Below, piece by piece: positions 1 to 64,000 of a stretch of DNA of 64,000 nt. The notes below the pieces were generated by a model. The model ran no database searches and was not told where the DNA came from. It saw only the letters and a list, made by a program, of their open reading frames with translations. The stretch is from Candidatus Lernaella stagnicola. GTDB taxonomy: Bacteria; Lernaellota; Lernaellaia; Lernaellales; Lernaellaceae. How positions within the stretch are numbered: position 1 is the first letter of the stretch; each line of letters starts with the position of its first letter. Made by a program: the position numbers and the translations under genes. The stretch covers positions 244,710-308,709 of the forward strand of contig JAVCCK010000034.1 of assembly GCA_030765525.1 (NCBI GenBank), given 5' to 3'.

Positions 1-2
1 GG

Positions 3-869
3 CCGTTCAATCCCCGCAACCGGTACGCCCTTGAATTGCTGGAGCGGGGACAGGTGACCGGCGCCGCGACCGAAGCCCTGCGCGATTTGGATAATGACGC
101 GTCGAATCCGGTCAGCCAATACGTGCTGGGAGAGGTGCGCTTGTACGCCCGAGGAATCGGCGAGGCGTTGACGAATTTCGCCGAAGCGGCGGCCGCGTTG
201 GGCGACTCGCCGAAAAGTCATGCCGAACGCGGACTACGTAGCGCGGTGGCGATGGCGGCGGCGGAGGCCCATTTGGCCGGGGCGCGAACGGATTTGGCCG
301 AGCGCGATCTGCGGCCGGCCCTCGCCATGAATCGCGGTTTGGTCGCGCCGGTGCTTGTTCTGGCCGAAATCCATCTAACCGCTCGCGACCCCAAAAAAGC
401 CGCCGCGGTGGTCAAAGTCGTGCTTGGCGATCATGAGAAAGATGCCAACCTCTGGCTGGTGCTGGGACGGGCCGAACGTAAGCTCGGCCATTTGGACGCC
501 GCGGTCGACGCCCTGGAAAACGCGATCACGTTTTCTTCCGAGCCGATGCCGGTTGCCCAACTTGAACTCGGCCTCGTGTTCGTCGAACGCAACCAGTGGC
601 GCCGGGCCGTCAAACCGCTACGCAACGCGACGGAAGCGGATCCGACCGGTACCTATGCGTGGCTGCAACTCGCGCAGGCGTACGGCCAAATCGGCGACAC
701 CGAGCAAGAAGAGGAAGCGCTGTTGGCTTGCTTGCGCATTGCGCCGGACAACGTCGACGCATGGGTCGCTTTGCGCCGTTTGCTGCAACGAACCGGTCGT
801 CACGACGAGGCCGAACGCGTATTAGCCGCCGCCCGCGGCGCCATTGCTGTGCAAACCTTGCCGTTCTGA
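3..869 (+). CDS. TPR-repeat protein, probably 5'-truncated by the window edge
   Basis: The frame is open back to base 3 with no stop. The translation shows TPR-like helical repeats (alternating A/L-rich hairpins, LGxxxxA motifs). Stop TGA at 867-869. Convergent with the GT2 gene on the minus strand. Confidence 0.55.
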   Translation, partial: PFNPRNRYALELLERGQVTGAATEALRDLDNDASNPVSQYVLGEVRLYARGIGEALTNFAEAAAALGDSPKSHAERGLRSAVAMAAAEAHLAGARTDLAERDLRPALAMNRGLVAPVLVLAEIHLTARDPKKAAAVVKVVLGDHEKDANLWLVLGRAERKLGHLDAAVDALENAITFSSEPMPVAQLELGLVFVERNQWRRAVKPLRNATEADPTGTYAWLQLAQAYGQIGDTEQEEEALLACLRIAPDNVDAWVALRRLLQRTGRHDEAERVLAAARGAIAVQTLPF

Positions 870-879
870 GGCTGCCGCC

Positions 880-1728
880 TTACATCCGGAAATAGCTGAG
901 TGCGAAAAAGATGGGCGCTTTCAGGTAGGCGCGCTGGTGAGCCCAAGCTTGCGCATATGCTTTGCGGGCCGCAGCATAGTCGCTTTGGGCCGCCAACGCC
1001 CGCCCCTGCATGAAACGCAATTGACGCAGACGCATCGCGAGGTTGGGTATCTGTTGGGCGCGCCAGCCGATATGCCTCAACGCGTCTTCGACCACGTCGG
1101 CCGTTGCCTTGGCCATCGCCGCGCGATCGCTTTGCAGTTGCGCTTCGTGAATCCGATAAGTTGCCAGTGGCTCGTCGACGCGAGCGAAGCGGCCGAGTCG
1201 GCTGACCGCCAGCCACAACGCGTAATCTTCGGCCGGCACGTAACGGTCGTCGAAACCGCCCGCGCGGTCGTAGACTTCGCGGCGCAGTAGAACGGTGCTG
1301 GTCGGTATCCAATTGTCGAGCAGCAAGCTGCCGAACACGCGACCCGCGCTCGGATTACGGTGGGTGAACTCCAGGTGCCCGTCGCTGCGTTGCGCGTCCG
1401 AGTAGACCAGCGCCGTTGCCGCTTCGATGATCTCCACTTGTCGCGCCAGGCGCTCCGGGTGCCACGTGTCGTCGTCATCGCAAAAGGCCAGCCAGTCGCC
1501 GCCGGCTCGCTCAATCGCCGCATGTCGGGCGCGGGCCGGACCCACACCTTGTGTGTGAATCGCCGTCGCGTCGAATTCCGCGGCGAGTTGCGTTCCGGTG
1601 CGGCCGTCGCCATCGTCGGCCACAATGATTTCCATCGGTGGATACGTTTGCGCCGCGATCGACGCCACCGCTTCCCGAGCCCATTCCGGGCGGTCGCGCG
1701 TGGCAACAATGGCGCTGATTCTAGGCAT
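880..1728 (-). CDS. family 2 glycosyltransferase
   Basis: N-terminus ISAIVATRDRPEW...AQTYPPMEIIVADDGDG is a GT-A fold with DxD-type motifs and an IHEAQ region. Overlaps the downstream asnB-like gene by 8 bp, consistent with an operon. Confidence 0.8.
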   Translation of the reverse strand: MPRISAIVATRDRPEWAREAVASIAAQTYPPMEIIVADDGDGRTGTQLAAEFDATAIHTQGVGPARARHAAIERAGGDWLAFCDDDDTWHPERLARQVEIIEAATALVYSDAQRSDGHLEFTHRNPSAGRVFGSLLLDNWIPTSTVLLRREVYDRAGGFDDRYVPAEDYALWLAVSRLGRFARVDEPLATYRIHEAQLQSDRAAMAKATADVVEDALRHIGWRAQQIPNLAMRLRQLRFMQGRALAAQSDYAAARKAYAQAWAHQRAYLKAPIFFALSYFRM

Positions 1729-3430
1729 GCCAACCGGGGAAGAATCGACGGAACCACAACTCGAGACACGCCTTCGTGTAACGGCTGCGATCGAATTCGC
1801 CTCGGGGCGTCGGCGGCGGGATGTCCAAGCCGCGGCTTTCCAGCGACCCGATCAGTTCGTTCGCCCACGTCTTGAGCGGACCGTTCAGCCACCGGTCGAT
1901 GGGTACGACGAGACCTTTTTTGTCCTTGCGGTTGACGATGGAGTCCGGCACCCAACGCGTTGCGGCGCGCCGCAGGATGACCTTGGTTGTCAGGTCGTGG
2001 ATTTTAAGGTGCGGCGGCAGGCGGAACGCGAATTCGACAATGCGATGATCGAGGAAGGGGCAACGATTCTCCAGGCCGAACGCGGCCGCGGCGCGGTCGT
2101 TCATCTGGATCAGGCTCGGCAGCGAGATGTGCAGGTCTGTCAAGCCGAGGCAGTCCGGCAGGCTGCGGCCCGCCTGGAAGAAAGCGCGAATGCGGTCAAT
2201 GTGCGCGGTCGGGTCGGCGACCTGCGCGCGATGAATCAAGTGGAAATAGCGGCCGACCACGTCACCGAACATGTCGTGCCGCCAAAAGAAACGGGCCAGG
2301 GGATGGTACGCTTTGAGTTCGGTGCGGCGGCCCAGTTCGTGCTCGACTTGCATCAGCAAGTAACGCACGTACCCGGCGAATATTTCATCGGCGCCTTGGC
2401 CGCCCAACACGACCGTCACGTGGTTCGCCGCGGTGCGTGCCAGCGCGAACTCGCTGATCGTCGAGGCCGTGGCGATCGGCTGGTCCAGGTGCCAGATGAT
2501 GTTTTCAAGTTCCGTCTGCAAATCTTCGGGTTTGGGCGTGACGACGTGCTGCGCGGCGCCAATGTGGTCCGCCATCGTCTTCGCGTGCTCGAACTCGTCG
2601 AATGCTACGCCAAGAGGAAAGCGACAACTGAAAACCTGGCTCGGGCGCGCCACCGCCGCCATGATGCTGGAATCCAAGCCGCCGGATAGAAACAACCCCA
2701 CCGGCACGTCGGCGACCATGCGAATGCGAACGGCATCCTCGATTAATGCGGCGAGTTCTTCCACCAGTTCGTCGTCACTCCGGTCGTCGTCGCCGTCGGG
2801 GCGCGGCGATTCCCAATAGCTCTCGATCGTCACTTCATGACCGTCGTAGGTCAGCGTGCGCCCGTGGCCCAATTCGCACACGCCCTCGAAAATCGTGTCG
2901 GGGGCAAGCGGAGCGTCAAACACCCAGAATGCCTCCGTGATGCGCGGCGCCGATTCGATTTGGGTCAGCAGCGCTTTGATTTCGCTGGCGACGTAAAAAC
3001 CGTGTTCGTTATGGGCCCAGTAGAACGGCTTTTCACCGAGGCGGTCGCGGGCGCAGAAAAAACGCTCGCCGTCGTAAATCACAAAGGCGAATTGTCCATT
3101 GAAGCGCGTGACGCAGTCTTTGCCCCATTTGCGGTAGGCGTTGAGAATGACCTCGGTGTCGGTTTGGGTTCGAAACTCGTATTCACTCTCCAGTTCGGCG
3201 CGCAGCTCCTTGTAATTGAATACTTCGCCGTTGTAGACGATGACGAATTTGCCGTCCGGACTCTGAATCGGCTGCGTACCGGTGACCAGGTCGATAACTT
3301 TCAGCCGCCGGCTGCCCAGTTGCACGGGGCCGTCGCGATAGAATCCCTCTTCATCGGGGCCACGGTGCGCGAGCATCCGCGTCATCGGCTCGATGTCGCC
3401 TCGTCCCCATATCGCTGCGATGCCGCACAT
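1721..3430 (-). CDS. asnB: asparagine synthetase (glutamine-hydrolysing)-like amidotransferase
   Basis: Mature N-terminus MCGIAAIWG with Cys2 nucleophile (class II GATase), plus the synthetase PP-loop LFLSGGLDSS. The start at 3430 forms an ATGA overlap with the upstream GT2 stop. The longer ORF extension to 3736 is rejected. Confidence 0.85.
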   Translation of the reverse strand: MCGIAAIWGRGDIEPMTRMLAHRGPDEEGFYRDGPVQLGSRRLKVIDLVTGTQPIQSPDGKFVIVYNGEVFNYKELRAELESEYEFRTQTDTEVILNAYRKWGKDCVTRFNGQFAFVIYDGERFFCARDRLGEKPFYWAHNEHGFYVASEIKALLTQIESAPRITEAFWVFDAPLAPDTIFEGVCELGHGRTLTYDGHEVTIESYWESPRPDGDDDRSDDELVEELAALIEDAVRIRMVADVPVGLFLSGGLDSSIMAAVARPSQVFSCRFPLGVAFDEFEHAKTMADHIGAAQHVVTPKPEDLQTELENIIWHLDQPIATASTISEFALARTAANHVTVVLGGQGADEIFAGYVRYLLMQVEHELGRRTELKAYHPLARFFWRHDMFGDVVGRYFHLIHRAQVADPTAHIDRIRAFFQAGRSLPDCLGLTDLHISLPSLIQMNDRAAAAFGLENRCPFLDHRIVEFAFRLPPHLKIHDLTTKVILRRAATRWVPDSIVNRKDKKGLVVPIDRWLNGPLKTWANELIGSLESRGLDIPPPTPRGEFDRSRYTKACLELWFRRFFPGWHA

Positions 3431-4167
3431 CAGTTCACCGCCTTTCGACGCCTGAAGCGAAATTCCCATAACGCCCAGGGCAGGTCGGCGATGGCAGTGA
3501 AGGCAAAGTGGACCGGATGGCGCATGAACGATTGCCCGGCGACACGTGGGTCGAACACGACGGGCACTTGCACGATGCGGTATCCCTTGGCGTGCGCCGA
3601 AACGGCGATGAAATGCTGGAAGTGGCGGTATTGGTAGCGAGTCGTCAGGATGTCGCCGAAGACTTCGCGGCGGCAGAGAATGAAGCCGCTTTTGTTGTCG
3701 ACGAGTTTCATCCCGAACATCAGATTTAGTAGCCATGAGAGCCCGGCGGTCATCAGGCGGCGCAACGCGGAGCGCTCAAGTTCCTTTACGCGAGCGCCCT
3801 GCACGACTTCGGCGCCGGTCTCGTCGAGCTTCCGCTTCAAGGCGATGATGTCCTCCGGCCGATACTGCAGGTCGGCGTCCATCGTGACCACGTAACGCCC
3901 TTTCGCCGCCGCGAAGCCGGTATGCCAGCCGGCGACGATGCCCCGGTTTTCGGGGTGCTGCACCGGCGCGACGAAGTCGTATCGTTGCTGCAGCTTTTGA
4001 ATCTCCAGCCACGTGTTGTCGCCGCTGCCGTCGTCGATCAGCACCAACTCGTACGACCAATCCAAGTGTTCGCGCAACTCGGCGATGCGCTCGCCCAGTT
4101 GAGATATGGCGCCCTCTTCATTGAAGCAAGGAATAATGATGCTCAAATCAGGCGTTTTGTCGCTCAT
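3430..4167 (-). CDS. GT2 polyprenyl-phosphate sugar synthase-like glycosyltransferase (DPM1/ArnC/GtrB type)
   Basis: LSIIIPCFNEE...LVLIDDGSGDNT...VVTMDADLQYRPED...DNKSGF...GYRIVQVPV motifs match the DPM1/ArnC-type GT2 subfamily. The start MSDKTP at 4167 was chosen because the upstream in-frame extension is Arg/Ala-rich junk. ATGA-coupled to asnB. Confidence 0.8.
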   Translation of the reverse strand: MSDKTPDLSIIIPCFNEEGAISQLGERIAELREHLDWSYELVLIDDGSGDNTWLEIQKLQQRYDFVAPVQHPENRGIVAGWHTGFAAAKGRYVVTMDADLQYRPEDIIALKRKLDETGAEVVQGARVKELERSALRRLMTAGLSWLLNLMFGMKLVDNKSGFILCRREVFGDILTTRYQYRHFQHFIAVSAHAKGYRIVQVPVVFDPRVAGQSFMRHPVHFAFTAIADLPWALWEFRFRRRKAVN

Positions 4168-4307
4168 TGGCGTTTTACCATCGTCGGTTGGCGCGGGGGA
4201 GCGAAAACCATTCGCGGCGCGGCGCGCTTCATTCGCACGAGCCGTCCCCCGGCTGAAAAATTGTGTCAAAACCCTAGCATAAGGCGTCGGAAAGCGACAG
4301 GAGGCGG

Positions 4308-5963
4308 TTGACCCCAAAGCCGCCCTCGCGCATCCTTTTCGCCATGGCACCAAAGGACGACACGGCGTCGCGTCACGCACGTTGGCTCATGATTGTGATC
4401 GTGGCCGCGGCCGGGCTTATCTTCGCGCCCAATCTTGCCGACTCGTTCGTCAGCGACGATTTCGTGAAGATGCACACCTTGGGAAACGACACGCTCGGGC
4501 ACATTCTCAACGGCGACAACCTTGGTGGCACGGCCGATTATCGCCCCCTGACTTTGGCGATGATTTGGCTGGAACTTCACGCTTTCGGCGCTCACCCAAT
4601 GGCTTTTCACGCTGTCCACTTGATTCTTGGCATGCTCGCCGCCGTGCTTCTCTTCCTGCTCGTCGAAGCCTGTTTCGATCGCCGCGTCGCCCTACTTGCG
4701 GCGCTCGCGTTCGCCGTCGCTCCGGCCCACGTAGAAAACGTCGTCTGGATTTCCGGCGTCGGACAAGTGCCGGCCACGGCGTTGTTGTTGGGCGGCCTGT
4801 GGATACACGTTTGGGCGCGACGCACGGAACGCGACGTGGTGGCGCCGTTGGGCGCGCTGGCTTTTTTCGCGGCCCTGTTCGCCCACGAGGTCGTTTGTCT
4901 CGCGCCGCTGATCCTCTTGCTTATCGATCGCCACCTGACCCCCCGTCCGACGTGGCGCGCCTCCCTTTCCGCAGCAGGCATTTGGCTGGCCGCTTTGGCG
5001 ATATGGGCATTGATCCGCGCCGTCGTTGTCGGTTTCGCGTTACCGTCGCACTACGGCCTGTTCGTCCTTCGAGACGTCGCTCGTTACCTGCAACTCTATT
5101 TTTTGCCGCTGGGTCTGGATGACGCCATCCCGTGGGTAATGACGCACCCGTGGGCGGTGTTGGGACCGGCGGTTGTCGTGCTGGGCGCCATCGTGTTTTT
5201 CGCCGCGCGGCTATGGCGCATCCCGGCGTTTCGTTGCGGCGCGATCGCGGGTTTGCTGGCGTTGGCGCCGGTGGCGCATCTTTATCCGCGACGCCTACAC
5301 ATTTTCGCGGCGAGCGCCTGGTGGGCCGTGGCCGTGGGCGGTTTGGTTGCGGCGGGACTCAACGACCGGCGGCCGCTACTGCGCAAAGTGGCGTACCTCG
5401 GGTTCGGTGCGTGGCTCGCATTGTGTCTCGGCGTGGCCGCGGGACAATCCATGCTCTGGCGTGAGGCAGCCGACTTGGCCGCTACGGTCGTGGATGATCT
5501 GGACAAAGCCGCCGACCCGCCGACCACCGACATCATCGTACTTACCGTACCCGACACGTTGCGCGGTGCCTTTGTCATGCGCAACGGTTTGCATCAGGCG
5601 CTGCGCTTGCGTCGACCGAATACAGCCGTGGTCGTACACCACGTACTGCTGGCGGGCTTGGCCGCGTCGGATGCGCCCGGTCCGGTGTGTCGCCGTACGG
5701 GGCAGGCGGGTTTCGAGGTCCGGCAGCCACCGGGTTCGGTTCACAATTACTTGCTGCCGCCCGATGCGAACCGCGACCTGCAGCCGGGGATGGATCGACG
5801 CCTCGGCCCGTTTTACTATCAGGCCGTCGCCGCGTCGCGGCCCTTCGGTCTGACGGCGGTGGCGGTCGGCGTCGATCCGCAACTTCTCGACAAGCCCGGC
5901 GCGAAGATTATGGTATTCGATCACGGACGGCTGGCGCCCTTCGACGGAGGAAACAGTCCTTGA
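4308..5963 (+). CDS. polytopic membrane glycosyltransferase, GT-C fold (PMT/ArnT-like), start uncertain
   Basis: About 12 predicted TM helices. An acidic DD motif (FVSDDF) sits in the first extracytoplasmic loop, as in GT39/GT83 enzymes. Divergent from the polyprenyl-P-sugar synthase gene. The true start may be an internal ATG (4344 or 4389). Confidence 0.55.
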   Translation: MTPKPPSRILFAMAPKDDTASRHARWLMIVIVAAAGLIFAPNLADSFVSDDFVKMHTLGNDTLGHILNGDNLGGTADYRPLTLAMIWLELHAFGAHPMAFHAVHLILGMLAAVLLFLLVEACFDRRVALLAALAFAVAPAHVENVVWISGVGQVPATALLLGGLWIHVWARRTERDVVAPLGALAFFAALFAHEVVCLAPLILLLIDRHLTPRPTWRASLSAAGIWLAALAIWALIRAVVVGFALPSHYGLFVLRDVARYLQLYFLPLGLDDAIPWVMTHPWAVLGPAVVVLGAIVFFAARLWRIPAFRCGAIAGLLALAPVAHLYPRRLHIFAASAWWAVAVGGLVAAGLNDRRPLLRKVAYLGFGAWLALCLGVAAGQSMLWREAADLAATVVDDLDKAADPPTTDIIVLTVPDTLRGAFVMRNGLHQALRLRRPNTAVVVHHVLLAGLAASDAPGPVCRRTGQAGFEVRQPPGSVHNYLLPPDANRDLQPGMDRRLGPFYYQAVAASRPFGLTAVAVGVDPQLLDKPGAKIMVFDHGRLAPFDGGNSP

Positions 5964-7744
5964 AACGACTTTGGCTCCAATTCCTTGTTGCCGCATTGCT
6001 GTTACCTTGGCCGTTTTATTTGTTTTTCGGTTACAGCGACATCGCCGACTTGGCCCCCGGGAACACCGAAGCGCTGATCATGGTTAACGATCCCGTGGAT
6101 TGGGTGGACCGCGCCGCGAATTCGGAACTGGCCCTTCAACTGGAAAATCACGAAACCGGAAAAGCGCTGAAACCGGCGTTCGATCTGTGGCGCAAATCCC
6201 GCGAAAAGGATTGGCTGTTCACCGGGCTGCGGCACTTCGTGCGCCGCGTCTACATCGCGTTCCCGCACGATCGCACACCCAACTTGCAACAACCCGAGAT
6301 CATGACCTTCTACGTCGATTTGGGCTTTGCCGGGCGCGTCGCCTCCGACCTGATGAACTTCGGCGTCGGCTTTCTCAAAGGGCAGGCTGTGACGCACCAC
6401 GGTCGGCCCGTCATCGTGCAACCGCCGATGGCGTACGCCTTTCTGGATAACTATTTCGTGGCCGGATCGGCGGACAACGTGATGGCAAGCGTCGCCACGA
6501 TGGCCGGGGTCGAGTCCGGCGTCGATGCCGCTGGAAAGCGCTTGGCGCGGGCGCGGCGCAACGCACCGGACGCCGACATCGTGTTCTACGTACTATCGCG
6601 AACGCCGTTTCGGGTTCCGTCGAAGCCGACCGGAAAAATCGACGCCCGCACTTTCGTCAACGCCACCGGCATCGACTATGCGGTCGGCGGGCTGGACATC
6701 GAAAACGGGCGGTGGCGGGCCGAATTCGAAATCGTCGCCGTACCGGGAAAAATCGTCAGCCCCTATACGCAGAGAACCGGCGATCCTTTCGCGACGCTCA
6801 GTCTCCCGGATAGCGGCACGGTCGGGTATGCGGCGCTTCGCATAAATCGCGCCTCGGAACTGGCGCCGGTCATGATCGGCATATTCGACAGCGAGGGTCG
6901 ACTCACGAAGCTGCGGCGCCAACTGCTTTCGCTCGCGCTGCAAAGTCTGCTCGACCACGCCGGGCACGAACTTGCGATCGTGTTTTCCGAAGAGAAAATG
7001 CTAAGCGAGCCGGTGTATGTTTTCCTCGTCGAAGATCCCGCCGAAATGACGTCCATGCTTGAGAAACTGTCCAAAACCGCCAATGAACAGGCCGCGGCGT
7101 TGCAGGCTCCCGTCGGTACAGACGGCCAAAGCGTCGGCGAAAAGCTCGCGGAAGTGGCCGACTCCGCACAACTCAACTCCCTGCTGCAACAGTTACCGGC
7201 CGGGGTTCGCGAAAAAGTCGCGGCCGTCGCGGACCAGGTAACCGGAGGCGCGGATCTACAACGCCTGCTGACCGACACTCAACACCTCACGCTGGGAACG
7301 ACCAGCCTCTTTTGGCGCATCTCGGACAACCGCTTGGTGCTGTCGCAATCGCGAACTCTGGCCGACCGTTACCACCGCAACCTGGAAAGCGGGCGACCGC
7401 CTGATGAATTTGCCCGCGCCGCGGATTTCGTGCCGCAAGACGGACCTCTCGTCGCGTGGATCAACCTGGTGCCGCTGCTGGACAAGAGCGCCGGTGACTT
7501 GAGCCATCCGCTCGCGTGGCTATCGGCCAAACGGCCGCGCCTGGCTGTCGGGGCGGTGGAGACCGGCGCCGGCGTCAAATTCCTGGCCGACCTGAATATG
7601 GACATCGGCCTTGGCGAATCGCGCGACGCGAACGCGATGTGGATTCTTTTGTTCTGGCTACTTGGGGGCCTCGTCGTCCTGGGCGGCGTGGTGGGCGGCC
7701 TCATCGTGGTGCGCGGCGTCTTGGCGATCGCGCGTCGCGGCTAA
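5960..7744 (+). CDS. hypothetical membrane-anchored exported protein
   Basis: TTG start at 5960 preceded by GGAGG (5946-5950). TTGA overlap with the GT-C stop. N-terminal hydrophobic anchor LWLQFLVAALLLPWPFYLFF and a C-terminal TM helix with a Gly-rich tail. The 5687 in-frame extension is rejected. Confidence 0.5.
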   Translation: MKRLWLQFLVAALLLPWPFYLFFGYSDIADLAPGNTEALIMVNDPVDWVDRAANSELALQLENHETGKALKPAFDLWRKSREKDWLFTGLRHFVRRVYIAFPHDRTPNLQQPEIMTFYVDLGFAGRVASDLMNFGVGFLKGQAVTHHGRPVIVQPPMAYAFLDNYFVAGSADNVMASVATMAGVESGVDAAGKRLARARRNAPDADIVFYVLSRTPFRVPSKPTGKIDARTFVNATGIDYAVGGLDIENGRWRAEFEIVAVPGKIVSPYTQRTGDPFATLSLPDSGTVGYAALRINRASELAPVMIGIFDSEGRLTKLRRQLLSLALQSLLDHAGHELAIVFSEEKMLSEPVYVFLVEDPAEMTSMLEKLSKTANEQAAALQAPVGTDGQSVGEKLAEVADSAQLNSLLQQLPAGVREKVAAVADQVTGGADLQRLLTDTQHLTLGTTSLFWRISDNRLVLSQSRTLADRYHRNLESGRPPDEFARAADFVPQDGPLVAWINLVPLLDKSAGDLSHPLAWLSAKRPRLAVGAVETGAGVKFLADLNMDIGLGESRDANAMWILLFWLLGGLVVLGGVVGGLIVVRGVLAIARRG

Positions 7745-7748
7745 GGCG

Positions 7749-8252
7749 CTAACGTTCGGCGAGTGTGGCGATCATCGTCGCTAACGCCGCACCGTCTTCA
7801 TCGTCGATCCAACTGGCCACGATCACCGTCGTGCGCTCGTCCTCTTGCCACGCGAACGCCACCATACGTCGGCCGCCCCGGTGTCCGGAACAAGTCATTG
7901 CTTCGTGGCCGGCGACCGTCGTCGCGTTGACGCCGGTGGGAGTCGCGACGCCCCGCATACGCGCCAAGCCTACGACAAGGTCTTCTAAAGGCCGACGGTA
8001 CTCGGTGCCGGTCACGAGGCGCAAATCGGCACGGCCGCGGGCGCGGCGGGGACCGATCCACACACGGTTGCCCGGCAGCGTCGGCTTGGCCGCCCAGTTC
8101 ACGGGTATCGAGATGCGCATGCCGAAGTCGGGAAGGTCGACGCGACGCAATTCCAAATCGGAGGCCGGTGGTAGTAGCGCCGGTTGCGGCGTACGCCCCG
8201 CACACCCAACCACGGCGAGCAGGAGCCATAGCGCCCAGAGCCGTCGCATCAC
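7749..8252 (-). CDS. hypothetical lipoprotein
   Basis: Signal peptide plus lipobox LLAVVGC. Overlaps the upstream lipoprotein gene by 4 bp. Confidence 0.55.
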   Translation of the reverse strand: MMRRLWALWLLLAVVGCAGRTPQPALLPPASDLELRRVDLPDFGMRISIPVNWAAKPTLPGNRVWIGPRRARGRADLRLVTGTEYRRPLEDLVVGLARMRGVATPTGVNATTVAGHEAMTCSGHRGGRRMVAFAWQEDERTTVIVASWIDDEDGAALATMIATLAER

Positions 8253-8734
8253 GGGCTCCCGGTAAAGCGCACGCGAGCGAAAATGAAGTCCATCAATTCC
8301 TGGTCCGCCGCGTCGTCGGCCAACATCACCATCACGTACACGCCGTTATCGTGGTCGATGACGAAGGCCGTGGCGGTCATGCCATGTTTTGTTTTCCGGA
8401 GGCCCAGGGCCGGCCGTTCATCGACAATGCCCTGTAGCGCCGCGGCGTCTTGGTATTTGCGGTCCTTGAGAATCTCTTCATACACTTGGCGCGCGGAAAT
8501 CGCTTGAGGGTTGACGTAGACGACGATGCGGCTGTCGCCTGACTCCTCTTGGATGTGCAGCGAACGAACCGGTTCGTTGCGCCATTGCACAGTCCAACCT
8601 TCGGGCACGGGGATCTGCATCCGCAAGGTTTTATCGGTGTGGGTTTTCAACGTCGCACCGCCTGGGCCGACCATCTTTGCCGTCGCGCACGCCGTGAGAA
8701 AAACGAGTAAAATCATCACCAAACGAAAACGCAT
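8249..8734 (-). CDS. hypothetical lipoprotein
   Basis: Signal peptide plus lipobox VFLTAC. Divergent from the giant TPR gene. Confidence 0.55.
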   Translation of the reverse strand: MRFRLVMILLVFLTACATAKMVGPGGATLKTHTDKTLRMQIPVPEGWTVQWRNEPVRSLHIQEESGDSRIVVYVNPQAISARQVYEEILKDRKYQDAAALQGIVDERPALGLRKTKHGMTATAFVIDHDNGVYVMVMLADDAADQELMDFIFARVRFTGSP

Positions 8735-8806
8735 CGCCGCCTCCCGAAACTCGAGTCGGCGCTATGGTAGCACCGCACCGCGAGACGCGGAAGACCCGCG
8801 GCCATG

Positions 8807-8836
8807 TTGACGAATCGCGCGTGGTCTCGCTATGGT
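8807..8836 (+). promoter_or_regulatory. candidate sigma70-type promoter (TTGACG-N18-TATGGT) for the giant pentapeptide/TPR gene
   Basis: Hexamer pair read directly from the sequence. The flanking motif CGCTATGGTRSCA occurs twice (8759-8781 and 8828-8850). Confidence 0.3.
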
Positions 8837-8940
8837 GCCAGCACGTGGCGTAAAAGGTGCATCAAGCGGGATACGCGTGTAACAGTACTGAGGCGAAGAA
8901 AAAGACAAGAAGCCGTACCGAGCCAAAGAGGGAATCGTCC

Positions 8941-11900
8941 ATGACCGAAATCGCTGAGAGAACGACGCTCGACCAGCAGTTGCGAGACGGGTCGATCACC
9001 AGCGTGCAATATCGCGAGAAACTGGCGGCGATCCTGCCCGACCCGCCGCCCCGCGAAGGACGCCCAAACTTCGCCGACGTGCAGGACGAATTGACCACCG
9101 GCAAGCTGGCGCGTGGCGATTTCGCGCGCGTTAATTGGCGGAAAAAGGACCTGAGTGGTGCGAGACTGGCCGGCGTCGATTTCACGAAAGCCAAACTCGG
9201 CCGCTGCAATTTGCGTGAGGCAGACCTAGCCGGGGCGCTTCTCAGTGGAACCGATTTGTCGGGCGCGGATCTGTCTGGAGCCGTGCTGCTGGGTGCGGAC
9301 CTTTCCGGCGCGAACTTGAAAGATGCCGACCTCACGGGCGCGGTGCTCGATCGTGCCGATGCGAAAAACGTTGGCGCTTCGGGTGCGAAGTGGATCGGTG
9401 TGAGCGCTATCGGTACGGATTTCACGTTCGCCGATATGCCGCGCGCCGAGGTAGAGAACGCCGATTTCCGCGAGGCGGATTTCACCGACGCCAATTTCGC
9501 CGACGCCAAACTGACCGGCGTCAATTGGAACGGCGCGACCCTCACTCGTACGACGCTGCAGAATTCGCAAATCGAACGGTTTTCGGCCGTTGGCGCAAGC
9601 GCCGAGCGGATCAACCTGAACCTCGCGGCGGTGACCGACGCCGATTTCACCGACGCCGAACTGGTCAAAGGTGATATCTCCAATGCCTTCCTGGAACGGG
9701 TGTCGTTCAAAAACGCCAAACTGACCGGCGCCATCTTCAACGTCAGCGAGCATCGCGAAGTGACTCTCGAGGGCGCCGATTTGACCGGGGCGTCGCTCAA
9801 ATCCATGGTCGGCTATTCGGAAGAGGAGTTGGCGGCATTGGCCGAGCGCGGCGCGAAGGTGGACAAGTTTCTGCTGCGCCGATTTCTGCGTTTGTTGTGG
9901 CGCAGTCGCGCGGCGCAAGCCGTCGCGGCGTTGCTGCTGATTGCCGCGGGCGTCGGCATCCACTGGTACATCAACAATCCCGTGCATTGGAGCTACGCCA
10001 AGCTCGAGCGCGTCGCGCAGGAACGACGGGGCAACGCCGATTTCGCGGGCGCCGAGGAACTGTACCGTGTCATGCTGTCCAACTTCAGCGAGCAGGCTTC
10101 GAAGGTGGCGGCGGCCCGCAACGCGTTGGCCCGCTTGCTGATTGAAACCAAGCGCTTCGAGGAATCCGAAAACCTGTTCAACAGCGTGATTGCCGATTTT
10201 CCCGATCAGACGGGCGCGGTACTCGGCGCGGAAATCGGCATTGCCGACATTCTGCGCGAGCAGAAGCAATACGAAGCGTGCGAACATAGGCTTCTGGCCA
10301 CCACCGACAAATTCGCCGAACACCCGCAGGTGATCGACGCCTGGGACCGCCTCGCGCAACTGGCCAAGCTGCAGGGACGACCGGATCGCGCGCGGGAGAT
10401 TTACGAGCAGGTCATCGGGCAAACCGCCCTAGACGAAAATACGATCGTGCGCGCCCAATTCGAGCTCGCGCAAATGCTGCACGACAACAAGGATTACGAC
10501 GGCGCGATTACCAAGTACCGCGAAATCGCGCAGCGCTTCCAGGACGACCGCGCCGGGGCCGCGGCGCTATCCTCCATTATCCAGATCGAGGTGGAACGGC
10601 AGGAACTCCAGGCCGCGGCCTTGGTGCTCGAGGAGTTAAAGCGCAAATATCCCGAGGAAACCGACAGCGTGCTGGACGGCGAAATCTTCTACGGCAGCGC
10701 CATGTTGAACGACAGCAATTTCGAGCGGGAAGGGCTGCGTCGCCTCCAGAAAATTTTTGAACAGAACCCGACAACAGACAAGGGATATTGGTCCGGCAAG
10801 GGAATCGCCGAATACTACAAGCGCGTCGAAAAGTACGAGCAGGCTCTGCAAATCCTTGCCAAGTTGCAGGAAAACTTCTCCGGCAACGTGCGTCATCGTA
10901 TCGAAATTATCGCCGCCTTTGCCGAGATTGACCTGCTGCGAGGACAGCCGGAACAGGCGCTGGAACGATTGCAGGCCGTCACCGATTTGTTGGCGGAGCC
11001 GGGGCAGGCGCGTATCGTACTGGATTTGCAGGCGCGGGCCTTGGCCGCGTCCGGCCAGGTGAAACGAGCGCAGATCACCTTCCGTCGTCTCGCCGAATTG
11101 TTCCCCGAAGATGTCGGTACGCGCTTTCAGGCTTTGATCGGCGAGGCGAGGTTGCTCGCCACCGCGGGCGAAACCGAGCAGGCCGTCGTCCTCTATCGCC
11201 AAGCGGCCGATTTGGCCGATCAGCCGCTGTCGGAATTCGATGCGCTGCAAAACATCGCCGCATTGCGCCGCGAGGTTGGAAATTGGGATGCCGAAGAACG
11301 CGAACTGCGCGCCATGGAAAAGCGTTTCGCCGAGACGCCAATCGTCACGGCGCAGGTGATGCTTCTGTTGGCGGAAAATCAACGCCGCGTCGGGAAAGCC
11401 GACAAAGCCTTGGAACTGCTGCGTCGCGTGGCGGAAATGGAAGTGCCGAACCGGCCGGTCGAGGCGTTGCAGGCAATGCTGCAAATTTACTCGCGGCAGG
11501 GCGATGCGGACCGGGTGGCCGAGGTGGGAGCGGAAATCCAAAAGCGCTTTCCGCAAGATCGCCGCGCCGGGCTGACCGCTCGCATTGAAGCGGCAAACCT
11601 GCTGGTGCGGCAAGGGAAAAACGACGAAGCGAAGCGCGAATACGAAGCCATTGCCGCCGCCGGCGAGTCCAATTTTCGCCGTCAGGCTCTGCTCGCGTTG
11701 CTGCAATTGCATGTGGACCGTGGTGAGACGCAAGACGCCGAACGCTTCTACGAAACCATCAAACAGGAATTCCCCGCCAAGTTAGACGACATCGCCAACG
11801 CGACGCTTGTCTACGCGCAACTGTTGCGCAAGAGCGGGCGCGGTGCCGAGGCCGAGGTGCTTTACGACAAGTTGATTGCCGAGAATGCCGGCCAGATCCA

Positions 11901-14900
11901 CGGCCTGTGGGCGTTGGCGGGGCTCGCGCAATTCCATCTCGAACAGAATCGCACGACTGAAGCCGCGGCCGCCTACCGGCGCATGCTGGAAGATCCGGCG
12001 GCGAAAAAGCACCCAGAGGAAGCCATGCGCGCCCGCCAGGGATTGGGGATGATTGCGGAAACGGCGCGCGATCATGACGGCGCCGTCACCGAATACCGCA
12101 AAGCGCTCGACCTCGCCGAATCCGACGACGACAAAATCGGCATCGAGCAAGCCATCGTGCGCGCCTTGGCCGAGCAGGGCAACGTGGACGAAGCCGAAGC
12201 CCTCATCACCCAAATGAAGCAGCGCGACTCCCAGCAAGTCGGGATGATCGAAGCTGCGCAAATGAACATTCTGGGCGCTCTGGCGCGGGATGGGCGTATT
12301 GAGGAAGCCCTCACCGGATACGAGCGCATTGCCGCAGAAACGGACGATGATAACAACAAGGCCGCCGCGCTCAATTCCATCGCGCAAATCCAACTGAGCC
12401 GGGGACGGCTGCGCGAGGCCGAAACCGCGTACGGTCGCTTACGGCGTGAGTTCGCCGACGACCCCCTGCAACTGCGCGCAGCGGACCTCGGTCTGGCCGG
12501 TCTTTTCCGGCAGCGCGGCGATTTCAAACGGGCGCTTACCGCTTACCGGAAAGTCGTTGATCGCTACGATGACTCGGCGACTCGGCGTCAGGGCTTGGCG
12601 GCCATCGCCGGTCTCTACGCCGAAATGGGCGAGTTGGACAAGGCTCGCGAAACCTATCAGGCGTTGTTGGACAATGCGGGCGAATCGGCCTCGGCCCAGG
12701 CTACGGCGATGATGGGCTTGGCGGACTTGCAGGCGCGGGGCGGCGAGGTCGACAAGGCCATGGAGGGCTACCGGCAGGTGCTGGATCTCGCGGTCGAAGA
12801 TACGCTGAAAATCGGCGCGTATCATGCGCTGGCGCAGCTCTACATGCAGCAGGGGCTTTTCACCCAGGCGCGGGAGATCTACGAGGAACTGGGTCAACGA
12901 TTCCCGCAAAACGCCGAGCATCTCGTCGCGGCGCGTTTCGGCGAGGCCGAGACTTTGCGTCAAAACGGCCAGTACGAAAAGGCGGCGGCGATCTACAACG
13001 AATTGCGCGACGGTTCGGCCAACCCGGCCGTTAAGACACGGGCTCGCATATCCATCGGCCGCGCTTATCTCGACCAACAGAAATTTGCCGAGGCCCGGCA
13101 GGCTTTCGCGGAAGTCGTCGAGGACAATCTCGCTCCGGCGCTGCAAAAACTCGAAGCCCGCACCGCCTTGGCGGACCTGTTGCGTCGAGCGGGCGAGATG
13201 GACGCAGCGGCCGACGCCTACGAAAAAATCGTCGCGGAAACCAGTGACGAAAACGTCAAGCAAGGTGCGAGGCAGGCCATCGCCGGCATTCGCCTGGAAC
13301 AAAACCGTCTGGACGAGGCCGAGAAAATATTCCGCGCGATGTCCAAAGCGCCGGGCGGCGCGGCACGTACCGCCGGCGGAATGATGGGGCTGGCCGATGT
13401 CGCGATGCGACGGGGCGAATATGAAAAGGCGCGCGGTTTCTATCGGCGGGTTCGGCAGGCGGCGGTTGACGTCCAAAGCGATTTGAACGCGTTGACGGCC
13501 ATCGCGCAGTCTTACACGGCCGAGAAGAAATTCGCGCGGGCCGAAGCCGCGTACGACGAGATTCTGGAAAAACACGGCAGCAACGCCCAGGCCAAGATCG
13601 ACGCACAACTCGCCAAAGCGAACCTCTTGCGGGATCGCGGCGACGTCGAAGAAGCTCTCGGTGCGTACCGGGAAATCGCCGACACATACGGCAACGCCAA
13701 CCAGGTTTATTGGGCATTGTCCGGCATCGCCCAAATCGAAGGACAACGCGGAAGCGTCGACTTGGCGCAACAAGCGTATGACGAAATCGCGCGCCGCTTT
13801 CCCGAAAATGCCGCAGGCCTAGCCGATGCAAAACTGAACCAAGCCAACATGTTCAAGGCCACCGGGCGACGAACCGAAGCCGAAAAAGAGTTCCGGGAAA
13901 TCATCGAAACCTACCCGGGGTCGCGGCAGACCGCGGCGGCCGTCGAGGGCTTGGCGCAGATCGGCATCGAATACCAGGACTACGACCAGGCGCTTCAGAA
14001 TTTCCAGAAGTTGTTGGAGGATTTCAGTTCCGATCCGTCGGTCACCACGCGCGCCCGTCTGGGGCTCGCCAATGTGGCGCGGCAGCAAGGTGAAACCGAT
14101 AAAGCCGTCGCCGAGTTCGAAAAAGTCGCCGGCGAAGCCAAGCGGCCCGACGACCAAGTTCAAGCCCTCGTGTTTCTCGCGCAGACGCTCCAGGAGACCG
14201 GCCGCAATCAGGAAGCCGAGGCGGTGTTCGACCGTCTGATGAACCAGTATTCCGACCGCCCATGGGCGCGATCGGAAGCCAATATGGGTCGTGGCAACCT
14301 CCGAATGACGCAAGGTCGCTTCCAAGAAGCTGCCGATTTGTTCAAGAAAGTCGCCGAAGAGTTCCGCCGGAAGCCGATGGCGGGCGGGGCGTTGCAGGCG
14401 TGGGCGAGCGCCGAGATCGCCGCGGGCAACATCGAGGGCGTCGAAACCATCATCACGCGGATCGAAAACGAACACGGCGACGACCCCAACGCGGCCATCA
14501 ACGTGCACATGAACGTGGCCAATAAGTTGATCGCCGAAAAGCAGTTCGCTGCCGCCGACCAACGTCTCGCGCGCGTGCTGGAACGATACAAGGGATTGCC
14601 GCAAACCGCGTGGGTCAGACACGCGCAGGCTCAAAGTGCGTTGGCGCAGCGACGTTTCGGCCGCGCCACTGAAATCTACCGCGAAATCAAAGAAGAGTTC
14701 AGCGGCAACCTCGTGGCAGTGATCGATGCCGAGCTCGGCGAAGCGGATTTGTTGCACGGCCAGGGGGAAACGGATCGGGCTCTCGAAATCTACGAGCGTG
14801 TCGCCAACCGCTATCGCGATTACAGCCAGGCGGTCCGCGGTCTGCAGGCCATGGCCGACATTTACGGGGAGCGCGGTCGCACCTACGAGCAGGAACAGGC

Positions 14901-15216
14901 GTACCAACGCATCGTTAACGAACACCCGGGCGATCGTGAGACCTTGCTCAACGCCCGCCTCGCGCTGGGGAACCTGTACCGCACGCGAAACCTGACGACC
15001 AAGGCCCTCGAGCAGTATAAGGCGATCTACGAAAACCACCCCTCGGCCGACCAAGCCGCATGGGCCAAAGGCGCGGCGGCTCGCTTGTACTACCAGATCG
15101 GCGAAGAAAAAGTGGCCGTTGGTTTGATCGAGGAAGTGATCAACGGATTCCCCGAGGATCACGAAGCGGTTTCGGGCGCCAAGCAATTTCTGGAAGAAAT
15201 TTACAAACGGAATTAA
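8941..15216 (+). CDS. giant (2091 aa) pentapeptide-repeat / transmembrane / TPR-repeat protein
   Basis: ATG at 8941 with an AGAGGGAA RBS. Residues about 60-300 are tandem pentapeptide repeats (A[DN]LxG/ADFT[DN]A). One TM helix AALLLIAAGVGIHWYI at about 10000. About 1750 aa of continuous TPR/Sel1-like repeats follow (recurring YxxAxxxYxxLxxxxP, EAxxL motifs). Confidence 0.85.
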   Translation: MTEIAERTTLDQQLRDGSITSVQYREKLAAILPDPPPREGRPNFADVQDELTTGKLARGDFARVNWRKKDLSGARLAGVDFTKAKLGRCNLREADLAGALLSGTDLSGADLSGAVLLGADLSGANLKDADLTGAVLDRADAKNVGASGAKWIGVSAIGTDFTFADMPRAEVENADFREADFTDANFADAKLTGVNWNGATLTRTTLQNSQIERFSAVGASAERINLNLAAVTDADFTDAELVKGDISNAFLERVSFKNAKLTGAIFNVSEHREVTLEGADLTGASLKSMVGYSEEELAALAERGAKVDKFLLRRFLRLLWRSRAAQAVAALLLIAAGVGIHWYINNPVHWSYAKLERVAQERRGNADFAGAEELYRVMLSNFSEQASKVAAARNALARLLIETKRFEESENLFNSVIADFPDQTGAVLGAEIGIADILREQKQYEACEHRLLATTDKFAEHPQVIDAWDRLAQLAKLQGRPDRAREIYEQVIGQTALDENTIVRAQFELAQMLHDNKDYDGAITKYREIAQRFQDDRAGAAALSSIIQIEVERQELQAAALVLEELKRKYPEETDSVLDGEIFYGSAMLNDSNFEREGLRRLQKIFEQNPTTDKGYWSGKGIAEYYKRVEKYEQALQILAKLQENFSGNVRHRIEIIAAFAEIDLLRGQPEQALERLQAVTDLLAEPGQARIVLDLQARALAASGQVKRAQITFRRLAELFPEDVGTRFQALIGEARLLATAGETEQAVVLYRQAADLADQPLSEFDALQNIAALRREVGNWDAEERELRAMEKRFAETPIVTAQVMLLLAENQRRVGKADKALELLRRVAEMEVPNRPVEALQAMLQIYSRQGDADRVAEVGAEIQKRFPQDRRAGLTARIEAANLLVRQGKNDEAKREYEAIAAAGESNFRRQALLALLQLHVDRGETQDAERFYETIKQEFPAKLDDIANATLVYAQLLRKSGRGAEAEVLYDKLIAENAGQIHGLWALAGLAQFHLEQNRTTEAAAAYRRMLEDPAAKKHPEEAMRARQGLGMIAETARDHDGAVTEYRKALDLAESDDDKIGIEQAIVRALAEQGNVDEAEALITQMKQRDSQQVGMIEAAQMNILGALARDGRIEEALTGYERIAAETDDDNNKAAALNSIAQIQLSRGRLREAETAYGRLRREFADDPLQLRAADLGLAGLFRQRGDFKRALTAYRKVVDRYDDSATRRQGLAAIAGLYAEMGELDKARETYQALLDNAGESASAQATAMMGLADLQARGGEVDKAMEGYRQVLDLAVEDTLKIGAYHALAQLYMQQGLFTQAREIYEELGQRFPQNAEHLVAARFGEAETLRQNGQYEKAAAIYNELRDGSANPAVKTRARISIGRAYLDQQKFAEARQAFAEVVEDNLAPALQKLEARTALADLLRRAGEMDAAADAYEKIVAETSDENVKQGARQAIAGIRLEQNRLDEAEKIFRAMSKAPGGAARTAGGMMGLADVAMRRGEYEKARGFYRRVRQAAVDVQSDLNALTAIAQSYTAEKKFARAEAAYDEILEKHGSNAQAKIDAQLAKANLLRDRGDVEEALGAYREIADTYGNANQVYWALSGIAQIEGQRGSVDLAQQAYDEIARRFPENAAGLADAKLNQANMFKATGRRTEAEKEFREIIETYPGSRQTAAAVEGLAQIGIEYQDYDQALQNFQKLLEDFSSDPSVTTRARLGLANVARQQGETDKAVAEFEKVAGEAKRPDDQVQALVFLAQTLQETGRNQEAEAVFDRLMNQYSDRPWARSEANMGRGNLRMTQGRFQEAADLFKKVAEEFRRKPMAGGALQAWASAEIAAGNIEGVETIITRIENEHGDDPNAAINVHMNVANKLIAEKQFAAADQRLARVLERYKGLPQTAWVRHAQAQSALAQRRFGRATEIYREIKEEFSGNLVAVIDAELGEADLLHGQGETDRALEIYERVANRYRDYSQAVRGLQAMADIYGERGRTYEQEQAYQRIVNEHPGDRETLLNARLALGNLYRTRNLTTKALEQYKAIYENHPSADQAAWAKGAAARLYYQIGEEKVAVGLIEEVINGFPEDHEAVSGAKQFLEEIYKRN

Positions 15217-15234
15217 TTGCGTAAAACCGATGCT

Positions 15235-16839
15235 ATGGACATTGCCGCGTATGCGGCCGGGTTGGTCGCCGCCCTGCCGGTGGCGCTGGTGTTCGACGAC
15301 CTGTTCGGCCTGCGCCTGATTCCCGACGCCGGCAATGCGGTGCTCCTCAACCTTCTCGCCGTCTCTCTCGTTTTGCTCACCCTGCGATTCGAGCCGCGCC
15401 GACTGGCCAAGGTCTTCACCGCAAACGAAACGAAACTCAGGCGTCGTCTGGTCATCGAACTATCGCCGCTTCTCATCCTGTTTCTCTTCCGCGGCAGTTG
15501 GGACATCGACTCCGGCGCACTCGCGCTCGTTGCGTTGCTGACCGTCGGCCTGCGCGCCGTCTCCGTGTGGTCGCTGCGCGGGACGGAAAAGATGCCGTCT
15601 TGGTACGCCGGCTTCTTATGGCTGCCGACGCTGGCGCTGGCCGGCGTGTACGGCGGTAATCTCGGCGGCTTCTGGCTCGCGCCGGCGCTGGTGATGATCC
15701 TCATCGGTGGCCTGTTTCTGCGCGATTTCCGCCGATTGGCGGCAACCGAAGGCATTGCCGCGCTACCCGGCCTTCTCGGCTTGCTTGCCTTCGCGGTCAC
15801 CGGCAACCGCTGGGCGGGCGTGGCGGGAGTGACGGCGTGGGGCCTGGGGCGTTTGTGGGCCTACTCCCGTTGGCTCCGTCGCCGCGGTTATGGGCTGGTG
15901 ATGTTGGCCGCGGCATTGATCGCGTTTTGGATGATCGACGGATCGCTGCGCCGTTCGCCGTGGGCCGATGCGTTGACCTCGCGGCATCTATCGGCCGACG
16001 TGCAGGTGCACGACGCGCTGTTCTGGATTCACAAAGACGTGTTTCGCGGCGACATCGATTTCGGCGTGGCCCGCGTCAAGATCCGTGGCCGCGAAGTTCC
16101 GAAGAAAAAGACTGCGGACATCACGCGCGTGATTTGCTGCGGCGGCTCCACGACCTTCGGCGTCAAGTTGCCGCCGGAGAAGGTGTGGGTGACCCTGGCC
16201 GAAAAGCGCCTGCACGATAGCGGGCGGCGCATCGAACTGCTCAACGCCGGGGAACCGGGCTACACCGCGTTTCAGATTCACTTGCTGCTCAAGCATTTTC
16301 TCGTGCCTGACTACGATCCCGACGGCGTCATCCTGTACATTGGCTACAACGACAGCCAATTGACCCGCGGCCCTTACACCGAGCGAGAACTTTACGCCAT
16401 GTGGCAGGCTTACCGCGTCGGGCGGGGGACGTGGCGGATGCGGCTAGGGAATTTCCTCCAGCGCTCGCGGCTGTACAACCTTTACGCCCATACGCTAACC
16501 GGCGCGCGCCGCCGTTGGAGCCCGGAGAAGGTGCCGATTTCCACGCCGCCGGAATTCGCCCGCACGCTCGACGAACTTTTATCCTACCTGGAAGACGCGC
16601 AGATTCGCGTTTTGGTCGCCGCCGAAGCGCATCAAAACGACGAAGTGATCTATCGCCGCATCATGAAACGCCTGGCGAGACAACATCACGCGGGCTTCGT
16701 GGACGTGTACGACCTCGTGCGACGGCGCAACGCGCCGGGTGAGATCCATACCGATGTCGTTCATCTCACACCGCGCGGCAACGAGATCGTGGCCGATATC
16801 ATCGCCGATGCGTGGCAAAACATGGAGATTGGACCATGA
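15235..16839 (+). CDS. polytopic membrane protein with C-terminal SGNH/GDSL-type hydrolase domain
   Basis: N-terminal about 230 aa holds multiple TM helices. The C-terminal domain has SGNH blocks: CCGGSTTFG (block I), NAGEPG (II), GYNDSQ (III), DVVHLTPRG (V, Asp-x-x-His). An alternative TTG start at 15217 lies immediately after the upstream stop. Confidence 0.7.
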   Translation: MDIAAYAAGLVAALPVALVFDDLFGLRLIPDAGNAVLLNLLAVSLVLLTLRFEPRRLAKVFTANETKLRRRLVIELSPLLILFLFRGSWDIDSGALALVALLTVGLRAVSVWSLRGTEKMPSWYAGFLWLPTLALAGVYGGNLGGFWLAPALVMILIGGLFLRDFRRLAATEGIAALPGLLGLLAFAVTGNRWAGVAGVTAWGLGRLWAYSRWLRRRGYGLVMLAAALIAFWMIDGSLRRSPWADALTSRHLSADVQVHDALFWIHKDVFRGDIDFGVARVKIRGREVPKKKTADITRVICCGGSTTFGVKLPPEKVWVTLAEKRLHDSGRRIELLNAGEPGYTAFQIHLLLKHFLVPDYDPDGVILYIGYNDSQLTRGPYTERELYAMWQAYRVGRGTWRMRLGNFLQRSRLYNLYAHTLTGARRRWSPEKVPISTPPEFARTLDELLSYLEDAQIRVLVAAEAHQNDEVIYRRIMKRLARQHHAGFVDVYDLVRRRNAPGEIHTDVVHLTPRGNEIVADIIADAWQNMEIGP

Positions 16840-18149
16840 AGCGCCGGTGGCTTGTTCGACTCGCGTACGGCGCGATCCTCGGCCTGCTGGCGGTCGGCGC
16901 GGCGAGCCCACGGTTGGCGTCGCCCGGCCGCGTCAAACAAGCGATGGAGGCGGCCATCTACGAATCCGACGACCGCCGCGCCTCGCGACTGCTGCCGCTG
17001 TTTATCGACGCTTTCGAGTACACGCCGCTCGAACTGACTCGCCTCGGACAACGCCTGGGGGCGTTGAACGAACCGGCTGTCGTGGAGCAGTACGCGGCCT
17101 TGGTGGAGGAAAGCGTTGCGCCGACGGACCCGATCCGAGCGACCGCGCTGCTGTGGCGTGCCGAGGCCGCGGTCATGGGCAGGCGTCCGCGTGAAGCCCG
17201 GCGTTTGTACGAGGAGGTCTTGGAGAAGTATTGGGATCATCCGCAGGCGTTGGAGGCGCAGAGCGCGCTGAGGCGACTTGTCGGGCGCGACGCCGCGGCC
17301 CGCATTACCCAAGCCGCACTCGACGGCCAATGGGAGAGGGTGGTCGATCTGGCCGCTGAAATCGACGCCACGACTCTTTTCCCGGAGGATCGCGATTTGA
17401 TCGCCGCCCACTTGCTCGAGGCATACCTGGCGACCGCACGGTTGGATGCGGCGGTAGAAAAACTGCGTCGTTGGGCCGCAGCGGACTCGGGCTACAATAT
17501 TCCGTCGATTCTTATGCCGTCACGATTAGCCCCCTACGAGGCGAGCCGGGGCGTCGTGGGCCGCGCCCGCGACAACTTGACCGACGAGCGCTGGCGGATC
17601 GAGATGAGCGGCCTTGAGGCCGCGCTGGGCGACCGATGGCAACAGGTGCGGACACTACTGCCCGCCATGGACAGCCAAATGGCGTTGAACCTCGTCGAAT
17701 ACGGCCTGCGCCAAGCGATCGACGATGTTGCCGCGGAAGGCTTGCTGGAAGCCCTGCCACGCGAGCGGTTTTCCGATGTCGAAAAACTGCACGGTCACTT
17801 TCTCGCGGCGAACTTTTGGTTCTCGCGCGGCAACGTACCGCGGGCCGATGCGGCGATACGCGCCGGTCTCGATTTGCAGCTCGACGAGCCGGAATTCGGG
17901 CATTTGCAGCTTCTGCGGCTTGAACTGGATGACGTGGATCCGGGCGTCGCGCTTAAGCGCTATGGCGAGTTGGCCCGTCGATGGACCGCTCACGAACGTC
18001 TGTTGCTGGAGATTCTGCGCTTCGGTCAAAAGCGTTTGGCCGCTGCCGGGCGGCGGGGCGAGGCGTGTCGATTAGGCCGCGAGTATGCCGAGGCGCTATT
18101 ATCTGCGGGCCACCGTCAAGGCGTGTTGGAGTTCTGCGATTCTCCCTGA
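16836..18149 (+). CDS. hypothetical secreted protein (helical/TPR-like)
   Basis: ATGA overlap with the upstream SGNH gene. Signal peptide LAYGAILGLLAVGAASP. Rest is Ala/Leu-rich helical repeat content. Confidence 0.5.
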   Translation: MKRRWLVRLAYGAILGLLAVGAASPRLASPGRVKQAMEAAIYESDDRRASRLLPLFIDAFEYTPLELTRLGQRLGALNEPAVVEQYAALVEESVAPTDPIRATALLWRAEAAVMGRRPREARRLYEEVLEKYWDHPQALEAQSALRRLVGRDAAARITQAALDGQWERVVDLAAEIDATTLFPEDRDLIAAHLLEAYLATARLDAAVEKLRRWAAADSGYNIPSILMPSRLAPYEASRGVVGRARDNLTDERWRIEMSGLEAALGDRWQQVRTLLPAMDSQMALNLVEYGLRQAIDDVAAEGLLEALPRERFSDVEKLHGHFLAANFWFSRGNVPRADAAIRAGLDLQLDEPEFGHLQLLRLELDDVDPGVALKRYGELARRWTAHERLLLEILRFGQKRLAAAGRRGEACRLGREYAEALLSAGHRQGVLEFCDSP

Positions 18150-18463
18150 TCGGGGTCCTGTCCGTCGGTATCCTCAATTTGTTCACGGACGTGCTGCAAA
18201 AACATGCGAGGCAGCGCGAATGCCACAATGAAGGTCGAGGTTACTGCCAGCACCAAGGATGTGTACCAGCAAGGCTGCGATATGTTGTTGTAATTACGAA
18301 ACAAAAAGGCGCACGCGGCGAGTACGCCCACCAATCCCGGATTGATTGAAAACACGATCAACATGAAGGGGTTTTGCCGGATCGCCCGAAAACGGAGCAA
18401 TATCGCCAGAAAGATGATTGCCGAGGCCAGGATGCCGATTCCGATCCAGTCCTGCTGCTCCAT
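18116..18463 (-). CDS. small hypothetical membrane protein (3 TM)
   Basis: GGGAG RBS 7 nt upstream of the ATG and three hydrophobic helices. Sits in a locally lower-GC patch. The 3' end overlaps the convergent gene by about 34 bp, so it is uncertain. Confidence 0.35.
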   Translation of the reverse strand: MEQQDWIGIGILASAIIFLAILLRFRAIRQNPFMLIVFSINPGLVGVLAACAFLFRNYNNISQPCWYTSLVLAVTSTFIVAFALPRMFLQHVREQIEDTDGQDPDQGESQNSNTP

Positions 18464-18643
18464 GGTGACTCCCAGGAAAATTAACGTTGCCGACGTTACA
18501 CCGCGGGGTGGGCGAAGTCAAAGCCCGGCGCGACCGAGCGCCCGAAGAAACGCCCTAGAAGAGTCATGAGCGAGGTGATCACGAGGTGTTGCTAAAACGC
18601 CACAGTTGTTGCGTAAACGCGTAATACCGGCGGAAAAAAGCTC

Positions 18644-18672
18644 TTGACAAAAACCTTGAATTTCATTATGTT
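18644..18672 (+). promoter_or_regulatory. sigma70-like promoter TTGACA-N17-TATGTT upstream of rplU
   Basis: Consensus -35 hexamer with a 17-nt spacer. Lies 40 nt upstream of the rplU start. Confidence 0.4.
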
Positions 18673-18712
18673 CCAGCGCTCTTGAGTGTTACGTGCGAAA
18701 AGGAACTACACG

Positions 18713-19024
18713 ATGTATGCGATTATTGAAACCGGCGGTCAGCAATTTCGAGTCCAGGAAGGCGACCTTCTAAAGGTTGAGAAACTGGACGGCGAAGTCG
18801 GTCATAAAGTGGAAATCGACAAGGTGCTGATGATCCGCTCCGAAGACGATATTAAAGTTGGCGCCCCGTACGTGGACGGCGCAAAGGTTGTCGGCGAAAT
18901 CGTCGAACAGGATCGTGCCAAGAAGGTCACGGTTTTCAAGTTTCGGCGTCGCCTGGACTCGCATGTGAAGCGGGGCCACCGGCAACACTACACGGCCCTG
19001 AAGATCTCGCAGATCGTCGGCTGA
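18713..19024 (+). CDS. rplU: 50S ribosomal protein L21
   Basis: [18 protein letters not shown]...FKFRRR is canonical L21. AAAGGAA RBS. Confidence 0.95.
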
Positions 19025-19037
19025 GAAGGAGACTGTC

Positions 19038-19313
19038 ATGGCTCACAAAAAAGCAGGCGGAAGCAGTCGGAACGGCCGCGACAGCCAAGGTCGCCGCTTT
19101 GGCATGAAGGCCCAGGACGGGCAGTTTGTGACCGGCGGAACGATCATCATTCGGCAACTGGGCACGCTGATTCACCCAGGTGAGAATGTCGGCATGGGGC
19201 GTGACTACACGCTGTACGCCAAGATCCCGGGCACCGTGAAAATTTGCCGTTGGGGTCGCGACCGGAAACGGGCGAACATCATCCCCGCCGAGCAGGCCCA
19301 GACCGACAAATAA
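19038..19313 (+). CDS. rpmA: 50S ribosomal protein L27
   Basis: [22 protein letters not shown]... is canonical L27. 13 nt after rplU. Confidence 0.95.
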
Positions 19314-19333
19314 GCGCGAAAAGATTAAGACAA

Positions 19334-19365
19334 AGCGCCGCGCACGAAGCGTGGCGCTTTTTTTA
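19334..19365. terminator. rho-independent terminator (GC hairpin + T7) after rpmA; also abuts the convergent ybjQ-like gene
   Basis: AGCGCCGCGC-acgaa-GCGTGGCGCT followed by TTTTTTT. Confidence 0.6.
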
Positions 19366-19389
19366 TGTCTGAATACCGCACTCGGAAGC

Positions 19390-19713
19390 TTATTCGACCG
19401 GCTCGATCTCGACCGCAGTTCCGTAGGCGAGCAATTCGGCGGCGCCGGCGGCAATGGCGCTGGTCGTAAACCGGACGTTGACCACGGCGTTCGCCCCCAT
19501 CTCTTTTGTCTGCTGTTTCATGCGGTCCAGCGACTGCTCCCGCGACTCCGCAATCATCTTGGTGTATTCGGTGATCTCGCCGCCCACCAGCATGCGAAAC
19601 ACGGCCATGATATCGCGCCCGACGTGTCGCGCCCTCATCGTGTTGCCCATGGCAAGCCCGTAAACCCGTTTGATACGCATGCCGACGATTTGCTCGGTAT
19701 TGGTCACGATCAT
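19390..19713 (-). CDS. YbjQ/UPF0145 (DUF74) family protein
   Basis: MIVTNTEQIVGMRIKRVYGLAMGNTMRARHVGRDI...GANAVVNVRFTTS matches the YbjQ heavy-metal-binding-like family. AAAGGAG RBS. The internal Met start was chosen. Confidence 0.75.
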   Translation of the reverse strand: MIVTNTEQIVGMRIKRVYGLAMGNTMRARHVGRDIMAVFRMLVGGEITEYTKMIAESREQSLDRMKQQTKEMGANAVVNVRFTTSAIAAGAAELLAYGTAVEIEPVE

Positions 19714-20156
19714 CGAACAACTCCTTTGTATTTGTCGCCGTGATAGGTCGCCAATCGATGGCGTACGATCGATACCGCCAGCACGCACACGCCGGCCAGA
19801 ACGAAGCCGCCGCCCAGGCGCACGGGCAGGAAAATGGCGTCGTTGAAAAAGAAATCACGCACTAGGTAGAAAAGGGCGCCCGCCAGCATTAGCGCGGCTC
19901 CCGCCGAAAGTAGAATCCACGCGGCGCCGCGTTCGAGCCGCGCGTAGACATGCGACTCGAAACGGTCGAGCCGCTGGTCGTTGTCGGCAGAAATCTTCAT
20001 GGACTCCAACTCCTTCCCCAATGTTTCCCAGGCGGCGGCCCGCTGCGCTAGCTCGGGGTGATCGCGCAGATAGGCTTCGAGTTGTACCGCTTTATCCGGC
20101 GGCAGTTCGCCGTCTTGCTTCATCGAGAGCAGCAGTTCGGCTTCTTCACGCTTCAT
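19710..20156 (-). CDS. membrane anti-sigma factor (cognate to the upstream ECF sigma)
   Basis: N-terminal cytoplasmic helix, then two TM helices. Overlaps the sigma gene by 11 bp and the ybjQ-like gene by 4 bp. Confidence 0.6.
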   Translation of the reverse strand: MKREEAELLLSMKQDGELPPDKAVQLEAYLRDHPELAQRAAAWETLGKELESMKISADNDQRLDRFESHVYARLERGAAWILLSAGAALMLAGALFYLVRDFFFNDAIFLPVRLGGGFVLAGVCVLAVSIVRHRLATYHGDKYKGVVR

Positions 20157-20700
20157 CGTCGCCTGCCAGTTTCTTTCGGGCCGCGTGCAATCGCGTGGCG
20201 ACCGTGTTGGGCGAAATGTCGAGCACCGCGCCGATGTCCTCGTAGCTCATCCCCTCCAGATGGCGCAGCACGACGACTTCCCGCAACTTGGGCGGCAGGG
20301 CCAAGACCCGCCCCCACGCCTCCGCCGCGCGCGCCCGGACCGTGGTATCGGCGGTTGGATCGGCGATGTGCTGCGCAAGTTCCTCGTTGCCGGCCCGCCG
20401 CCGCCGCGCCCGGCTGCGTTGCATGCTGCGCACCGTATTGCGCAGGATCGTGGCGAACCACGGCCAGAAACGCCGCCCTTCGTCGAACAATCGAGCCTTG
20501 GTGAATACTTTGACGAAGGCTTCCTGTGCGCCGTCCATTGCGTCGTCGTGGTCGCCGGTCAGTTGCAGGGCGAGCCGATAGGCATGGTTTTTGTGACGAC
20601 TCATCAGCACGGAAAAAGCCTCCCGGCTCTGTTGGTTTTTTACGCAGCCCATCAGGACTTCATCGGTCGCTGCAAGCATCGCGCGCCTTTGTCCTTCCAT
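20146..20700 (-). CDS. RNA polymerase ECF-type sigma-70 factor
   Basis: Sigma-2 region (YRLALQLTGDHDDAMDGAQEAFVKV) and sigma-4 HTH (MSYEDIGAVLDISPNTVATRLHAARKKL). Confidence 0.85.
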   Translation of the reverse strand: MEGQRRAMLAATDEVLMGCVKNQQSREAFSVLMSRHKNHAYRLALQLTGDHDDAMDGAQEAFVKVFTKARLFDEGRRFWPWFATILRNTVRSMQRSRARRRRAGNEELAQHIADPTADTTVRARAAEAWGRVLALPPKLREVVVLRHLEGMSYEDIGAVLDISPNTVATRLHAARKKLAGDDEA

Positions 20701-20801
20701 TAGCTATACGCCCGGTCGATCGGTTTTCTTCGGTAGGTTTCTTATTCCGTCAAAAAAAGAAGAATTGATTCTCGACATGGTTTTCATGAAAACGCGTCCC
20801 G

Positions 20802-22160
20802 TTATCCGCCGCAGCCGCCGTCGTCCTCTTCGTCCTCCGCCTCTTCATCGGCCAACGGCATCCCGCAATAGTCGGTCAAGCAAGATTCGAAAGTGCCGCA
20901 TCCACCGGCGGCGATACTGGTGTCAAAGCACGTCTTGGCGCACGACCAGGGGCCGTTGTTGTCGTAGCAAAGCAAGACAGCGTCGTTATAACTGATTTCC
21001 GATCCGCCGCTGTCGAGTTTCAGGCCGCATTGTTGGTACATCACGCCGACCATCTCGTAACACGCCGAGTGTCCCGGGCCGGTTGGGTCTTGCTCGCCCT
21101 CGTCCAATACGCGCACGTGCGTCGGTAGGACGACGCTGTCGTTTTTAGCGTAGGGGTCCTGCGCCGACCGCGAATGGCTTGCCACGAGTTCCACGTAGTA
21201 CGTTCCGGCGGGTACGCCGGACGGCACGCTGACGGTCAAGTCGACCAACTGGCTCCCGTAGCCGGGGAAGGTGTCCCACACCACGGATTCGAGTTCGTAC
21301 GATTGATTGTGGTCCGGGTAGGATAGCAGCGTGACGGTCACGCGGGCGTTGGATAGCTTGCCCCGGCCCAGCGAGGCCACCTGCAGGTCATGGATACTGA
21401 TTGAACCGCCCGTCGACACCATGCCCGGCGAGACGGTGGCCATCGGACACTTGGTTTTGCTCTCGCAATGGAAAGCGTAGACGCCGAAGTCATATTGCCT
21501 GCCGACCCGTTCCGGGAAAATCGTATCCACGCCCATCGCGTCGTCCACGCCCAACACCCAGTAGTTCCACGGGTAGGCGTAATTCATGATCGTATTGTAA
21601 CCGAGCCCTTTGCTCTCGCTGCTTTTGTAGTTGTAGTCGGCAAAGCCGATCGTGTGGCCCAACTCATGCAATAAGACGTGCTGGTACGCGAGCTCGGAGT
21701 CCGGGTCCTCCAATATCGCCCAGGTGTCGGTCGACCAGTCGTATTCGGGGTTGAAAGCGATATCCGACTCGGCCACGCAGTTCGAGTGGTCGACCCACGT
21801 GATGCACACGCCCGCGGCCGAACCCCAATGAAAGCCAAAGCGGCGGTACATTTCCGAGTCGTCGACGAAACCCTGGATTTCGTTGCGTCGGTTGCCGCCC
21901 CAATAGGAGTCACTGCCCGGCGGATTGGCCTTCGCCGTCATGATGTCGCCGAATGAAGCCCATTGGCCGATCATGCGCTCGTCCTGTTGTTCCCATGGGT
22001 CTTCGTTGTTGCCGAGCGGATAAATCATGTACGGGGCCGCGCAGCGCACGTAGTCGTGGATCGGCGGGTCGGCCGACGCCAGACACACCGCCAAACCGAG
22101 GGCCGCGATCAAACCGACGCAGACAACGCCGCGCCATCTCACTGCCCGTCTCCATGGCAT
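20802..22160 (-). CDS. secreted zinc metalloprotease with snapalysin-type motif HExxHxxGxxD and Cys-rich acidic C-terminal tail
   Basis: Signal peptide. HELGHTIGFAD matches HExxHxxGxxD exactly. A Met-turn-like IMNY follows. C-terminal 80 aa has 10 Cys and a poly-E/D tail. Confidence 0.7.
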   Translation of the reverse strand: MPWRRAVRWRGVVCVGLIAALGLAVCLASADPPIHDYVRCAAPYMIYPLGNNEDPWEQQDERMIGQWASFGDIMTAKANPPGSDSYWGGNRRNEIQGFVDDSEMYRRFGFHWGSAAGVCITWVDHSNCVAESDIAFNPEYDWSTDTWAILEDPDSELAYQHVLLHELGHTIGFADYNYKSSESKGLGYNTIMNYAYPWNYWVLGVDDAMGVDTIFPERVGRQYDFGVYAFHCESKTKCPMATVSPGMVSTGGSISIHDLQVASLGRGKLSNARVTVTLLSYPDHNQSYELESVVWDTFPGYGSQLVDLTVSVPSGVPAGTYYVELVASHSRSAQDPYAKNDSVVLPTHVRVLDEGEQDPTGPGHSACYEMVGVMYQQCGLKLDSGGSEISYNDAVLLCYDNNGPWSCAKTCFDTSIAAGGCGTFESCLTDYCGMPLADEEAEDEEDDGGCGG

Positions 22161-22846
22161 AGGGGATTCAGATACGCGATGAAATCGGCCAGCGTCATCA
22201 ACTGCGCCCGATTTGTGGTACCGCGGGGGATCGGGCGCGCGCCGTCGATTCGCAGGCGCTGGGGGTCCGCGCTGTGTGGAGCCGGTACGGCCGGGCTGGC
22301 GGCGGGCGTGACGGCCTCGAATCGTCCTTGCGCGTTGGGCAGAATCACGTCGCCGATGCGCACTCCGTTGGGCGCATGCAGCAGGGCGTTGCCGCCGTAG
22401 TCGACGACGTAGTCTTTGCCGGTCGCCGGTTCGGTTTTGACACGGAACAGGCCCTGATTCAGGCCGATGATCGGGCTGGCATAAGCCTGTCCATCGTAGC
22501 GCGTGAAAACCACCAGACGTTCACCGACGGCAAAACGCGGCACGTGCGATACCCGCAGCCGCCGCGCACCATCAGCGCCGCCGGCGAAACGCAGTTCAAC
22601 CACCGACGGGTCCGCTAATTGGCTCTTGCCCTTCAATACTTGCCCGATATCGAAACCGACGACCGTGGTAGGCAGGCCGGCGTCGTTGGGCTCCTCGGTG
22701 ATCTGCCGCACCGTGCCGACAAAAACCACGTCGGCTTCGGCGGCCATCTGCTTAATATTCATAAATGCCGGACGGGCCGCGGCAAACGTAACACCCAAAG
22801 CCAGGAGAGCCGCCAGCACCGCGAGATATGGAACCGAGCGTTTCAT
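22139..22846 (-). CDS. hypothetical secreted protein, co-operonic with the metalloprotease
   Basis: GGAGG RBS, signal peptide AVLAALLALGVTFAAA. 22-bp overlap with the protease gene start. Confidence 0.5.
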   Translation of the reverse strand: MKRSVPYLAVLAALLALGVTFAAARPAFMNIKQMAAEADVVFVGTVRQITEEPNDAGLPTTVVGFDIGQVLKGKSQLADPSVVELRFAGGADGARRLRVSHVPRFAVGERLVVFTRYDGQAYASPIIGLNQGLFRVKTEPATGKDYVVDYGGNALLHAPNGVRIGDVILPNAQGRFEAVTPAASPAVPAPHSADPQRLRIDGARPIPRGTTNRAQLMTLADFIAYLNPLCHGDGQ

Positions 22847-22867
22847 ATTGAACCTCCGTATCCTTAG

Positions 22868-25152
<2,285 letters not shown>

Positions 25153-25162
25153 TGGGCGTGGC

Positions 25163-26260
25163 ATGAACCGTCCCCTGGTGACGACCGGCGCCGCCCGGCT
25201 GGCGGCCGACTCCGGGGCTTGGCTTGACGGCGTCCGCGTCGGCCTACTCGCGCATCCGGCTTCGGTTCTGCCGGATTATTCGACGTTGCACGATCGGCTG
25301 ATCGACCTTCCCGACGTCGACCTCACCGTATTGTTCGGACCGGAACACGGCATTTTCGCCACGGCGCAGGATCAAGTGGGCGTCGGCGAATCGACCTACC
25401 GCGGCGTGCCGGTTTACTCGCTTTACGGCGAGACCGCCGCGACGTTGCGCCCCTCGGCCGAGGCGTTAGCCCGGTGCGACACGCTGGTCGTCGACCTGCA
25501 GGATATCGGCGCGCGCTATTACACCTACGTGTACACGATGGCGTATTGCCTGGAAGAGTGTGCGCGGCACGGCACGCGGGTCATTGTTTGCGACCGGCCC
25601 AATCCACTCGGTGGCGAAATCGAGGAGGGGCCGGTTCTCGACCGGGCGTTTGCATCCTTTATCGGGCGCTTTCCGATGCCCGTGCGGCACGCGAAAACCA
25701 TCGGCGAACTGGCGCGGCTGTGGAACGACGCCGAAGGGTGGAACGCGGATCTGCAAGTTATCGACATGCTCGGTTGGCGGCGCTCGATGTGGTTCGATGA
25801 AACGGGTCTGCCCTTTGTCGCGCCAAGTCCGAACATGCCGACGTTGGCGACGGCAACCGTCTACCCTGGCGGCTGCTTGTTGGAAGGCACGAATTTATCG
25901 GAGGGCAGGGGGACCACGCAGCCTTTTGAAACAGTCGGCGCGCCGTGGCTGAACGGCCGCGAGTTGGCCGACCGGCTCAATCAACGGGGGCTTCCCGGCG
26001 TGACCTTCCGTCCCGTTGAATTCATCCCGACTTTTCACAAGTACGCGGGCGAGGTCTGCGGCGGCGTGTTCGTGCACGTCACCGACCGCGATAGCTTCCG
26101 GTCGTTCGATGCTTATGTGGAATTGATTAAGGCCGCGCGGAAACAGGCGCCCGGCGATTTTGCCTGGCGCACGGAACCCTACGAGTTTGAAAACGATCGC
26201 CCGGCCTTCGATCTACTATGCGGCACGGACCGCATTCGCCGGGACATCGAGATCGGCTGA
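25163..26260 (+). CDS. DUF1343-family protein (exo-beta-N-acetylmuramidase NamZ-like)
   Basis: Resembles DUF1343/NamZ proteins in length and in the conserved LVVDLQDIGARYYTY block; family assignment is from memory. Start MNRPLV chosen. The 25061 extension overlapping manC is rejected. Confidence 0.6.
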   Translation: MNRPLVTTGAARLAADSGAWLDGVRVGLLAHPASVLPDYSTLHDRLIDLPDVDLTVLFGPEHGIFATAQDQVGVGESTYRGVPVYSLYGETAATLRPSAEALARCDTLVVDLQDIGARYYTYVYTMAYCLEECARHGTRVIVCDRPNPLGGEIEEGPVLDRAFASFIGRFPMPVRHAKTIGELARLWNDAEGWNADLQVIDMLGWRRSMWFDETGLPFVAPSPNMPTLATATVYPGGCLLEGTNLSEGRGTTQPFETVGAPWLNGRELADRLNQRGLPGVTFRPVEFIPTFHKYAGEVCGGVFVHVTDRDSFRSFDAYVELIKAARKQAPGDFAWRTEPYEFENDRPAFDLLCGTDRIRRDIEIG

Positions 26261-26267
26261 CCGGCGC

Positions 26268-27365
26268 TCAGTACACCGTGACGAAGGTGTGATACACCCA
26301 ACCCATCGTCCCGTCCGGCAGCATGACCAAGTACCAGTTCATGTCTTTTTTCAGCACGCGCACTTCGGTGCCGTCCGCCGTGATCGCAATTGGGTCGGCG
26401 ATGGCCATGGGACGCCGCAGCAGCGAAATCTTTTCGACGCCGCCCAGCACGCCAGGGCGACTGGCGTTCAAATCAACTTTGACGCCGATGCCCTCGGGCC
26501 TGCCGCGCGATCCCGGAGCCGGTGTCGTGCCGACCCACTGGGAATCCGAAGGGTTGTCCGCCGGCTCGGCATTGTCTTCGCCTTTCAGGCGGCTCGGAAC
26601 GGGGAATTTCGGATGGTTCTGCCGCTCGGGCAACCCGGAGAAGACGCCGCGAATGGCGACGCGCAGGGTGCCGACGCGTTGGGGTCCCGAAATCGGCAGC
26701 TTGGCTTGATACACGATTTTGCCGTCGATGGCTCGCACCATCACCACGCCGATCATCGAGGCGGCCGCCGTGTCGAGCGCCGGTCCTATCGCGAGCGGCG
26801 GCGCGTCCGGGGAAGAATCTTCTTTCCGCGAAATGGCGTACACCAGCGCCAGCGTATCGGCCTGAAAACGTCCGGCGATTTCGCGGGTGATTTTCGAATC
26901 CATCGTTATCTCGCCGTCGTAAGCCCGGCGGGCCGCTTTCCATAGTTCCACCACCGCGGCGGTGGTTTTCTCGGTGCGGCAAATAGTCGGATCGAGGTGC
27001 ACCGGCAGATCCCGCAAATAAAGTTCGGCTTCTTCTTTCTCCGCAACGAGTTGTTGGCCGCTGCGGTGAGCGCCGATAAAGTATTTCTTTTGCGCGACCA
27101 GCTTCATTTTCGCGCCGGTAATCGCCAGTTCCACCGCATCGTTAACGTCGGTCGCCAAGTCGATCGACTCGGAGATCGCCAAGTATTGTCGATAATCCGG
27201 CGCCCGCAGAATATAGGAAGCGTCGATGAACAGCGCCACGCGGTCCGGCAATGCGGTGGTTGGAGCGACGGATTCCCGCCAGGGGAACGTGGTGGTGGGC
27301 GCCGATGCGCAAGCCGCCAACAACAAAACGGTAACGATCAACGCCGATACGAACCTCGCGCGCAT
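26268..27365 (-). CDS. lipoprotein with C-terminal bacterial SH3-like domain
   Basis: Lipobox LLAAC. C-terminal KKDMNWYLVMLPDGTMGWVY is SH3b-like. Confidence 0.55.
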   Translation of the reverse strand: MRARFVSALIVTVLLLAACASAPTTTFPWRESVAPTTALPDRVALFIDASYILRAPDYRQYLAISESIDLATDVNDAVELAITGAKMKLVAQKKYFIGAHRSGQQLVAEKEEAELYLRDLPVHLDPTICRTEKTTAAVVELWKAARRAYDGEITMDSKITREIAGRFQADTLALVYAISRKEDSSPDAPPLAIGPALDTAAASMIGVVMVRAIDGKIVYQAKLPISGPQRVGTLRVAIRGVFSGLPERQNHPKFPVPSRLKGEDNAEPADNPSDSQWVGTTPAPGSRGRPEGIGVKVDLNASRPGVLGGVEKISLLRRPMAIADPIAITADGTEVRVLKKDMNWYLVMLPDGTMGWVYHTFVTVY

Positions 27366-27513
27366 TGTCGGACTCCTTCACGTGCCTAGTTGTCCTTCAT
27401 TCTTAGCAGAACCGGAGCGGTGTTTCCAGATACGGGCCTTTGAATGTGCGGCCGTATTCATACTACTATATTGGGCCATGACAAAAAGCGAATTGCATTT
27501 ACGGAGGGGTTTG

Positions 27514-28692
27514 ATGACCGCCGAGCTCTCGCGCCGGCTGTTTCTTGTTTGCTGTCTCGTTTTGTTGATAGTCGGCTGCGGAGGCGCGGGCGAGGAAACG
27601 AACGATCGGCAAATCGCCGACGACGACTCGGCCGAAGAGGACGGCAATTCCCTTGACGGTCCGGCGGGCGCCGAAATCGACGACGACAATGATGATGATG
27701 ACGATAACGATAACGACAGCTCCCCCGCGGGTTTTCCGAATATCGATTGGGCGGGTCTCGAAAACCCCATCTTGGCGCGGCCCGATCGCATGCTCAAAGA
27801 CCAAGCCGTCGTTTACCACAACGGTTGGTTTCACATTTTCGCCTCGACGCGGTTCGTAAACGGCGACGCGTCGGAAAACATTGCGCGACAACGAATGTAC
27901 AAAACCCGCGACTTTCGCAACTACGAAGAATGGTGGGACGACGACCTCGGCTACGTCGGCTCGCCGGATGTCATCCGCATGGGCGATCGATGGTTCATGG
28001 CGTTCTGGAAACCACTTAATCTCAATTTCGAAGAAATGAGCCGTCTGTACTATTCCACGTCGGAGGATTTGGTCGATTGGTCGAAGGACAAACCGTTGCT
28101 GCCCGGGGTGCAGCCATTCCAGCGGCACACGCACAGCGCCCTGGCGGAAGTCGACGGATATGTCGTGCTTGGCTATAAGCACTGGGAGCAGTTTTCCATA
28201 ACCCGGTCGGTCGAAGCCGCGCTTGACCCTTACGCCTGGCTCGACCCGGTAATCGCTTACCCCGGCGGTTACGAGGATTGGGCCGAGAATTACCAGTTCC
28301 TCAGCATCGACGGTGCGTGGCGCATGATCGCCACCTCCAACGTGACAACCGGCAAATACTCCAGCGGCCGCGAGCCGTTCATCTATCGGGCGCGCAACGG
28401 CGGCGTCGCATTTCCCGACTGGCAGTACTGGGAGGAACGCACGCATCTGGAAGTGCCGTTCGAAGACTGGAATCAAATCCTGCATGCCGATTCGGCGTAT
28501 TTGTGCGACTGGCGCGAATACGACGGCTATTTCTATTTGTTTTACGCCGGCGCTAACGACAGCGCGTCTTTTCAGGGACGCGGGCACGGCAAAATCGGCG
28601 TCGCCCGTTCGGCCGATCTGGTCGAATGGAAACTACCCGGCGTAAACAATGAAGGGCAAACACCGAACCCTGGGTGGGAGGAAGCGTTATGA
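27514..28692 (+). CDS. lipoprotein, 5-bladed beta-propeller glycoside hydrolase-like (GH43-like) with poly-Asp linker
   Basis: GGAGG RBS. Lipobox LIVGC. Acidic linker EIDDDNDDDDDNDNDSS. NPILARPDRM...VVYHNGWFHIFAST resembles the GH43 N-terminal catalytic-Asp block, and later DGAWRMIAT / YLFYAG blades follow. Confidence 0.5.
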   Translation: MTAELSRRLFLVCCLVLLIVGCGGAGEETNDRQIADDDSAEEDGNSLDGPAGAEIDDDNDDDDDNDNDSSPAGFPNIDWAGLENPILARPDRMLKDQAVVYHNGWFHIFASTRFVNGDASENIARQRMYKTRDFRNYEEWWDDDLGYVGSPDVIRMGDRWFMAFWKPLNLNFEEMSRLYYSTSEDLVDWSKDKPLLPGVQPFQRHTHSALAEVDGYVVLGYKHWEQFSITRSVEAALDPYAWLDPVIAYPGGYEDWAENYQFLSIDGAWRMIATSNVTTGKYSSGREPFIYRARNGGVAFPDWQYWEERTHLEVPFEDWNQILHADSAYLCDWREYDGYFYLFYAGANDSASFQGRGHGKIGVARSADLVEWKLPGVNNEGQTPNPGWEEAL

Positions 28693-29063
28693 AAAAATAT
28701 TTGTTGTTAGCGTTCGCGCTGGCGCTGGTGATCACGGCGGTCTGGGCGGCTGATGTGCCGGAGACGGTCGACCTCTCGCCGTACGTGAAAGTGACGGTCG
28801 TTTCGAAGTTCGACCACAAACAGCACGTTGAAACCGGCCAACTCGAATGCACGAAATGCCACCACAAGTGGGGCGGCGGCGAAGAGGAAGCGGTACAGAA
28901 ATGCAGTGCCTGCCACAAGGAAGAGGACGGCGAGACCTCTTCGGCCAAAACCGCGTTCCATAAAATGTGCAAGGATTGCCACAAGGAACAAAAGGAGCAG
29001 GGCAAGACGCCGCCCGTCACGTGCAGCCAATGCCACGTGAAGAAGCTGGACGAGCCCGCCTAG
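28689..29063 (+). CDS. tetraheme cytochrome c3 (class III)
   Basis: Signal peptide MKKYLLLAFALALVITAVWA. Four CxxCH motifs (CTKCH, CSACH, CKDCH, CSQCH) plus at least 5 extra His for bis-His ligation in about 105 mature residues. ATGA overlap with the upstream propeller lipoprotein. Confidence 0.85.
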   Translation: MKKYLLLAFALALVITAVWAADVPETVDLSPYVKVTVVSKFDHKQHVETGQLECTKCHHKWGGGEEEAVQKCSACHKEEDGETSSAKTAFHKMCKDCHKEQKEQGKTPPVTCSQCHVKKLDEPA

Positions 29064-31144
29064 TTTTTCGGGAGCGCGCGAATCGCGGCCACGATGTCGT
29101 CCAGCGCGCCGACGCGTGCGAAAACTGCCGGTTGGCCGACGAGCGCCGCCGCCCGCGTCACTTGGCGGCCGCTAAATGTTTCGCCGGTGAACACGTTTTC
29201 CCATTGTCCGTCGGGGAAGTAGACGGTGACTTCCTTGACGCCTTTTTCCACGACCGGTGCAAACACCATGTCCTCGCCGATCATCCACTGCCGGTGTGCT
29301 GAGTAGGCTGGTTCCCAATCGGGATCGACCAGCGCCGTGTGGCGAACAATCGGCAGCCCCGTCGCCTGCGCCTCTTCCGCCAGTTCCCTGAAATAGGGAA
29401 ACATGGCCGCGTGAATTTTGCCGAATCGCGCGAACATGGCCAGGGTATCGGCGGCGGAATCGAACTGGTGATTTTCGAGTTTCTGCAAGCCATCATGATT
29501 GCGCATCACGGGCGTGAAGGCTCCCAGTTCCGTCCAACGCCAGAAGAGTTCCTTTTCGCGCGGGCCGCCCGAAAAACCGCCGATGTCGTGCGAGAAGAAG
29601 GGAATGCCCGCCAACCCGAGGGTCAACCCGGCGGCAATCACCGTCGGGAAACCGTCGGCCTCGTCCCAGGTGGCCTCCTGGTCGCCCGCCCACACGATCT
29701 GCGCCGTCTGGTGGTCGCCGGTGTAGCCGCTACGGGTGAATATCGCGAAGTCGCCGTCCGGATAGGCCTGCTCGAGCACCTCGCGATTGATGCGGTGCCA
29801 TTGGCTGGGATAGCGGTTGTGATACCACGCCGCGTCGCCCTCGTGCAGCGCCGCGTTGTAGGGCAGCCACTCGCCGAAATCGCACATCCAACCCTTCATA
29901 CCCAGGTCCACCGCGCGCCGGGCGTAATGCTTGAAGTACGCCACCGCACCGGGATCGGTCAGGTCGACGAGCGTTCCGACAAACGTGCTGATGGGAAACA
30001 GGTAGGGATCGCCGCGAGGGGTTTCGATCAGGTAACCGCGCTCCCGCATTTCGTTGTAGTGCTCGTAGGCCGGGGCGACAAATGGATTGAAGTAGCCCAA
30101 GAAGCGCACGCCTTCTTCGGCCAGCGCGTCGATGAATCCCGGCAAGAACGGATACAACTCTTCGTCGTGAATCCACCGGTACTTCACACCGTAGTTGCCC
30201 AAACCGAAATTCCGAATGCCCAGCCAATCCTGCGCCCACACCGCGGTGACCGGCACGCCCGCGTCCAGCGCGTTGCGCACCCGCTGCGCGACAAGTTCCG
30301 TGCCGCCCTGCGCGGCGATCCAGACGCCCTCGAAGGCCCAATCGGGAGGCAACGTTTTAGGGCGTCCGACCTCTTGGGTCAGTTGGCCGATGACGTCGTA
30401 GCCCGTCGGTCCCGGAAACAGAAGAATGCTTGCGCCGCGGCCATTCCACACTTCCAGCGTCCATTCCTGCGGCGTGGCGGAACCTAGGTCGAAGCGCGAG
30501 AACTCGCTGTTTTCTAGCAGTAAGCCCTTGCCGGCCTCCGGGTCGAGGAAGTAGGGCATTGGGAAATAGGTTTCGAGCTTGCTGCCGAAGGGGGGCAGCG
30601 CCGGATAGGCCAGCCGGCCCAAGCCCTGCTCGGCGACCCATATCGGCACCCGCTTGCCGCGCATTTCGATGAAATTGTATTGCTCGCCGAAGCCCCAAAA
30701 TCGGGCACCGTCCTCGAGGCGAAAGCGCAGTTTCAGCCCGTCATAACCGGCTTGCTCAACGGCCACGCGCATGCGCAGATTGTCGCCCGCGGCGTGTTCG
30801 AAGATGATAGCTCCGACGATTTCGCCGCCCGCCGTGATATAGGGGCGTCCGTCACGCAGGCTGATTTGAAAGTGACTCGCCTTCTCGTTTTTGGTCTGAA
30901 AGCGAAACTGGCCGAACAGCATCGGCACCTGCACGTCGAAGGTGAGGGCGTCGACGCCGGTAACGGCTTGCATGAGGCGCTCGCCGTACCAGATTTCCAG
31001 GGCGCCGTCGTCGCCTGCCAGCCAATGCCAGCCGGGCGGATGAACGAAGGCGGAGGAATTGTCGTCGTCATCATCGTCGCCGGCGCACGACGCCAGCGCG
31101 ACAGTCACCAACAAAAGAGCGAGTAAGAAAACGTATTTGCGCAT
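29060..31144 (-). CDS. glycoside hydrolase family 31 (alpha-glucosidase/alpha-xylosidase-like) lipoprotein
   Basis: Lipobox ALASC followed by GDDDDDDNSS. GH31 catalytic region GWMCDFGE, plus conserved WAGD, HDIGGF and RNH blocks. Confidence 0.85.
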   Translation of the reverse strand: MRKYVFLLALLLVTVALASCAGDDDDDDNSSAFVHPPGWHWLAGDDGALEIWYGERLMQAVTGVDALTFDVQVPMLFGQFRFQTKNEKASHFQISLRDGRPYITAGGEIVGAIIFEHAAGDNLRMRVAVEQAGYDGLKLRFRLEDGARFWGFGEQYNFIEMRGKRVPIWVAEQGLGRLAYPALPPFGSKLETYFPMPYFLDPEAGKGLLLENSEFSRFDLGSATPQEWTLEVWNGRGASILLFPGPTGYDVIGQLTQEVGRPKTLPPDWAFEGVWIAAQGGTELVAQRVRNALDAGVPVTAVWAQDWLGIRNFGLGNYGVKYRWIHDEELYPFLPGFIDALAEEGVRFLGYFNPFVAPAYEHYNEMRERGYLIETPRGDPYLFPISTFVGTLVDLTDPGAVAYFKHYARRAVDLGMKGWMCDFGEWLPYNAALHEGDAAWYHNRYPSQWHRINREVLEQAYPDGDFAIFTRSGYTGDHQTAQIVWAGDQEATWDEADGFPTVIAAGLTLGLAGIPFFSHDIGGFSGGPREKELFWRWTELGAFTPVMRNHDGLQKLENHQFDSAADTLAMFARFGKIHAAMFPYFRELAEEAQATGLPIVRHTALVDPDWEPAYSAHRQWMIGEDMVFAPVVEKGVKEVTVYFPDGQWENVFTGETFSGRQVTRAAALVGQPAVFARVGALDDIVAAIRALPKN

Positions 31145-31263
31145 ACCGCATTCCTAAGATTACTTTGCGACGGCTTGATGGCCCGCACGTTCATTCTTTC
31201 GAGAGTGCGCTTCTTACGCAAGACCCGCTTCATCATGTTGTTGCGGCGTCGACGTGGGGCCAT

Positions 31264-31290
31264 AAAAAAAGGCGCGCCGCGGCGCGCCTT
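31264..31290 (-). terminator. rho-independent terminator downstream of the flotillin gene (minus strand)
   Basis: Perfect palindrome GGCGCGCC-GC-GGCGCGCC followed on the minus strand by T7. Confidence 0.55.
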
Positions 31291-31309
31291 GGGACGTTAT
31301 GTTCGTGCC

Positions 31310-32692
31310 TTACTCGTCGGTGACGGGCGGCTCCTCTTCCTGGCGCTTGCCGAAGTACTCCGGCAGGTTCAGGCCGACCATCTTGAACAAATCGTGGAAC
31401 TGCGGCAGAGAACTGATCATTCCCGAAAGAAACTGAGCCGTTTTGGGCGATCCGTCCGGCCCGCTCATGTTGTCCCACACGGTCACGTTGTCGATGTGCA
31501 GGTTCTTGATCGCCTCGACCTGGATCCGGGCGATTTCCGGCATTTGCTGGGCGATCATCAGCATCACGGCCTTATCCGGGTCGCCGCCGGCGGCCCGCAC
31601 GTATTCCATGAGGCCCTCGGCTTGTTTGGCCAGGGTTTGGAACATACCGCGCGCCCGGCCTTCCATTTCGTTGTAGAGCGCGTCGCCGCGACCCTTGGCT
31701 TCCAGCCGCAACTTATCGGCCTCGGCTTCGGCGGCGATGCGGATTTGTTCTTTGTCGATTTCGGCCAAAACGACCGTGTCCGCGTATTGGGTGGCGCGAT
31801 CGCGCTCGGCGCGTTGCTTCTCGGCTTCGGCTTCGGACTGATAGGCTTCCTCCAGCGCCTTGGCTTGTTGCACCTTTTCGGCCGCTTCGGAGAGGCGGCT
31901 TGCCGCGGCTTCCTTGACTTGCCGGTCGGCGTTGGAGTTGGCGACAGATACGCGGGCGGTGTTCTCGCCGTTTACCGCTTCGGCATCGGCGGCGGCGACC
32001 CGAATGCGCTTTTCGCGGTTGGCTTCGGCCGCGCCGATGGCGCCGTTACGCTCTTTCTCCGCGACCTTGATCTTCGCTTCGTTGATCGCTTCAGCCGCTG
32101 CTTCCTTGCCCAGCGCTTCGATGTAACCCGACTCGTCGGTGATGTCCTTGATGTTCACGTTGATCAGCCGCAGGCCGACTTTGCGCAACTCGCCTTCCAC
32201 GTTCAGGCTGACGTTGGCCAGAAACTTGTCGCGGTCGGCGTTGATTTCCTCGATGTCCATCGTGGCGATCGTCAGGCGCAACTGGCCGAAAATAATATCT
32301 TCGGCGACCTGACGGATGGCGTTGTGGGGCAAACCGAGCAGGCGCTCGGCAGCGTTCTGCATCGTGCCTTCGTCCGTCGAGATACCAACGGTGAACACCG
32401 AAGGTACGTTGATGCGGATGTTCTGCTTGGAAAGCGCGGAACGAAGGTCGATGTCGATGGCGATCGGTGTCAGATCGAGGTAAGCGTAGTCCTGCAAAAG
32501 CGGCCACACGAAGGCTGCGCCTCCGTGTATGCAATTGGACGTGCGGGCCAGGCCTGTGGTGGAATCCGTGCCGGTTTTACCGTAGATAACCAGAACTTTG
32601 TCCGACGGACAACGTTTGTACCGGCGAATGGCGGCGAGGAAAATCCCGAAGAAGGCGAAAGCCAGAATAGTGACGAAAATCATCAGATACAC
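31310..32692 (-). CDS. flotillin-like SPFH/band-7 protein (FloT/YqiK type)
   Basis: N-terminal TM, SPFH domain, long EA-rich coiled coil (AEAEKQRAERDRA...), flotillin C-terminal region. Confidence 0.9.
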   Translation of the reverse strand: MYLMIFVTILAFAFFGIFLAAIRRYKRCPSDKVLVIYGKTGTDSTTGLARTSNCIHGGAAFVWPLLQDYAYLDLTPIAIDIDLRSALSKQNIRINVPSVFTVGISTDEGTMQNAAERLLGLPHNAIRQVAEDIIFGQLRLTIATMDIEEINADRDKFLANVSLNVEGELRKVGLRLINVNIKDITDESGYIEALGKEAAAEAINEAKIKVAEKERNGAIGAAEANREKRIRVAAADAEAVNGENTARVSVANSNADRQVKEAAASRLSEAAEKVQQAKALEEAYQSEAEAEKQRAERDRATQYADTVVLAEIDKEQIRIAAEAEADKLRLEAKGRGDALYNEMEGRARGMFQTLAKQAEGLMEYVRAAGGDPDKAVMLMIAQQMPEIARIQVEAIKNLHIDNVTVWDNMSGPDGSPKTAQFLSGMISSLPQFHDLFKMVGLNLPEYFGKRQEEEPPVTDE

Positions 32693-32723
32693 AGTGCATC
32701 CTCCTTATCGCAACAGATGTGTT

Positions 32724-33341
32724 TTAGGTCTCTTTGACCACCAGTACCATATCTTGGTCGATGATATCCACGACCTGGATTCGGGCGCCGGTGGGTAGTT
32801 CTTCGCCGTCAGTATACGCGTTGAGTTCGCGCAGGTGCCCTTGGATTATTACCGTCACTTTCCCGTAGCCCGACCGTTCGGCCGGGATCCGTAGATACAC
32901 TTCGCCCGTTTGGAACAGCGCGTTGCGCGTGCGTACGGTCCCTTCCTCGGATAACTTGTTCAGAGTGTAGAAAATCCAAGCGAACAGCAGCATGAACGCG
33001 AAACCGGAGACCGTCGCAATCAACGAGGCGACGAAAGCGACCAGGCCCGCGTTGACCCCGGCAAGGCCGATCCAGGCGAACGCGGTGAAGAAAATGATCA
33101 AGCCCTTGACCGAGAAGATTCTTATCCCGCTGCCGTGATCGGCCGCGTCGGTGTCGGAGTCGACATCGAAATCCGCCGCGTCGATGCCGTCCAGGCCGCT
33201 CATATCGGCGTCGGTATCGGTTTCGCCGCCGATGCCGACCAGTTCCAGTACGACTTGCAGCAACGTCAGCAGCGACGAGGGCACCGCAATCACCCAAAGG
33301 ACTTTTTGGAAGAGGGACAGGGCCTCCCACCATTCCGTCAT
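32724..33341 (-). CDS. NfeD-like membrane protein (flotillin-associated, YqiJ type)
   Basis: Hydrophobic N-terminal half with acidic loops. C-terminal OB-fold-like EVYLRIPAERSGYGKVTVIIQGHLRELNAYTDGEELPTGARIQVVDI. Immediately upstream of the flotillin gene. Confidence 0.75.
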   Translation of the reverse strand: MTEWWEALSLFQKVLWVIAVPSSLLTLLQVVLELVGIGGETDTDADMSGLDGIDAADFDVDSDTDAADHGSGIRIFSVKGLIIFFTAFAWIGLAGVNAGLVAFVASLIATVSGFAFMLLFAWIFYTLNKLSEEGTVRTRNALFQTGEVYLRIPAERSGYGKVTVIIQGHLRELNAYTDGEELPTGARIQVVDIIDQDMVLVVKET

Positions 33342-33544
33342 GACGCACCCTCCCTGACGTAGGCGTTGAATCGAAGTCGAAAGCGAAACTGTGTTGTTGA
33401 ACCGCTCGGCTACTATAGCCGAAAGGATTCGACGGTAAAAGCCGATCGACCTTCGATTGTCGGAGTTACGAGTTTGTCGACTGGTTGATCAGACCACGCG
33501 CGTCGCGGTTTGGTTCCTTGTATCCTTCGGCCTGTGCGGGCGCT

Positions 33545-34579
33545 CTACCACTTGGCGAAGTGTTCCTCACAGAACCCGTAGAGCGTCACGTCGTGCTTTG
33601 TGCGACCGACTTTGATCTCGCCCTCGAACTGGCCGAAGGGTTGATGCAAACGGCTCGCGGCGATCAGCAGGTTGGCCGCCTCAAAACGCTCGTGATCGGG
33701 GGTGAACTCGAGGTCCACGTCCCCCTCCGGCGTCCACACGCGCCACGGTTTGCCCAGCACGTCCCGCTGGTCGTAGTCGAAATTGACGCCGCCGATCATA
33801 TGCGGTTGGCCGTCGATCCACACCGTGTTTTCGGTGTAACCCGAGGTGATCAATCCGGTTGAGAAATTCACGCCCACCGCCTTGCCGGAGGCGGCGTGCC
33901 CGGCGGCCGCGGCCCAGTTCCAAATTGTGTTGCGCGGCGGCGTGGCCGAAGACCAATCCAGAATCGCCATCGCTTTGTCCGACAACGCGACCTTCTCGCC
34001 GCCGACCACGATGTGCCCGGTCGCCGGCAGGCCGACGAATTTGTACGTGTGGCCGAAGCCGTACATCGCCATCCGCGTGACCGTCGAAACGCCGTCGCCG
34101 TTCTCACTAAACGCGACTTCCGCAGTGATCTCGCCGCAGCGCAGGTGCAACTCGCGACGGCCGTCCGCCGGCGTATTCTGCATACGGATGAAGTCGTTCC
34201 CGACGCGAATCTCGCTGACGCCTTGCGCGGCCGAGCGCGAGAATGCCGTGTTCTTGGCCAACGGCGATTTCAGGTTCTTTTCGGCGAGTTGCCGTCGATT
34301 GCGGTCGTAGACGTAAGCAAAACCCGCGCCCGCGTATTGCAGGTGAATCACTGCCGCGCCCAAAACGAACCCCTCGTCGATCACGCCAACGAACTGCCAG
34401 CGTTTCAGCAGCTTGTCGGCTGTGCTGTGGAGCGCCGACCACGGCCAGCGTTGCAGGCCCGTATAGTCAAAACACTCGTGATTACATTCGGCGATCGGGC
34501 CGCGGAAGTTTCCGTAATTCGGGATACCGTTTTCGGCGATCAAAATCGCCGGAGCATCGGTGAGAGCAACGGGCGCCAT
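33545..34579 (-). CDS. hypothetical protein (possibly DUF2804-like)
   Basis: Start MAPVALTDAP chosen. No recognisable catalytic motifs. Family guess is from memory only. Confidence 0.45.
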   Translation of the reverse strand: MAPVALTDAPAILIAENGIPNYGNFRGPIAECNHECFDYTGLQRWPWSALHSTADKLLKRWQFVGVIDEGFVLGAAVIHLQYAGAGFAYVYDRNRRQLAEKNLKSPLAKNTAFSRSAAQGVSEIRVGNDFIRMQNTPADGRRELHLRCGEITAEVAFSENGDGVSTVTRMAMYGFGHTYKFVGLPATGHIVVGGEKVALSDKAMAILDWSSATPPRNTIWNWAAAAGHAASGKAVGVNFSTGLITSGYTENTVWIDGQPHMIGGVNFDYDQRDVLGKPWRVWTPEGDVDLEFTPDHERFEAANLLIAASRLHQPFGQFEGEIKVGRTKHDVTLYGFCEEHFAKW

Positions 34580-34707
34580 GGTTCGTTCCTTTGTCGGTTG
34601 TATGTGGGGCGCATTTTGGCCCGTGGCGGGAAGCCTTGCAAGCGCGTGGCGGCACAAAAACGGCCCGCCGTGGCGAGCCGTTCCAGGAATCGATTGTTAG
34701 CTGTAAC

Positions 34708-35394
34708 TCACAGCGGGGTTAATGTGACGTCGAAGCTCGTCGCCAATTCGATTTCCAGATCCGGCTCCATGTCCAGTTCGACACCGTGAGTCGGCACGGC
34801 CAGACGCAGGCAGAATGCGAACGGCGAGGTGAAGTCGAGCAACTGATCCTCCAATTCGCTTTCGCCGCCGCTGAGGAAGGTTGCGTCGGTCCACGAGTTC
34901 ACGTTCGTGCCCGCCGGGATTTCGATGCGCGCAATGCGTTTATCGTTCGGCAACTTTGTCGGGTCGACGAGCACGAAATCGAGGCTGGACAGATCGATAT
35001 CCACGCCGTCGGGCGGAACGAGCGGCGAGGGCACAGACGAAAGCAGGAAGATATCAAGATTGCCACCCTCGGCAACACGATTTTTCCCAATCTTGTAGGT
35101 CATGTCCTTGATTTCGATATCATCGATGTGACTTTTGGCGGAATTCCACAGGTCGGCGTAATCCGTGGCCGACATGAGGGTGTTGATCGTTACGGTCTCC
35201 GAATAGCACACGGCCGTCAGTTTGTAGCCGGCCTGCTCGATGGCGTACATCGGTACCGGCTCGTCGGTAATATCCAAGTCGAAGCTTTCGGTTTGGCCCA
35301 CAGCGTCGTTGATTTCATCTTCGAGTTTTTCGCACGCCGCGAAAATCAGGCTCAAAGCCGCCAGGGCGAAAACGGCAATCATTAATTTGCGCAT
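34708..35394 (-). CDS. hypothetical lipoprotein with acidic N-terminal region
   Basis: Lipobox IFAAC followed by EKLEDEINDA. Confidence 0.5.
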   Translation of the reverse strand: MRKLMIAVFALAALSLIFAACEKLEDEINDAVGQTESFDLDITDEPVPMYAIEQAGYKLTAVCYSETVTINTLMSATDYADLWNSAKSHIDDIEIKDMTYKIGKNRVAEGGNLDIFLLSSVPSPLVPPDGVDIDLSSLDFVLVDPTKLPNDKRIARIEIPAGTNVNSWTDATFLSGGESELEDQLLDFTSPFAFCLRLAVPTHGVELDMEPDLEIELATSFDVTLTPL

Positions 35395-35576
35395 GGATTT
35401 CCTCCAGGTTCGTCGAGTTCCTTCAATAGGCTACTTTAATGCGATTTCCTCTTCTTCGCCAGCGCGAAATGACGAATCGGCTTGACGGCACCGAAACGCT
35501 ACCAAGATAATCGGACACCGGTCGCCCACTCGGGTGCCGGCCGCCCCGGCCCGGAAGGCCCTTGAGGAATACGCCG

Positions 35577-36677
35577 ATGTTCTGGTTGCTGAAAGTGTTT
35601 GCGATTCTCGTGGCGATTTACGCCTTGGTGCAAATCATCCGCGCCCGTTATCGTGCCCGCCCCACCCAAGACGAAACCCACTTTGTCTCCACCGGCGACG
35701 GCTGGCGCATCGCCCTGCATCGCTATCGGCCGCGCGGCGAGAAGCCGCACGCTGAACCGGTGTTGCTGCATCACGGCCTGACCGCCAACCACCGGGGCTA
35801 CGACCTGGGTGTTGGTGCGGCCGAGGATCCGGCGCCGTCGATCGCGCACTGGCTGGCCGATCGCGGTTACGACGTGTGGGTGATCGACCTGCGGGGCCGG
35901 GGGGAGAGCGAACGGGCCGGCATCTGGCGCGACAAGTCATGGAAGTGGACCGTCGACGATTACGTCAACTTCGACGACCCGGCCGCCGTCGATTACATCC
36001 TGAGCCGCTCGCCTCACCAAAAGCTGCACTGGATCGGTCACAGCATGGGCGGCATTTTGCTCTTTTGCCATTTGGGTTTGTTCGGCTCGCCGAAAATCGC
36101 CAGCGGCATCACCGTCGGCAGCGGTATCGACTACCTGGACACGGGCTCGAAATACCAACCTGTCGCCGGTATCCGCGGTCTCGTGAAAAACTGGGGTCGG
36201 ATCCCGGCCGGTTTTTTCAGTACGTTGATCGCGCCGCTGGCCGGTCGCGGTCTCGGCGACTTCTTGGAGGGCTTCAATTACTACCCGCCCAACACGGCGC
36301 CGCGCGCGGCGCGCACGATAACCGCGAATTGCATCCAAGACACCAGCGCGCGCGTGTTTTACCAGTTGGCTTCCATGTTCCAGCCCGGCGGCCTGACTAC
36401 TTTCGATGGCGGCGTACGCTACGCGGACCTGCTGGTCAACGTCACCACGCCGGTGCTTTTGATCGCCGGCGACGCCGACCAACAAGCTTCGCCCACCACG
36501 TCGGAGAAGACGCTGGGCCTGCTGCCGGCCGGTCCTCACAAGACCGCGTTTTTCGGAAGCGAGTACGGCCACAGTACGCCCTACGGCCATTTCGACCTGC
36601 TGGTGGGCCGCCGCGCCGACGAAGAAGTCTTTCCGGTAATTTTGGATTGGCTGGGGGCGCATTCGGCCAAGAAATAG
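35577..36677 (+). CDS. alpha/beta-hydrolase fold protein with N-terminal membrane anchor
   Basis: N-terminal TM helix. Nucleophile elbow GHSMGG. Asp and His near the C-terminus (GDAD..., GHFDLL). Confidence 0.8.
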   Translation: MFWLLKVFAILVAIYALVQIIRARYRARPTQDETHFVSTGDGWRIALHRYRPRGEKPHAEPVLLHHGLTANHRGYDLGVGAAEDPAPSIAHWLADRGYDVWVIDLRGRGESERAGIWRDKSWKWTVDDYVNFDDPAAVDYILSRSPHQKLHWIGHSMGGILLFCHLGLFGSPKIASGITVGSGIDYLDTGSKYQPVAGIRGLVKNWGRIPAGFFSTLIAPLAGRGLGDFLEGFNYYPPNTAPRAARTITANCIQDTSARVFYQLASMFQPGGLTTFDGGVRYADLLVNVTTPVLLIAGDADQQASPTTSEKTLGLLPAGPHKTAFFGSEYGHSTPYGHFDLLVGRRADEEVFPVILDWLGAHSAKK

Positions 36678-37071
36678 ATTTTCGACAAAACGGCGCGGTT
36701 GCCGGAGCCACTCTCGGCGCGGAGTGACCGTTCGTCTCTTTCGCTGCAGGCCGAGCGCAGGTCACCGAATTATGAAATACTTTTCGGTTTGTTGGAAATA
36801 ATTTCAACATTTTAGGTGAGCCTCGATTTCGGGTGTTGGCCACCCGCGCCCTATCATGCCGGAAAACAAGGCAAAGTAACCCTTTGATACTACTTCGTAA
36901 ATCCGGAATGGATATTGCATCTCAAAAAACCGTTACGGATTGGGGAATCACATTGGTTTGCGTATGGCAAATCGCCGGGCGTGTAAGTGGATTCTCAACA
37001 TAGACGGACACATCTCAGGGGCAAAATCCGAAACACCCGGCTACCGCGCTTACCGCACCAAGGAGGTTGCT

Positions 37072-39138
37072 GTGAGATTCATCTGTCCGGTTTTATGTGT
37101 ATTCGCGCTCATCCTCGTGCCGACGATCACACTGGGCGCCGGTGCGCAGTACCACGTGCTCGACGGCGATTCTGATGGTGTGTCGCCCTTCTACCAACTC
37201 CGCCACCTCGAAGGTGGTTTGATCGAAAACTTTGAACTGCAAGCGGGACCCGATGGCAACCCGATCGCCTTGCTTAAAATCGGTGGCGCGCTTTACGTCG
37301 GGCGGCACGATGGCCTGGGCGAATTCGATCTCTCCTTCGTGGCCTCGCAAGTCGGTTTGGCAGCCTTCGACATCGGCGAAAACGGCGAAGCGCACATCGT
37401 GTATGAGGATATCCACGCCCAAAGCCTGTGCTACGCCAACGAGGCCGACGGTGGCTTCCGCATCACGACTCTCATTGATCCGTACGTCTACGTCGAATTT
37501 TACCCCCCAACCTTCGATGTCGCCGCAGTCCCCAGCGGCGGGGCGATCGTGGTCGCCCATGATCCAGTCACATACAATCTGACGATTTTCGACGACCCCC
37601 AAACGCCCGGCGATCCCTACGTAGAAAGAACCAGCGACCTTTTCACCCTACAGGTCGGCGTCAACGATGCCGGGGAAATCCACGTCGTCATCGGCAAGGG
37701 AGAAGCCGTCCCGAAATTGGTGCATGGCATTTTCAACGGCGAGGGTTGGGATAGCCAAACCGAAATCGCATTACCTAACACCAATCTGCCTGCCGCCCTG
37801 GAATTCGACAACGAGGGAAGCCCTGTTGTCGCCTACTTGGATTCCATCTTCACCGCCAGCGTCGCCCAGCTCGTGGAAGGTGAGTGGACAAGCAGACAGG
37901 CCATCCGCTATTTCGGCATGCTGCTCCGGGTCAAGCTTTCCATTTCGACTCCCGGGAATGTCGTGCACGTCACCGCAGACGGCATGAACGCTGCTTGGTA
38001 CGCGAACAACGCCACCGGTGAGTGGATGTCCGAGATCGCGCTGCGCAGCTACGGGACTTCCGGCGCGGTCGGTGTCTCCGCGACCACGGCGTACCTTAAT
38101 CATGCCCCCCACCGTAGGTCCGAAGCCCCCTACGATTACTATCTCCTCTGGCGCAACGGCGAACACTGGGTGGAGCGCTATGTCCGCCGGCCCATCGATG
38201 TCGATGCACCCGAGGTCGAATCGTTTGTTGGCGGTGACGAGAAGGCGCTCGTGATCATTGCCAAATCCAATACGACAATCTCCGCTTACTCCCAACTACT
38301 GCTCATGTACGGCGATCAGGGCGCTTGGCGTCGCATGATCGTTTACGAAGGGCCGGAGGGCATATACGACGCCGCGTTGGCTCGTGCCCCGCAAAATAGT
38401 TGGCACGTGGTCTTCAATCCCAGCCGCGTCCTGAAGTATGCGCGCGTGACGCCGCAAGACGTGAGCACGGAACAAATCGCCCCCTGGGCCGACAGGCCGT
38501 CGATCACGGTGGATCCCGCCGGTCGGCCGCACGTCGTCTACTGGGATGAAGAAGACCGGCCCGTGTATGCGGTGCGGTGGGGCGGCGAGTGGCACAGGGA
38601 AATCATCGGCGAAGGGGATTTCGCTTACCGTGGCAACCCCCACGCGCGGGTGGCGGCCGATGGCTCGATCTACGTTGTGATTGAGTACCAAAACTCCGCC
38701 ATCCACGTATTCCAACGTCGGCTCGACGGTTGGAGGTTGGAATTCACATCAGAACCCTGGGCCAATTTCGGTGACGTGGAGACCGACGCAAGCGGCGCCG
38801 TTCACATGGTATACGACGTTCACCGCGAGTTGCACTACGTCACCAACAAGGGCGGCAAGTGGTTCACAAAGACGTGGACCACACTCTCGGGCTTTCGGTC
38901 CGCGGATATCCTGGTAAAGCCGGGCGGCGTTGACTTGGCCGTCGCGTGGACCGATTCCGGCGATGGCTGGATATTCACCCGCATCCCCGACCTGTCGGAC
39001 GATTGGCAAGTCGAGTACGTCCCGATTAGCACCGGCGGCGCTGTCGATGCCGCGCTTACGCTCGAACTCGACGGTCGACTCTACGCTCTTTTCAACGGCG
39101 ACCGGGCTATGTGGATGGCTACCATCGACTTCGAATAA
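37072..39138 (+). CDS. secreted multi-blade beta-propeller-like repeat protein (novel repeat)
   Basis: GTG start 5 nt after AGGAGG. Signal peptide. At least 8 repeats of about 45-60 aa sharing Hx[VI]VY[ED] ... G[EG]W...EI (e.g. EAHIVYED, EIHVVIGKGE, PHVVYWDEED, SIYVVIEYQ, AVHMVYDVH). Confidence 0.6.
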   Translation: MRFICPVLCVFALILVPTITLGAGAQYHVLDGDSDGVSPFYQLRHLEGGLIENFELQAGPDGNPIALLKIGGALYVGRHDGLGEFDLSFVASQVGLAAFDIGENGEAHIVYEDIHAQSLCYANEADGGFRITTLIDPYVYVEFYPPTFDVAAVPSGGAIVVAHDPVTYNLTIFDDPQTPGDPYVERTSDLFTLQVGVNDAGEIHVVIGKGEAVPKLVHGIFNGEGWDSQTEIALPNTNLPAALEFDNEGSPVVAYLDSIFTASVAQLVEGEWTSRQAIRYFGMLLRVKLSISTPGNVVHVTADGMNAAWYANNATGEWMSEIALRSYGTSGAVGVSATTAYLNHAPHRRSEAPYDYYLLWRNGEHWVERYVRRPIDVDAPEVESFVGGDEKALVIIAKSNTTISAYSQLLLMYGDQGAWRRMIVYEGPEGIYDAALARAPQNSWHVVFNPSRVLKYARVTPQDVSTEQIAPWADRPSITVDPAGRPHVVYWDEEDRPVYAVRWGGEWHREIIGEGDFAYRGNPHARVAADGSIYVVIEYQNSAIHVFQRRLDGWRLEFTSEPWANFGDVETDASGAVHMVYDVHRELHYVTNKGGKWFTKTWTTLSGFRSADILVKPGGVDLAVAWTDSGDGWIFTRIPDLSDDWQVEYVPISTGGAVDAALTLELDGRLYALFNGDRAMWMATIDFE

Positions 39139-39196
39139 ACCGCAAACAGTTCGCGCCCCTTAACGCTGATTTTCGCGCGAAGGGGCGCTCCTTTTT

Positions 39197-40300
39197 TTAG
39201 ATATCCCAGAGGGCCAGTGTATGGGCCAGGTTGGTCTTTTCATTGTGATGAGCCAGCACGTGTTGGCGTGCGGCGTGCGTTTGATCGGGCAATTCACCGC
39301 GCAGAAAACGCGACAACGCCGCAGCCAGCGCGGCGGGATTATCCGGCGGCACCAGCGTACCCAGTTCGCCGTCGCATAGCGCTTCCGGAGTACCGGACAC
39401 GCTTGTGGCGATGACCGGGATCCCCGCGGCCATGGCTTCGAGTAACGATATCGGTTGACCCTCGTAACGACTGGGCAACACGAAGACATCCGCCGCCGCC
39501 AGCAAGGGTACCGCGTCGTCACGCCAGCCCATCCACCGTACGCGTTTGGCGACTCCCGATTCCTCCGCTTGCGTCCGCAGGGCCGCCGCTTCGGGTCCGA
39601 CACCGGCGATCCACAGCAACCAATCCACATCGTGAATCCGCGCCGCCGCGGTCAGAAGCACGTCGATGCCCTTTTGATGATCCAGGCGCGCCAGCGTGAT
39701 CGCCACTTTTTGTGTTGTGACGCCGAAACGCTTGCGCAGCGCTTCCCGTCGTCCTGTGGGCAACGGCACTATCCGCTCGACGTCAACATGATTCGGCACG
39801 ATGACGATTCGCTCGGCCGGCAGGCCGAAAGATTCCACCAACACACGGCGGTTGGCTTCGCTCACTGCGATGTGAGCGCGCGACGCGCCGTAGACCGCCT
39901 CGATTCGCGCGCGCAGTTCCGGTTCCAGTGTGAAGGATGCGTCGACCAATTGCTCCGTCGCTGCGAACGGAATGCCCCGGCGCATCACGCACTCGCGCGC
40001 CGTCACGCCGGCCCAGGGCACCGGCAGTACGACGTGGACGAAATCCGGACCCAGCTCTTCGAGCAGGCCGTCGATTGCCGCCGTGCACTCCTGCTCCGGC
40101 CACTTCTTGTGGAGGGGGATACGCCGACAAGGAATATTCGCCTCGGCCATTCCGGCGGCGAGGCGGTCCGCTCCCTCATCCTGGTCGATCACGGCGTGAA
40201 TCAACCAACCGGCGGCGCGGGCCGCGCGCGCTAATCCCGTCGTGTAGGTGTCGACGCCGCCGGGCGCGGTCGTATCGCAGATGATCAGGGCGCTTTTCAT
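39197..40300 (-). CDS. glycosyltransferase family 4 (GT-B)
   Basis: EGQPISLLEAMAAGIPVIAT is the E-x7-E GT4 signature region. Confidence 0.85.
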   Translation of the reverse strand: MKSALIICDTTAPGGVDTYTTGLARAARAAGWLIHAVIDQDEGADRLAAGMAEANIPCRRIPLHKKWPEQECTAAIDGLLEELGPDFVHVVLPVPWAGVTARECVMRRGIPFAATEQLVDASFTLEPELRARIEAVYGASRAHIAVSEANRRVLVESFGLPAERIVIVPNHVDVERIVPLPTGRREALRKRFGVTTQKVAITLARLDHQKGIDVLLTAAARIHDVDWLLWIAGVGPEAAALRTQAEESGVAKRVRWMGWRDDAVPLLAAADVFVLPSRYEGQPISLLEAMAAGIPVIATSVSGTPEALCDGELGTLVPPDNPAALAAALSRFLRGELPDQTHAARQHVLAHHNEKTNLAHTLALWDI

Positions 40301-41445
40301 GGGACCAACGGTGCGGGCAGCCCGTGCTGCTTCGCGAGCGCCAGCGTATTGCGAACGAAGCCGGGGCTCGTGCCGCCCACGACGAGCGGCCGGTCGGCAT
40401 CCGGTTTGAATTCCGCCAGGGGCCGTACCGGTATATCGAAAAGTTGCCCGACATCAGCAAACAAGCCTTCCGGCGGTTCGTAAATTGCGTCCACTTCCAG
40501 CGCGGCGTGCTGAGCGGCCCGGATCAAGCCCGGGATCTCCTTGCCCGCTCGCAGGATGCGGATGCCGTGAATTCCTTTACCCATGAGTTCAAAAAAGCAG
40601 GCGGCCGTGTCACGATGGGACAATACGAGGTCCAACACGCGCTCAGGCAGGGGGCTCCGATGTGCGTCGCCGCGCATTACTTTGCGGGGCAATGCTTCCA
40701 GACCGCGTCTAAATCCGGCGTATGCGCCACGTTTGGCGGCGAGGTAGCCGTAGCGAAAGACGATCCAACTGATAAAGCGCAGTGCCTCGTCGCGCGGCAG
40801 GAATTTCGTGGCCAAATACGCGTTGTTCGAAGTTAGACTCTCAATCATGTAGTCGAGGGATTTGCGTTGGGCGGGCTCGTGCCACACGTGGGCGCCGTCG
40901 ACATAGCGCACCTGTAGATCGGCGGCGAGCACGCGGTAAGCCAAGTCGTATTCATCGACGTAACATTGGTATTCCGGATGATAGCCGCCCAAATCGAGTA
41001 GCACGTCGCGGCGCATGGCCGCGCCGCACCCGATATGCACGTGACGACTGCCGCCTTCCTCATACTCGCCATTGGGTAGCGTCACTTCGCAGGCGGCGAT
41101 ACCGAGCGAAGGATCTTGCAGCGCCTCGAGGAGCTTTTCCAACGTGCCGGCCGACGGTGCGCTGTCGTCGTCGAGCATCAGCACAACCGTTGATTCGGCC
41201 CGCGTGGCGCCTTCGTTTCGGGCCGCCATGCCGCGGTTGGCGCCCATCTCCAGCACTTGGATGTCCGGGTGCGCCTTGCGTACGCGCGCGACAGTGCTAT
41301 CCACGCTACCGTTGTCGACCACCACGACTTCGACATCCGGCCCAGGCGTGGCGCCGAGGCGGGCGAGGGTGGCCAGCAAGCGCTCGGTACGGTCCCGGGT
41401 TGGAATCACCAGCGCGCAGTCTGCTCGGCCTCTGACGAAACGCAT
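40297..41445 (-). CDS. glycosyltransferase family 2 with C-terminal extension
   Basis: ALVIPTRDR...VVVVDNGSVDST...LMLDDDS GT-A motifs. 4-bp overlap with the GT4 gene. Confidence 0.8.
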   Translation of the reverse strand: MRFVRGRADCALVIPTRDRTERLLATLARLGATPGPDVEVVVVDNGSVDSTVARVRKAHPDIQVLEMGANRGMAARNEGATRAESTVVLMLDDDSAPSAGTLEKLLEALQDPSLGIAACEVTLPNGEYEEGGSRHVHIGCGAAMRRDVLLDLGGYHPEYQCYVDEYDLAYRVLAADLQVRYVDGAHVWHEPAQRKSLDYMIESLTSNNAYLATKFLPRDEALRFISWIVFRYGYLAAKRGAYAGFRRGLEALPRKVMRGDAHRSPLPERVLDLVLSHRDTAACFFELMGKGIHGIRILRAGKEIPGLIRAAQHAALEVDAIYEPPEGLFADVGQLFDIPVRPLAEFKPDADRPLVVGGTSPGFVRNTLALAKQHGLPAPLVP

Positions 41446-41475
41446 CGCGAACCTCCCTCTGATGGCGTCAAGATA

Positions 41476-42174
41476 TCAATTGTGTCCCCGCCGTTTATCG
41501 AAACGGCTCTCGACCAGAAACACGAAATTGAGCCCGACGTAAGCGTGGTTGAAATCGAAATCGTCATACTCGTTGCGGCTCATGTCGCCCGAGTAGTACT
41601 CGCCTCGTTCGGAAAAAAAGCCGGTATACCCGCCGTGCAAATCAAAAGCCAGCGTCGGAAGAGCGCGAAACAGCAGGCCGGCCCGCGGCGTGAAACCCAG
41701 CAGCCGCCCGGCTGCCTGCCCGTTGAAACTTTCGTCGATCACCACGTACTTCCAATTGCCGAAGGCGAAACCGGCATCCGCGTGAAAACTGAACCATGAC
41801 GTCGCTTGATAGCGCCAGCCGAAGGCAATGTCGAAATACCAGAACGAGAGATCGGCGGAGTCGCCTTTGTGGTGAGAAACCTGGTTATTGGTGGTGAAAG
41901 TGTTGATCGCGCGAAAGAAATGCGGCCCCTGGCCGACGTCACGTCCGAAACTCAATTGTCCGGCCGCCGCGAAGGGGAGAGTTCCAATATCCAGCGCCTC
42001 GATTTCATCGTTGAACTGCTCTTGATCGAAGAAAAGCGGCGCCAGCCCGATCGACACGATATACCCCATTTCGTTGGTTTCAGAACCTCCCTGGGGCTCG
42101 TCCGTTTGTGAAGCATGGGCCGCCGTGGCAACAAACGCGAGCGCGAGCGCCAAAAAAAACACCCTACGAAACAT
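41476..42174 (-). CDS. outer-membrane beta-barrel protein (OmpW/porin-like), putative
   Basis: GAGGAG RBS. Signal peptide MFRRVFFLALALAFVATAAHA. Alternating aromatic/hydrophilic beta-strand pattern. Confidence 0.5.
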   Translation of the reverse strand: MFRRVFFLALALAFVATAAHASQTDEPQGGSETNEMGYIVSIGLAPLFFDQEQFNDEIEALDIGTLPFAAAGQLSFGRDVGQGPHFFRAINTFTTNNQVSHHKGDSADLSFWYFDIAFGWRYQATSWFSFHADAGFAFGNWKYVVIDESFNGQAAGRLLGFTPRAGLLFRALPTLAFDLHGGYTGFFSERGEYYSGDMSRNEYDDFDFNHAYVGLNFVFLVESRFDKRRGHN

Positions 42175-42764
42175 GCATATCTCCTCGGGACATTGCTCCA
42201 ACAACGGTGAAGTATGGGATACTTCGCACCGTTGGTGCAAACCCGAAACGCGATTGCAGCAATGTGCTCACGGGGATTCCTATGTTCGCAGGAAAACGAA
42301 AGCGATGAACCGCCTGGTTCTACGAAAACCGATCCGCTGGTGTTCTATTGTTCGACGCCCAATTTCATGGACGCCTGCCGCCGGACTTACCGCCACATCA
42401 TCCAGCGACGAAAACTCTCGATGATTTCTCTCATCTGCAAGCTCGTCTATCGCTTTTCCGATGTAATACCTGAATACTCGGATGGATCGGCTGCCGGCTT
42501 GAGAAGAAAAATCGATTCGGGAACTCCAGGGACATGACCGGCACTCAATTTAGAGCATGCCGCGCGACGTGAGACGGATACCGCTCAAACTAGCTCGTGA
42601 AAACGGGGAATGGTGCATCAGCGGCGAATTTCTCAAGCGCGGGACGTTGCTGACTTCTTGAAGAGGGCAACAATCACGTCTAAATCGGTTGGATTCTTAA
42701 TTGCTGTAATGATCTTGCAGTGTTACACCGCGTAGTTCGCGCAAAACAGTCGTAACCGGAAGCG

Positions 42765-44399
42765 GTGAAAACCCCTTTGCTTTCAATGGTTATGCCATGC
42801 TATATTCGCGCAACGCTTGAACCGGGGGAGCGGGGGGCGAGGAGCGAAACAGCTTTGACCAAATCTCAAAAAAAAGCTCTGTTCATTTATGTGGCAGTGA
42901 TTGCGTGTCTGATGGCCGCTCCCGCCGCGGCTTTGGAACCCGGTGATGTGGATGAAGGCGACTTGCCGCTGTTCACTATTGGCGGCATTCCCGGATTGCC
43001 GGTCGGCGGCGAGATTGGGATGGCGGTCGAGTTGATTCCGCCGCACGCGGGCTTACCTACCGACGATCTCGATGCCGAAGACGACGAAGCGCTCGAAGGC
43101 GTTTTGGAAGACGGGCAAATGCCCGAACGCATTGCGGCGCCCGTACTTCCGGAAACGCTGCCCTTCGCCGACCTGACCGACAAACAAATCGCCGCGATGC
43201 TCAAGACCGACGCGACGTCCCTCGGCTCGATGTCTATCGGCTTCACCAACAGCGGCGCGTTGATGAACGGAATACAGTTGCCGGCGGGTCCACGTTGGAA
43301 CATCGTCAATCCGGTGGAAACTTGGGGTACGGAAGAAACCGTATTCTTCATCCAGACCGCCATCGCCAAGGTGCACGAGGCGTACCCGAAGAACACCGCT
43401 TCCCTTTATATCGGCGACATCAGCGATCGCGACGGCGGCCGCTTGAACCGCCACGCCAGCCACCAAGCCGGGCGCGACGTCGATTTGGGCTTCTACTTCA
43501 AAGGCGGTCAGGGCACGTGGTATGCCGTAGGCGGCGAGAACAACCTCGATTTGGCGCGCAATTGGGCACTGGTGCGGGCGTTGCTCGTGCACACCGATGC
43601 CGAGTTGATACTGGTAGATCGCAAGATTCAAATCCTGCTGTACAACTATGCCCGCCGCATCGGCGAGGATAAGAACTGGTTGGATTCGGTTTTTCAATAT
43701 CCGAACGGCCGCGGGTATACGGTGATTCGTCATGCGAGGCGGCACCACACCCACTACCACGTACGCTTTTACAATCCGCGCGCCCAGGAAATCGGACGCC
43801 GCGCCTATCGGCATCTGTTGGCGCAAAAGAAGATCAAACCGCCGGTTTCCTACACCTACCACAAAGTGAAACGCGGCCAGACTCTCGGCCACTTGGCCCG
43901 CCGCTACGGCACCTCCGTGCGAACCATCATGCGCGCCAACGGTTTGCGTAGTTCCATGATTCGCGCCGGGCGCACGTATCGCATTCCGCGCAAAGGCGGC
44001 GTGCAGCGCGTTCCCGGGGCGGCCAACGTTCCGGCACGGCGCGTGCCGCCGACCGTGCCCAAGTGTCTCGCCCACGTCGACTGGACGAATACCGGCGGGG
44101 TGACGCCGACGATCCGCCGCCCGCTCGCTTTTGACACGGATTCGCGGGGCAACAAGATTGCCTTCCTGCAGGTCGCCGCGGCCGAGCCCGCGGTGGCGGT
44201 GCCCGCGAAGCCCAAGCCGAAAGTGAAGAAGAAGTCGTCACCGACCCGCCTGCGGTACAAAGTCCGCACGGGCGACAATTTGTGGACAATCGCTCGTCGC
44301 TACGGCGTTTCGGTCAAAGACTTGAAGCGCTGGAACGGGCTGAAATCCAACAAACTGCGGCCCGGTCAGCGGTTGACGATCTACCGAAAAAGGGGATAG
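42765..44399 (+). CDS. murein endopeptidase (MepA/peptidase M74-like) with two C-terminal LysM domains
   Basis: Signal peptide. MepA-like SIGFTNSGALMNGIQLP, HASHQAGRDVD, and the H-x-H zinc motif HHTHYH. LysM motifs YHKVKRGQTLGHLARRYG and YKVRTGDNLWTIARRYG. The true start may be an internal TTG at 42855 after GAGGAG. Confidence 0.7.
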   Translation: MKTPLLSMVMPCYIRATLEPGERGARSETALTKSQKKALFIYVAVIACLMAAPAAALEPGDVDEGDLPLFTIGGIPGLPVGGEIGMAVELIPPHAGLPTDDLDAEDDEALEGVLEDGQMPERIAAPVLPETLPFADLTDKQIAAMLKTDATSLGSMSIGFTNSGALMNGIQLPAGPRWNIVNPVETWGTEETVFFIQTAIAKVHEAYPKNTASLYIGDISDRDGGRLNRHASHQAGRDVDLGFYFKGGQGTWYAVGGENNLDLARNWALVRALLVHTDAELILVDRKIQILLYNYARRIGEDKNWLDSVFQYPNGRGYTVIRHARRHHTHYHVRFYNPRAQEIGRRAYRHLLAQKKIKPPVSYTYHKVKRGQTLGHLARRYGTSVRTIMRANGLRSSMIRAGRTYRIPRKGGVQRVPGAANVPARRVPPTVPKCLAHVDWTNTGGVTPTIRRPLAFDTDSRGNKIAFLQVAAAEPAVAVPAKPKPKVKKKSSPTRLRYKVRTGDNLWTIARRYGVSVKDLKRWNGLKSNKLRPGQRLTIYRKRG

Positions 44400-44431
44400 G
44401 CGAGGGACGCGATGTTGCCGTTTGAATCCGC

Positions 44432-45409
44432 TCAGCGACGCGTTACTTTGATTTTCGTCGTCCCGATCCGCAACACATCCCCCACGTTCAACTCCGTCTG
44501 TTCGATGGCGCGCTCGTTCAAGTAGGATCCGTTGCTGCTGCCCACATCCATGTAGGAGAAGGATTGGCCGGTCACCGAAAAGCGCCCGTGCGCCTTGCTG
44601 ACCATCGCGTCGCGTAACACGAATTTGCAGTCAGTCGATCGACCGATAAGATGCTCGCCGCTATCCAAGCCGAAGACCAATCCGGCGTCCGGCCCTTCCA
44701 CGACTTCCAGTTGACGCACGGCGATGATCTTGGTCGCGTCATCGGGCGAAGCGGTAACCGAGCGCGTCGTTTGTTCGTCCGCGGCGGGCGCCAGCGGTCG
44801 GGCGGTCGGGATTTTATGCGGACGCGGCGGCAGCGCCGGCGGGACGCTGATGGCGTCGGAAAAGGGCGATGGCGGCCGCTTGGACCGTTCCTGATGAAAC
44901 AGGAAGTTGATCAAAAACCACGCCGGCATGAAAAGGGCGTTGGCGACGAGCGGGACCAGCAGGAAAGCGTGGTCGCCGGCGCCATACATCGTGAAGATAA
45001 ACGAGACGATCAACAGCAGAATCAGATACCCGAGAAACCAGAGGGCGTCGAACCACCGTTCCGGCAGGATCAGCATGAAGAATGACGCGTTGTAGAGCAC
45101 GGAACTGATGAAATCATTGCTCGAGGTGAAATACGCGAACATCATCAGGAAAAACGAAACGATCGGCCACACGTAAAACTGCGCCTCGCCGAGAAACCTG
45201 CGAATTGCCACCGAGAGGCCGATCAGTACCAACAACGTCGGGTAGAGCACCGTCACGTAATTGTTGGCGCAGACCATAAAAATGAACGTGAACGCCAGGA
45301 AAAACAGAACGAAAGCAATATGCAGAATGCCGCGCAGGCGCCAACGTAAACCGGATTCTGCGTCCTGAAAATTCTCACGCAATCTGCGCAGAATCAGCGA
45401 GTCGCTCAT
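44432..45409 (-). CDS. polytopic membrane protein with C-terminal FHA domain
   Basis: About 6 TM helices, then a Pro-rich linker and an FHA fold (GPDAGLVFGL...HLIGRS...CKFVL...VSKAHGRF...SSNGSYLN). Confidence 0.75.
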   Translation of the reverse strand: MSDSLILRRLRENFQDAESGLRWRLRGILHIAFVLFFLAFTFIFMVCANNYVTVLYPTLLVLIGLSVAIRRFLGEAQFYVWPIVSFFLMMFAYFTSSNDFISSVLYNASFFMLILPERWFDALWFLGYLILLLIVSFIFTMYGAGDHAFLLVPLVANALFMPAWFLINFLFHQERSKRPPSPFSDAISVPPALPPRPHKIPTARPLAPAADEQTTRSVTASPDDATKIIAVRQLEVVEGPDAGLVFGLDSGEHLIGRSTDCKFVLRDAMVSKAHGRFSVTGQSFSYMDVGSSNGSYLNERAIEQTELNVGDVLRIGTTKIKVTRR

Positions 45410-45605
45410 GACGTCGCGTTTGTCCCGATTTCGCGATCGAGTTCGATTCGGCGGTCGCGCCATTCTATAACTCCGAACGAAAAAGCTAGCTCATGGGAAT
45501 GATGCGAAAGTGTGCCATTGCCCGTGCCCGGGTGCAAGGCGTCGCGCCGTGATTGCGCCGAAATGGAAAAGCGGCGGCATCCCGGTTATAATTCACCGAT
45601 CATCA

Positions 45606-46877
45606 ATGGAGACGGCCGTGAAACCTTCAATGTGGATTGTATGTTGCGCGATGGCCTCGGCCCTTTTTTTGATCCTGCCCGCGTGCAGTGACAACGAAAC
45701 CGAAACCGAATGCGACGATTGCCCGCCGGTCGACGACGACGATAACAACGACGACGACGATGACGCCACGCCCGCGCCGATCATCGGCCCGCCGACCCGC
45801 GTCGTACCCTCGAGCGGTTTGCCGCCGGACTTGGCCTTGCAGGACGCCAACAACAACCTGGATGTCACCCGTCACGACGACCGCGTCTTCCTGGCCTTTC
45901 GCACCGCACCCAGTCACTTTGCCGCTGAAACGGCGGAAATCCACGTTGTCTCCAGCCTCGACCAAGTCCATTGGGACCACGAGATGTCATTCCACCTCGG
46001 ACGCGACCTACGTGAACCCCGCCTGCTCTCGTGGGACGGCGGCCTGTTTCTCTATTTCGCTTTCCTCGGCACGAATCCGATCAACTTTGAGCCCGGCGGC
46101 ATGATGGTCGCCGAATACCTCGGACCTGGCGACTGGACCGAACCCGCCGAATTCTACGGCCAAGGTTTCATCCCTTGGCGCACCAAGACCATCGACGGCG
46201 TGCCGTACATGTTGACGTACGTGGGAGGCGAGAGCGTTTACAGCATCGACCCCGAACCCATCGACGTACACTTTCTGACCACCGCCGACGGCTACACGTG
46301 GGTTCCGGTCGTGCCGGGACAGCCGGTCGTCATCGAAGGCGGCTGCACCGAAACCGATGTCGTCTTTCTCGACAACGGCGACTTGGTGGCGGTCAGCCGC
46401 TGCGAAGCCCGCGACACGTTGGGCTTCGGTATGCGCATTTGCCGCGCTCCCGCGGAGGATCTCGGCCGGTGGGAGTGCGTCATGGATCCTAAGAAGTACG
46501 ACTCGCCGCTGCTGTTCCGCGAGGGCGACGACATTTACCTGATTGGTCGGCGCAACCTGACGGCGGACGGCAATTACAACCTGGGTTACGACACGCTTCC
46601 GGACTTGTTGCAGTATCTGATCTACGAACTCGATTATTGGATTGCGCCCAAACGCACGTCCCTTTGGCGTGTGAACCCCGAGACGCTGACGGTCTCTTTC
46701 GTGGACGATTTCCCGTCCCGCGGCGACACGTCATTTGCGGGAATTATTGGGGAGGGCGAACACGCCTACGAGGTGTACAATTACACATCACCGCTTCAGG
46801 AGCCGGATTACGTGTGGTTGATGGGGCAGTTGGGTAAAACGGTCATCGTGCGCGTCACGCTGACGTTTCCACAATGA
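45606..46877 (+). CDS. lipoprotein, beta-propeller glycosidase-like, with poly-Asp linker
   Basis: Lipobox LILPAC, then SDNETETECDDCPPVDDDDNNDDDDDA. Domain layout parallels the 27514 lipoprotein (NNNLDVTRHDDRVFLAFRTA block). Confidence 0.5.
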   Translation: METAVKPSMWIVCCAMASALFLILPACSDNETETECDDCPPVDDDDNNDDDDDATPAPIIGPPTRVVPSSGLPPDLALQDANNNLDVTRHDDRVFLAFRTAPSHFAAETAEIHVVSSLDQVHWDHEMSFHLGRDLREPRLLSWDGGLFLYFAFLGTNPINFEPGGMMVAEYLGPGDWTEPAEFYGQGFIPWRTKTIDGVPYMLTYVGGESVYSIDPEPIDVHFLTTADGYTWVPVVPGQPVVIEGGCTETDVVFLDNGDLVAVSRCEARDTLGFGMRICRAPAEDLGRWECVMDPKKYDSPLLFREGDDIYLIGRRNLTADGNYNLGYDTLPDLLQYLIYELDYWIAPKRTSLWRVNPETLTVSFVDDFPSRGDTSFAGIIGEGEHAYEVYNYTSPLQEPDYVWLMGQLGKTVIVRVTLTFPQ

Positions 46878-49000
46878 TCAAACCAAAGGGGAGCGCTGCC
46901 GGCATGTCTTGGTTACTTCGGGCCCGCGCGTGGCTGACCGTCGCCCTGGCTGCGACGATGCTGCTGGTCGCTTGCGGCAAATCCCCGCCGCCGTTGACGG
47001 GGCAGGTTCCGCTCGAGACCGTGGAGCGGATGGCCGTGCGCGGCAACGTGGACTCGCTCGGCGAAATACTGCTGACCGCCCGCAACCCAGAAGCCCGCAT
47101 CCGAGCCGCCGAACTGCTGGGCGCCGTGGGTGGACGCGACGCCGCACCGCCGCTGATCACCGCCTTCAACAATCCCTCACTGGAACGCGCCGCCCGCGTG
47201 GCTGCGGCCACGGCACTGGGCGAGGTCGGCGACCCACGCGCCGTGGCTTCGCTGTTGGCGGGGCTGCAGGAAAGCGATGATGCCTTGCGGCGCGCCTGCG
47301 CTTCGTCGCTGGCGGCGTATCGCGACACGCGAATTTTCAATCCCTTGCTGGCGCATCTGTCCGATCACGATCCGGTCGTCCGTCGATTTGCGGCGCGCGC
47401 TTTAGGCGAACAGGGCGATCGCCGCGCCGTCGCCCCTTTGATTGAGGCGCTGGAAAAACGCGTCATTGACGAGAACGGCAAGCTGCAACCCGCAGTCGGC
47501 GAGCGATGGGACGATATCTCGGCCTTGGTCTCGGCGTTGGGTGTGCTGCGCGACCCGGAAGCCGTCACCATCATCGCCGCGAGTTGCCGCGCCGCCAACA
47601 TGCTTGGCGAACCGCAATGTGTGGACGCTCTACGACGGATCGGGGGCGAGGCAGCGGCGGACGTGCTGCACGACATCGTCGTGCGGGACGACCAGGCACG
47701 TACCCACGAGCGCGCCGCACAAGCCCTGGCCAGGGCCGCCGACGAGCACGCGGTGTTTGCGTTGGTCACCGTCGTGCGCGATGGCCCGACATCGGGCAAG
47801 ATCGCCGCGATCAAAGCCCTCGGATCGTTGTTCGGGACCGGCGAGCTATCGGCGGAAAAACAGCGGTTGCGTAAAGAGATGAACGTCGTGCCGGCGCTGG
47901 TCGGCGCGGCCGCCCATGCCGATCGGGAGGTGCGCCGCCATGCGTGTTTGGCGCTGGGCCGTTTGGCATCCGAAGAGGGCCGTAAGGCCGTCATGGCTAA
48001 CCTAGGCCACGAAGACCCGCTCGTGCGTGAAGCGGCCGTGATCGCGCTGGGAGACATCGGCGGCGAGGATGCGGTGGCGCCGTTGCTTAAGGCTCTAGAC
48101 GATTTCAACGATCGAGTCTTCCAGGCGGCGGCGTTGGCGTTGGGTGGGCTGCGGGAAATGAAAGCGGTTGATCCCTTGCTGGCGGCGCTGGGCGGCGGTA
48201 CGGCTGAGGCGCGCGCGGCCGCGGCGTCGGCGCTGGGGCTGATCGGCGACCCGGCGGCTGGCACGGCCCTCACCGGGGCGTTGAAGGACACTGACCGGCA
48301 CGTCGTCGCGCAGGCCGCGTTGGCGTTGGCCGCGATGAAGTTCAAACCGGCATTGCCGCAGATGTCGATCGCCTTTACGAACACCGAAGGTGAGTCGCGC
48401 CTTGCCGTAACCAAGGCATTAGGGGCGCTCGGCGAGGAAAACACAGCCCGCTTCCTGCTTTCCTCCTTGCGCGATACCGACCCGAACGTGCGCCGCGCCG
48501 TCGCCGATGCGCTCGGGGGCATTGCCTCCCCGGTGGCGAAATCGGATTTGCGGGAGGCCCTTCGCGATACCGATCCGCAGGTGCGCGAGGCCGCCGTTGC
48601 CGCATTGGTGGCCGTGGCCGGCGAGTCGGCGGCCCGGGATTTGCTGAGCATGCTGCGCAACAACGAAGAGCCTCCCTCGGTGCGAGCCGCGGCGGCTGCG
48701 GGATTGGGGCGACTGGGTGCGGCGGTGGCGATCGAGGACCTCGTTCACGCCGTATATGATCCCGCCCCGACCGTGCGCGCGGCGGCGACCGTCGCGCTGG
48801 CCCAAACCGGCGGGCCTGAACACGCCGAGGATCTCCTCCGGCGACTGGCCGACCCCTCGCCGATTGTGCGCCGCTTTGTCGCGCCGTCCCTGGCGGCTTA
48901 CGAAAAGCGGGTTCCCTTGAACAACGATATTCGGGCGCGATTGTTGACCCATCCGGCGATGCGCCGCTGGCGGGCCGCCGCCGTCGAATCGGAACCCTAA
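46874..49000 (+). CDS. HEAT-repeat (PBS-lyase-type) lipoprotein
   Basis: ATGA overlap with the upstream gene. Lipobox LLVAC. About 17 tandem repeats of AAxALGxIGDxxAVxxLxxxLxDxDxxVRxxAAxAL. Confidence 0.75.
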   Translation: MIKPKGSAAGMSWLLRARAWLTVALAATMLLVACGKSPPPLTGQVPLETVERMAVRGNVDSLGEILLTARNPEARIRAAELLGAVGGRDAAPPLITAFNNPSLERAARVAAATALGEVGDPRAVASLLAGLQESDDALRRACASSLAAYRDTRIFNPLLAHLSDHDPVVRRFAARALGEQGDRRAVAPLIEALEKRVIDENGKLQPAVGERWDDISALVSALGVLRDPEAVTIIAASCRAANMLGEPQCVDALRRIGGEAAADVLHDIVVRDDQARTHERAAQALARAADEHAVFALVTVVRDGPTSGKIAAIKALGSLFGTGELSAEKQRLRKEMNVVPALVGAAAHADREVRRHACLALGRLASEEGRKAVMANLGHEDPLVREAAVIALGDIGGEDAVAPLLKALDDFNDRVFQAAALALGGLREMKAVDPLLAALGGGTAEARAAAASALGLIGDPAAGTALTGALKDTDRHVVAQAALALAAMKFKPALPQMSIAFTNTEGESRLAVTKALGALGEENTARFLLSSLRDTDPNVRRAVADALGGIASPVAKSDLREALRDTDPQVREAAVAALVAVAGESAARDLLSMLRNNEEPPSVRAAAAAGLGRLGAAVAIEDLVHAVYDPAPTVRAAATVALAQTGGPEHAEDLLRRLADPSPIVRRFVAPSLAAYEKRVPLNNDIRARLLTHPAMRRWRAAAVESEP

Positions 49001-49011
49001 GGGACCGCATC

Positions 49012-50367
49012 GTGATTCAAAACGAGCGAATTCGCGTCCTCCAACACGGCAAACGGGAACGGGGCGATTACGTCCTGTATTGGATGCAGGTTTCGCAACG
49101 GGTGGTCGACAACCACGCGCTGGAACACGCCGTCGATCTGGCTAACCAACGCGACCTGCCGGTGCTCGTTTTTTTTGGGCTCACCGGCGTCTACCCCCAG
49201 GCCAACCTGCGCCACTACCGTTTCATGATCGAAGGACTCATCGAGACCGCTGCCGCGCTCGAACGCCGCGGCATCAAGTTCGTTGTTCAGCAAACCTCCC
49301 CGCCGATGGGAGCCCGACGGCTGGCCCGCCGCGCGGCGATCGTTGTCACCGATTGCGGGTACACGCGCGTGCAAAGGGACTGGCGCCGCGATCTGGCCGC
49401 CCGCGTGGAGGCGCCGTTCATCCAGGTGGAAAGCGACGTCGTCGTGCCCGTGACGACCGCGAGCGGCAAGGACGAATTCGGCGCGTATACGCTGCGGCCA
49501 AAGATCTACCGCCTACTGGACGACTTCCTCGTGCCGGTGCGAAAGCGCCGCGTAAAGAAGCAGTCTCTCGGATTGTCGGTTGACGGGCGGGTCTTGCCCT
49601 TGGACGTCGATGCGATCCTGCGACGCCTGCGAACCGATAGATCGGTGGCGCCCGTCGTGAACGTGACCGGTGGAACCGCCGCGGCCAAGCGGCGTTTGCA
49701 GGCTTTTCTGCGGCGCGATTTGGATCGCTATGCCGACGAGCGCAACGATCCCAACGCGAACGCCACCTCGGGGCTGAGCGCCTATCTGCACTTCGGGAAC
49801 ATCTCGCCACTGACGATTGCGCTGGCGACACGGAAGGTGGAAGGGAAGGGCAAGGCGGCGTTTCTCGAGGAACTGATCGTGCGCCGCGAGTTGGCGATGA
49901 ACTTTTGCTTCTTCAACGAGCGTTACGATTCCTTCGACGGCTTGCCGCCGTGGGCGCTCAAAACCCTTGGCGAACACGCTGCCGATCCACGGGAATACGA
50001 GTACGAATGGGACGAATGGGAAAACGCCGCCACGCACGACCCGTATTGGAATGCGGCCCAAAACGAAATGCGCTTCACCGGCCGCATGCACGGCTACATG
50101 CGCATGTATTGGGGAAAGAAAATCCTTGAGTGGACCCGCAATCCGAGGCGGGCGTATGAAATCGCCGTGGCGCTCAACGACCGCTACGAACTCGATGGTC
50201 GCGACCCCAACGGATACGCGGGCATTGCGTGGTGCCTCGGCAAGCACGACCGTGCGTGGGGCGAGCGGCCCGTGTTCGGCAAAATCCGCTACATGAACGA
50301 CAAAGGACTACGCCGTAAATTCGACGCCGACGCTTATGTGCGGCGTGTCGCGGCGCTCGCTCCTTAA
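49012..50367 (+). CDS. phr: deoxyribodipyrimidine photolyase, class II
   Basis: RVLQHGKRERGDYVLYWMQVSQRVVDNHAL N-terminus is characteristic of class II CPD photolyases. FAD-binding region near the C-terminus. Confidence 0.85.
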   Translation: MIQNERIRVLQHGKRERGDYVLYWMQVSQRVVDNHALEHAVDLANQRDLPVLVFFGLTGVYPQANLRHYRFMIEGLIETAAALERRGIKFVVQQTSPPMGARRLARRAAIVVTDCGYTRVQRDWRRDLAARVEAPFIQVESDVVVPVTTASGKDEFGAYTLRPKIYRLLDDFLVPVRKRRVKKQSLGLSVDGRVLPLDVDAILRRLRTDRSVAPVVNVTGGTAAAKRRLQAFLRRDLDRYADERNDPNANATSGLSAYLHFGNISPLTIALATRKVEGKGKAAFLEELIVRRELAMNFCFFNERYDSFDGLPPWALKTLGEHAADPREYEYEWDEWENAATHDPYWNAAQNEMRFTGRMHGYMRMYWGKKILEWTRNPRRAYEIAVALNDRYELDGRDPNGYAGIAWCLGKHDRAWGERPVFGKIRYMNDKGLRRKFDADAYVRRVAALAP

Positions 50368-51659
50368 GCGCGTTCCCAAATCATCGCACTGCCGCAACCG
50401 CCGCCGCCGCACGCGGCCACGAGCCCGAAACGCCCATCTTCGCGTTGCAGGCGATTGGCGCAGGTGGTCGCCAAGCGCGCGCCCGTCGCGCCGAAAGGGT
50501 GCCCCAGCGACAACGAACCGCCGAACGGATTCACGCGGTCCATATCGATCTTGGCGATGGCCGAGGATCGGCCGAATTTCTCCTTGGCGAACTCCTTGCT
50601 TTCCAGCAGGCGCATCACCGCGAGCATTTGCGCGGCGAACGCTTCGTGAATCTCGATGATATCCAGGTCGCTGAATTGCAGGCCCGCGCGCTCCAATGCC
50701 AGCGGCGTGGCGTATGCGGGCCCGAGCAGCAACTCTTCCAAGGGATCGGTCCCGGCGTAGGCGTACGACCGCAAGTAGGCTTTGGGTTCCAGACCTAACT
50801 CCCGCGCCTTGTCTTCACTCATCAACAAGACGACTGCGGCGCCGTCGGTCAGGAACGAGGCGTTCGCCGCAGTCACGGTGCCGTCTTTCGAAAACACGGG
50901 ACGAAGGGATGCGACCTTTTCCAATGAAGTATCGGGCCGAGGGCCGTTATCGCGTGAAATCGTTTTGTCATTCAGCGTCACCGGAGCGATTTCGGATTCC
51001 AGTATTCCCGATTCCTGCGCCGCGGCAGATAGCTTGTGCGAGCGCACCGCGAATTCATCCTGCTCCGCCCGACTGATACCCAGCCGCTTGGCGAGGCGGT
51101 CTGCGTTTTGGCCCATCGAAAGGCCCGTCGAAAATTCATTGATGGCGAAAGCTTCGGGCGCCAGATCCTTCGGCCGCACGTCGGCGAACAGGCGCAGGTA
51201 ATCCATGAAACCCTTTGCCTTGCGCATGGCCATGAACTTTTGCCGCATCTTGCGCTGGTAGTGCAGGGGCGGGTCCGAGAGCGTGTCCACGCCCCCGGCC
51301 AAGGCGACGTCGGCATAGCCGCGGTAAATGATATCCGCGGCGCCGGTGATGGCTTGGTTGGCCGACACGCAAGCTGCGGAAACCGTATGGGCGTTGATCG
51401 TGTGCGGTAGTTCGGCGGCGAAGCCCACTTCACGGGCGATGTTATGCGTTTTGACTTCGTGTACCGTCGTCCCGAAAATCAGGTACTCCACTTCGCTGCT
51501 CGGCAGCCCCGTTTTTTCCATCAACGCCCGCACCGCGAATTCGCCGAGCTGATAACCCATCAAATTCTTATAGCCGGTAGCGCTGCGCTGAAAAGGTACG
51601 CGGACGCCGTCAATGAGCACGACGCGCGCCGGGACATTCGTAGAGCCTTTTGTTGCCAT
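50364..51659 (-). CDS. acetyl-CoA C-acyltransferase (thiolase)
   Basis: Thiolase N-terminus VVLIDGVRVPFQRS with active-site Cys region, and C-terminal GGGCGSAMIWERA thiolase signature. Start MATKGST chosen. Confidence 0.85.
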   Translation of the reverse strand: MATKGSTNVPARVVLIDGVRVPFQRSATGYKNLMGYQLGEFAVRALMEKTGLPSSEVEYLIFGTTVHEVKTHNIAREVGFAAELPHTINAHTVSAACVSANQAITGAADIIYRGYADVALAGGVDTLSDPPLHYQRKMRQKFMAMRKAKGFMDYLRLFADVRPKDLAPEAFAINEFSTGLSMGQNADRLAKRLGISRAEQDEFAVRSHKLSAAAQESGILESEIAPVTLNDKTISRDNGPRPDTSLEKVASLRPVFSKDGTVTAANASFLTDGAAVVLLMSEDKARELGLEPKAYLRSYAYAGTDPLEELLLGPAYATPLALERAGLQFSDLDIIEIHEAFAAQMLAVMRLLESKEFAKEKFGRSSAIAKIDMDRVNPFGGSLSLGHPFGATGARLATTCANRLQREDGRFGLVAACGGGGCGSAMIWERA

Positions 51660-51821
51660 CTCCGACCCCCGGATAAGTTTACATGTATGAAGGTTGCCTC
51701 TCACGGTACCAACAGCGAACACGTGAAGCAAACGCACGGTTTGACTTCTCCTTTTTAGAGAACGTATTCTGAAATCACTGAAACCCTCTGCATTCGTCGT
51801 GCATGAAAGACGAGGTCCACC

Positions 51822-53663
51822 ATGCCTAAGTGGGAAGAAACCCTTGCCGAAGCCCGCCGACAGTTAGAAAAACGCAATGCAAAGGCGGCGCTGATGCTCT
51901 TTGAACGAGCTCACGAGGAAGTCGTGGCCGAACACGGCGAAGATCACTGTTGCGAAGCCGAGGTGATCGCCGAAATCGCCAACGCGCACATCTGGTACCG
52001 TGACGACCGCGAGAGCGCTGCCGCGGCGTTGCACGAGGCCGCCCGCATCATCGGGAGACTTCCGGACGACATAAGCATCGTGCCTGACCTGGCCGACATC
52101 GGTTTGAACTTATTTATCGTCGGCGAGGTGAAGCGCGCCCATGAACTCGCGCTTCGTGCCCACAAGATATTCATGGACACGACCACTCGTCGTCTCGACG
52201 TGCGCAAGTCGCACGTCAGATCGGCCGCGACCGAGCTTTTGCTCAGCCTCAACATGATGGGGCTATCGCAGGAAATCGGGCTGGTAGTCGGCAAGTTCGT
52301 GGCGCCGCTGCTCAAGCGCAACAAGTTGGCGCATTTTGCGCTCGATGAAATTCAACTACTCGGGCTTTCGTGCGAGCGCGCCTTGCAGGCCGGCCTTGCG
52401 GGCCAGTTCTATCGCTACGCGACCGACATGCTGGCTCACGAGAAGCACCCCGAGCAGTTTAATTTTGGCGAGGTGCTGGCGCAGGTGGCGCAGCAACTCG
52501 AAAACTTCGGCAAGCCCGACAACGCGCTGGTCCTTTTTCATTATGCCGAGGTCGTTCAGCGGCAGGTGTTCGGACACGATCACCCGCACTGTTTGTGGGC
52601 GATCACGCGCCTGATTCAGAAATACATCCAACACGGTGAACTGCAGAAGGCCGAGTTGATGATCGTCAACGAATCCGAGCGCCAAATCTATCATCTGCCC
52701 GACCATCCGGATAAGGCCGCGTTCTACAACTTCCTCGGGTATTACAGCAGCATTCTCGGCGACTTCGACACCGCCCAACTGCTGCTCTCTCAGGGCGTGC
52801 GCATGCTGGAACGGATGCACGGTTGGGACAGCCCGAAGATGGCCCCAGCGTTGCTCGATCTCGGCCGCGTGTATTACCAGCAAAGCCGCTACTACGCGGC
52901 GATTCGCAACTTGGAGCGCTCGCTCGAACTGCAACTCGACAACCGCCGCTTCGATCCCGACATGCTGCTCGACACCTTCGAGTGGCTCGCCACCGTCCTT
53001 TGGTGGGAGGAAAGCGCGCTCAACGTGGCCATCGGCCGCATGACCGTCTTTGAACGGCGCGAATACATTAAGCCCGACAAACTCGAGCGGCGCATTCACG
53101 CCGGCATCCGCCGTCTGGAAACGAAATACCGCCGCGCCGTCGTGCTGCTTCAGAAAAAGGAAGGTCGCGACGGTGGCCACCGCATCAAACTTATGACCGC
53201 GATGGCCGATTTTTACATCCATTTCCAGCGCCTCGACAAAGCCGAAGTCGTGCTGGATGAACTCCGTAAACTGGTTGAGAAAATGCCCGGCGATCAACTC
53301 GCGCGTGTCATCGTCAATAGCCGGTGCGGAATCATCTACCGCGCCAAACGGGCGGTGAAAAAAGCCGAAAAGTGTTTGAAGGCCGCCATCGCGGAAGCCG
53401 AAAAGCTCGACGCCGAGCAGGCGATGTACTACCGCGCCGATAGCTATCGCGAATTGGGACGCGTGCAACTGGTCCGCCGCGACCATGCCGGCGCGCTGCC
53501 GTTCTTCGAAGAAGCCGCCGCGCTCTTCAGCAATCTGACAATGGATGGCGCGGCCGAAGCGACGCTGGAAGAAATGCTGCAAATCCACGACGCCCTGGAC
53601 GATCGCAAAGGAGCCCGACGCACCAAACGCCGCCTGAATGCCCTGCGCCGTCGAGAAGACTAG
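51822..53663 (+). CDS. cytoplasmic TPR-like repeat protein
   Basis: TPR_12-like repeats (HPHCLWAITRLIQKYIQHGELQKAE; MAPALLDLGRVYYQQSRYYAAIRNLERSLEL). Confidence 0.5.
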   Translation: MPKWEETLAEARRQLEKRNAKAALMLFERAHEEVVAEHGEDHCCEAEVIAEIANAHIWYRDDRESAAAALHEAARIIGRLPDDISIVPDLADIGLNLFIVGEVKRAHELALRAHKIFMDTTTRRLDVRKSHVRSAATELLLSLNMMGLSQEIGLVVGKFVAPLLKRNKLAHFALDEIQLLGLSCERALQAGLAGQFYRYATDMLAHEKHPEQFNFGEVLAQVAQQLENFGKPDNALVLFHYAEVVQRQVFGHDHPHCLWAITRLIQKYIQHGELQKAELMIVNESERQIYHLPDHPDKAAFYNFLGYYSSILGDFDTAQLLLSQGVRMLERMHGWDSPKMAPALLDLGRVYYQQSRYYAAIRNLERSLELQLDNRRFDPDMLLDTFEWLATVLWWEESALNVAIGRMTVFERREYIKPDKLERRIHAGIRRLETKYRRAVVLLQKKEGRDGGHRIKLMTAMADFYIHFQRLDKAEVVLDELRKLVEKMPGDQLARVIVNSRCGIIYRAKRAVKKAEKCLKAAIAEAEKLDAEQAMYYRADSYRELGRVQLVRRDHAGALPFFEEAAALFSNLTMDGAAEATLEEMLQIHDALDDRKGARRTKRRLNALRRRED

Positions 53664-53762
53664 GCGCCGCGCGCCCGGGAACCGCGGCCAAACAAAGATT
53701 GTCCGATGGAGTAGAGCGAACTCACGCCGCGCCGTGGTGCCCCATTAATCCGAAGAGTCGAT

Positions 53763-55649
53763 ATGAACGAGCAAGCCGTCCTGTTTCGTAAAGCGCCGCT
53801 CTCTGAAGACGACCTGGTCGCTCGCGCCAAGCGATTGCACGAACGCTTCGGTCTCGCCCTGTACCAAACTCGTCTGGCGTTGAGCGGGCAGGGGCTGGGC
53901 ATGTTGCGGCCCGGCGACGCCGCGCAGGTCGAAGCGTTGGCCGCCGACATGCGCGACCTGGGCTATCAAACCGCGCTGGTGCCCAACGAACGGCCGCGGC
54001 GGCAAGCCGACCTTGTTCGACGGTTTACGGCATACGAAGACCGCATCGATTTCGAAGGCCACTTCGAGACACGCTCGCTGCGGAAAGGGGCGCGGCTCAT
54101 CGTTGTGCTGGCGGCGACCGAGCCGGCGTTGATCAGCAAGCTCATGCTTCGTTCCGTGTATACGGGCGGCCGCAAGCCCAGGATCGCCGAAGTGGAAAAG
54201 CGCGACGCCATTTTCCGCGCCGGGCCGACGCTTGATATTTACGAACTCGACGCCGACTCGGGCCTGCCGATATTGCGCATCATGCCGGGACGATTCGATG
54301 CCTCCTCGCTCGGCGAAGCCGCTACCGCCAGCGCGGTCGAAAATTTCCGACGCGTGTTGCGGCTGCTCGACGACTTTGCCGGCGAGTTGATTGTGGAAAC
54401 CGATTTCGGTTTGTTCCAACTTCCACATTGCATTTTCGACACAGCGGGCGGACCCGAAGCCCGTGAAAACAACCTAGCCAACGCCCTGGCGTACGGCGCC
54501 TACGTTTGCGCGCTGCAGCAGCAGGATCCATCCTCCGCCAAAGTGAGCCGAAGTGTATTCGGGGCTGACGACAGCGAGGGAAAAACCAGGGAAGCCGTTG
54601 CTCAAGCCGCGGAATTAGCCGGAGTCGTCGACAGCTTTCTGCCTCCGCCGCCGCCGATCGCGCCGCTGGCATGGTGGCGGACGTTTCAGGTTTGGCACGT
54701 GTTCGCGGTGGGTTTCTACTCTCTTTGGTTTCTCGGTTTTCCATTGTTGACTCGCGTAGCGCGTTCTGGTGTCGCCGACACCCTTTTTCATTGGGGTTGG
54801 CAGCGCGGTCTGTTTTTCGTTGCTTCGACAGCGATACTGATCCACCTCAGTTTTTTCTTTCTGCGGCGCAAACGTTTGATGGACAACACGCCGACCTCCA
54901 AAGCGCGATCAATGGCCATGGGATTTGTGGAAATGAAAGGCACGGCGTGGCGGCGGTTCAATTTGATCTCGCCGATCAGCCAGACGCCCTGCGTGTTCTA
55001 CCGCGTGCGCCGCTACGAAAAACGCAGCGGCCGTCACGGCGAAGACTACTGGGTGCCGGTTTCCGTAAAGGAAAGCGGTTCGGTGCCCTTCGAGCTGCGC
55101 GACGAAACCGGCGCGGTCACGATCGACCCGCGTGGCGCGAAGGTCAAAGCTTCCCACAAGCGAAGCTCGATGGGCGAAATGGACGTCTTTCTCGGGTCGG
55201 GAGCCAGCATGGAAAGTGACGTCAAGCACGTGGAGGAAATCATCCCCGAGGGAACGTCCGTTTACGTGCTCGGTTTCGCCGAGCCGGGGGAAACCGAAAA
55301 ACCCGATTTGCGTCGCCGCGTGCTGGAGAAACTTCGCTTCTTGAAGCAGAATAAAAACAAGTTGATGGAATTTGACGCCAACCGCGACGACCGCATCGAC
55401 GAGCACGAATGGGATCAAGCGCGCGCCGCCGTGCATGACGAGGTTTATCGCGATACCGTCGAAGCCTCGCTGGCGGAGGGAGGCGCCGGACCGCAAGCGG
55501 TGATTCGCAAGCCGCCGGCCGGCCTGCCTTTCGTGATCGCCGAAAAAAGCGAAGAAACCATGACCACGATCTATGGATTCTCAGCCGTCGGGTTCCTGGC
55601 GCTGGCGATCGGTTCGCTCGCCACGGGCTTGGTCTTACTGCTAGGATAG
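53763..55649 (+). CDS. membrane protein with TM hairpin, EF-hand-like loop and C-terminal tail anchor (LemA-associated)
   Basis: Two central TM helices, a C-terminal TM, and an EF-hand-like loop DANRDDRIDEHE (about 55380). Confidence 0.5.
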   Translation: MNEQAVLFRKAPLSEDDLVARAKRLHERFGLALYQTRLALSGQGLGMLRPGDAAQVEALAADMRDLGYQTALVPNERPRRQADLVRRFTAYEDRIDFEGHFETRSLRKGARLIVVLAATEPALISKLMLRSVYTGGRKPRIAEVEKRDAIFRAGPTLDIYELDADSGLPILRIMPGRFDASSLGEAATASAVENFRRVLRLLDDFAGELIVETDFGLFQLPHCIFDTAGGPEARENNLANALAYGAYVCALQQQDPSSAKVSRSVFGADDSEGKTREAVAQAAELAGVVDSFLPPPPPIAPLAWWRTFQVWHVFAVGFYSLWFLGFPLLTRVARSGVADTLFHWGWQRGLFFVASTAILIHLSFFFLRRKRLMDNTPTSKARSMAMGFVEMKGTAWRRFNLISPISQTPCVFYRVRRYEKRSGRHGEDYWVPVSVKESGSVPFELRDETGAVTIDPRGAKVKASHKRSSMGEMDVFLGSGASMESDVKHVEEIIPEGTSVYVLGFAEPGETEKPDLRRRVLEKLRFLKQNKNKLMEFDANRDDRIDEHEWDQARAAVHDEVYRDTVEASLAEGGAGPQAVIRKPPAGLPFVIAEKSEETMTTIYGFSAVGFLALAIGSLATGLVLLLG

Positions 55650-55664
55650 AATTCGGGAGGGCAG

Positions 55665-56255
55665 ATGATTTTCCTATCCGCCGTGTTCATCGTTTTTGCC
55701 GTGATCGTCGTGCTGCTCATCTCCGCGGGAATCTACGCGGTCGTGATCTATAACGGCTTGGTGCGCCTGCGCAACAACATCGACCGGAACTGGAGCAACA
55801 TCGACGTGCTGCTCAAACAACGCACCGACGAAATTCCTCGCCTGGTCGCCGTTTGCGAGGGGTACATGCGGCACGAACGCAATACGTTGGAAGCCGTTAC
55901 CCAGGCGCGGGCGTCGGCGATTCGGCCCGGCGGCGGAGCCACTGCGGGCCAACAGGAAATTACGGCGCAGAACAACATCAGCCATGCGCTGAAATCGCTT
56001 TTTGCCGTAGTCGAAAATTATCCCGACCTGAAGGCCGACCAGGCGTTTCGGCAGTTGCAGAACCGCATCACGCAGCTCGAAGATCAGATCGCCGACCGGC
56101 GCGAATTCTTCAACGAATCGGTCAACCTCTACAACATCGCCATCGAGCAGTTTCCCGACGCAATCATCGCGCGCCTGGCCGGATGCCGGCCGCGGGTACT
56201 CTGGGAAATCGCCGCCGAAGACCGCGCCGTGCCTTCCGCAAGTATAAAGCAGTAG
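55665..56255 (+). CDS. LemA family protein
   Basis: N-terminal TM plus YNGLVRLRNNIDRNWSNIDVLLKQR...ENYPDLKA is a LemA signature. GGGAGGG RBS. Confidence 0.85.
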   Translation: MIFLSAVFIVFAVIVVLLISAGIYAVVIYNGLVRLRNNIDRNWSNIDVLLKQRTDEIPRLVAVCEGYMRHERNTLEAVTQARASAIRPGGGATAGQQEITAQNNISHALKSLFAVVENYPDLKADQAFRQLQNRITQLEDQIADRREFFNESVNLYNIAIEQFPDAIIARLAGCRPRVLWEIAAEDRAVPSASIKQ

Positions 56256-56292
56256 TTTAAGTTATATGCTATAATACCATGAATAATAAGGG

Positions 56293-58212
56293 CTATTCAT
56301 CTCCTGGTGAGGCATCCTTTGCAATCATTTCATTGATGCGCGCCGCGAAAGCTTGGACGTCGGTCACGCGTGAACCTTCCCCCAAGAGAGCCTGGTCGTA
56401 AAGCAATCTCGCGTAACTTTGCAGACGCGGGTCGTCGGGGTTCTTCTCGAAGAGCGCTTGAATCGCCGCCACCGACGCATGTTCGGCGTTGAGTTCCAGA
56501 ATGCGCGCTGCGTCCGGCACGTCCTCCTGCCCTAAGGTCTTGAGCAGCGCCTGCATGTGAGGATTGAGCGCGCCTTCCTCCACGACGAGCACGACCGCGC
56601 TGTCCTTCAGCCGCCCGGAGAGCCGGACATCCTTGACCTCGGGGACGGCCTGCCGGAACAAGTCGAGCAGACCTGCAAACGTCTTTCCGGTTTCCTCGCG
56701 GGCCGCTTTTTCCGCCTCGTCGCTCAGGTCGCCCTTGTCGACGGCTTTGAACGGTTTTTCCTTGTAGGCCATCAAGTGGCTGGTCACCCATTCGTCGATC
56801 GGGTCGGTCATCAGCAGTACTTCCTGATCGCGGGCGCGGAAAAGCTCGAGGTAGGCCGAACTCTCCATCACCTCCCGGCTCGATCCGACCAGGTAAAAGA
56901 TGTCGGTTTGGGCCACGGGCATCGACACGAGATATTTCGCCAGCGACGTAAACGCGCCCGGTTGGGTTTTCGTCGACTCGAAGCGCAACAGGTCGGCCAA
57001 TCGTTCGCGGTTGGCGAAGTCGGTGTAGACACCCATCTTGAGCAACGAGCCCCATTCCTGGAAAAAGGCGTCGTAGGCTGTCGGGTCTTCGGTCGCCATC
57101 TCCTCAAGCGTGGATAGGATTTTGTTGACCAACGCTTTCTGGATGCGGGCGATCAACGGATTGTCCTGCATCATTTCGCGCGACACGTTCAGCGGCAGGT
57201 CCGACGCGTCCACCAAGCCGCGCACGAAACGCAGGTAGGGCGGCAGCAAAGCCTCGGCGTTGTCGGTGATGAACACGCGGCGGATGTACAAATGCGGACC
57301 TTGCTTCGTCGGGTCCTGCGACGCGAAAAACGGCGGCCGTTTCGCCGGCAGATAGAGCAGGGCACGGAACTCCAGGTTGCCCTCGGCCACGTAATGGATT
57401 ACGCGGGCCGGGTCTTCCGAATCGCGGGCCAGGTGCTTGTAGAAGTCGTGGTATTCCTCTTGTTCGATGTCGCTTTTGGCCCGCCGCCAAATCGCCTGGC
57501 CCGAATTCAGGACCTCCTCGACGATCTCGACCTTCTCTGGAGCGTCTTCTTCGCCGTTGGTGGGTGACACGGTCTTTTCCACGTCCATCACCACCGGATG
57601 CTCGACGAAATCCGAAAACTTCTTGACCACCGTGCGCAGGAAGTACTCGTCCAAGTACTCCAAGGCCTCTTCGCGCAGGTGCAGGGTTACGTCCGTGCCC
57701 CGCGTTTCCTTGCGGATCTGTTCGATCTTGTAGGTTCCCTGGCCGGTGGACGACCAGCGCACGCCCAACTCTGGATCGCCCGCCATGCGGCTTTCCACCA
57801 CCACGTTTTCGGCCACCATGAACGACGCGTAGAATCCCACGCCGAACTGGCCGATCAGCTCGGGCCGGTTGGCGGCGTCGGCATCCTGCAGTTCGGCCAG
57901 GAACTCAGCGGTTCCCGAGCGGGCGATCGAACCGAGCTGGTCGCCGACGGTTTCCATCGACATGCCGAGGCCGTTATCCGAAATGGTTAGGGTCTTCGTT
58001 TCCCGGTTTGGAATGAGTTTGATCTTCCAGTCCGCGTTGTCTTCGAGCACGTCGGGCTTGGTCAGGCCCTCAAAGCGCACCTTATCGATCGCGTCCACCG
58101 CGTTGGAAATCAGTTCGCGCAGGAATATCTCCTGGTTGGAATACAGCGAATGGATGATGATATCCATCAACTGCTTCATTTCCGCTTTGAATTTTCGCGT
58201 CTTCGCCGCCAT
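56293..58212 (-). CDS. htpG: molecular chaperone HtpG (Hsp90)
   Basis: MKQLMDIIIHSLYSNQEIFLRELISNAVDAIDK GHKL ATPase N-terminus, full Hsp90 length. Confidence 0.95.
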   Translation of the reverse strand: MAAKTRKFKAEMKQLMDIIIHSLYSNQEIFLRELISNAVDAIDKVRFEGLTKPDVLEDNADWKIKLIPNRETKTLTISDNGLGMSMETVGDQLGSIARSGTAEFLAELQDADAANRPELIGQFGVGFYASFMVAENVVVESRMAGDPELGVRWSSTGQGTYKIEQIRKETRGTDVTLHLREEALEYLDEYFLRTVVKKFSDFVEHPVVMDVEKTVSPTNGEEDAPEKVEIVEEVLNSGQAIWRRAKSDIEQEEYHDFYKHLARDSEDPARVIHYVAEGNLEFRALLYLPAKRPPFFASQDPTKQGPHLYIRRVFITDNAEALLPPYLRFVRGLVDASDLPLNVSREMMQDNPLIARIQKALVNKILSTLEEMATEDPTAYDAFFQEWGSLLKMGVYTDFANRERLADLLRFESTKTQPGAFTSLAKYLVSMPVAQTDIFYLVGSSREVMESSAYLELFRARDQEVLLMTDPIDEWVTSHLMAYKEKPFKAVDKGDLSDEAEKAAREETGKTFAGLLDLFRQAVPEVKDVRLSGRLKDSAVVLVVEEGALNPHMQALLKTLGQEDVPDAARILELNAEHASVAAIQALFEKNPDDPRLQSYARLLYDQALLGEGSRVTDVQAFAARINEMIAKDASPGDE

Positions 58213-58408
58213 GTCTATCTCTCCCGTCGATTCAAGGTTCACGCATTGTTAATGTTTTGAGATTCGAGCAACGGCAATTTAATACCTCGTCACACAATTT
58301 CAAGCCCGCCGCGTTTATCGATGCGTGCCGTAAGCCCTGCAACCAGGCTGAGCCTGGACCGGACAAGGTCCGGGGCTAGGACCGAGAGCATCTATCGACG
58401 ATGTTGTT

Positions 58409-58515
58409 GCAGCGACCGGCGTCTTCGCCGCCTTTGCGAGCCCGGACAAGGGGACCGCGTGCACCCGACGACAATGCCGTCACAGCGACCGGCGTCTTCG
58501 TCGCCTTTGCGAGCC
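58409..58515. repeat. two-copy 33-bp direct repeat (1 mismatch, period 74 bp) in the htpG-rnhB intergenic region
   Basis: CAGCGACCGGCGTCTTCG[C/T]CGCCTTTGCGAGCC at 58410-58442 and 58484-58515. Flanking CCGGACAAGG is also repeated (58357, 58442). Confidence 0.5.
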
Positions 58516-58672
58516 TCACTTGCGGCATGCACGATCACCGGCTTTGCATAAACCACAACGGCAGGAACCCTCAACTTGTGGCGCAGCCGCGCCCGGCTGC
58601 GAAATGACATCACACAAAACCGTAGGAGCGACTTCAGTCGCGATCCAGGTTTCGCAACCACCCTCAAATTTT

Positions 58673-58701
58673 TGACACTCCGCACGAAAGCGGCTATCCT
58701 G
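58673..58701 (+). promoter_or_regulatory. candidate sigma70 promoter TTGACA-N17-TATCCT upstream of rnhB
   Basis: Hexamers read from the sequence, 24 nt upstream of the rnhB GTG. Confidence 0.35.
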
Positions 58702-58724
58702 AGCCGACTTGGGCGGAGGCGCGC

Positions 58725-59369
58725 GTGGCCGAGACGACCGAAAACACTTTGTTTATCCCGCAAGATGGAGACATGCTCGCGCACGAGCGGGCGCTCTGGC
58801 GGCACGGTCTGATCGTGGCCGGCATCGATGAAGCGGGGCGCGGCTGTCTGGCCGGGCCGGTGGTGGCGGCGGCGGTCGTGCTCGGTGCCGACGCGGATCT
58901 CCCCGGCGTTACGGATTCCAAACAGCTCAGCGACCGCCAACGGCGTTCTATGTTGCCACTGATTCTCGAACAAGCCCGCGGCGTGGGCGTGGGAGTGCGA
59001 AGCGCGCGGCGAATCGACGCCAGCGATATCCTCACGCAAACCAAAAGCGCGATGCTGCGGGCCGTGGCGAAGCTACCGGAGGCTCCCGACTTTTTGCTGA
59101 TCGACGGCAATCAGCGGCTACCGACCACAATCCAACAACGGACGCTAATCGGCGGTGACGGCATTTGCCTGTCGATCGCGGCGGCGTCGATCGTGGCCAA
59201 GGTGACGCGTGACGACTTGATGCTGCGCCTGCACGAGCGTTACGGCGACTACGCCTGGCACGCCAACAAGGGCTACGGGACGGCCGAACATCTCGAAGCG
59301 CTGCGGCGCGTGGGGCCGTGTCCGTTGCACCGCATGAGCTTTCGCGGCGTGGTAAGGAAGCCGGAATGA
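58725..59369 (+). CDS. rnhB: ribonuclease HII
   Basis: GIDEAGRGCLAGPVVAAAVVL...DSKQLS signature. GTG start. Confidence 0.9.
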   Translation: MAETTENTLFIPQDGDMLAHERALWRHGLIVAGIDEAGRGCLAGPVVAAAVVLGADADLPGVTDSKQLSDRQRRSMLPLILEQARGVGVGVRSARRIDASDILTQTKSAMLRAVAKLPEAPDFLLIDGNQRLPTTIQQRTLIGGDGICLSIAAASIVAKVTRDDLMLRLHERYGDYAWHANKGYGTAEHLEALRRVGPCPLHRMSFRGVVRKPE

Positions 59370-59764
59370 GCGACGCGTGGCGCCGTTTGTTGGCCAGGTT
59401 GCGCGGTGAGGATGAACCGTTGGGTCCGAAAGCCGAGCGGCTCGCGGCGCGCCATCTCAAGCGTCACGGCATGCGGATCGTAACCCGCAACTGGTCGACG
59501 AAACTCGGGGAACTGGACTTGGTTGCCGTGGAAGGCGATGAGTTGGTTTTTGTGGAGGTGAAAAGCAAGCGCGACGATGAGTACGGTCGCCCGGCCGAGC
59601 AAGTGAACTTCGGCAAGCGGCGGCGCATCGAGCGGCTGGCCATGGCGTTTTGCGGCAAAAAGAAGCTGGACCCGCCGGTGATGCGTTTCGACGTCGTGGA
59701 AGTGATTTGGTCGGACCCGCCCCGGATCGAGTGGATTCGCGGCGCGTGGCTGGCGGGGGAGTGA
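59366..59764 (+). CDS. yraN: YraN/UPF0102 family endonuclease
   Basis: GELDLVAVEGDELVFVEVKSKRD core. ATGA overlap with rnhB. The rnhB-yraN pairing is conserved. Confidence 0.8.
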   Translation: MSDAWRRLLARLRGEDEPLGPKAERLAARHLKRHGMRIVTRNWSTKLGELDLVAVEGDELVFVEVKSKRDDEYGRPAEQVNFGKRRRIERLAMAFCGKKKLDPPVMRFDVVEVIWSDPPRIEWIRGAWLAGE

Positions 59765-59765
59765 C

Positions 59766-61208
59766 GTGGCCGAGCCTCTGAACATTCGCCATAGCCTGCT
59801 CGGCAAATTGTTGGTGGTGATGCTCGCGCCGACCTTTCTGTTTCTGACGATCATCAGTTTCTACTTCTACTTTCAAGCGCGGGCGAGCCTCGAGGATGAA
59901 ATGGCGCGCCGGCTGATCGGCCTGGCCCGTAGCGCCGCCGGGCAGGTCGACGCCACGCAGGTGTTCGCCTTTCTACCCGGTGATGAGGCCACGCGCAGTT
60001 ATCGGTCCGTGCGTGACAAACTGGCGCTGCTGGCTGAGACCAACGACGTGCGGCGCGTGTATGTCGCCGATTTCGAGCACAAGGTCATTTTCACGACCGA
60101 GCGCCAGGGGGAGATCGGCGAGAAGATGTATCACCTCGCGGGGCACCGGCGGGAGGTCAAACGAGTACGCCAGGGCCGGGCGGTCGCTTCGACGATGTTC
60201 AGCGGCGCGGATGGCGAGATGTACTTAGCCGGCTATGCGCCGCTGCTGTTGGACGGCGAGGTCGTGGCGATGGTGGGCGTGGACGCCGACGTGCGCTTTT
60301 TCGGGCGCTTGCGCGCCATTCGTCTCAATCTGGTGCTGATCAGCCTGGCGTCGTTGCTGGCCTTTGCCATTACCGGGATTATTTTCGCGCGGCGTCTGGC
60401 CAACCCCCTAAGGCGGCTGGCGCGCAGCGCGGCGCGCATCGGCGAGGGGAATTACGAAACCGAGATCGCCGAGCAGACGGGCGATGAAATTGAACTGCTG
60501 GCCGTGACGCTCAACGACATGCGCAAGAGCATCGTCGAACGCGAACGCGAGATGCACATGATGCAGCGAGGCATTGCGCACGAGGTGCGGAATCCGCTCG
60601 GCGGCATGGAGCTTTACTGTGGCATCCTCAGCGACGAACTCAGAGACCGGCAGGATCTCATTCAACACGTGCGAAAGATCGAGCGCGAAATCCGCGTGCT
60701 GGGGCAGGTCGTCAACGAATTCCTCGATTTCACGCGGGACCACGTGCCGGACGTGCGGCGCGTCGATTTGCATGAATTCTTCGCCGAACTGATGATGGAA
60801 TACGCCGGGCGCTGCGAGAAGCAGGGCATTCAGCTTATCAAGGACATCGCCCCGGATTTGAATGCGGCCTTCTTCGATCCCGACCTCATGCGGCGCGTGT
60901 TGCACAACCTGTTGCTCAACGCCGTGCAATCGATGCTCGAAGGCGGACGCTTGGAGGTGACCGTCGGTCGCGCCGGCCACGATTTGCGAATTTCCATCAC
61001 CGACACCGGTCGCGGCATCGCGACGGAGAACCTGGAAAACGTGTTCAGTCCGTTTTATACCACCAAGGAAAAGGGCACCGGCTTGGGGCTGCCTTTTGCG
61101 CGCAAGATCGTGGAAGGCCACGGCGGCGATTTGAAACTGCAAAGCGAAGTCGGCCGCGGCACCGGCATTGTCATACGGTTGCCGCAACCGGAAAGCGAGG
61201 AGAGTTGA
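59766..61208 (+). CDS. sensor histidine kinase (NtrB/AtoS-like)
   Basis: Two TM helices flanking a periplasmic domain, HAMP, H-box [11 protein letters not shown] boxes ([32 protein letters not shown]). Confidence 0.85.
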
Positions 61209-62587
61209 TGAAACACGTACTGGTGATCGACGACAACCAAACGATGCGCGAGGGCATGGAAGTCATCATCGCTAAAATGGGCCACAAGGTGTTCTCGGCC
61301 GGCAACGGACCCGAGGGCTTGCAGATTCTGGAAATGAACCCCGTCGACATCGTGCTGACCGACCTGCGCATGGAGGGGATGGACGGCATTGAAGTGCTCG
61401 AAGAGGTGAAGTCCCGCAGCCCCGAGACCGTCGTGATGGTGATCACCGCGTACGGATCGATCGAAACGGCCGTGGACGCAATGCGCAAGGGCGCTTTCGA
61501 TTTCATCACCAAACCGTTCTCGCAGGACGAATTGCGCTTCCGGGTCGAGAAGGCCGTCGAGCATCAAGAACTGACTCACGAAAAAGCGCGCCTGGAAAAC
61601 GAAAACCTGTACCTGCGCGAGGCCGAGGTCGACAGCCTCGGCACCGACGAAATGATCGGCGAATCGGACGCGATTCATCAAATCAAGGACACGATCAAAA
61701 AGATCGCGCAGGGCGATTCGACAGTGTTCATCTGCGGCGAAAGCGGCACGGGCAAGGAGTTGATCGCGCGGGCGATTCACGAGGCCAGCCCGCGGGCTTC
61801 GGGGCCCTTTATCAAGTTGAATTGCTCGGCGCTGGCCGAGGGCGTTTTGGAGAGCGAGCTGTTCGGGCATGAGAAGGGATCGTTCACGGGGGCGCACAAG
61901 CGGCGCATCGGCCGTTTCGAACTGGCCGACAAGGGGACGTTGTTCCTCGACGAGATCGGCGACATCAGCCCGATGATCCAATTGAAGCTGTTGCGCGTAT
62001 TGCAGGAGCGGGAATTCGAGCGGGTTGGCGGCGCGACGACCATCCGCGTTGACGTGCGGGTGGTGACTTCGACGAATAAGGATCTGCTGGAGGAAATCAA
62101 AGCCGGCAACTTCCGGGAGGACCTGTACTACCGTCTGCATATTATCCCGGTGGAAGTGCCGCCCTTGCGGGATCGACTCGAGGATTTGACGCGCCTGGTT
62201 ACGCATTTTCTCACGAAACTGGCGCCCCGCACCCGCAAGCAAATTCGCGGCTTAAGCGACGAGGCGATGAAGAAACTCGGGTGCTACCAATGGCCGGGCA
62301 ATATTCGAGAACTCGAAAACGTCATCGAGCAATCGATGGTGCTTTGCGAATCGGATTTCATCAACGTGGGGGATCTGCCCAGCTTTATCACCGGCGGTAA
62401 CGGCGGCGCGGTCTTGAAGCCGGAATTGGGCACCAAGCCGCTGCCGGAGATCCTCGATGATATCGAACGCGAATTGATAAAGCAGGCGTTCAACCAAGCC
62501 AACGGCGTCAAAACCGAAACCGCGCGCCTGCTCGGCATCAAGACCAGTGCGTTGTATTACAAACTGGAGAAATACGGACTAATTTGA
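61205..62587 (+). CDS. sigma-54-dependent response regulator (NtrC family)
   Basis: Receiver (DDNQTMRE...DLRMEGMDG), AAA+ sigma-54 activator ([14 protein letters not shown]-like [21 protein letters not shown]) and C-terminal Fis-type HTH. ATGA overlap with the kinase gene. Confidence 0.9.
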
Positions 62588-62594
62588 GGAATCG

Positions 62595-63617
62595 ATGACA
62601 TTGACGCAGAAACATCGAAGTCGCTTTTTGTGCCGCGGAATCGCGGTAGCGATGGTGATGTTTCTCGTTGCGCTCTTCGCGCCGTCCGGCGCAGCGGCGC
62701 AAAACCGAATCGACGTCGACACGTCAACTATTAGGCTGCTCAAGGCTCAATACGGGGCGCTGGCCGGCCAACACCGGCTTTTGCTGAAGCAGCAGCGCGA
62801 GCTACTGCGCAAGCAAGGCGATCTCGCCGATGAAATCGAGAAGGTACAAGATTCCGATCCCGGGATTCTGGGACGCATGCGTCTAGAGCGCCTGCTGGCG
62901 GAGAATCTCGATCTTTCGAACCGCCTCAACGAAGTCGCAAAATCCATGGCGGCCAATGAGGAAGCCCGCGTCTCCAAACGCGAGGCGCTTTTTCGGGTGT
63001 ACACGACCGAAATGGAGCGCGTCGCTCGGAAGTTGCGTCACGCCAAGGGCCGCAAGGATGCCAAGAATCTGGCCGATCGTTTTTATGAACTGCGGCAATC
63101 GCGGCGGAAGTGGCGAACCGCGCGCACCGTGGAAAGCGATTTCAGTCGCCTGATTGTCGAAGAGAACGACACGGACGGGCCCGACGAATTGCTTGCCAAG
63201 GCGGAGATTCTCAGCGACATCGTGCGGAAGATTCGCGACGCCATACGCGAGATCAACCGCGACATCATGCGCCTGCAGCGGGAAAAGAAACTGGGCGAAG
63301 ATTTCGACACGATGGTCAAGGAAATGAACCTTTTTGAAGAGGGTGCCCGCTTCATGCGGCGCGCCGACGAAGGCCGTGACGACGGCGACGAGGCGGTGCA
63401 GCCCGAGGTGGACGATTCGGGCTTGCACGTGCCGCCGATTGATTCTTCCGAACAAGCGCCGCCGGGTTCGGTGCGCGCCGGGAGATCGATTGAAGCGGAA
63501 ATCAAGCGACTGAAAGCCGAGAAGAAATTGTTGGAAAAACTGGCCGGCGATCTCGCCGGAAAAGCGAAGCAGCTTCGCTTGAAGGCGGTGGCGCTTCGCG
63601 ATGATAAGCGACGCTAA
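62595..63617 (+). CDS. hypothetical secreted coiled-coil protein
   Basis: Signal peptide, then Lys/Glu/Arg-rich heptad coiled coil. 8 nt after the regulator gene. Confidence 0.5.
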   Translation: MTLTQKHRSRFLCRGIAVAMVMFLVALFAPSGAAAQNRIDVDTSTIRLLKAQYGALAGQHRLLLKQQRELLRKQGDLADEIEKVQDSDPGILGRMRLERLLAENLDLSNRLNEVAKSMAANEEARVSKREALFRVYTTEMERVARKLRHAKGRKDAKNLADRFYELRQSRRKWRTARTVESDFSRLIVEENDTDGPDELLAKAEILSDIVRKIRDAIREINRDIMRLQREKKLGEDFDTMVKEMNLFEEGARFMRRADEGRDDGDEAVQPEVDDSGLHVPPIDSSEQAPPGSVRAGRSIEAEIKRLKAEKKLLEKLAGDLAGKAKQLRLKAVALRDDKRR

Positions 63618-63631
63618 AAAGGGGACTGCGT

Positions 63632-64000
63632 TTTGCGGCTGATTTGGATACACGATCAAGTACGACGGCGGGCCGGGCCCGTCTTGTGGTTCGTCTGTTT
63701 GTGGGCGGCGCTGGGCGCGGGTGCGGCTTGGGCGGGCGATGTGGATTTGAAAAATCGGGCTTCGCTGTCGGCCGAGTACGACGACAATGTGTACAAGGCG
63801 AATCGGGACCTCACCGCCGATTTTCTGGGGCGGCTGTTCTACGATTTCGGACTCAACTGGCGTATCACGCCGAACAATATATGGCTCACGAACTACCAAC
63901 TGGGAGGAAAACTCTACGCGCAGGAAACCGAGGAAGACACGATCATCAACCAACTGCAACTCGGTTACACGAACTACTCGATTCGCACGGTTCAGATGGG
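63632..64000 (+). CDS. partial (3'-truncated) outer-membrane beta-barrel-like protein
   Basis: Open frame runs to the window end. Signal peptide VLWFVCLWAALGAGAAWA, then alternating beta-strand pattern (YDFGLNWRITP, LTNYQLGGKLYA, LQLGYTNYS). Start codon uncertain (TTG 63632). Confidence 0.35.

Follow-up and report, generated by a model that had tools for sequence, protein, structure and literature searches.

The window analyzed here, a stretch of 64,000 nucleotides from Candidatus Lernaella stagnicola, encodes a giant protein in which pentapeptide repeats are joined through a transmembrane (TM) helix to a long array of tetratricopeptide repeats (TPR). Around it lie genes for two family-2 glycosyltransferases (GT2a and GT2b) and an AsnB-type amidotransferase, a putative GT-C-type glycosyltransferase, a DUF3352-like protein, two lipoproteins, a membrane protein with an SGNH domain, a helical protein and a small 3-TM protein (Table 1). 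The first-pass annotation had drawn an operon at 8941-18149; its genes stand and its limits do not. Judged from the sequence, the functional unit is wider and spans ~880-18463, with overlapping stop and start codons at 3430, 1721-1728, 5960-5963 and 16836-16839.

Table 1. Features of the locus (positions within the window).
Feature	Position	Strand	Evidence
GT2b, soluble family-2 glycosyltransferase, 282 aa; last of the GT2a-AsnB-GT2b trio	880-1728	-	NCBIfam similarities, orthologues
AsnB-type glutamine-dependent amidotransferase, 569 aa	1721-3430	-	TIGR01536, Pfam, orthologues
GT2a, polyprenyl-phosphate-sugar-synthase-like GT2, 246 aa	3430-4170	-	Pfam, NCBIfam, orthologues
Putative GT-C-type polytopic glycosyltransferase, 551 aa, ~10 TM helices	4308-5963	+	TM scan, weak PMT_2, loop motifs
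DUF3352-like bitopic protein, 594 aa	5960-7744	+	TTGA overlap with GT-C gene, TM scan, orthologues
Small lipoprotein, 167 aa, lipobox VVGC	7749-8252	-	Sequence
Small lipoprotein, 161 aa, lipobox LTAC	8249-8734	-	Sequence
Predicted sigma-70-like promoter of the giant operon, TTGACG-N18-TATGGT	8807-8836	+	Promoter scan, conservation
Giant bitopic protein, 2091 aa	8941-15216	+	ORF, Pfam, TM/repeat analysis, colinear orthologues
Giant, SHOCT-like N-terminus	8941-9075	+	Within giant ORF
Giant, 47 pentapeptide repeats, aa 54-288	9100-9804	+	Pfam Pentapeptide, register
Giant, TM helix, aa 323-343	9907-9969	+	TM scan
Giant, 23 x 75-aa TPR double units, aa 356-2080	10006-15180	+	Autocorrelation, HMM
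9-TM domain fused to SGNH hydrolase/acyltransferase domain (probably periplasmic), 534 aa	15235-16839	+	TM scan, Lipase_GDSL_2
Secreted or N-terminally anchored helical protein, 437 aa	16836-18149	+	ATGA coupling, signal-like helix
Small 3-TM membrane protein, 115 aa	18116-18463	-	TM scan, orthologues

The giant protein

The giant is a single continuous protein running from an ATG to its stop, as the first-pass annotation had proposed, and is identical to the NCBI 'tetratricopeptide repeat protein [Candidatus Lernaella stagnicola]'; its architecture is conserved in orthologues. The register of the pentapeptides (Pfam Pentapeptide, E 1.8e-36) is never broken, giving a ~12-coil beta-helix of the A(D/N)LXX type, and the SHOCT-like motif is found in tier-1 members of the family. 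One hydrophobic helix only is present, of borderline hydrophobicity in the window (1.67), and the ~320 residues before it are not preceded by a signal peptide. It is flanked by 7 K/R in 20 residues on the N-terminal side versus 2 in 20 on the C-terminal side; 11 family members have 4-7 before and 1-4 after. The positive-inside rule thus predicts, across the family, a cytoplasmic pentapeptide domain and a periplasmic TPR array, which settles as a prediction the earlier question of which side carries the repeats.

The array comprises 1725 residues and 46 TPRs in non-identical double units. Its lag-75 BLOSUM autocorrelation is 0.29 versus -0.73 +/- 0.05 for shuffled sequence (z = 20), and an HMM trained on units 18-23 alone recovers 23/23 units at a spacing of 74-77 aa. 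Pfam and NCBIfam place the repeats in the YbgF/TPR_6/TPR_16 type, with TIGR02795 as the top NCBIfam match, its score being a sum over ten repeat-level matches and not equivalog-type. Of the 'TPR/Sel1-like' description given earlier, TPR therefore holds, as a strict 75-aa double unit of YbgF type, and Sel1 does not, no Sel1 family being among the Pfam matches shown for the giant.

Seventeen cluster representatives from independent assemblies, at 21-100% identity, are colinear across the junction of pentapeptide, TM and TPR segments. The length of 23 x 75 aa is held from 100% down to ~22% identity; indels are scarce, of only 1-3 residues in most members, and a second length class has ~14 units. 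Orthologous units are 45-63% identical, units inside one protein ~13% identical to each other; each unit keeps its own conserved identity and the length of the array is fixed. Such constancy would suit a periplasmic ruler or strut, a superhelical spacer of set length that is itself the working product, anchored in the inner membrane and crossing or lining the periplasm, with the neighboring enzymes decorating the giant or the layer it touches rather than being organized by it. Consensus TPR geometry has ~8 repeats per turn and a pitch of ~70 A, by which we estimate that 46 TPRs would reach ~300-400 A, of the order of the periplasm or longer. We nonetheless consider a ruler rather unlikely: conserved individuality of every unit is more usual in a platform with many binding sites than in a uniform spacer, and the array reaches to within 11 residues of the C-terminus, so that no outer-membrane-targeting or peptidoglycan-binding domain is found there. 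The best-conserved stretch of the giant is the TM helix together with units 1-3, which fits the docking of membrane-embedded partners.

A fusion artefact near 9900-10000 had been named as a finding that would undo this picture. An assembly chimera of a pentapeptide gene and a TPR gene was rejected because orthologues run end to end across the junction. Full-length colinear giants of 2040-2094 aa occur in JGI, ENA, NCBI and Logan assemblies, tier-1 orthologues give single tblastn HSPs of ~2090 residues, motifs on either side of the TM helix are conserved, and base composition is smooth over the junction. The lone 'split' orthologue (L005) is broken at a scaffold N-gap. We regard the probability of an artefact as negligible.

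The first-pass annotation had also called the trans-membrane architecture unusual. It is rare and, from database sequences, not unique, since proteins of this design and of other lengths exist in Myxococcota and other MAGs. Distant relatives (2464 aa in Myxococcota; 1605 aa) have no such enzyme neighbors, and hence the scaffold family is not tied everywhere to this enzyme set. Their retention of the design without the enzyme genes is one point for a trans-membrane regulator, broadly comparable to membrane-anchored LapB controlling LpxC, in which the TPR array would sense an envelope state or ligand and the pentapeptide helix, mimicking DNA or a protein as in MfpA and Qnr, would sequester or regulate a cytoplasmic target. 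The bitopic design, which puts a long and well-conserved 12-coil helix in the cytoplasm, and the SHOCT-like motif of tier 1 point the same way. Against this, the giant carries no known signalling output domain, its constant partners are biosynthetic enzymes rather than regulators, its matches to MfpA, Qnr and HetL are far below family cut-offs, and we know of no sensor of 1725 aa. A regulator is thus improbable.

Promoter and divergent lipoproteins

The first-pass annotation had noted a duplicated motif in the promoter region shared with two divergent small lipoprotein genes. Both genes are present with their lipoboxes, and the motif, CGCTATGGTRSCA, does occur twice (8760, 8828) versus 0.15 expected. 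The second copy (8828-8840) shares the -10 hexamer of the sigma-70-like promoter, and L002, L003, L005 and L007 all have TTGAC(G/T)-N18-TAT(G/T/C)(G/C)T ahead of their giant gene; the first copy is not conserved. The second copy is thus the predicted -10 box of a conserved promoter. Neither lipoprotein has a family match in profile searches. Orthologues of the 161-aa protein are found in tier-1 loci, those of the 167-aa protein in tier-1 loci only; the orthologous locus L005 carries a run of five small genes on the corresponding strand.

Sugar-transfer and acyl-ester genes beside the giant

The upstream trio is recognizable in L018, L021 and L023. GT2a (Pfam Glycos_transf_2, E 4e-29; orthologues 47-51% identical) has PgfS, ArnC, PpgS and AglJ as top NCBIfam similarities, all under cut-off, and its stop codon shares 1 nt with the start of AsnB. 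AsnB begins at ATG 3430, its true start, with the N-terminus MCGI and thus with an N-terminal Cys. It scores 442 bits against TIGR01536 (cut-off 267) and matches both Pfam Asn_synthase and GATase_7; its orthologues (51-55%) are flanked by the same two GT2 genes. GT2b resembles TuaG, EpsD and PglI, none reaching cut-off, and its orthologues (35-41%) lie directly upstream of the giant gene.

The GT-C assignment is putative, drawn from topology, two short motifs and a PMT_2 match below threshold (19.1 bits versus a cut-off of 26.1) that is also weak in the orthologues of L002 and L003. The first external loop carries FVSDDF and YRPL, the DD and YRP being unchanged relative to the L018 orthologue at 32% identity; they match the loop motifs DD (M1) and SHKSYRP (M2) described for TMTC/GT-C enzymes (PMC7801869). 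The DUF3352-like protein, identical to NCBI P9L99_15795, has a TM helix at each end of a periplasmic domain of ~530 aa. Its orthologues are in L002, L003, L007, L018 and L023, and one member of this bitopic-protein family matches DUF3352 at E 2.6e-5.

The membrane SGNH protein, earlier placed directly against the giant, starts 18 nt past its stop; with TTG 15217 as start codon the gap would be 0 nt. The protein combines ~9 TM helices with Lipase_GDSL_2. Ten homologues show no variation at Ser305, Gly339, Asn372, Asp507 and His510, and by this conservation the catalytic set is intact. The TM domain matches no known family, not even Acyl_transf_3 at E <= 1, and no structure. The SGNH domain is probably periplasmic, its side depending on 9 rather than 8 helices; AF2 renders residues 129-162 as one helix. 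In structural comparison its fold is nearest to carbohydrate acetylesterases and to OatA, PatB and Ape1. The ATG of the helical protein overlaps the SGNH stop as ATGA, in line with the secreted, coupled third gene annotated before. This protein has an N-terminal signal-like helix and a weak TPR_14 match; its tier-1 orthologues are 27-36% identical, and the one in L018 is 31% identical over the N-terminal part. The 3-TM gene is convergent with the giant operon and overlaps its 3' end, with orthologues in the same place and orientation in L002, L003 and L005-L008 (32-48% identity) and in tier-3 L021 (38%).

In another reading the giant would coordinate peptidoglycan synthesis with constriction of the outer membrane, in the manner of CpoB/YbgF, or would serve peptidoglycan enzymes as an adaptor similar to NlpI; SGNH would then O-acetylate or de-esterify peptidoglycan, and AsnB would amidate it. 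This is very improbable, as the TIGR02795 score is a sum of repeats, the giant locus has neither a tol-pal context nor the N-terminal coiled coil of CpoB, the nearest SGNH structures are carbohydrate acetylesterases rather than peptidoglycan enzymes, and a GT2 and GT-C pair is foreign to known peptidoglycan O-acetylation.

The gene neighborhood persists through rearrangement. In tier 1 gene order is kept, overlapping stop and start codons included, in at least 5 orthologous loci. Tier-2 L018 has GT2a-AsnB-GT2b-giant-SGNH-helical protein with divergent GT-C and DUF3352-like genes, and tier-2 L023 has the trio, the giant and a DUF3352-like gene; close to these lie AT3/HGSNAT-like acyltransferases and a GDSL protein that stands alone. 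In tier-3 L021 the giant keeps the trio and the small 3-TM gene as neighbors, and neither the SGNH nor the helical gene is next to them. Even at identities of only 23-32%, then, the trio, GT-C, DUF3352-like and 3-TM genes are again neighbors of the giant gene. The earlier idea of an envelope modification machine gains support from the trio, the GT-C and the DUF3352-like protein, which the first-pass annotation had not included.

A possible envelope glycan-modification scaffold

The giant adjoins sugar-transfer and acyl-ester enzymes, and its most likely role is accordingly that of scaffold in an undescribed machine for glycan modification of the cell envelope. From domains and gene neighborhood we infer, tentatively (probability about 0.45), a periplasmic scaffold, anchored in the inner membrane, of a conserved apparatus by which an envelope polymer or protein would be glycosylated and O-acyl-modified. 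On the cytoplasmic side of the membrane, GT2a, AsnB and GT2b would assemble an amidated sugar, or possibly a short glycan, linked to polyprenyl phosphate, and the lipid-linked sugar would be flipped, with the 3-TM protein as candidate flippase. The TPR-less, TMTC-like GT-C would pass it to a periplasmic acceptor, envelope polymer or protein, and the SGNH domain would put on or take off an O-acyl group on the glycosylated product. The TPR array would provide in trans the docking surface for acceptor and enzymes that TMTC-type GT-C enzymes have as a fused TPR domain, comparable to that from AlgK, PelB and PgaA in exopolysaccharide systems, while the pentapeptide helix may tether or regulate the cytoplasmic enzymes. 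If this scaffold exists, it is a variant of TPR-scaffolded envelope glycan machinery not described before. As a separate observation, a scaffold role alone leaves the exact length of 23 units unexplained.

Comparison with known systems

No characterized relative of the whole system was found in this analysis, and its parts resemble different systems. Like CpoB (YbgF), the giant has TPR units of YbgF/TPR_6 type; CpoB, however, is a soluble periplasmic protein of ~260 aa whose gene belongs to the tol-pal operon and whose N-terminus forms a coiled coil.

Pairing of a TPR protein with an SGNH enzyme is seen in alginate and acetylated-cellulose systems. As with AlgK+AlgX/AlgJ, PelB+PelA, PgaA+PgaB and BcsC, a periplasmic TPR array is encoded here beside an SGNH/CE-type esterase or acyltransferase, and sub-threshold NCBIfam matches link the TPRs to PrsT, PgaA and PilW-type proteins. 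The giant could accordingly be read as the scaffold of synthase-dependent exopolysaccharide export, with SGNH O-acetylating the polymer like AlgJ/AlgX or WssI. We find this quite improbable. The known scaffolds are outer-membrane lipoproteins or porin-fused, have 4-19 TPRs and are encoded with a processive synthase, whereas the giant is predicted to be anchored in the inner membrane, ends in TPR and has a fixed 46; the conserved set lacks a processive membrane synthase, an outer-membrane beta-barrel domain, a porin gene and Wza/Wzx/Wzy, and the GT2 proteins are small and without TM helices.

Unlike the AT3-SGNH O-acetyltransferases (OatA, OafA/OafB), the SGNH protein has a 9-TM domain without Acyl_transf_3 or a structural match; the tier-2 relative, in contrast, has its AT3/HGSNAT-like proteins separate from the GDSL protein.

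The giant shares an uninterrupted A(D/N)LXX beta-helix with MfpA, Qnr and HetL, which act on gyrase or heterocyst factors, targets without an obvious connection to it. HglK combines pentapeptide repeats with a membrane segment and is associated with genes for envelope glycolipids/glycans, and the giant resembles it in both respects. None of the four carries a TPR array.

Three-component periplasmic glycosylation systems (GtrA/GtrB/Gtr*, ArnC/ArnE-F/ArnT, CsbB/GtcA/YfhO, PpgS/Rv3779) likewise combine a small GT2, a GT-C and a small multi-TM possible flippase, and the window GT2 resembles ArnC, PpgS and PgfS. Its NCBIfam scores, however, are far below equivalog cut-offs, the 3-TM protein has no GtrA or SMR match, and AsnB, the second GT2, SGNH, the DUF3352-like protein and the giant are without counterpart there.

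The GT-C is like TMTC1-4 and bacterial full-length homologues, which carry DD and (S)YRP in the first external loop and have non-cytoplasmic TPRs (PMC7801869). TMTC enzymes are polyprenyl-phosphate-sugar-dependent and fuse a GT-C/PMT-clan transferase to a lumenal or periplasmic TPR array. The window GT-C differs in its sub-threshold PMT_2 and in having no TPRs of its own, and we infer its interaction with the giant; the separate TPR protein is ~five times longer (46 versus ~8-10 TPRs), has a TM anchor of its own and carries a pentapeptide domain predicted to be cytoplasmic.

Architecture of the giant protein

The centre of the cluster is a single real open reading frame of 2091 aa that joins a pentapeptide repeat helix, one transmembrane (TM) helix and a tetratricopeptide repeat (TPR) array, as the first-pass annotation had described. 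It is 100% identical to a 'tetratricopeptide repeat protein' of a Candidatus Lernaella stagnicola MAG at NCBI. Residues 54-288 carry 47 pentapeptides, all in A(D/N)LXX register without a break and equal to about 12 coils of beta-helix. They match PF00805 in Pfam with an E value of 1.8e-36 (123.7 bits; cut-off 20.2), which places the protein in the pentapeptide repeat family, whose tandem five-residue repeats form a quadrilateral beta-helix. One hydrophobic helix without charges follows at about residues 323-343. From residue 356 to residue 2080 of 2091 the protein consists of TPR, with Pfam matches to TPR_14, TPR_19, TPR_16 and TPR_12 at E values of 1e-64 to 1e-71 that point to the TPR superfamily of helix-turn-helix repeats of 34-38 aa. 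The first reading of about 1750 aa of unbroken 'TPR/Sel1-like' repeats thus stands as to the unbroken array, and its repeat type is revised to YbgF/TPR_6/TPR_16.

The array is built of 23 units in direct succession, every one a 37 + 38 TPR pair of exactly 75 residues. BLOSUM autocorrelation of the protein has maxima at lags 75, 150, 225 and onward, lag 75 lying 20 SD over shuffles, and a simple 75-residue layout holds register as far as the C-terminus. An HMM made from units 18-23 only recovers all 23 units at a spacing of 74-77 residues in the giant and in four orthologues; searched against the third gene product and the other cluster proteins, it gave no match. Units inside the giant share only about 13% pairwise identity, and the array is therefore ancient rather than recently amplified.

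No signal peptide was found ahead of the roughly 320 N-terminal residues. Across the 11 family members examined, Lys/Arg number 4-7 in the 20 residues preceding the TM helix and 1-4 in the 20 following it, and acidic residues are commoner after the helix than before; the pattern holds in all 11. Because of this basic bias and the missing signal peptide, the positive-inside rule would place the pentapeptide helix inside the cell and the TPR array in the periplasm. The membrane segment is framed by motifs found family-wide (about aa 305-365, positions 9880-10050): GAKVDxFxLRRFxRLLxR before the helix and NNPxNWSYxKL(E/D)RVAQE after it. A relative of 1605 aa whose gene neighbourhood differs still has both. 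At the other end of the predicted cytoplasmic part, aa 1-45 (positions 8941-9075) are SHOCT-like: the first 40 residues of the orthologue at locus L003 match Pfam SHOCT with an E value of 1.8e-6 and 28 bits (cut-off 27), and the match in the window protein is below significance.

Conservation and length classes

The junction near positions 9900-10000 had been flagged as a possible fusion artefact, and orthologues dispose of this concern. By tblastn the giant aligns with its orthologues at loci L002, L003 and L007 as single HSPs of about 2090 residues, and four orthologues of 45-63% identity fit a 2094-column alignment with three one-residue indels. Orthologues from separate assemblies are colinear end to end, which rules out a chimeric assembly, and base composition is even over 6-21 kb of the window. 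The 'split' giant at locus L005 (916 + 1179 aa) was rejected as a natural two-gene version, since a run of N (a scaffold gap) breaks the gene.

Remote relatives of the design, a search for which had been suggested, form a family: word-indexed and exhaustive searches yielded 17 full-length cluster representatives of 2040-2094 aa and 21-100% identity, drawn from JGI, ENA, NCBI and Logan assemblies. In most of them array indels relative to the window giant amount to 1-3 residues; the two most distant show two 38-residue gaps in the array, at an identity where the alignment is uncertain. Relatives of 2047-2063 aa are shortened at the N-terminus only, missing about the first 40 residues; their TM helix lies near residue 285-290 and their array again covers about 1725 residues, in multiples of 75. 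These shortened relatives are also without the SHOCT-like segment. The best conserved stretch of the protein is the TM region with units 1-3, where 42-52% of columns are invariant vs 13-37% in most other units.

As a rule, the number of units in repeat proteins changes freely. An array that stays at 23 units while its sequence drifts to about 22% identity points to strong selection, either for a physical dimension or for 23 distinct docking sites. The main rival to the scaffold function that we propose below, itself unlikely, is that the array acts as a physical ruler or strut. A scaffold does not by itself account for the exact array length. Array lengths across the wider family look quantised rather than continuous. 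A further, likewise improbable reading takes proteins of the form pentapeptide repeat-TM-(75-aa TPR pair)n as a new group of envelope rulers anchored in the inner membrane, at 23 units here and at about 14 in both a second length class and the Myxococcota. Their unit number would set a physical dimension of the envelope, for example how far from the inner membrane a layer of glycan is made or altered, and the cytoplasmic pentapeptide helix would link precursor synthesis in the cytoplasm to this dimension. In the Myxococcota proteins of about 2465 aa the repeat HMM detects only 2-4 units.

Members of the second length class are about 1371-1387 aa long; their TM helix falls near residue 290 and is followed by about 14 units of 75 aa (family members P0026, P0029, P0031, P0165 and P0033-P0036, listed jointly with the Myxococcota class). 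In the Myxococcota relatives (2464 aa), pentapeptides account for about 1400 aa, and about 1045 aa follow the TM helix, roughly 14 x 75 by length. The cluster partners were not found as neighbours of these more distant relatives (Myxococcota 2464 aa, the 1605-aa protein and the class of about 1375 aa).

The surrounding gene cluster

Features of the giant gene cluster (window positions; L-numbers are loci carrying giant relatives)
Feature	Position	Strand	Remarks
GT2b	880-1728	-	GT2; relatives of ~290 aa, 35-41% identical, at L018/L023/L021
AsnB-type amidotransferase	1721-3430	-	relatives 51-55% identical at L018/L023/L021
GT2a	3430-4170	-	GT2; relatives of ~245 aa, 47-51% identical at L018/L023/L021
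GT-C-like gene	4308-5963	+	551-aa polytopic protein, ~10 hydrophobic segments
Bitopic protein	5960-7744	+	594 aa, TM - periplasmic domain - TM; NCBI P9L99_15795, 100% identity
Lipoprotein genes (two)	7749-8252, 8249-8734	-	divergent from giant operon; lipoboxes LAVVGC, FLTAC
Promoter of giant operon	8807-8836	+	sigma-70-like, TTGACG-N18-TATGGT
Giant	8941-15216	+	ATG 8941 to stop at 15216, 2091 aa
SGNH gene	15235-16839	+	starts 18 nt past giant stop; ~9 hydrophobic helices, then Lipase_GDSL_2
Third gene	16836-18149	+	437-aa helical protein, signal-like N-terminus
Small 3-TM gene	18116-18463	-	convergent with operon; position conserved

The operon was initially drawn as the three genes from 8941 to 18149. 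These are as described, and the conserved unit is larger. Orthologous loci keep a block of GT-C-like gene, 594-aa bitopic gene, lipoproteins, giant, SGNH, helical and small membrane protein genes, and the unit also takes in the GT2-AsnB-GT2 trio, which lies immediately upstream of the giant on the same strand at L018 and L023 (giant 32% identical) and L021 (23%). The remaining partners differ between lineages. Kept at L018 are genes for the GT-C-like protein (32% identical), the bitopic and helical proteins and an SGNH protein that likewise has nine TM helices; L023 has kept the bitopic gene and L021 the small 3-TM gene. Downstream of the cluster lie rplU, an ECF sigma factor gene and obg, and the locus is therefore ordinary chromosome rather than a mobile element.

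Several further genes were observed at these loci. L018 (19076-20908) and L023 (12332-14170) encode, after the operon, a 610-aa protein of about 11 TM helices with DDAYISHRYAENL after the first helix; the two are 51% identical and lack a recorded Pfam match, and they could represent a second enzyme of the GT-C-like kind. Redoxin (AhpC-TSA) and B12-binding radical SAM genes follow the small 3-TM gene at L003 (13374-17466) and L021 (11392-13651) and may be a further conserved association; the pair is absent from the corresponding position of the window. Between rpmA and obg (20146-22846, minus strand) the ECF sigma factor gene is followed by 452-aa and 235-aa genes without Pfam match, an arrangement also seen at L002. 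At the window start, a TPR protein adjoins GT2b (36-869, plus strand) with sub-threshold MamA/PrsT/PilW-like matches, and its ORF may run off the window. An M74-type murein endopeptidase-like protein with two LysM domains (42765-44399) and a 708-aa all-HEAT-repeat protein (46874-49000) are unrelated to the cluster.

The divergent pair upstream of the giant indeed appears to encode two small lipoproteins, with a lipobox of the form [LVI][ASTVI][GAS]C near each N-terminus. The duplicated motif reported between the divergent genes is present in two copies, of which the second is the -10 box of a promoter whose sigma-70-like element also lies 5' of the giant gene at L002, L003, L005 and L007; the first, at 8760, is not conserved. 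This first copy, CGCTATGGTAGCA (8760-8772), has no equivalent in the intergenic regions of orthologous loci, and the scan gave it no -35 element as partner.

Probable sugar-transfer and acyl-modifying partners

In the window the trio is translationally coupled, with stop/start overlaps between GT2a and AsnB (start ATG at 3430) and between AsnB and GT2b. AsnB begins with MCGI, the catalytic Cys following Met, and scores 442 bits with TIGR01536 (cut-off 267), as a class-II (Ntn) glutamine amidotransferase of the asparagine synthase B family does, whose hallmarks are this Cys and an Asn_synthase domain. GT2a has a clear GT2 domain (E 4e-29) and is closest to the polyprenyl-phosphate sugar synthases PgfS, ArnC, PpgS and AglJ, well under the equivalog cut-offs (54-75 bits vs 370-529 for PgfS, ArnC and PpgS).

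The GT-C-like protein reaches only 19.1 bits with PMT_2 (cut-off 26.1, E 0.0017), below the gathering threshold; its orthologues also give weak PMT_2 matches only, and a PDB sequence search with it was empty. In TMTC/GT-C enzymes the first external loop carries a DD active-site motif and an SHKSYRP motif (PMC7801869). Their counterparts here are FVSDDF, straight after TM1, and YRPL, both invariant against the 32%-identical L018 orthologue. With about ten predicted TM helices and an acidic DD motif in the first external loop, the protein is a probable member of the GT-C/PMT clan, for which at least 10 TM helices and a DD/DE motif at this place are typical.

The bitopic protein belongs to no characterised family; one orthologue matches DUF3352. 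It was also considered as a polysaccharide co-polymerase (Wzz/PCP): it has two TM helices, and no Wzz (PF02706) match was obtained. Neither phmmer nor profile searches of PDB sequences returned a meaningful match, a word-indexed homologue search returned only the protein itself, and a single-sequence AF2 model had a pLDDT of 38, too low for use.

The polytopic protein with an SGNH/GDSL domain called after the giant is borne out, with its catalytic set (Ser305, Gly339, Asn372, Asp507, His510) invariant in ten homologues; it belongs to the SGNH/GDSL superfamily, which is marked by an alpha/beta/alpha fold and by blocks I (GxS), II (G), III (N) and V (DxxH). Its membrane domain has no family match in Pfam, NCBIfam or PDB, and specifically none to Acyl_transf_3. 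Nine TM helices and the positive-inside rule would put the SGNH domain outside; AF2 fuses residues 129-162 into one helix, which would give 8 TM helices and an inside domain. A single-protein contig scan found no relatives; an alignment-based scan returned two true orthologues plus Planctomycetota loci. The latter (378-381-aa ORFs) were rejected as members of the system: only the SGNH part matched, at query aa 280-530 and in most cases aa 283-373, and no giant TPR gene is nearby. At L023 the place of the fused enzyme is taken by two AT3/HGSNAT-like acyltransferases and a stand-alone GDSL protein. There the two HGSNAT_cat/Acyl_transf_3-like membrane proteins adjoin the 348-aa GDSL protein (14271-19166), 2-7 kb from the giant. 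Pairing of membrane acyltransferases with a separate GDSL protein is the classic two-part layout for O-acetylation.

The third gene, with its signal-like N-terminus, is coupled to the SGNH stop through ATGA (16836-16839) as first read. Its product evolves fast, orthologues being 27-36% identical.

Proposed function

Our leading reading, to which we give a probability of roughly 45%, is that the giant is the platform of an envelope glycan-modification apparatus. GT2a, AsnB and GT2b would make an amidated sugar or short glycan on polyprenyl phosphate; after flipping, the GT-C enzyme would transfer this product onto a periplasmic acceptor, and the SGNH enzyme would add or remove an O-acyl group. 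The 23 individually conserved TPR double units would offer distinct docking sites for enzymes and acceptor, and the cytoplasmic pentapeptide helix would link to the cytoplasmic steps. Sugar activation, periplasmic GT-C transfer and O-acyl modification would then be organised along one membrane-spanning protein, which would also give a testable partner to the TMTC-like GT-C enzymes of bacteria, a large set that is unstudied. An anti-phage defence role is unsupported: PADLOC gives generic 'TPR' models for the giant only and nothing for seven other proteins.

Public annotations of the family read only 'tetratricopeptide repeat protein' or 'pentapeptide repeat-containing protein'. Literature searches on DUF3352, PRP+TPR+TM and AgmK+pentapeptide found neither a characterised protein nor a paper with this architecture, this set of genes or an array fixed at 23 x 75. 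The sole genomic description of Lernaellota (FEN-1099) found, the phylum-naming paper, is confined to metabolism; TPR proteins, pentapeptide proteins and this cluster go unmentioned in it (PMC9324843). The scaffold proposal is the first concrete hypothesis on cell-envelope construction in this uncultured phylum.

Comparison with known systems

Three further readings of the giant are less well supported, given the lack of a synthase or porin, of tol-pal context and of an output domain. As an export scaffold it would resemble BcsC, PgaA and PelB; these have a C-terminal outer-membrane beta-barrel and an adjacent processive synthase, whereas the TPR of the giant run almost to its end and its conserved neighbourhood holds neither synthase nor porin. 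For a CpoB-like role, TIGR02795 scores 276 bits in the giant, spread over 10 separate stretches. CpoB/YbgF (TIGR02795) itself is periplasmic and encoded in the tol-pal operon, its about 260 aa comprising a coiled coil at the N-terminus and a single TPR domain at the C-terminus; the giant is 2091 aa long, has a TM anchor and lacks tol-pal genes nearby. Against the regulator reading, the giant has no output domain.

AT3-SGNH enzymes (OatA/OafA/OafB) have an N-terminal Acyl_transf_3 domain (PF01757), which the window SGNH protein is without. TMTC O-mannosyltransferases carry a C-terminal TPR fused to GT-C, whereas the 551-aa window protein has no TPR match and TPR in the cluster come only from the separate giant gene. 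In the platform reading, the array would supply in trans what the fused TPR do in TMTC-type enzymes, and what AlgK, PelB and PgaA do in exopolysaccharide systems. There is a minority chance that the giant is a new kind of envelope ruler; all component domains are known families, and the whole classes as a variant of TPR-scaffolded envelope glycan machinery.

Follow-up and report, generated by a model that had tools for sequence, protein, structure and literature searches.

Poly-aspartate tracts in the N-terminal linkers of predicted lipoproteins of Candidatus Lernaella stagnicola

Three genes for predicted lipoproteins, in a 64,000-nucleotide stretch of contig JAVCCK010000034.1 of Candidatus Lernaella stagnicola (phylum Lernaellota; the whole stretch analysed is called the window below), encode runs of Asp, or of Asp and Asn, close to their N-termini (Table 1). 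The lipobox criterion, applied with a regular expression and a measure of hydrophobicity, was a basic n-region, a hydrophobic h-region and the motif [LVI][ASTVI][GAS]-C; the three window proteins have the lipoboxes LIVGC, LASC and LPAC, each after Arg/Lys and a hydrophobic core. With a plausible signal peptide and lipobox, all three are predicted to be bacterial lipoproteins, i.e. substrates of signal peptidase II. The translations and DNA coordinates bear out the three poly-Asp/Asn tracts that an earlier note on this DNA had described, as well as their tie to lipoprotein N-termini, a lipobox Cys preceding each of them. In the GH43-like protein (gene at 27514) and in the protein encoded at 45606 (hereafter the 45606 protein), the linker between this Cys and the conserved domain is acidic along its whole length. 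Neighbouring genes in the window encode Band_7 and DUF2804 proteins, an alpha/beta-hydrolase, glycosyltransferases, an M74/LysM peptidase and an FHA protein, and a polysaccharide-utilisation locus was set aside as an explanation of this context, there being no SusC/D or TonB receptor among the window neighbours.

Table 1. Genes and N-terminal features in the window (positions are those of the window).
Feature	Position	Strand	Detail or basis
GH43-like gene	27514-28692	+	392-aa predicted lipoprotein; translation
GH43-like signal peptide and lipobox LIVGC	27514-27579	+	Cys22 codon 27577-27579; regex screen
GH43-like acidic linker, residues 23-74 (~51 residues)	27580-27735	+	homologue alignment boundary
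GH43-like poly-Asp/Asn core, D56-D68	27679-27717	+	context E54-I-DDDNDDDDDNDND-SS
GH31 lipoprotein gene, 694 aa	29060-31144	-	Pfam
GH31 lipobox Cys20 (31085-31087) and 18-residue linker AGDDDDDDNSSAFVHPPG	31031-31087	-	orthologue comparison
GH31 Asp6 run, Cys20-A-G-D6-NSS	31061-31078	-	
45606 gene, 423-aa predicted lipoprotein	45606-46877	+	translation
45606 lipobox Cys27 (45684-45686) and ~38-residue linker SDNETETECDDCPPVDDDDNNDDDDDATPAPIIGPPTR	45684-45800	+	conserved domain from VVPS
45606 poly-Asp/Asn core	45732-45764	+	Cys27-SDNETETECDDCPPV-DDDDNNDDDDD-A
34708 gene, 228-aa predicted lipoprotein, moderately acidic N-terminus without low-complexity tract	34708-35394	-	

These three proteins had been described as carbohydrate-active, which stands for the GH31 protein on Pfam evidence but is backed by a superfamily profile only for the GH43-like protein and by fold only for the 45606 protein. 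The GH31 protein matches the TIM-barrel domain PF01055 (E 8.6e-51) and the C-terminal domain PF21365 (E 1.9e-14), and is assigned by these sequence matches to glycoside hydrolase family 31 (alpha-glucosidase or sulfoquinovosidase family). Searches with the window proteins returned sequences of 100% identity from Ca. Lernaella stagnicola, an NCBI entry for the GH31 protein among them, in agreement with the stated source of the DNA. The GH43-like protein itself has zero Pfam or NCBIfam matches, many of its homologues carry precomputed matches to PF04616, and the profile of its family matches structures from GH130, GH32, GH43, GH62 and GH159 with E-values from 2e-8 (best) to 1e-3; its mature domain appears to belong to the five-bladed beta-propeller glycosidase/phosphorylase superfamily (GH43/GH32/GH130-like), a placement at superfamily level only. 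As for the 45606 protein, it sits in one large family with more than 1000 homologues, for which searches of Pfam, NCBIfam and the PDB gave no sequence-level family (PDB sequence searches with this protein and with the GH43-like one returned nothing useful). Its AlphaFold2 model has a mean pLDDT of 92.8, and a Foldseek comparison of this model with the PDB placed the uncharacterised Dfer_1899 at the top, followed by sialidases (E 1e-10, TM 0.5-0.59, ~11% identity), from which a sialidase-like beta-propeller is predicted on fold similarity only.

The poly-Asp tracts are real and non-random, since (GAY)5 occurs in the 64-kb window at three sites only, all of them in the tracts, against 0.05 expected from shuffles, and no site is more than 50 residues away from a predicted lipobox Cys. 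A six-frame scan of the window turned up no further strong Asp-dense tract. The fourth acidic stretch of the earlier note, in the product of the gene at 34708, had to be dropped: it is ordinary conserved sequence without low complexity, which aligns gap-free from the Cys onwards to an orthologue at locus L124 of 54% identity. General acidity of the proteome, of the kind found in halophiles, was likewise rejected as the source of the tracts, which are local, and the related MAGs apparently come from varied habitats.

Comparison with orthologues points to a linker whose length is roughly kept and whose composition is not. In all three families homology begins after the tract (~77%, 94% and 86% query coverage), the homologues of the GH43-like protein aligning only from F74-P-N-I-D-W onwards. 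Linkers with Asp runs measure 26-47 residues in the propeller family, where those without have a median of 36, and 18-32 residues in the GH31 family, where the corresponding median is 21. Only the closest orthologues have Asp runs (9/28 for GH31 and 19/83 for the propeller lipoproteins), and the close relatives that bear them are uncultured MAGs, one of which is labelled FEN-1099, the former name of Lernaellota. More distant orthologues have non-acidic linkers of similar length at the same place, and the GH31 protein of Ca. Alcyoniella australis (P0015), from the sister genus, is without the Asp run. Such absence from orthologues beyond the close relatives is what the earlier note itself had named as speaking against a dedicated tag. 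Where a tract is present, among orthologues and relatives, it may start right at the Cys or over 30 residues further on (offsets from 0), and it may be as short as 5 residues or longer than 60. In the AlphaFold2 model of the 45606 protein, linker residues ~31-50 have a block-mean pLDDT of 58 and the flanking block (21-30) one of 68. The tract is thus seen, in alignments and in this model, to lie outside the predicted conserved domain, in a segment modelled at low confidence and variable among close orthologues. By length, the linkers of 18, ~38 and ~51 residues would all qualify as disordered N-terminal lipoprotein linkers (at least ~12 unstructured residues), the 45606 protein being the one modelled.

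That tract length changes quickly among orthologues, as the earlier note had anticipated, is confirmed by this linker comparison; the slippage that it had also proposed found no support as a frequent event. In a rival reading, the (GAY)n tracts would be contingency repeats, slipping often enough during replication for linkers of several lengths to arise in one population, which would agree with the wide differences in length among orthologues and with the triplet periodicity of the tract DNA. However, GAC and GAT (together with AAC and AAT) are mixed in the tracts, the longest perfect triplet repeat is of 3-4 units (9-12 nt), which is no longer than CCG repeats elsewhere in the window, and an independent metagenome assembly (Ga0222680) is 100% identical over 2497 bp that include the GH31 tract. 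Because the metagenome search (run without the GH31 N-terminus) found three loci, two of which are short identical Ace Lake-type contigs, this check on polymorphism amounts to one extra assembly and covers the GH31 tract. With perfect triplets of at most 4 units and one extra, identical contig, the tracts do not resemble simple-sequence contingency loci, and their length changes, being in-frame, imply no on/off switching; we find contingency repeats barely credible here.

Rapid turnover and the lack of a conserved sequence would also be expected if the tracts were neutral low-complexity expansions of unstructured segments, driven by the mutational or codon bias of the lineage, and the DDDxDDD-type periodic units that recur in relatives suggest local duplication. 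Yet the tracts occur only beside an anchor, where they either follow the lipobox Cys or precede a Cys motif at the terminus, and not in other disordered regions, Asp codon usage within them is not unusual, and lipoproteins from the same loci have linkers of a different composition. We therefore consider a purely neutral origin highly improbable. The linkers of that second kind, which are short, rich in Pro/Thr/Ala and free of Asp runs, belong to SH3, HEAT-repeat, methyltransferase-like, VWA and Peptidase_S15 proteins and to an NMT1 binding protein, and their presence in the same loci shows that poly-Asp is more than what linkers in these genomes are made of by default.

Which proteins, then, carry poly-Asp? 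The earlier note had seen it on glycosidase-like lipoproteins only, which is correct within the window (3/3 glycosidase-like versus 0/5 other predicted lipoproteins) but not in related genomes. In relatives' loci, poly-Asp lipoproteins include an Exo_endo_phos protein (L127), a chlorophyllase/PETase-like hydrolase (L043), an FGE-sulfatase-like protein (L042), an Lcl_C protein (L038) and a small c-type cytochrome (L132), many of the relatives' lipoproteins reading C-G-D6 or C-G-G-D6. Secreted proteins of the relatives also have poly-Asp before C-terminal Cys motifs, among them a subtilisin-like protease with a choice-of-anchor J domain, and in one case (L128, 13188-14159) the Cys motif after poly-Asp is itself followed by a transmembrane helix and a basic tail, which completes the layout. 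When Cys-x-x-Asp6 was sought in a broad taxonomic sample (one genome per bacterial or archaeal species), there were at least 125 matches; among the matches listed, 55/125 lie behind a signal peptide and lipobox, and the titles of their records name Chloroflexota, Bacteroidota, Myxococcota, Proteobacteria, Actinobacteria, Spirochaetes and FEN-1099. Pfam domains in 36 complete examples among the matches listed were SBP_bac_5 (five), Peripla_BP_6 (two), 5'-nucleotidase (two), PhoX, ferritin-like, M48, SCO1, FGE-sulfatase, fasciclin and others, with a single glycoside hydrolase, so that across phyla the lipoproteins with this motif, among the matches listed, are mostly solute-binding proteins and phosphatases. 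Exclusivity to glycosidases is contradicted by both sets of proteins. An association survives nonetheless: every glycosidase-like lipoprotein examined in this lineage has poly-Asp, and for the window and relatives together it is present in 5/5 glycosidase-like versus 2/13 other Pfam-annotated lipoproteins (Fisher p ~0.002), a small sample centred on glycosidase genes that includes the window in which the pattern was ascertained. With the window and the index genes left out, the counts are 2/2 versus 2/11 (p ~0.08). Poly-Asp marks a subset of lipoproteins rich in hydrolases, for which a pure spacer model does not account.

Chelation of cations by a poly-carboxylate is physically plausible. The tract might accordingly bind divalent cations or minerals (Ca2+, Mg2+, particles) and so hold the enzyme on particles or on envelope polymers bridged by cations, an idea that fits the source of Ca. 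Lernaella stagnicola, a marine-derived saline lake, and the wide discussion of poly-Asp in what was sampled of the biomineralisation literature. Against it, the tracts contain no structured motif for Ca binding and are unconstrained in length and sequence, and poly-Asp is also found in MAGs that, to judge by their names, come from gut, wastewater and soil, all of which makes cation binding, in our opinion, very unlikely as the role of the tract.

In a further reading, the acidic tract would act like the lipoprotein export signal (LES) of Bacteroidota, its negative charge near the lipidated Cys directing some lipoproteins, for the most part hydrolases that scavenge nutrients, to the surface or to vesicles while those with neutral linkers remain periplasmic. 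The consensus of LES reads SDDDD for B. fragilis and K-(D/E)2 for Capnocytophaga, and LES alone suffices to export a periplasmic lipoprotein, overall negative charge being required (PMC5080379). Points of likeness are that (i) acidic residues stand near the +1 Cys and many of the bearers are glycan-degrading enzymes, as for LES proteins (Lauber et al., 2016, PMC5080379; Valguarnera et al., 2018, PMC6222051), (ii) many tracts begin at +2 to +5 from the Cys, in resemblance to the B. fragilis SDDDD (PMC5080379), with LES-like starts in the GH31 protein, the 45606 protein (C-S-D-N-E) and the many relatives with Cys-Gly openings, and (iii) two classes of linker coexist per locus, every glycosidase-like lipoprotein examined falling in the acidic class. 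Sorting across an outer membrane would be meaningful in these bacteria because an outer membrane is drawn according to a figure legend of the Lernaellota paper and ExbB/ExbD/TonB are encoded at a related locus.

Nevertheless, LES is a signal of 3-5 residues whose position is critical and must adjoin the Cys (PMC5080379), unlike the tracts of Lernaellota, a different phylum, which vary in both offset and length. The earlier claim that the Asp runs directly follow the Cys applies to the GH31 protein only (first Asp at +4, Cys being +1); the runs lie 16 residues downstream in the 45606 protein, 34 in the GH43-like protein and 15-18 in several orthologues. When set against the LES pattern (at least two Asp/Glu at about +3 to +6, with a polar or basic residue before them), the 45606 protein is a loose fit (C-S-D-N-E-T-E), the GH31 protein has Asp from +4 (C-A-G-D6) and the GH43-like protein does not fit (C-G-G-A-G-E-E, first acidic residue at +6 and poly-Asp at +35). 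Some tracts, 40 to over 60 residues long, go well beyond the length required of a signal, poly-Asp occurs at C-termini too, and the tract is not conserved among orthologues, the one in the sister genus included. Moreover, among the matches listed, Cys-x-x-Asp6 is common on Tat-type and other lipoproteins of Chloroflexota, Actinobacteria and Firmicutes, which are conventionally regarded as having no outer membrane. The spread of offsets and lengths gives no support to a position-specific sorting motif, and an LES-like signal in a broader sense seems to us unlikely. In enterobacteria, an acidic residue after the lipidated Cys (Asp at +2) also affects lipoprotein localisation, by Lol avoidance; this is a rule of a single position and not of a tract, and it was excluded for the three proteins, whose +2 residues are Gly, Ala and Ser.

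We favour the view, which we think probably right, that the poly-Asp/Asn tracts are flexible, disordered, polyanionic N-terminal tethers that join the lipidated Cys to the folded domain. They are most likely of a kind common to many bacteria and not an export tag peculiar to glycosidases, and what sets this group of relatives apart is its extreme Asp-rich composition. About half of the outer-membrane lipoproteins of E. coli have a disordered N-terminal linker, by the account of El Rayes et al. (bioRxiv 10.1101/2021.01.05.425367), and, as far as that account goes, the tracts are alike in being an unstructured segment between the acylated Cys and the folded domain, variable in sequence and, here, of roughly constant length within each protein family. 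Unlike the linkers described there, they reach ~50% Asp, with runs of 5-6 and, in relatives, tracts of more than 60 residues. The biased and presumably extended segments that separate anchor from domain in PEP-CTERM and MYXO-CTERM proteins (Haft, bioRxiv 10.1101/2023.06.07.544157) provide another parallel, except that the low-complexity regions of PEP-CTERM proteins are rich in Ser/Thr instead of Asp and that the anchor in the window is an N-terminal lipobox. A search of the literature for poly-Asp lipoprotein linkers found nothing specific. Mechanistically, such a tether could be a stiff, highly charged spacer that keeps the catalytic domain off the membrane surface; it is probably soluble, and proteases probably do not readily attack it. 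It would lengthen and shorten through indels that keep the reading frame, its exact sequence being weakly constrained, and if it contributes to membrane sorting at all, it would do so through disorder and bulk negative charge, with no defined motif.

If the tracts are spacers only, their value is one of annotation, in that they explain why homology to these proteins begins 20-70 residues in. Being of low complexity, they should be masked before searches: a metagenome scan with the full GH31 protein (six peptide patterns, GDDDDDDN included) returned 600 stretches and 0 relatives, and the GDDDDDDN pattern is suspected to lie behind most of these irrelevant stretches. Poly-Asp may also serve as a signature by which anchored exoenzymes can be recognised in Lernaellota-like MAGs. 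It is doubtful that charge beside the anchoring Cys constitutes, in Lernaellota and allied lineages, a localisation code by which a subset of exported enzymes reaches the surface, and in the same measure doubtful that the Cys of such a code could be either that of an N-terminal lipobox or that of a C-terminal Cys-Cys-Gly or Cys-Gly-Cys end. Were this code true, it would extend LES-type sorting beyond Bacteroidota, possibly with a previously undescribed C-terminal Cys anchor, and, if the acidic class predicts surface display, the sequence alone would identify the hydrolases with which an uncultured phylum of polymer degraders acts outside the cell.

The poly-Asp tracts of the window are real and non-random. 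Translation revealed them in all three ORFs in which they had been reported (see table), and the earlier note's description of the feature was largely correct. Matches to (GAY)5 in the 64 kb, on both strands, fall at these three sites only (the mean in shuffled sequence was 0.05, and 0 of 100 shuffles reached 4 matches), and a six-frame scan for 10-residue windows with at least 6 Asp turned up nothing beyond the three tracts and, near 2768-2800, a weak internal stretch. The latter (PDGDDDRSDDELVEE, minus strand) is internal to a 684-residue ORF, away from any signal peptide. Because the 50 residues that follow the Cys of the eight lipoproteins predicted in the window by our screen cover only ~2% of coding positions, the chance of all three tracts falling in these zones is, by our own arithmetic, ~1e-5. 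Some details needed amending. The tract lies immediately after the Cys in GH31, as claimed, but the Asp run begins 16 residues on in the 45606 protein and 34 residues on in the 27514 protein; and the supposed fourth acidic protein (35394-34708) is without a low-complexity tract, its N-terminus aligning gap-free from the Cys to a 54%-identical orthologue.

Positions of the window tracts and of C-terminal poly-Asp ends in secreted proteins of relatives (L-numbers are genomic loci from other assemblies)
Feature	Locus	Positions	Strand	Details
GH43-like ORF	window	27514-28692	+	lipobox LIVGC, Cys22, acidic linker; core DDDNDDDDDNDND, residues 56-68, DNA 27679-27717
GH31 ORF	window	31144-29060	-	lipobox LASC, Cys20, then A-G-D6-N-S-S, DNA 31061-31078
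Propeller ORF	window	45606-46877	+	lipobox LPAC, Cys27, then SDNETETECDDCPPV-DDDDNNDDDDD, core 45732-45764
Subtilisin-like protease, NCBIfam choice-of-anchor J domain	L129	15221-17968	+	...D60+...EGGCCG, stop
Protein	L131	13999-15741	+	end ...GGSCCG, stop
Protein	L131	378-944	-	end ...GACCG, stop
Protein	L130	3722-4810	+	end ...NACGC, stop
ORF	L091	ending at 1464	-	end ...GGCGC, stop

Ca. Lernaella stagnicola, which was described from Ace Lake (Antarctica) and belongs to the phylum Lernaellota, formerly FEN-1099, has been predicted to have a saccharolytic and proteolytic lifestyle (PMC9324843). Three window proteins match NCBI proteins of its MAG at 100% identity. The term 'carbohydrate-active' suits GH31, the sole glycosidase by Pfam among the three window proteins, but neither the window copy of the 27514 protein nor the 45606 protein has a Pfam match. 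The 27514 family profile matches five-bladed-propeller structures of GH130, GH32, GH43 and GH62 (best E 2e-8). The 45606 family, for which we found no Pfam or NCBIfam model and, by sequence, no solved relative, is well conserved and has more than 1000 homologues; the top 120 share 50% identity or more, and many residues are invariant, an NNNLD motif among them. The structural model of the 45606 protein, a confident one (mean pLDDT 92.8), shows a sialidase-like propeller; it is closest to an uncharacterised Dyadobacter protein and then to sialidases, at the fold level only. At 419 aa, the NCBI copy of this protein (P0234) is shorter by four residues and starts with K-P-S-M-W, in agreement with a start at 45618. 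Its linker holds a CxxC motif (E35-C-D-D-C-P40, 45708-45725), and CxxC/CxC is partly conserved in the otherwise variable linkers of the family (P0235, P0238, P0239, P0240; variants ECDDCPP, DCNDCPP, DCVECPP, DCDECS and DCNCD), and may provide the tether with a disulfide or a metal site.

In this window, with a G+C of 61%, the genes neighbouring the three poly-Asp genes encode Band_7, DUF2804, alpha/beta-hydrolase, GT4 and GT2 glycosyltransferases, an M74/LysM peptidase and an FHA protein, from which a polysaccharide-utilisation cluster was rejected as their setting. Going by NCBI names, the K8I61 orthologue of 45606 (K8I61_09650) is near a GH31 gene (K8I61_09635). Positions ~22958-44399 are syntenic with L124, a related 675-kb metagenome contig, in the order M74/LysM peptidase, GT2, GT4, alpha/beta-hydrolase, acidic lipoprotein, DUF2804, Band_7, GH31 and SH3 lipoprotein. 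Between the last two genes, the window has the GH43-like lipoprotein whereas L124 has a cytochrome c3, which points to local gene replacement.

Most members of the three families are lipoproteins with a linker, the length of which is roughly a family property, and Asp runs are confined to the closest orthologues. They occur in 9 of 28 lipoproteins in the GH31 family (linkers of 18-32 residues with runs, median 21 without) and in 19 of 83 in the propeller family (26-47 residues with runs, median 36 without). Homology begins after the tract in each case, at W-x-W in GH31, F/I-D-W..L.NPIL in the GH43-like family and VVPS.GLP in the propeller family. The tract varies freely among close relatives: in GH31 it is AGDDDDDDNSS in the window, GGDDDDDDNNDDG in a 65%-identity relative and ~60 D-rich residues in the homologue P0042, while the orthologue named for the sister genus, Ca. 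Alcyoniella australis (P0015), is without an Asp run. In the 45606 model, pLDDT is ~58 for the linker versus >95 for the propeller. It follows that the tract lies outside the folded domain, evolves fast and is probably disordered; pure neutrality, by which its sequence would carry no function, is given low weight. Contingency-repeat behaviour is also given low weight. GAC/GAT and AAC/AAT codons are intermixed, Asp codon usage is unremarkable and perfect triplet repeats reach 3-4 units at most, which CCG repeats at other places in the window match or exceed. Over 2497 bp that take in the GH31 tract, a second metagenome (Ga0222680) has a contig of 100% identity, a small population comparison of one extra assembly and one tract. 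The tracts clearly vary in length over evolutionary time, but no sign of rapid slippage was seen.

Nor was the idea of a glycosidase-specific tag upheld, since Cys plus poly-Asp is seen on many kinds of protein. In relatives (L124-L133, some 200 kb of related assemblies surrounding orthologues, and L043 of a FEN-1099 MAG), poly-Asp lipoproteins include GH31 (several), GH43-like, GH1 and GH114 glycosidases, but also Exo_endo_phos (L127), a chlorophyllase/PETase-like hydrolase (L043), FGE-sulfatase-like (L042) and Lcl_C (L038) proteins, several proteins without a Pfam match, and a 75-residue predicted lipoprotein (L132 7302-7529, plus strand), apparently a mini c-type cytochrome on a tether, whose linker is poly-Asp/Asn and whose haem-binding motif is CxxCH (CLECH). 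Lipoproteins free of Asp runs in the same loci (SH3, HEAT-repeat, three methyltransferase-like, VWA, Peptidase_S15, Peptidase_C25 and NMT1 binding protein, among others) have short linkers rich in Pro/Thr/Ala, and two linker classes therefore coexist. The acidic class is found in 5/5 glycosidase-like versus 2/13 other annotated lipoproteins (Fisher p ~0.002) in a small sample centred on glycosidase genes and including the prompting window; minus the window and the index genes, the counts are 2/2 versus 2/11 (p ~0.08), an enrichment that is suggestive, not established. Restriction of poly-Asp to glycosidases, by contrast, is refuted. Many of the relatives' poly-Asp lipoproteins have a second Cys two residues past the first (C-G-C-G-Dn, C-S-C-G-Dn, C-E-C-G-Dn), as in L127 1902-3998, 11253-12398 and 15198-14578, L128 2324-432, L071 3169-1814, P0256 and P0052; the three window proteins do not. 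In L127 13211-15198 (minus strand), the lipobox plus poly-Asp ORF 15198-14578 overlaps, in another frame, the called gene 13211-14716, phosphoesterase-like by eye; the frame changes ~400 nt downstream of the tract, which may reflect either an assembly frameshift or two genes.

A scan for TGY-N6-(GAY)6, with each species of bacteria and archaea represented by one genome, gave at least 125 matches, at least 55 (44% of the matches listed) directly behind a signal peptide and lipobox. Going by record titles, hosts among the matches listed include Chloroflexota (often with twin-arginine-type signals), Bacteroidota, Myxococcota, Proteobacteria, Actinobacteria, Spirochaetes and a FEN-1099 MAG, several MAGs being matched two or three times each. 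Some of these lineages are conventionally taken to be without an outer membrane (monoderm). Pfam domains in 36 complete examples of the matches listed are SBP_bac_5 (5), Peripla_BP_6 (2), 5'-nucleotidase (2), PhoX, ferritin-like, SBP_bac_3, M48 peptidase, SCO1, FGE-sulfatase, LamG, fasciclin and alpha/beta-hydrolase, with a single glycoside hydrolase (GH114). The arrangement is therefore widespread across bacteria, conventionally monoderm lineages included, and not specific to glycosidases.

Poly-Asp is also found at the other end of proteins. In secreted proteins of related, Lernaellota-like MAGs it directly precedes a Cys-containing C-terminus (see table), an arrangement absent from the window. 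Known Cys-containing C-terminal sorting signals have a helix after the Cys motif, whereas in the L129, L131, L130 and L091 ends no transmembrane helix follows and the stop codon comes at once; these CCG/CGC ends may anchor or sort the proteins from the C-terminus in a way not yet described. L128 13188-14159 (plus strand) has an ordinary signal peptide and a C-terminal poly-Asp, GSGCSGC, hydrophobic/transmembrane helix and basic tail, and shares the layout of MYXO-CTERM-type tripartite sorting signals, with poly-Asp as the preceding spacer; an NCBIfam search gave no match. Poly-Asp thus adjoins an actual or possible anchoring Cys at either end, which fits an anchor-adjacent spacer better than an N-terminal sorting motif.

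The main rival, a signal like the lipoprotein export signal (LES) of Bacteroidota (PMC5080379), is favoured by the two linker classes that occur side by side and by the many starts of the C-G-D6 type, but we consider it unlikely, since tract lengths are extreme, the tract is not conserved, and poly-Asp is present at C-termini and in lineages conventionally regarded as monoderm. The offset of the tract from the Cys also varies. Given the position, low model confidence, turnover, phylogenetic distribution and functional spread of the tracts, all observed, we lean towards a disordered lipoprotein tether that is polyanionic and whose role as a physical spacer we infer. Such a tether, its length held roughly constant and its sequence free, would be extended, soluble, probably protease-resistant and repelled from anionic membrane surfaces. 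Cation binding by the tracts carries low weight, and a charge-based localisation code is possible; most likely, the feature is a disordered lipoprotein tether, an ordinary kind of element whose acidic form here is unusual.
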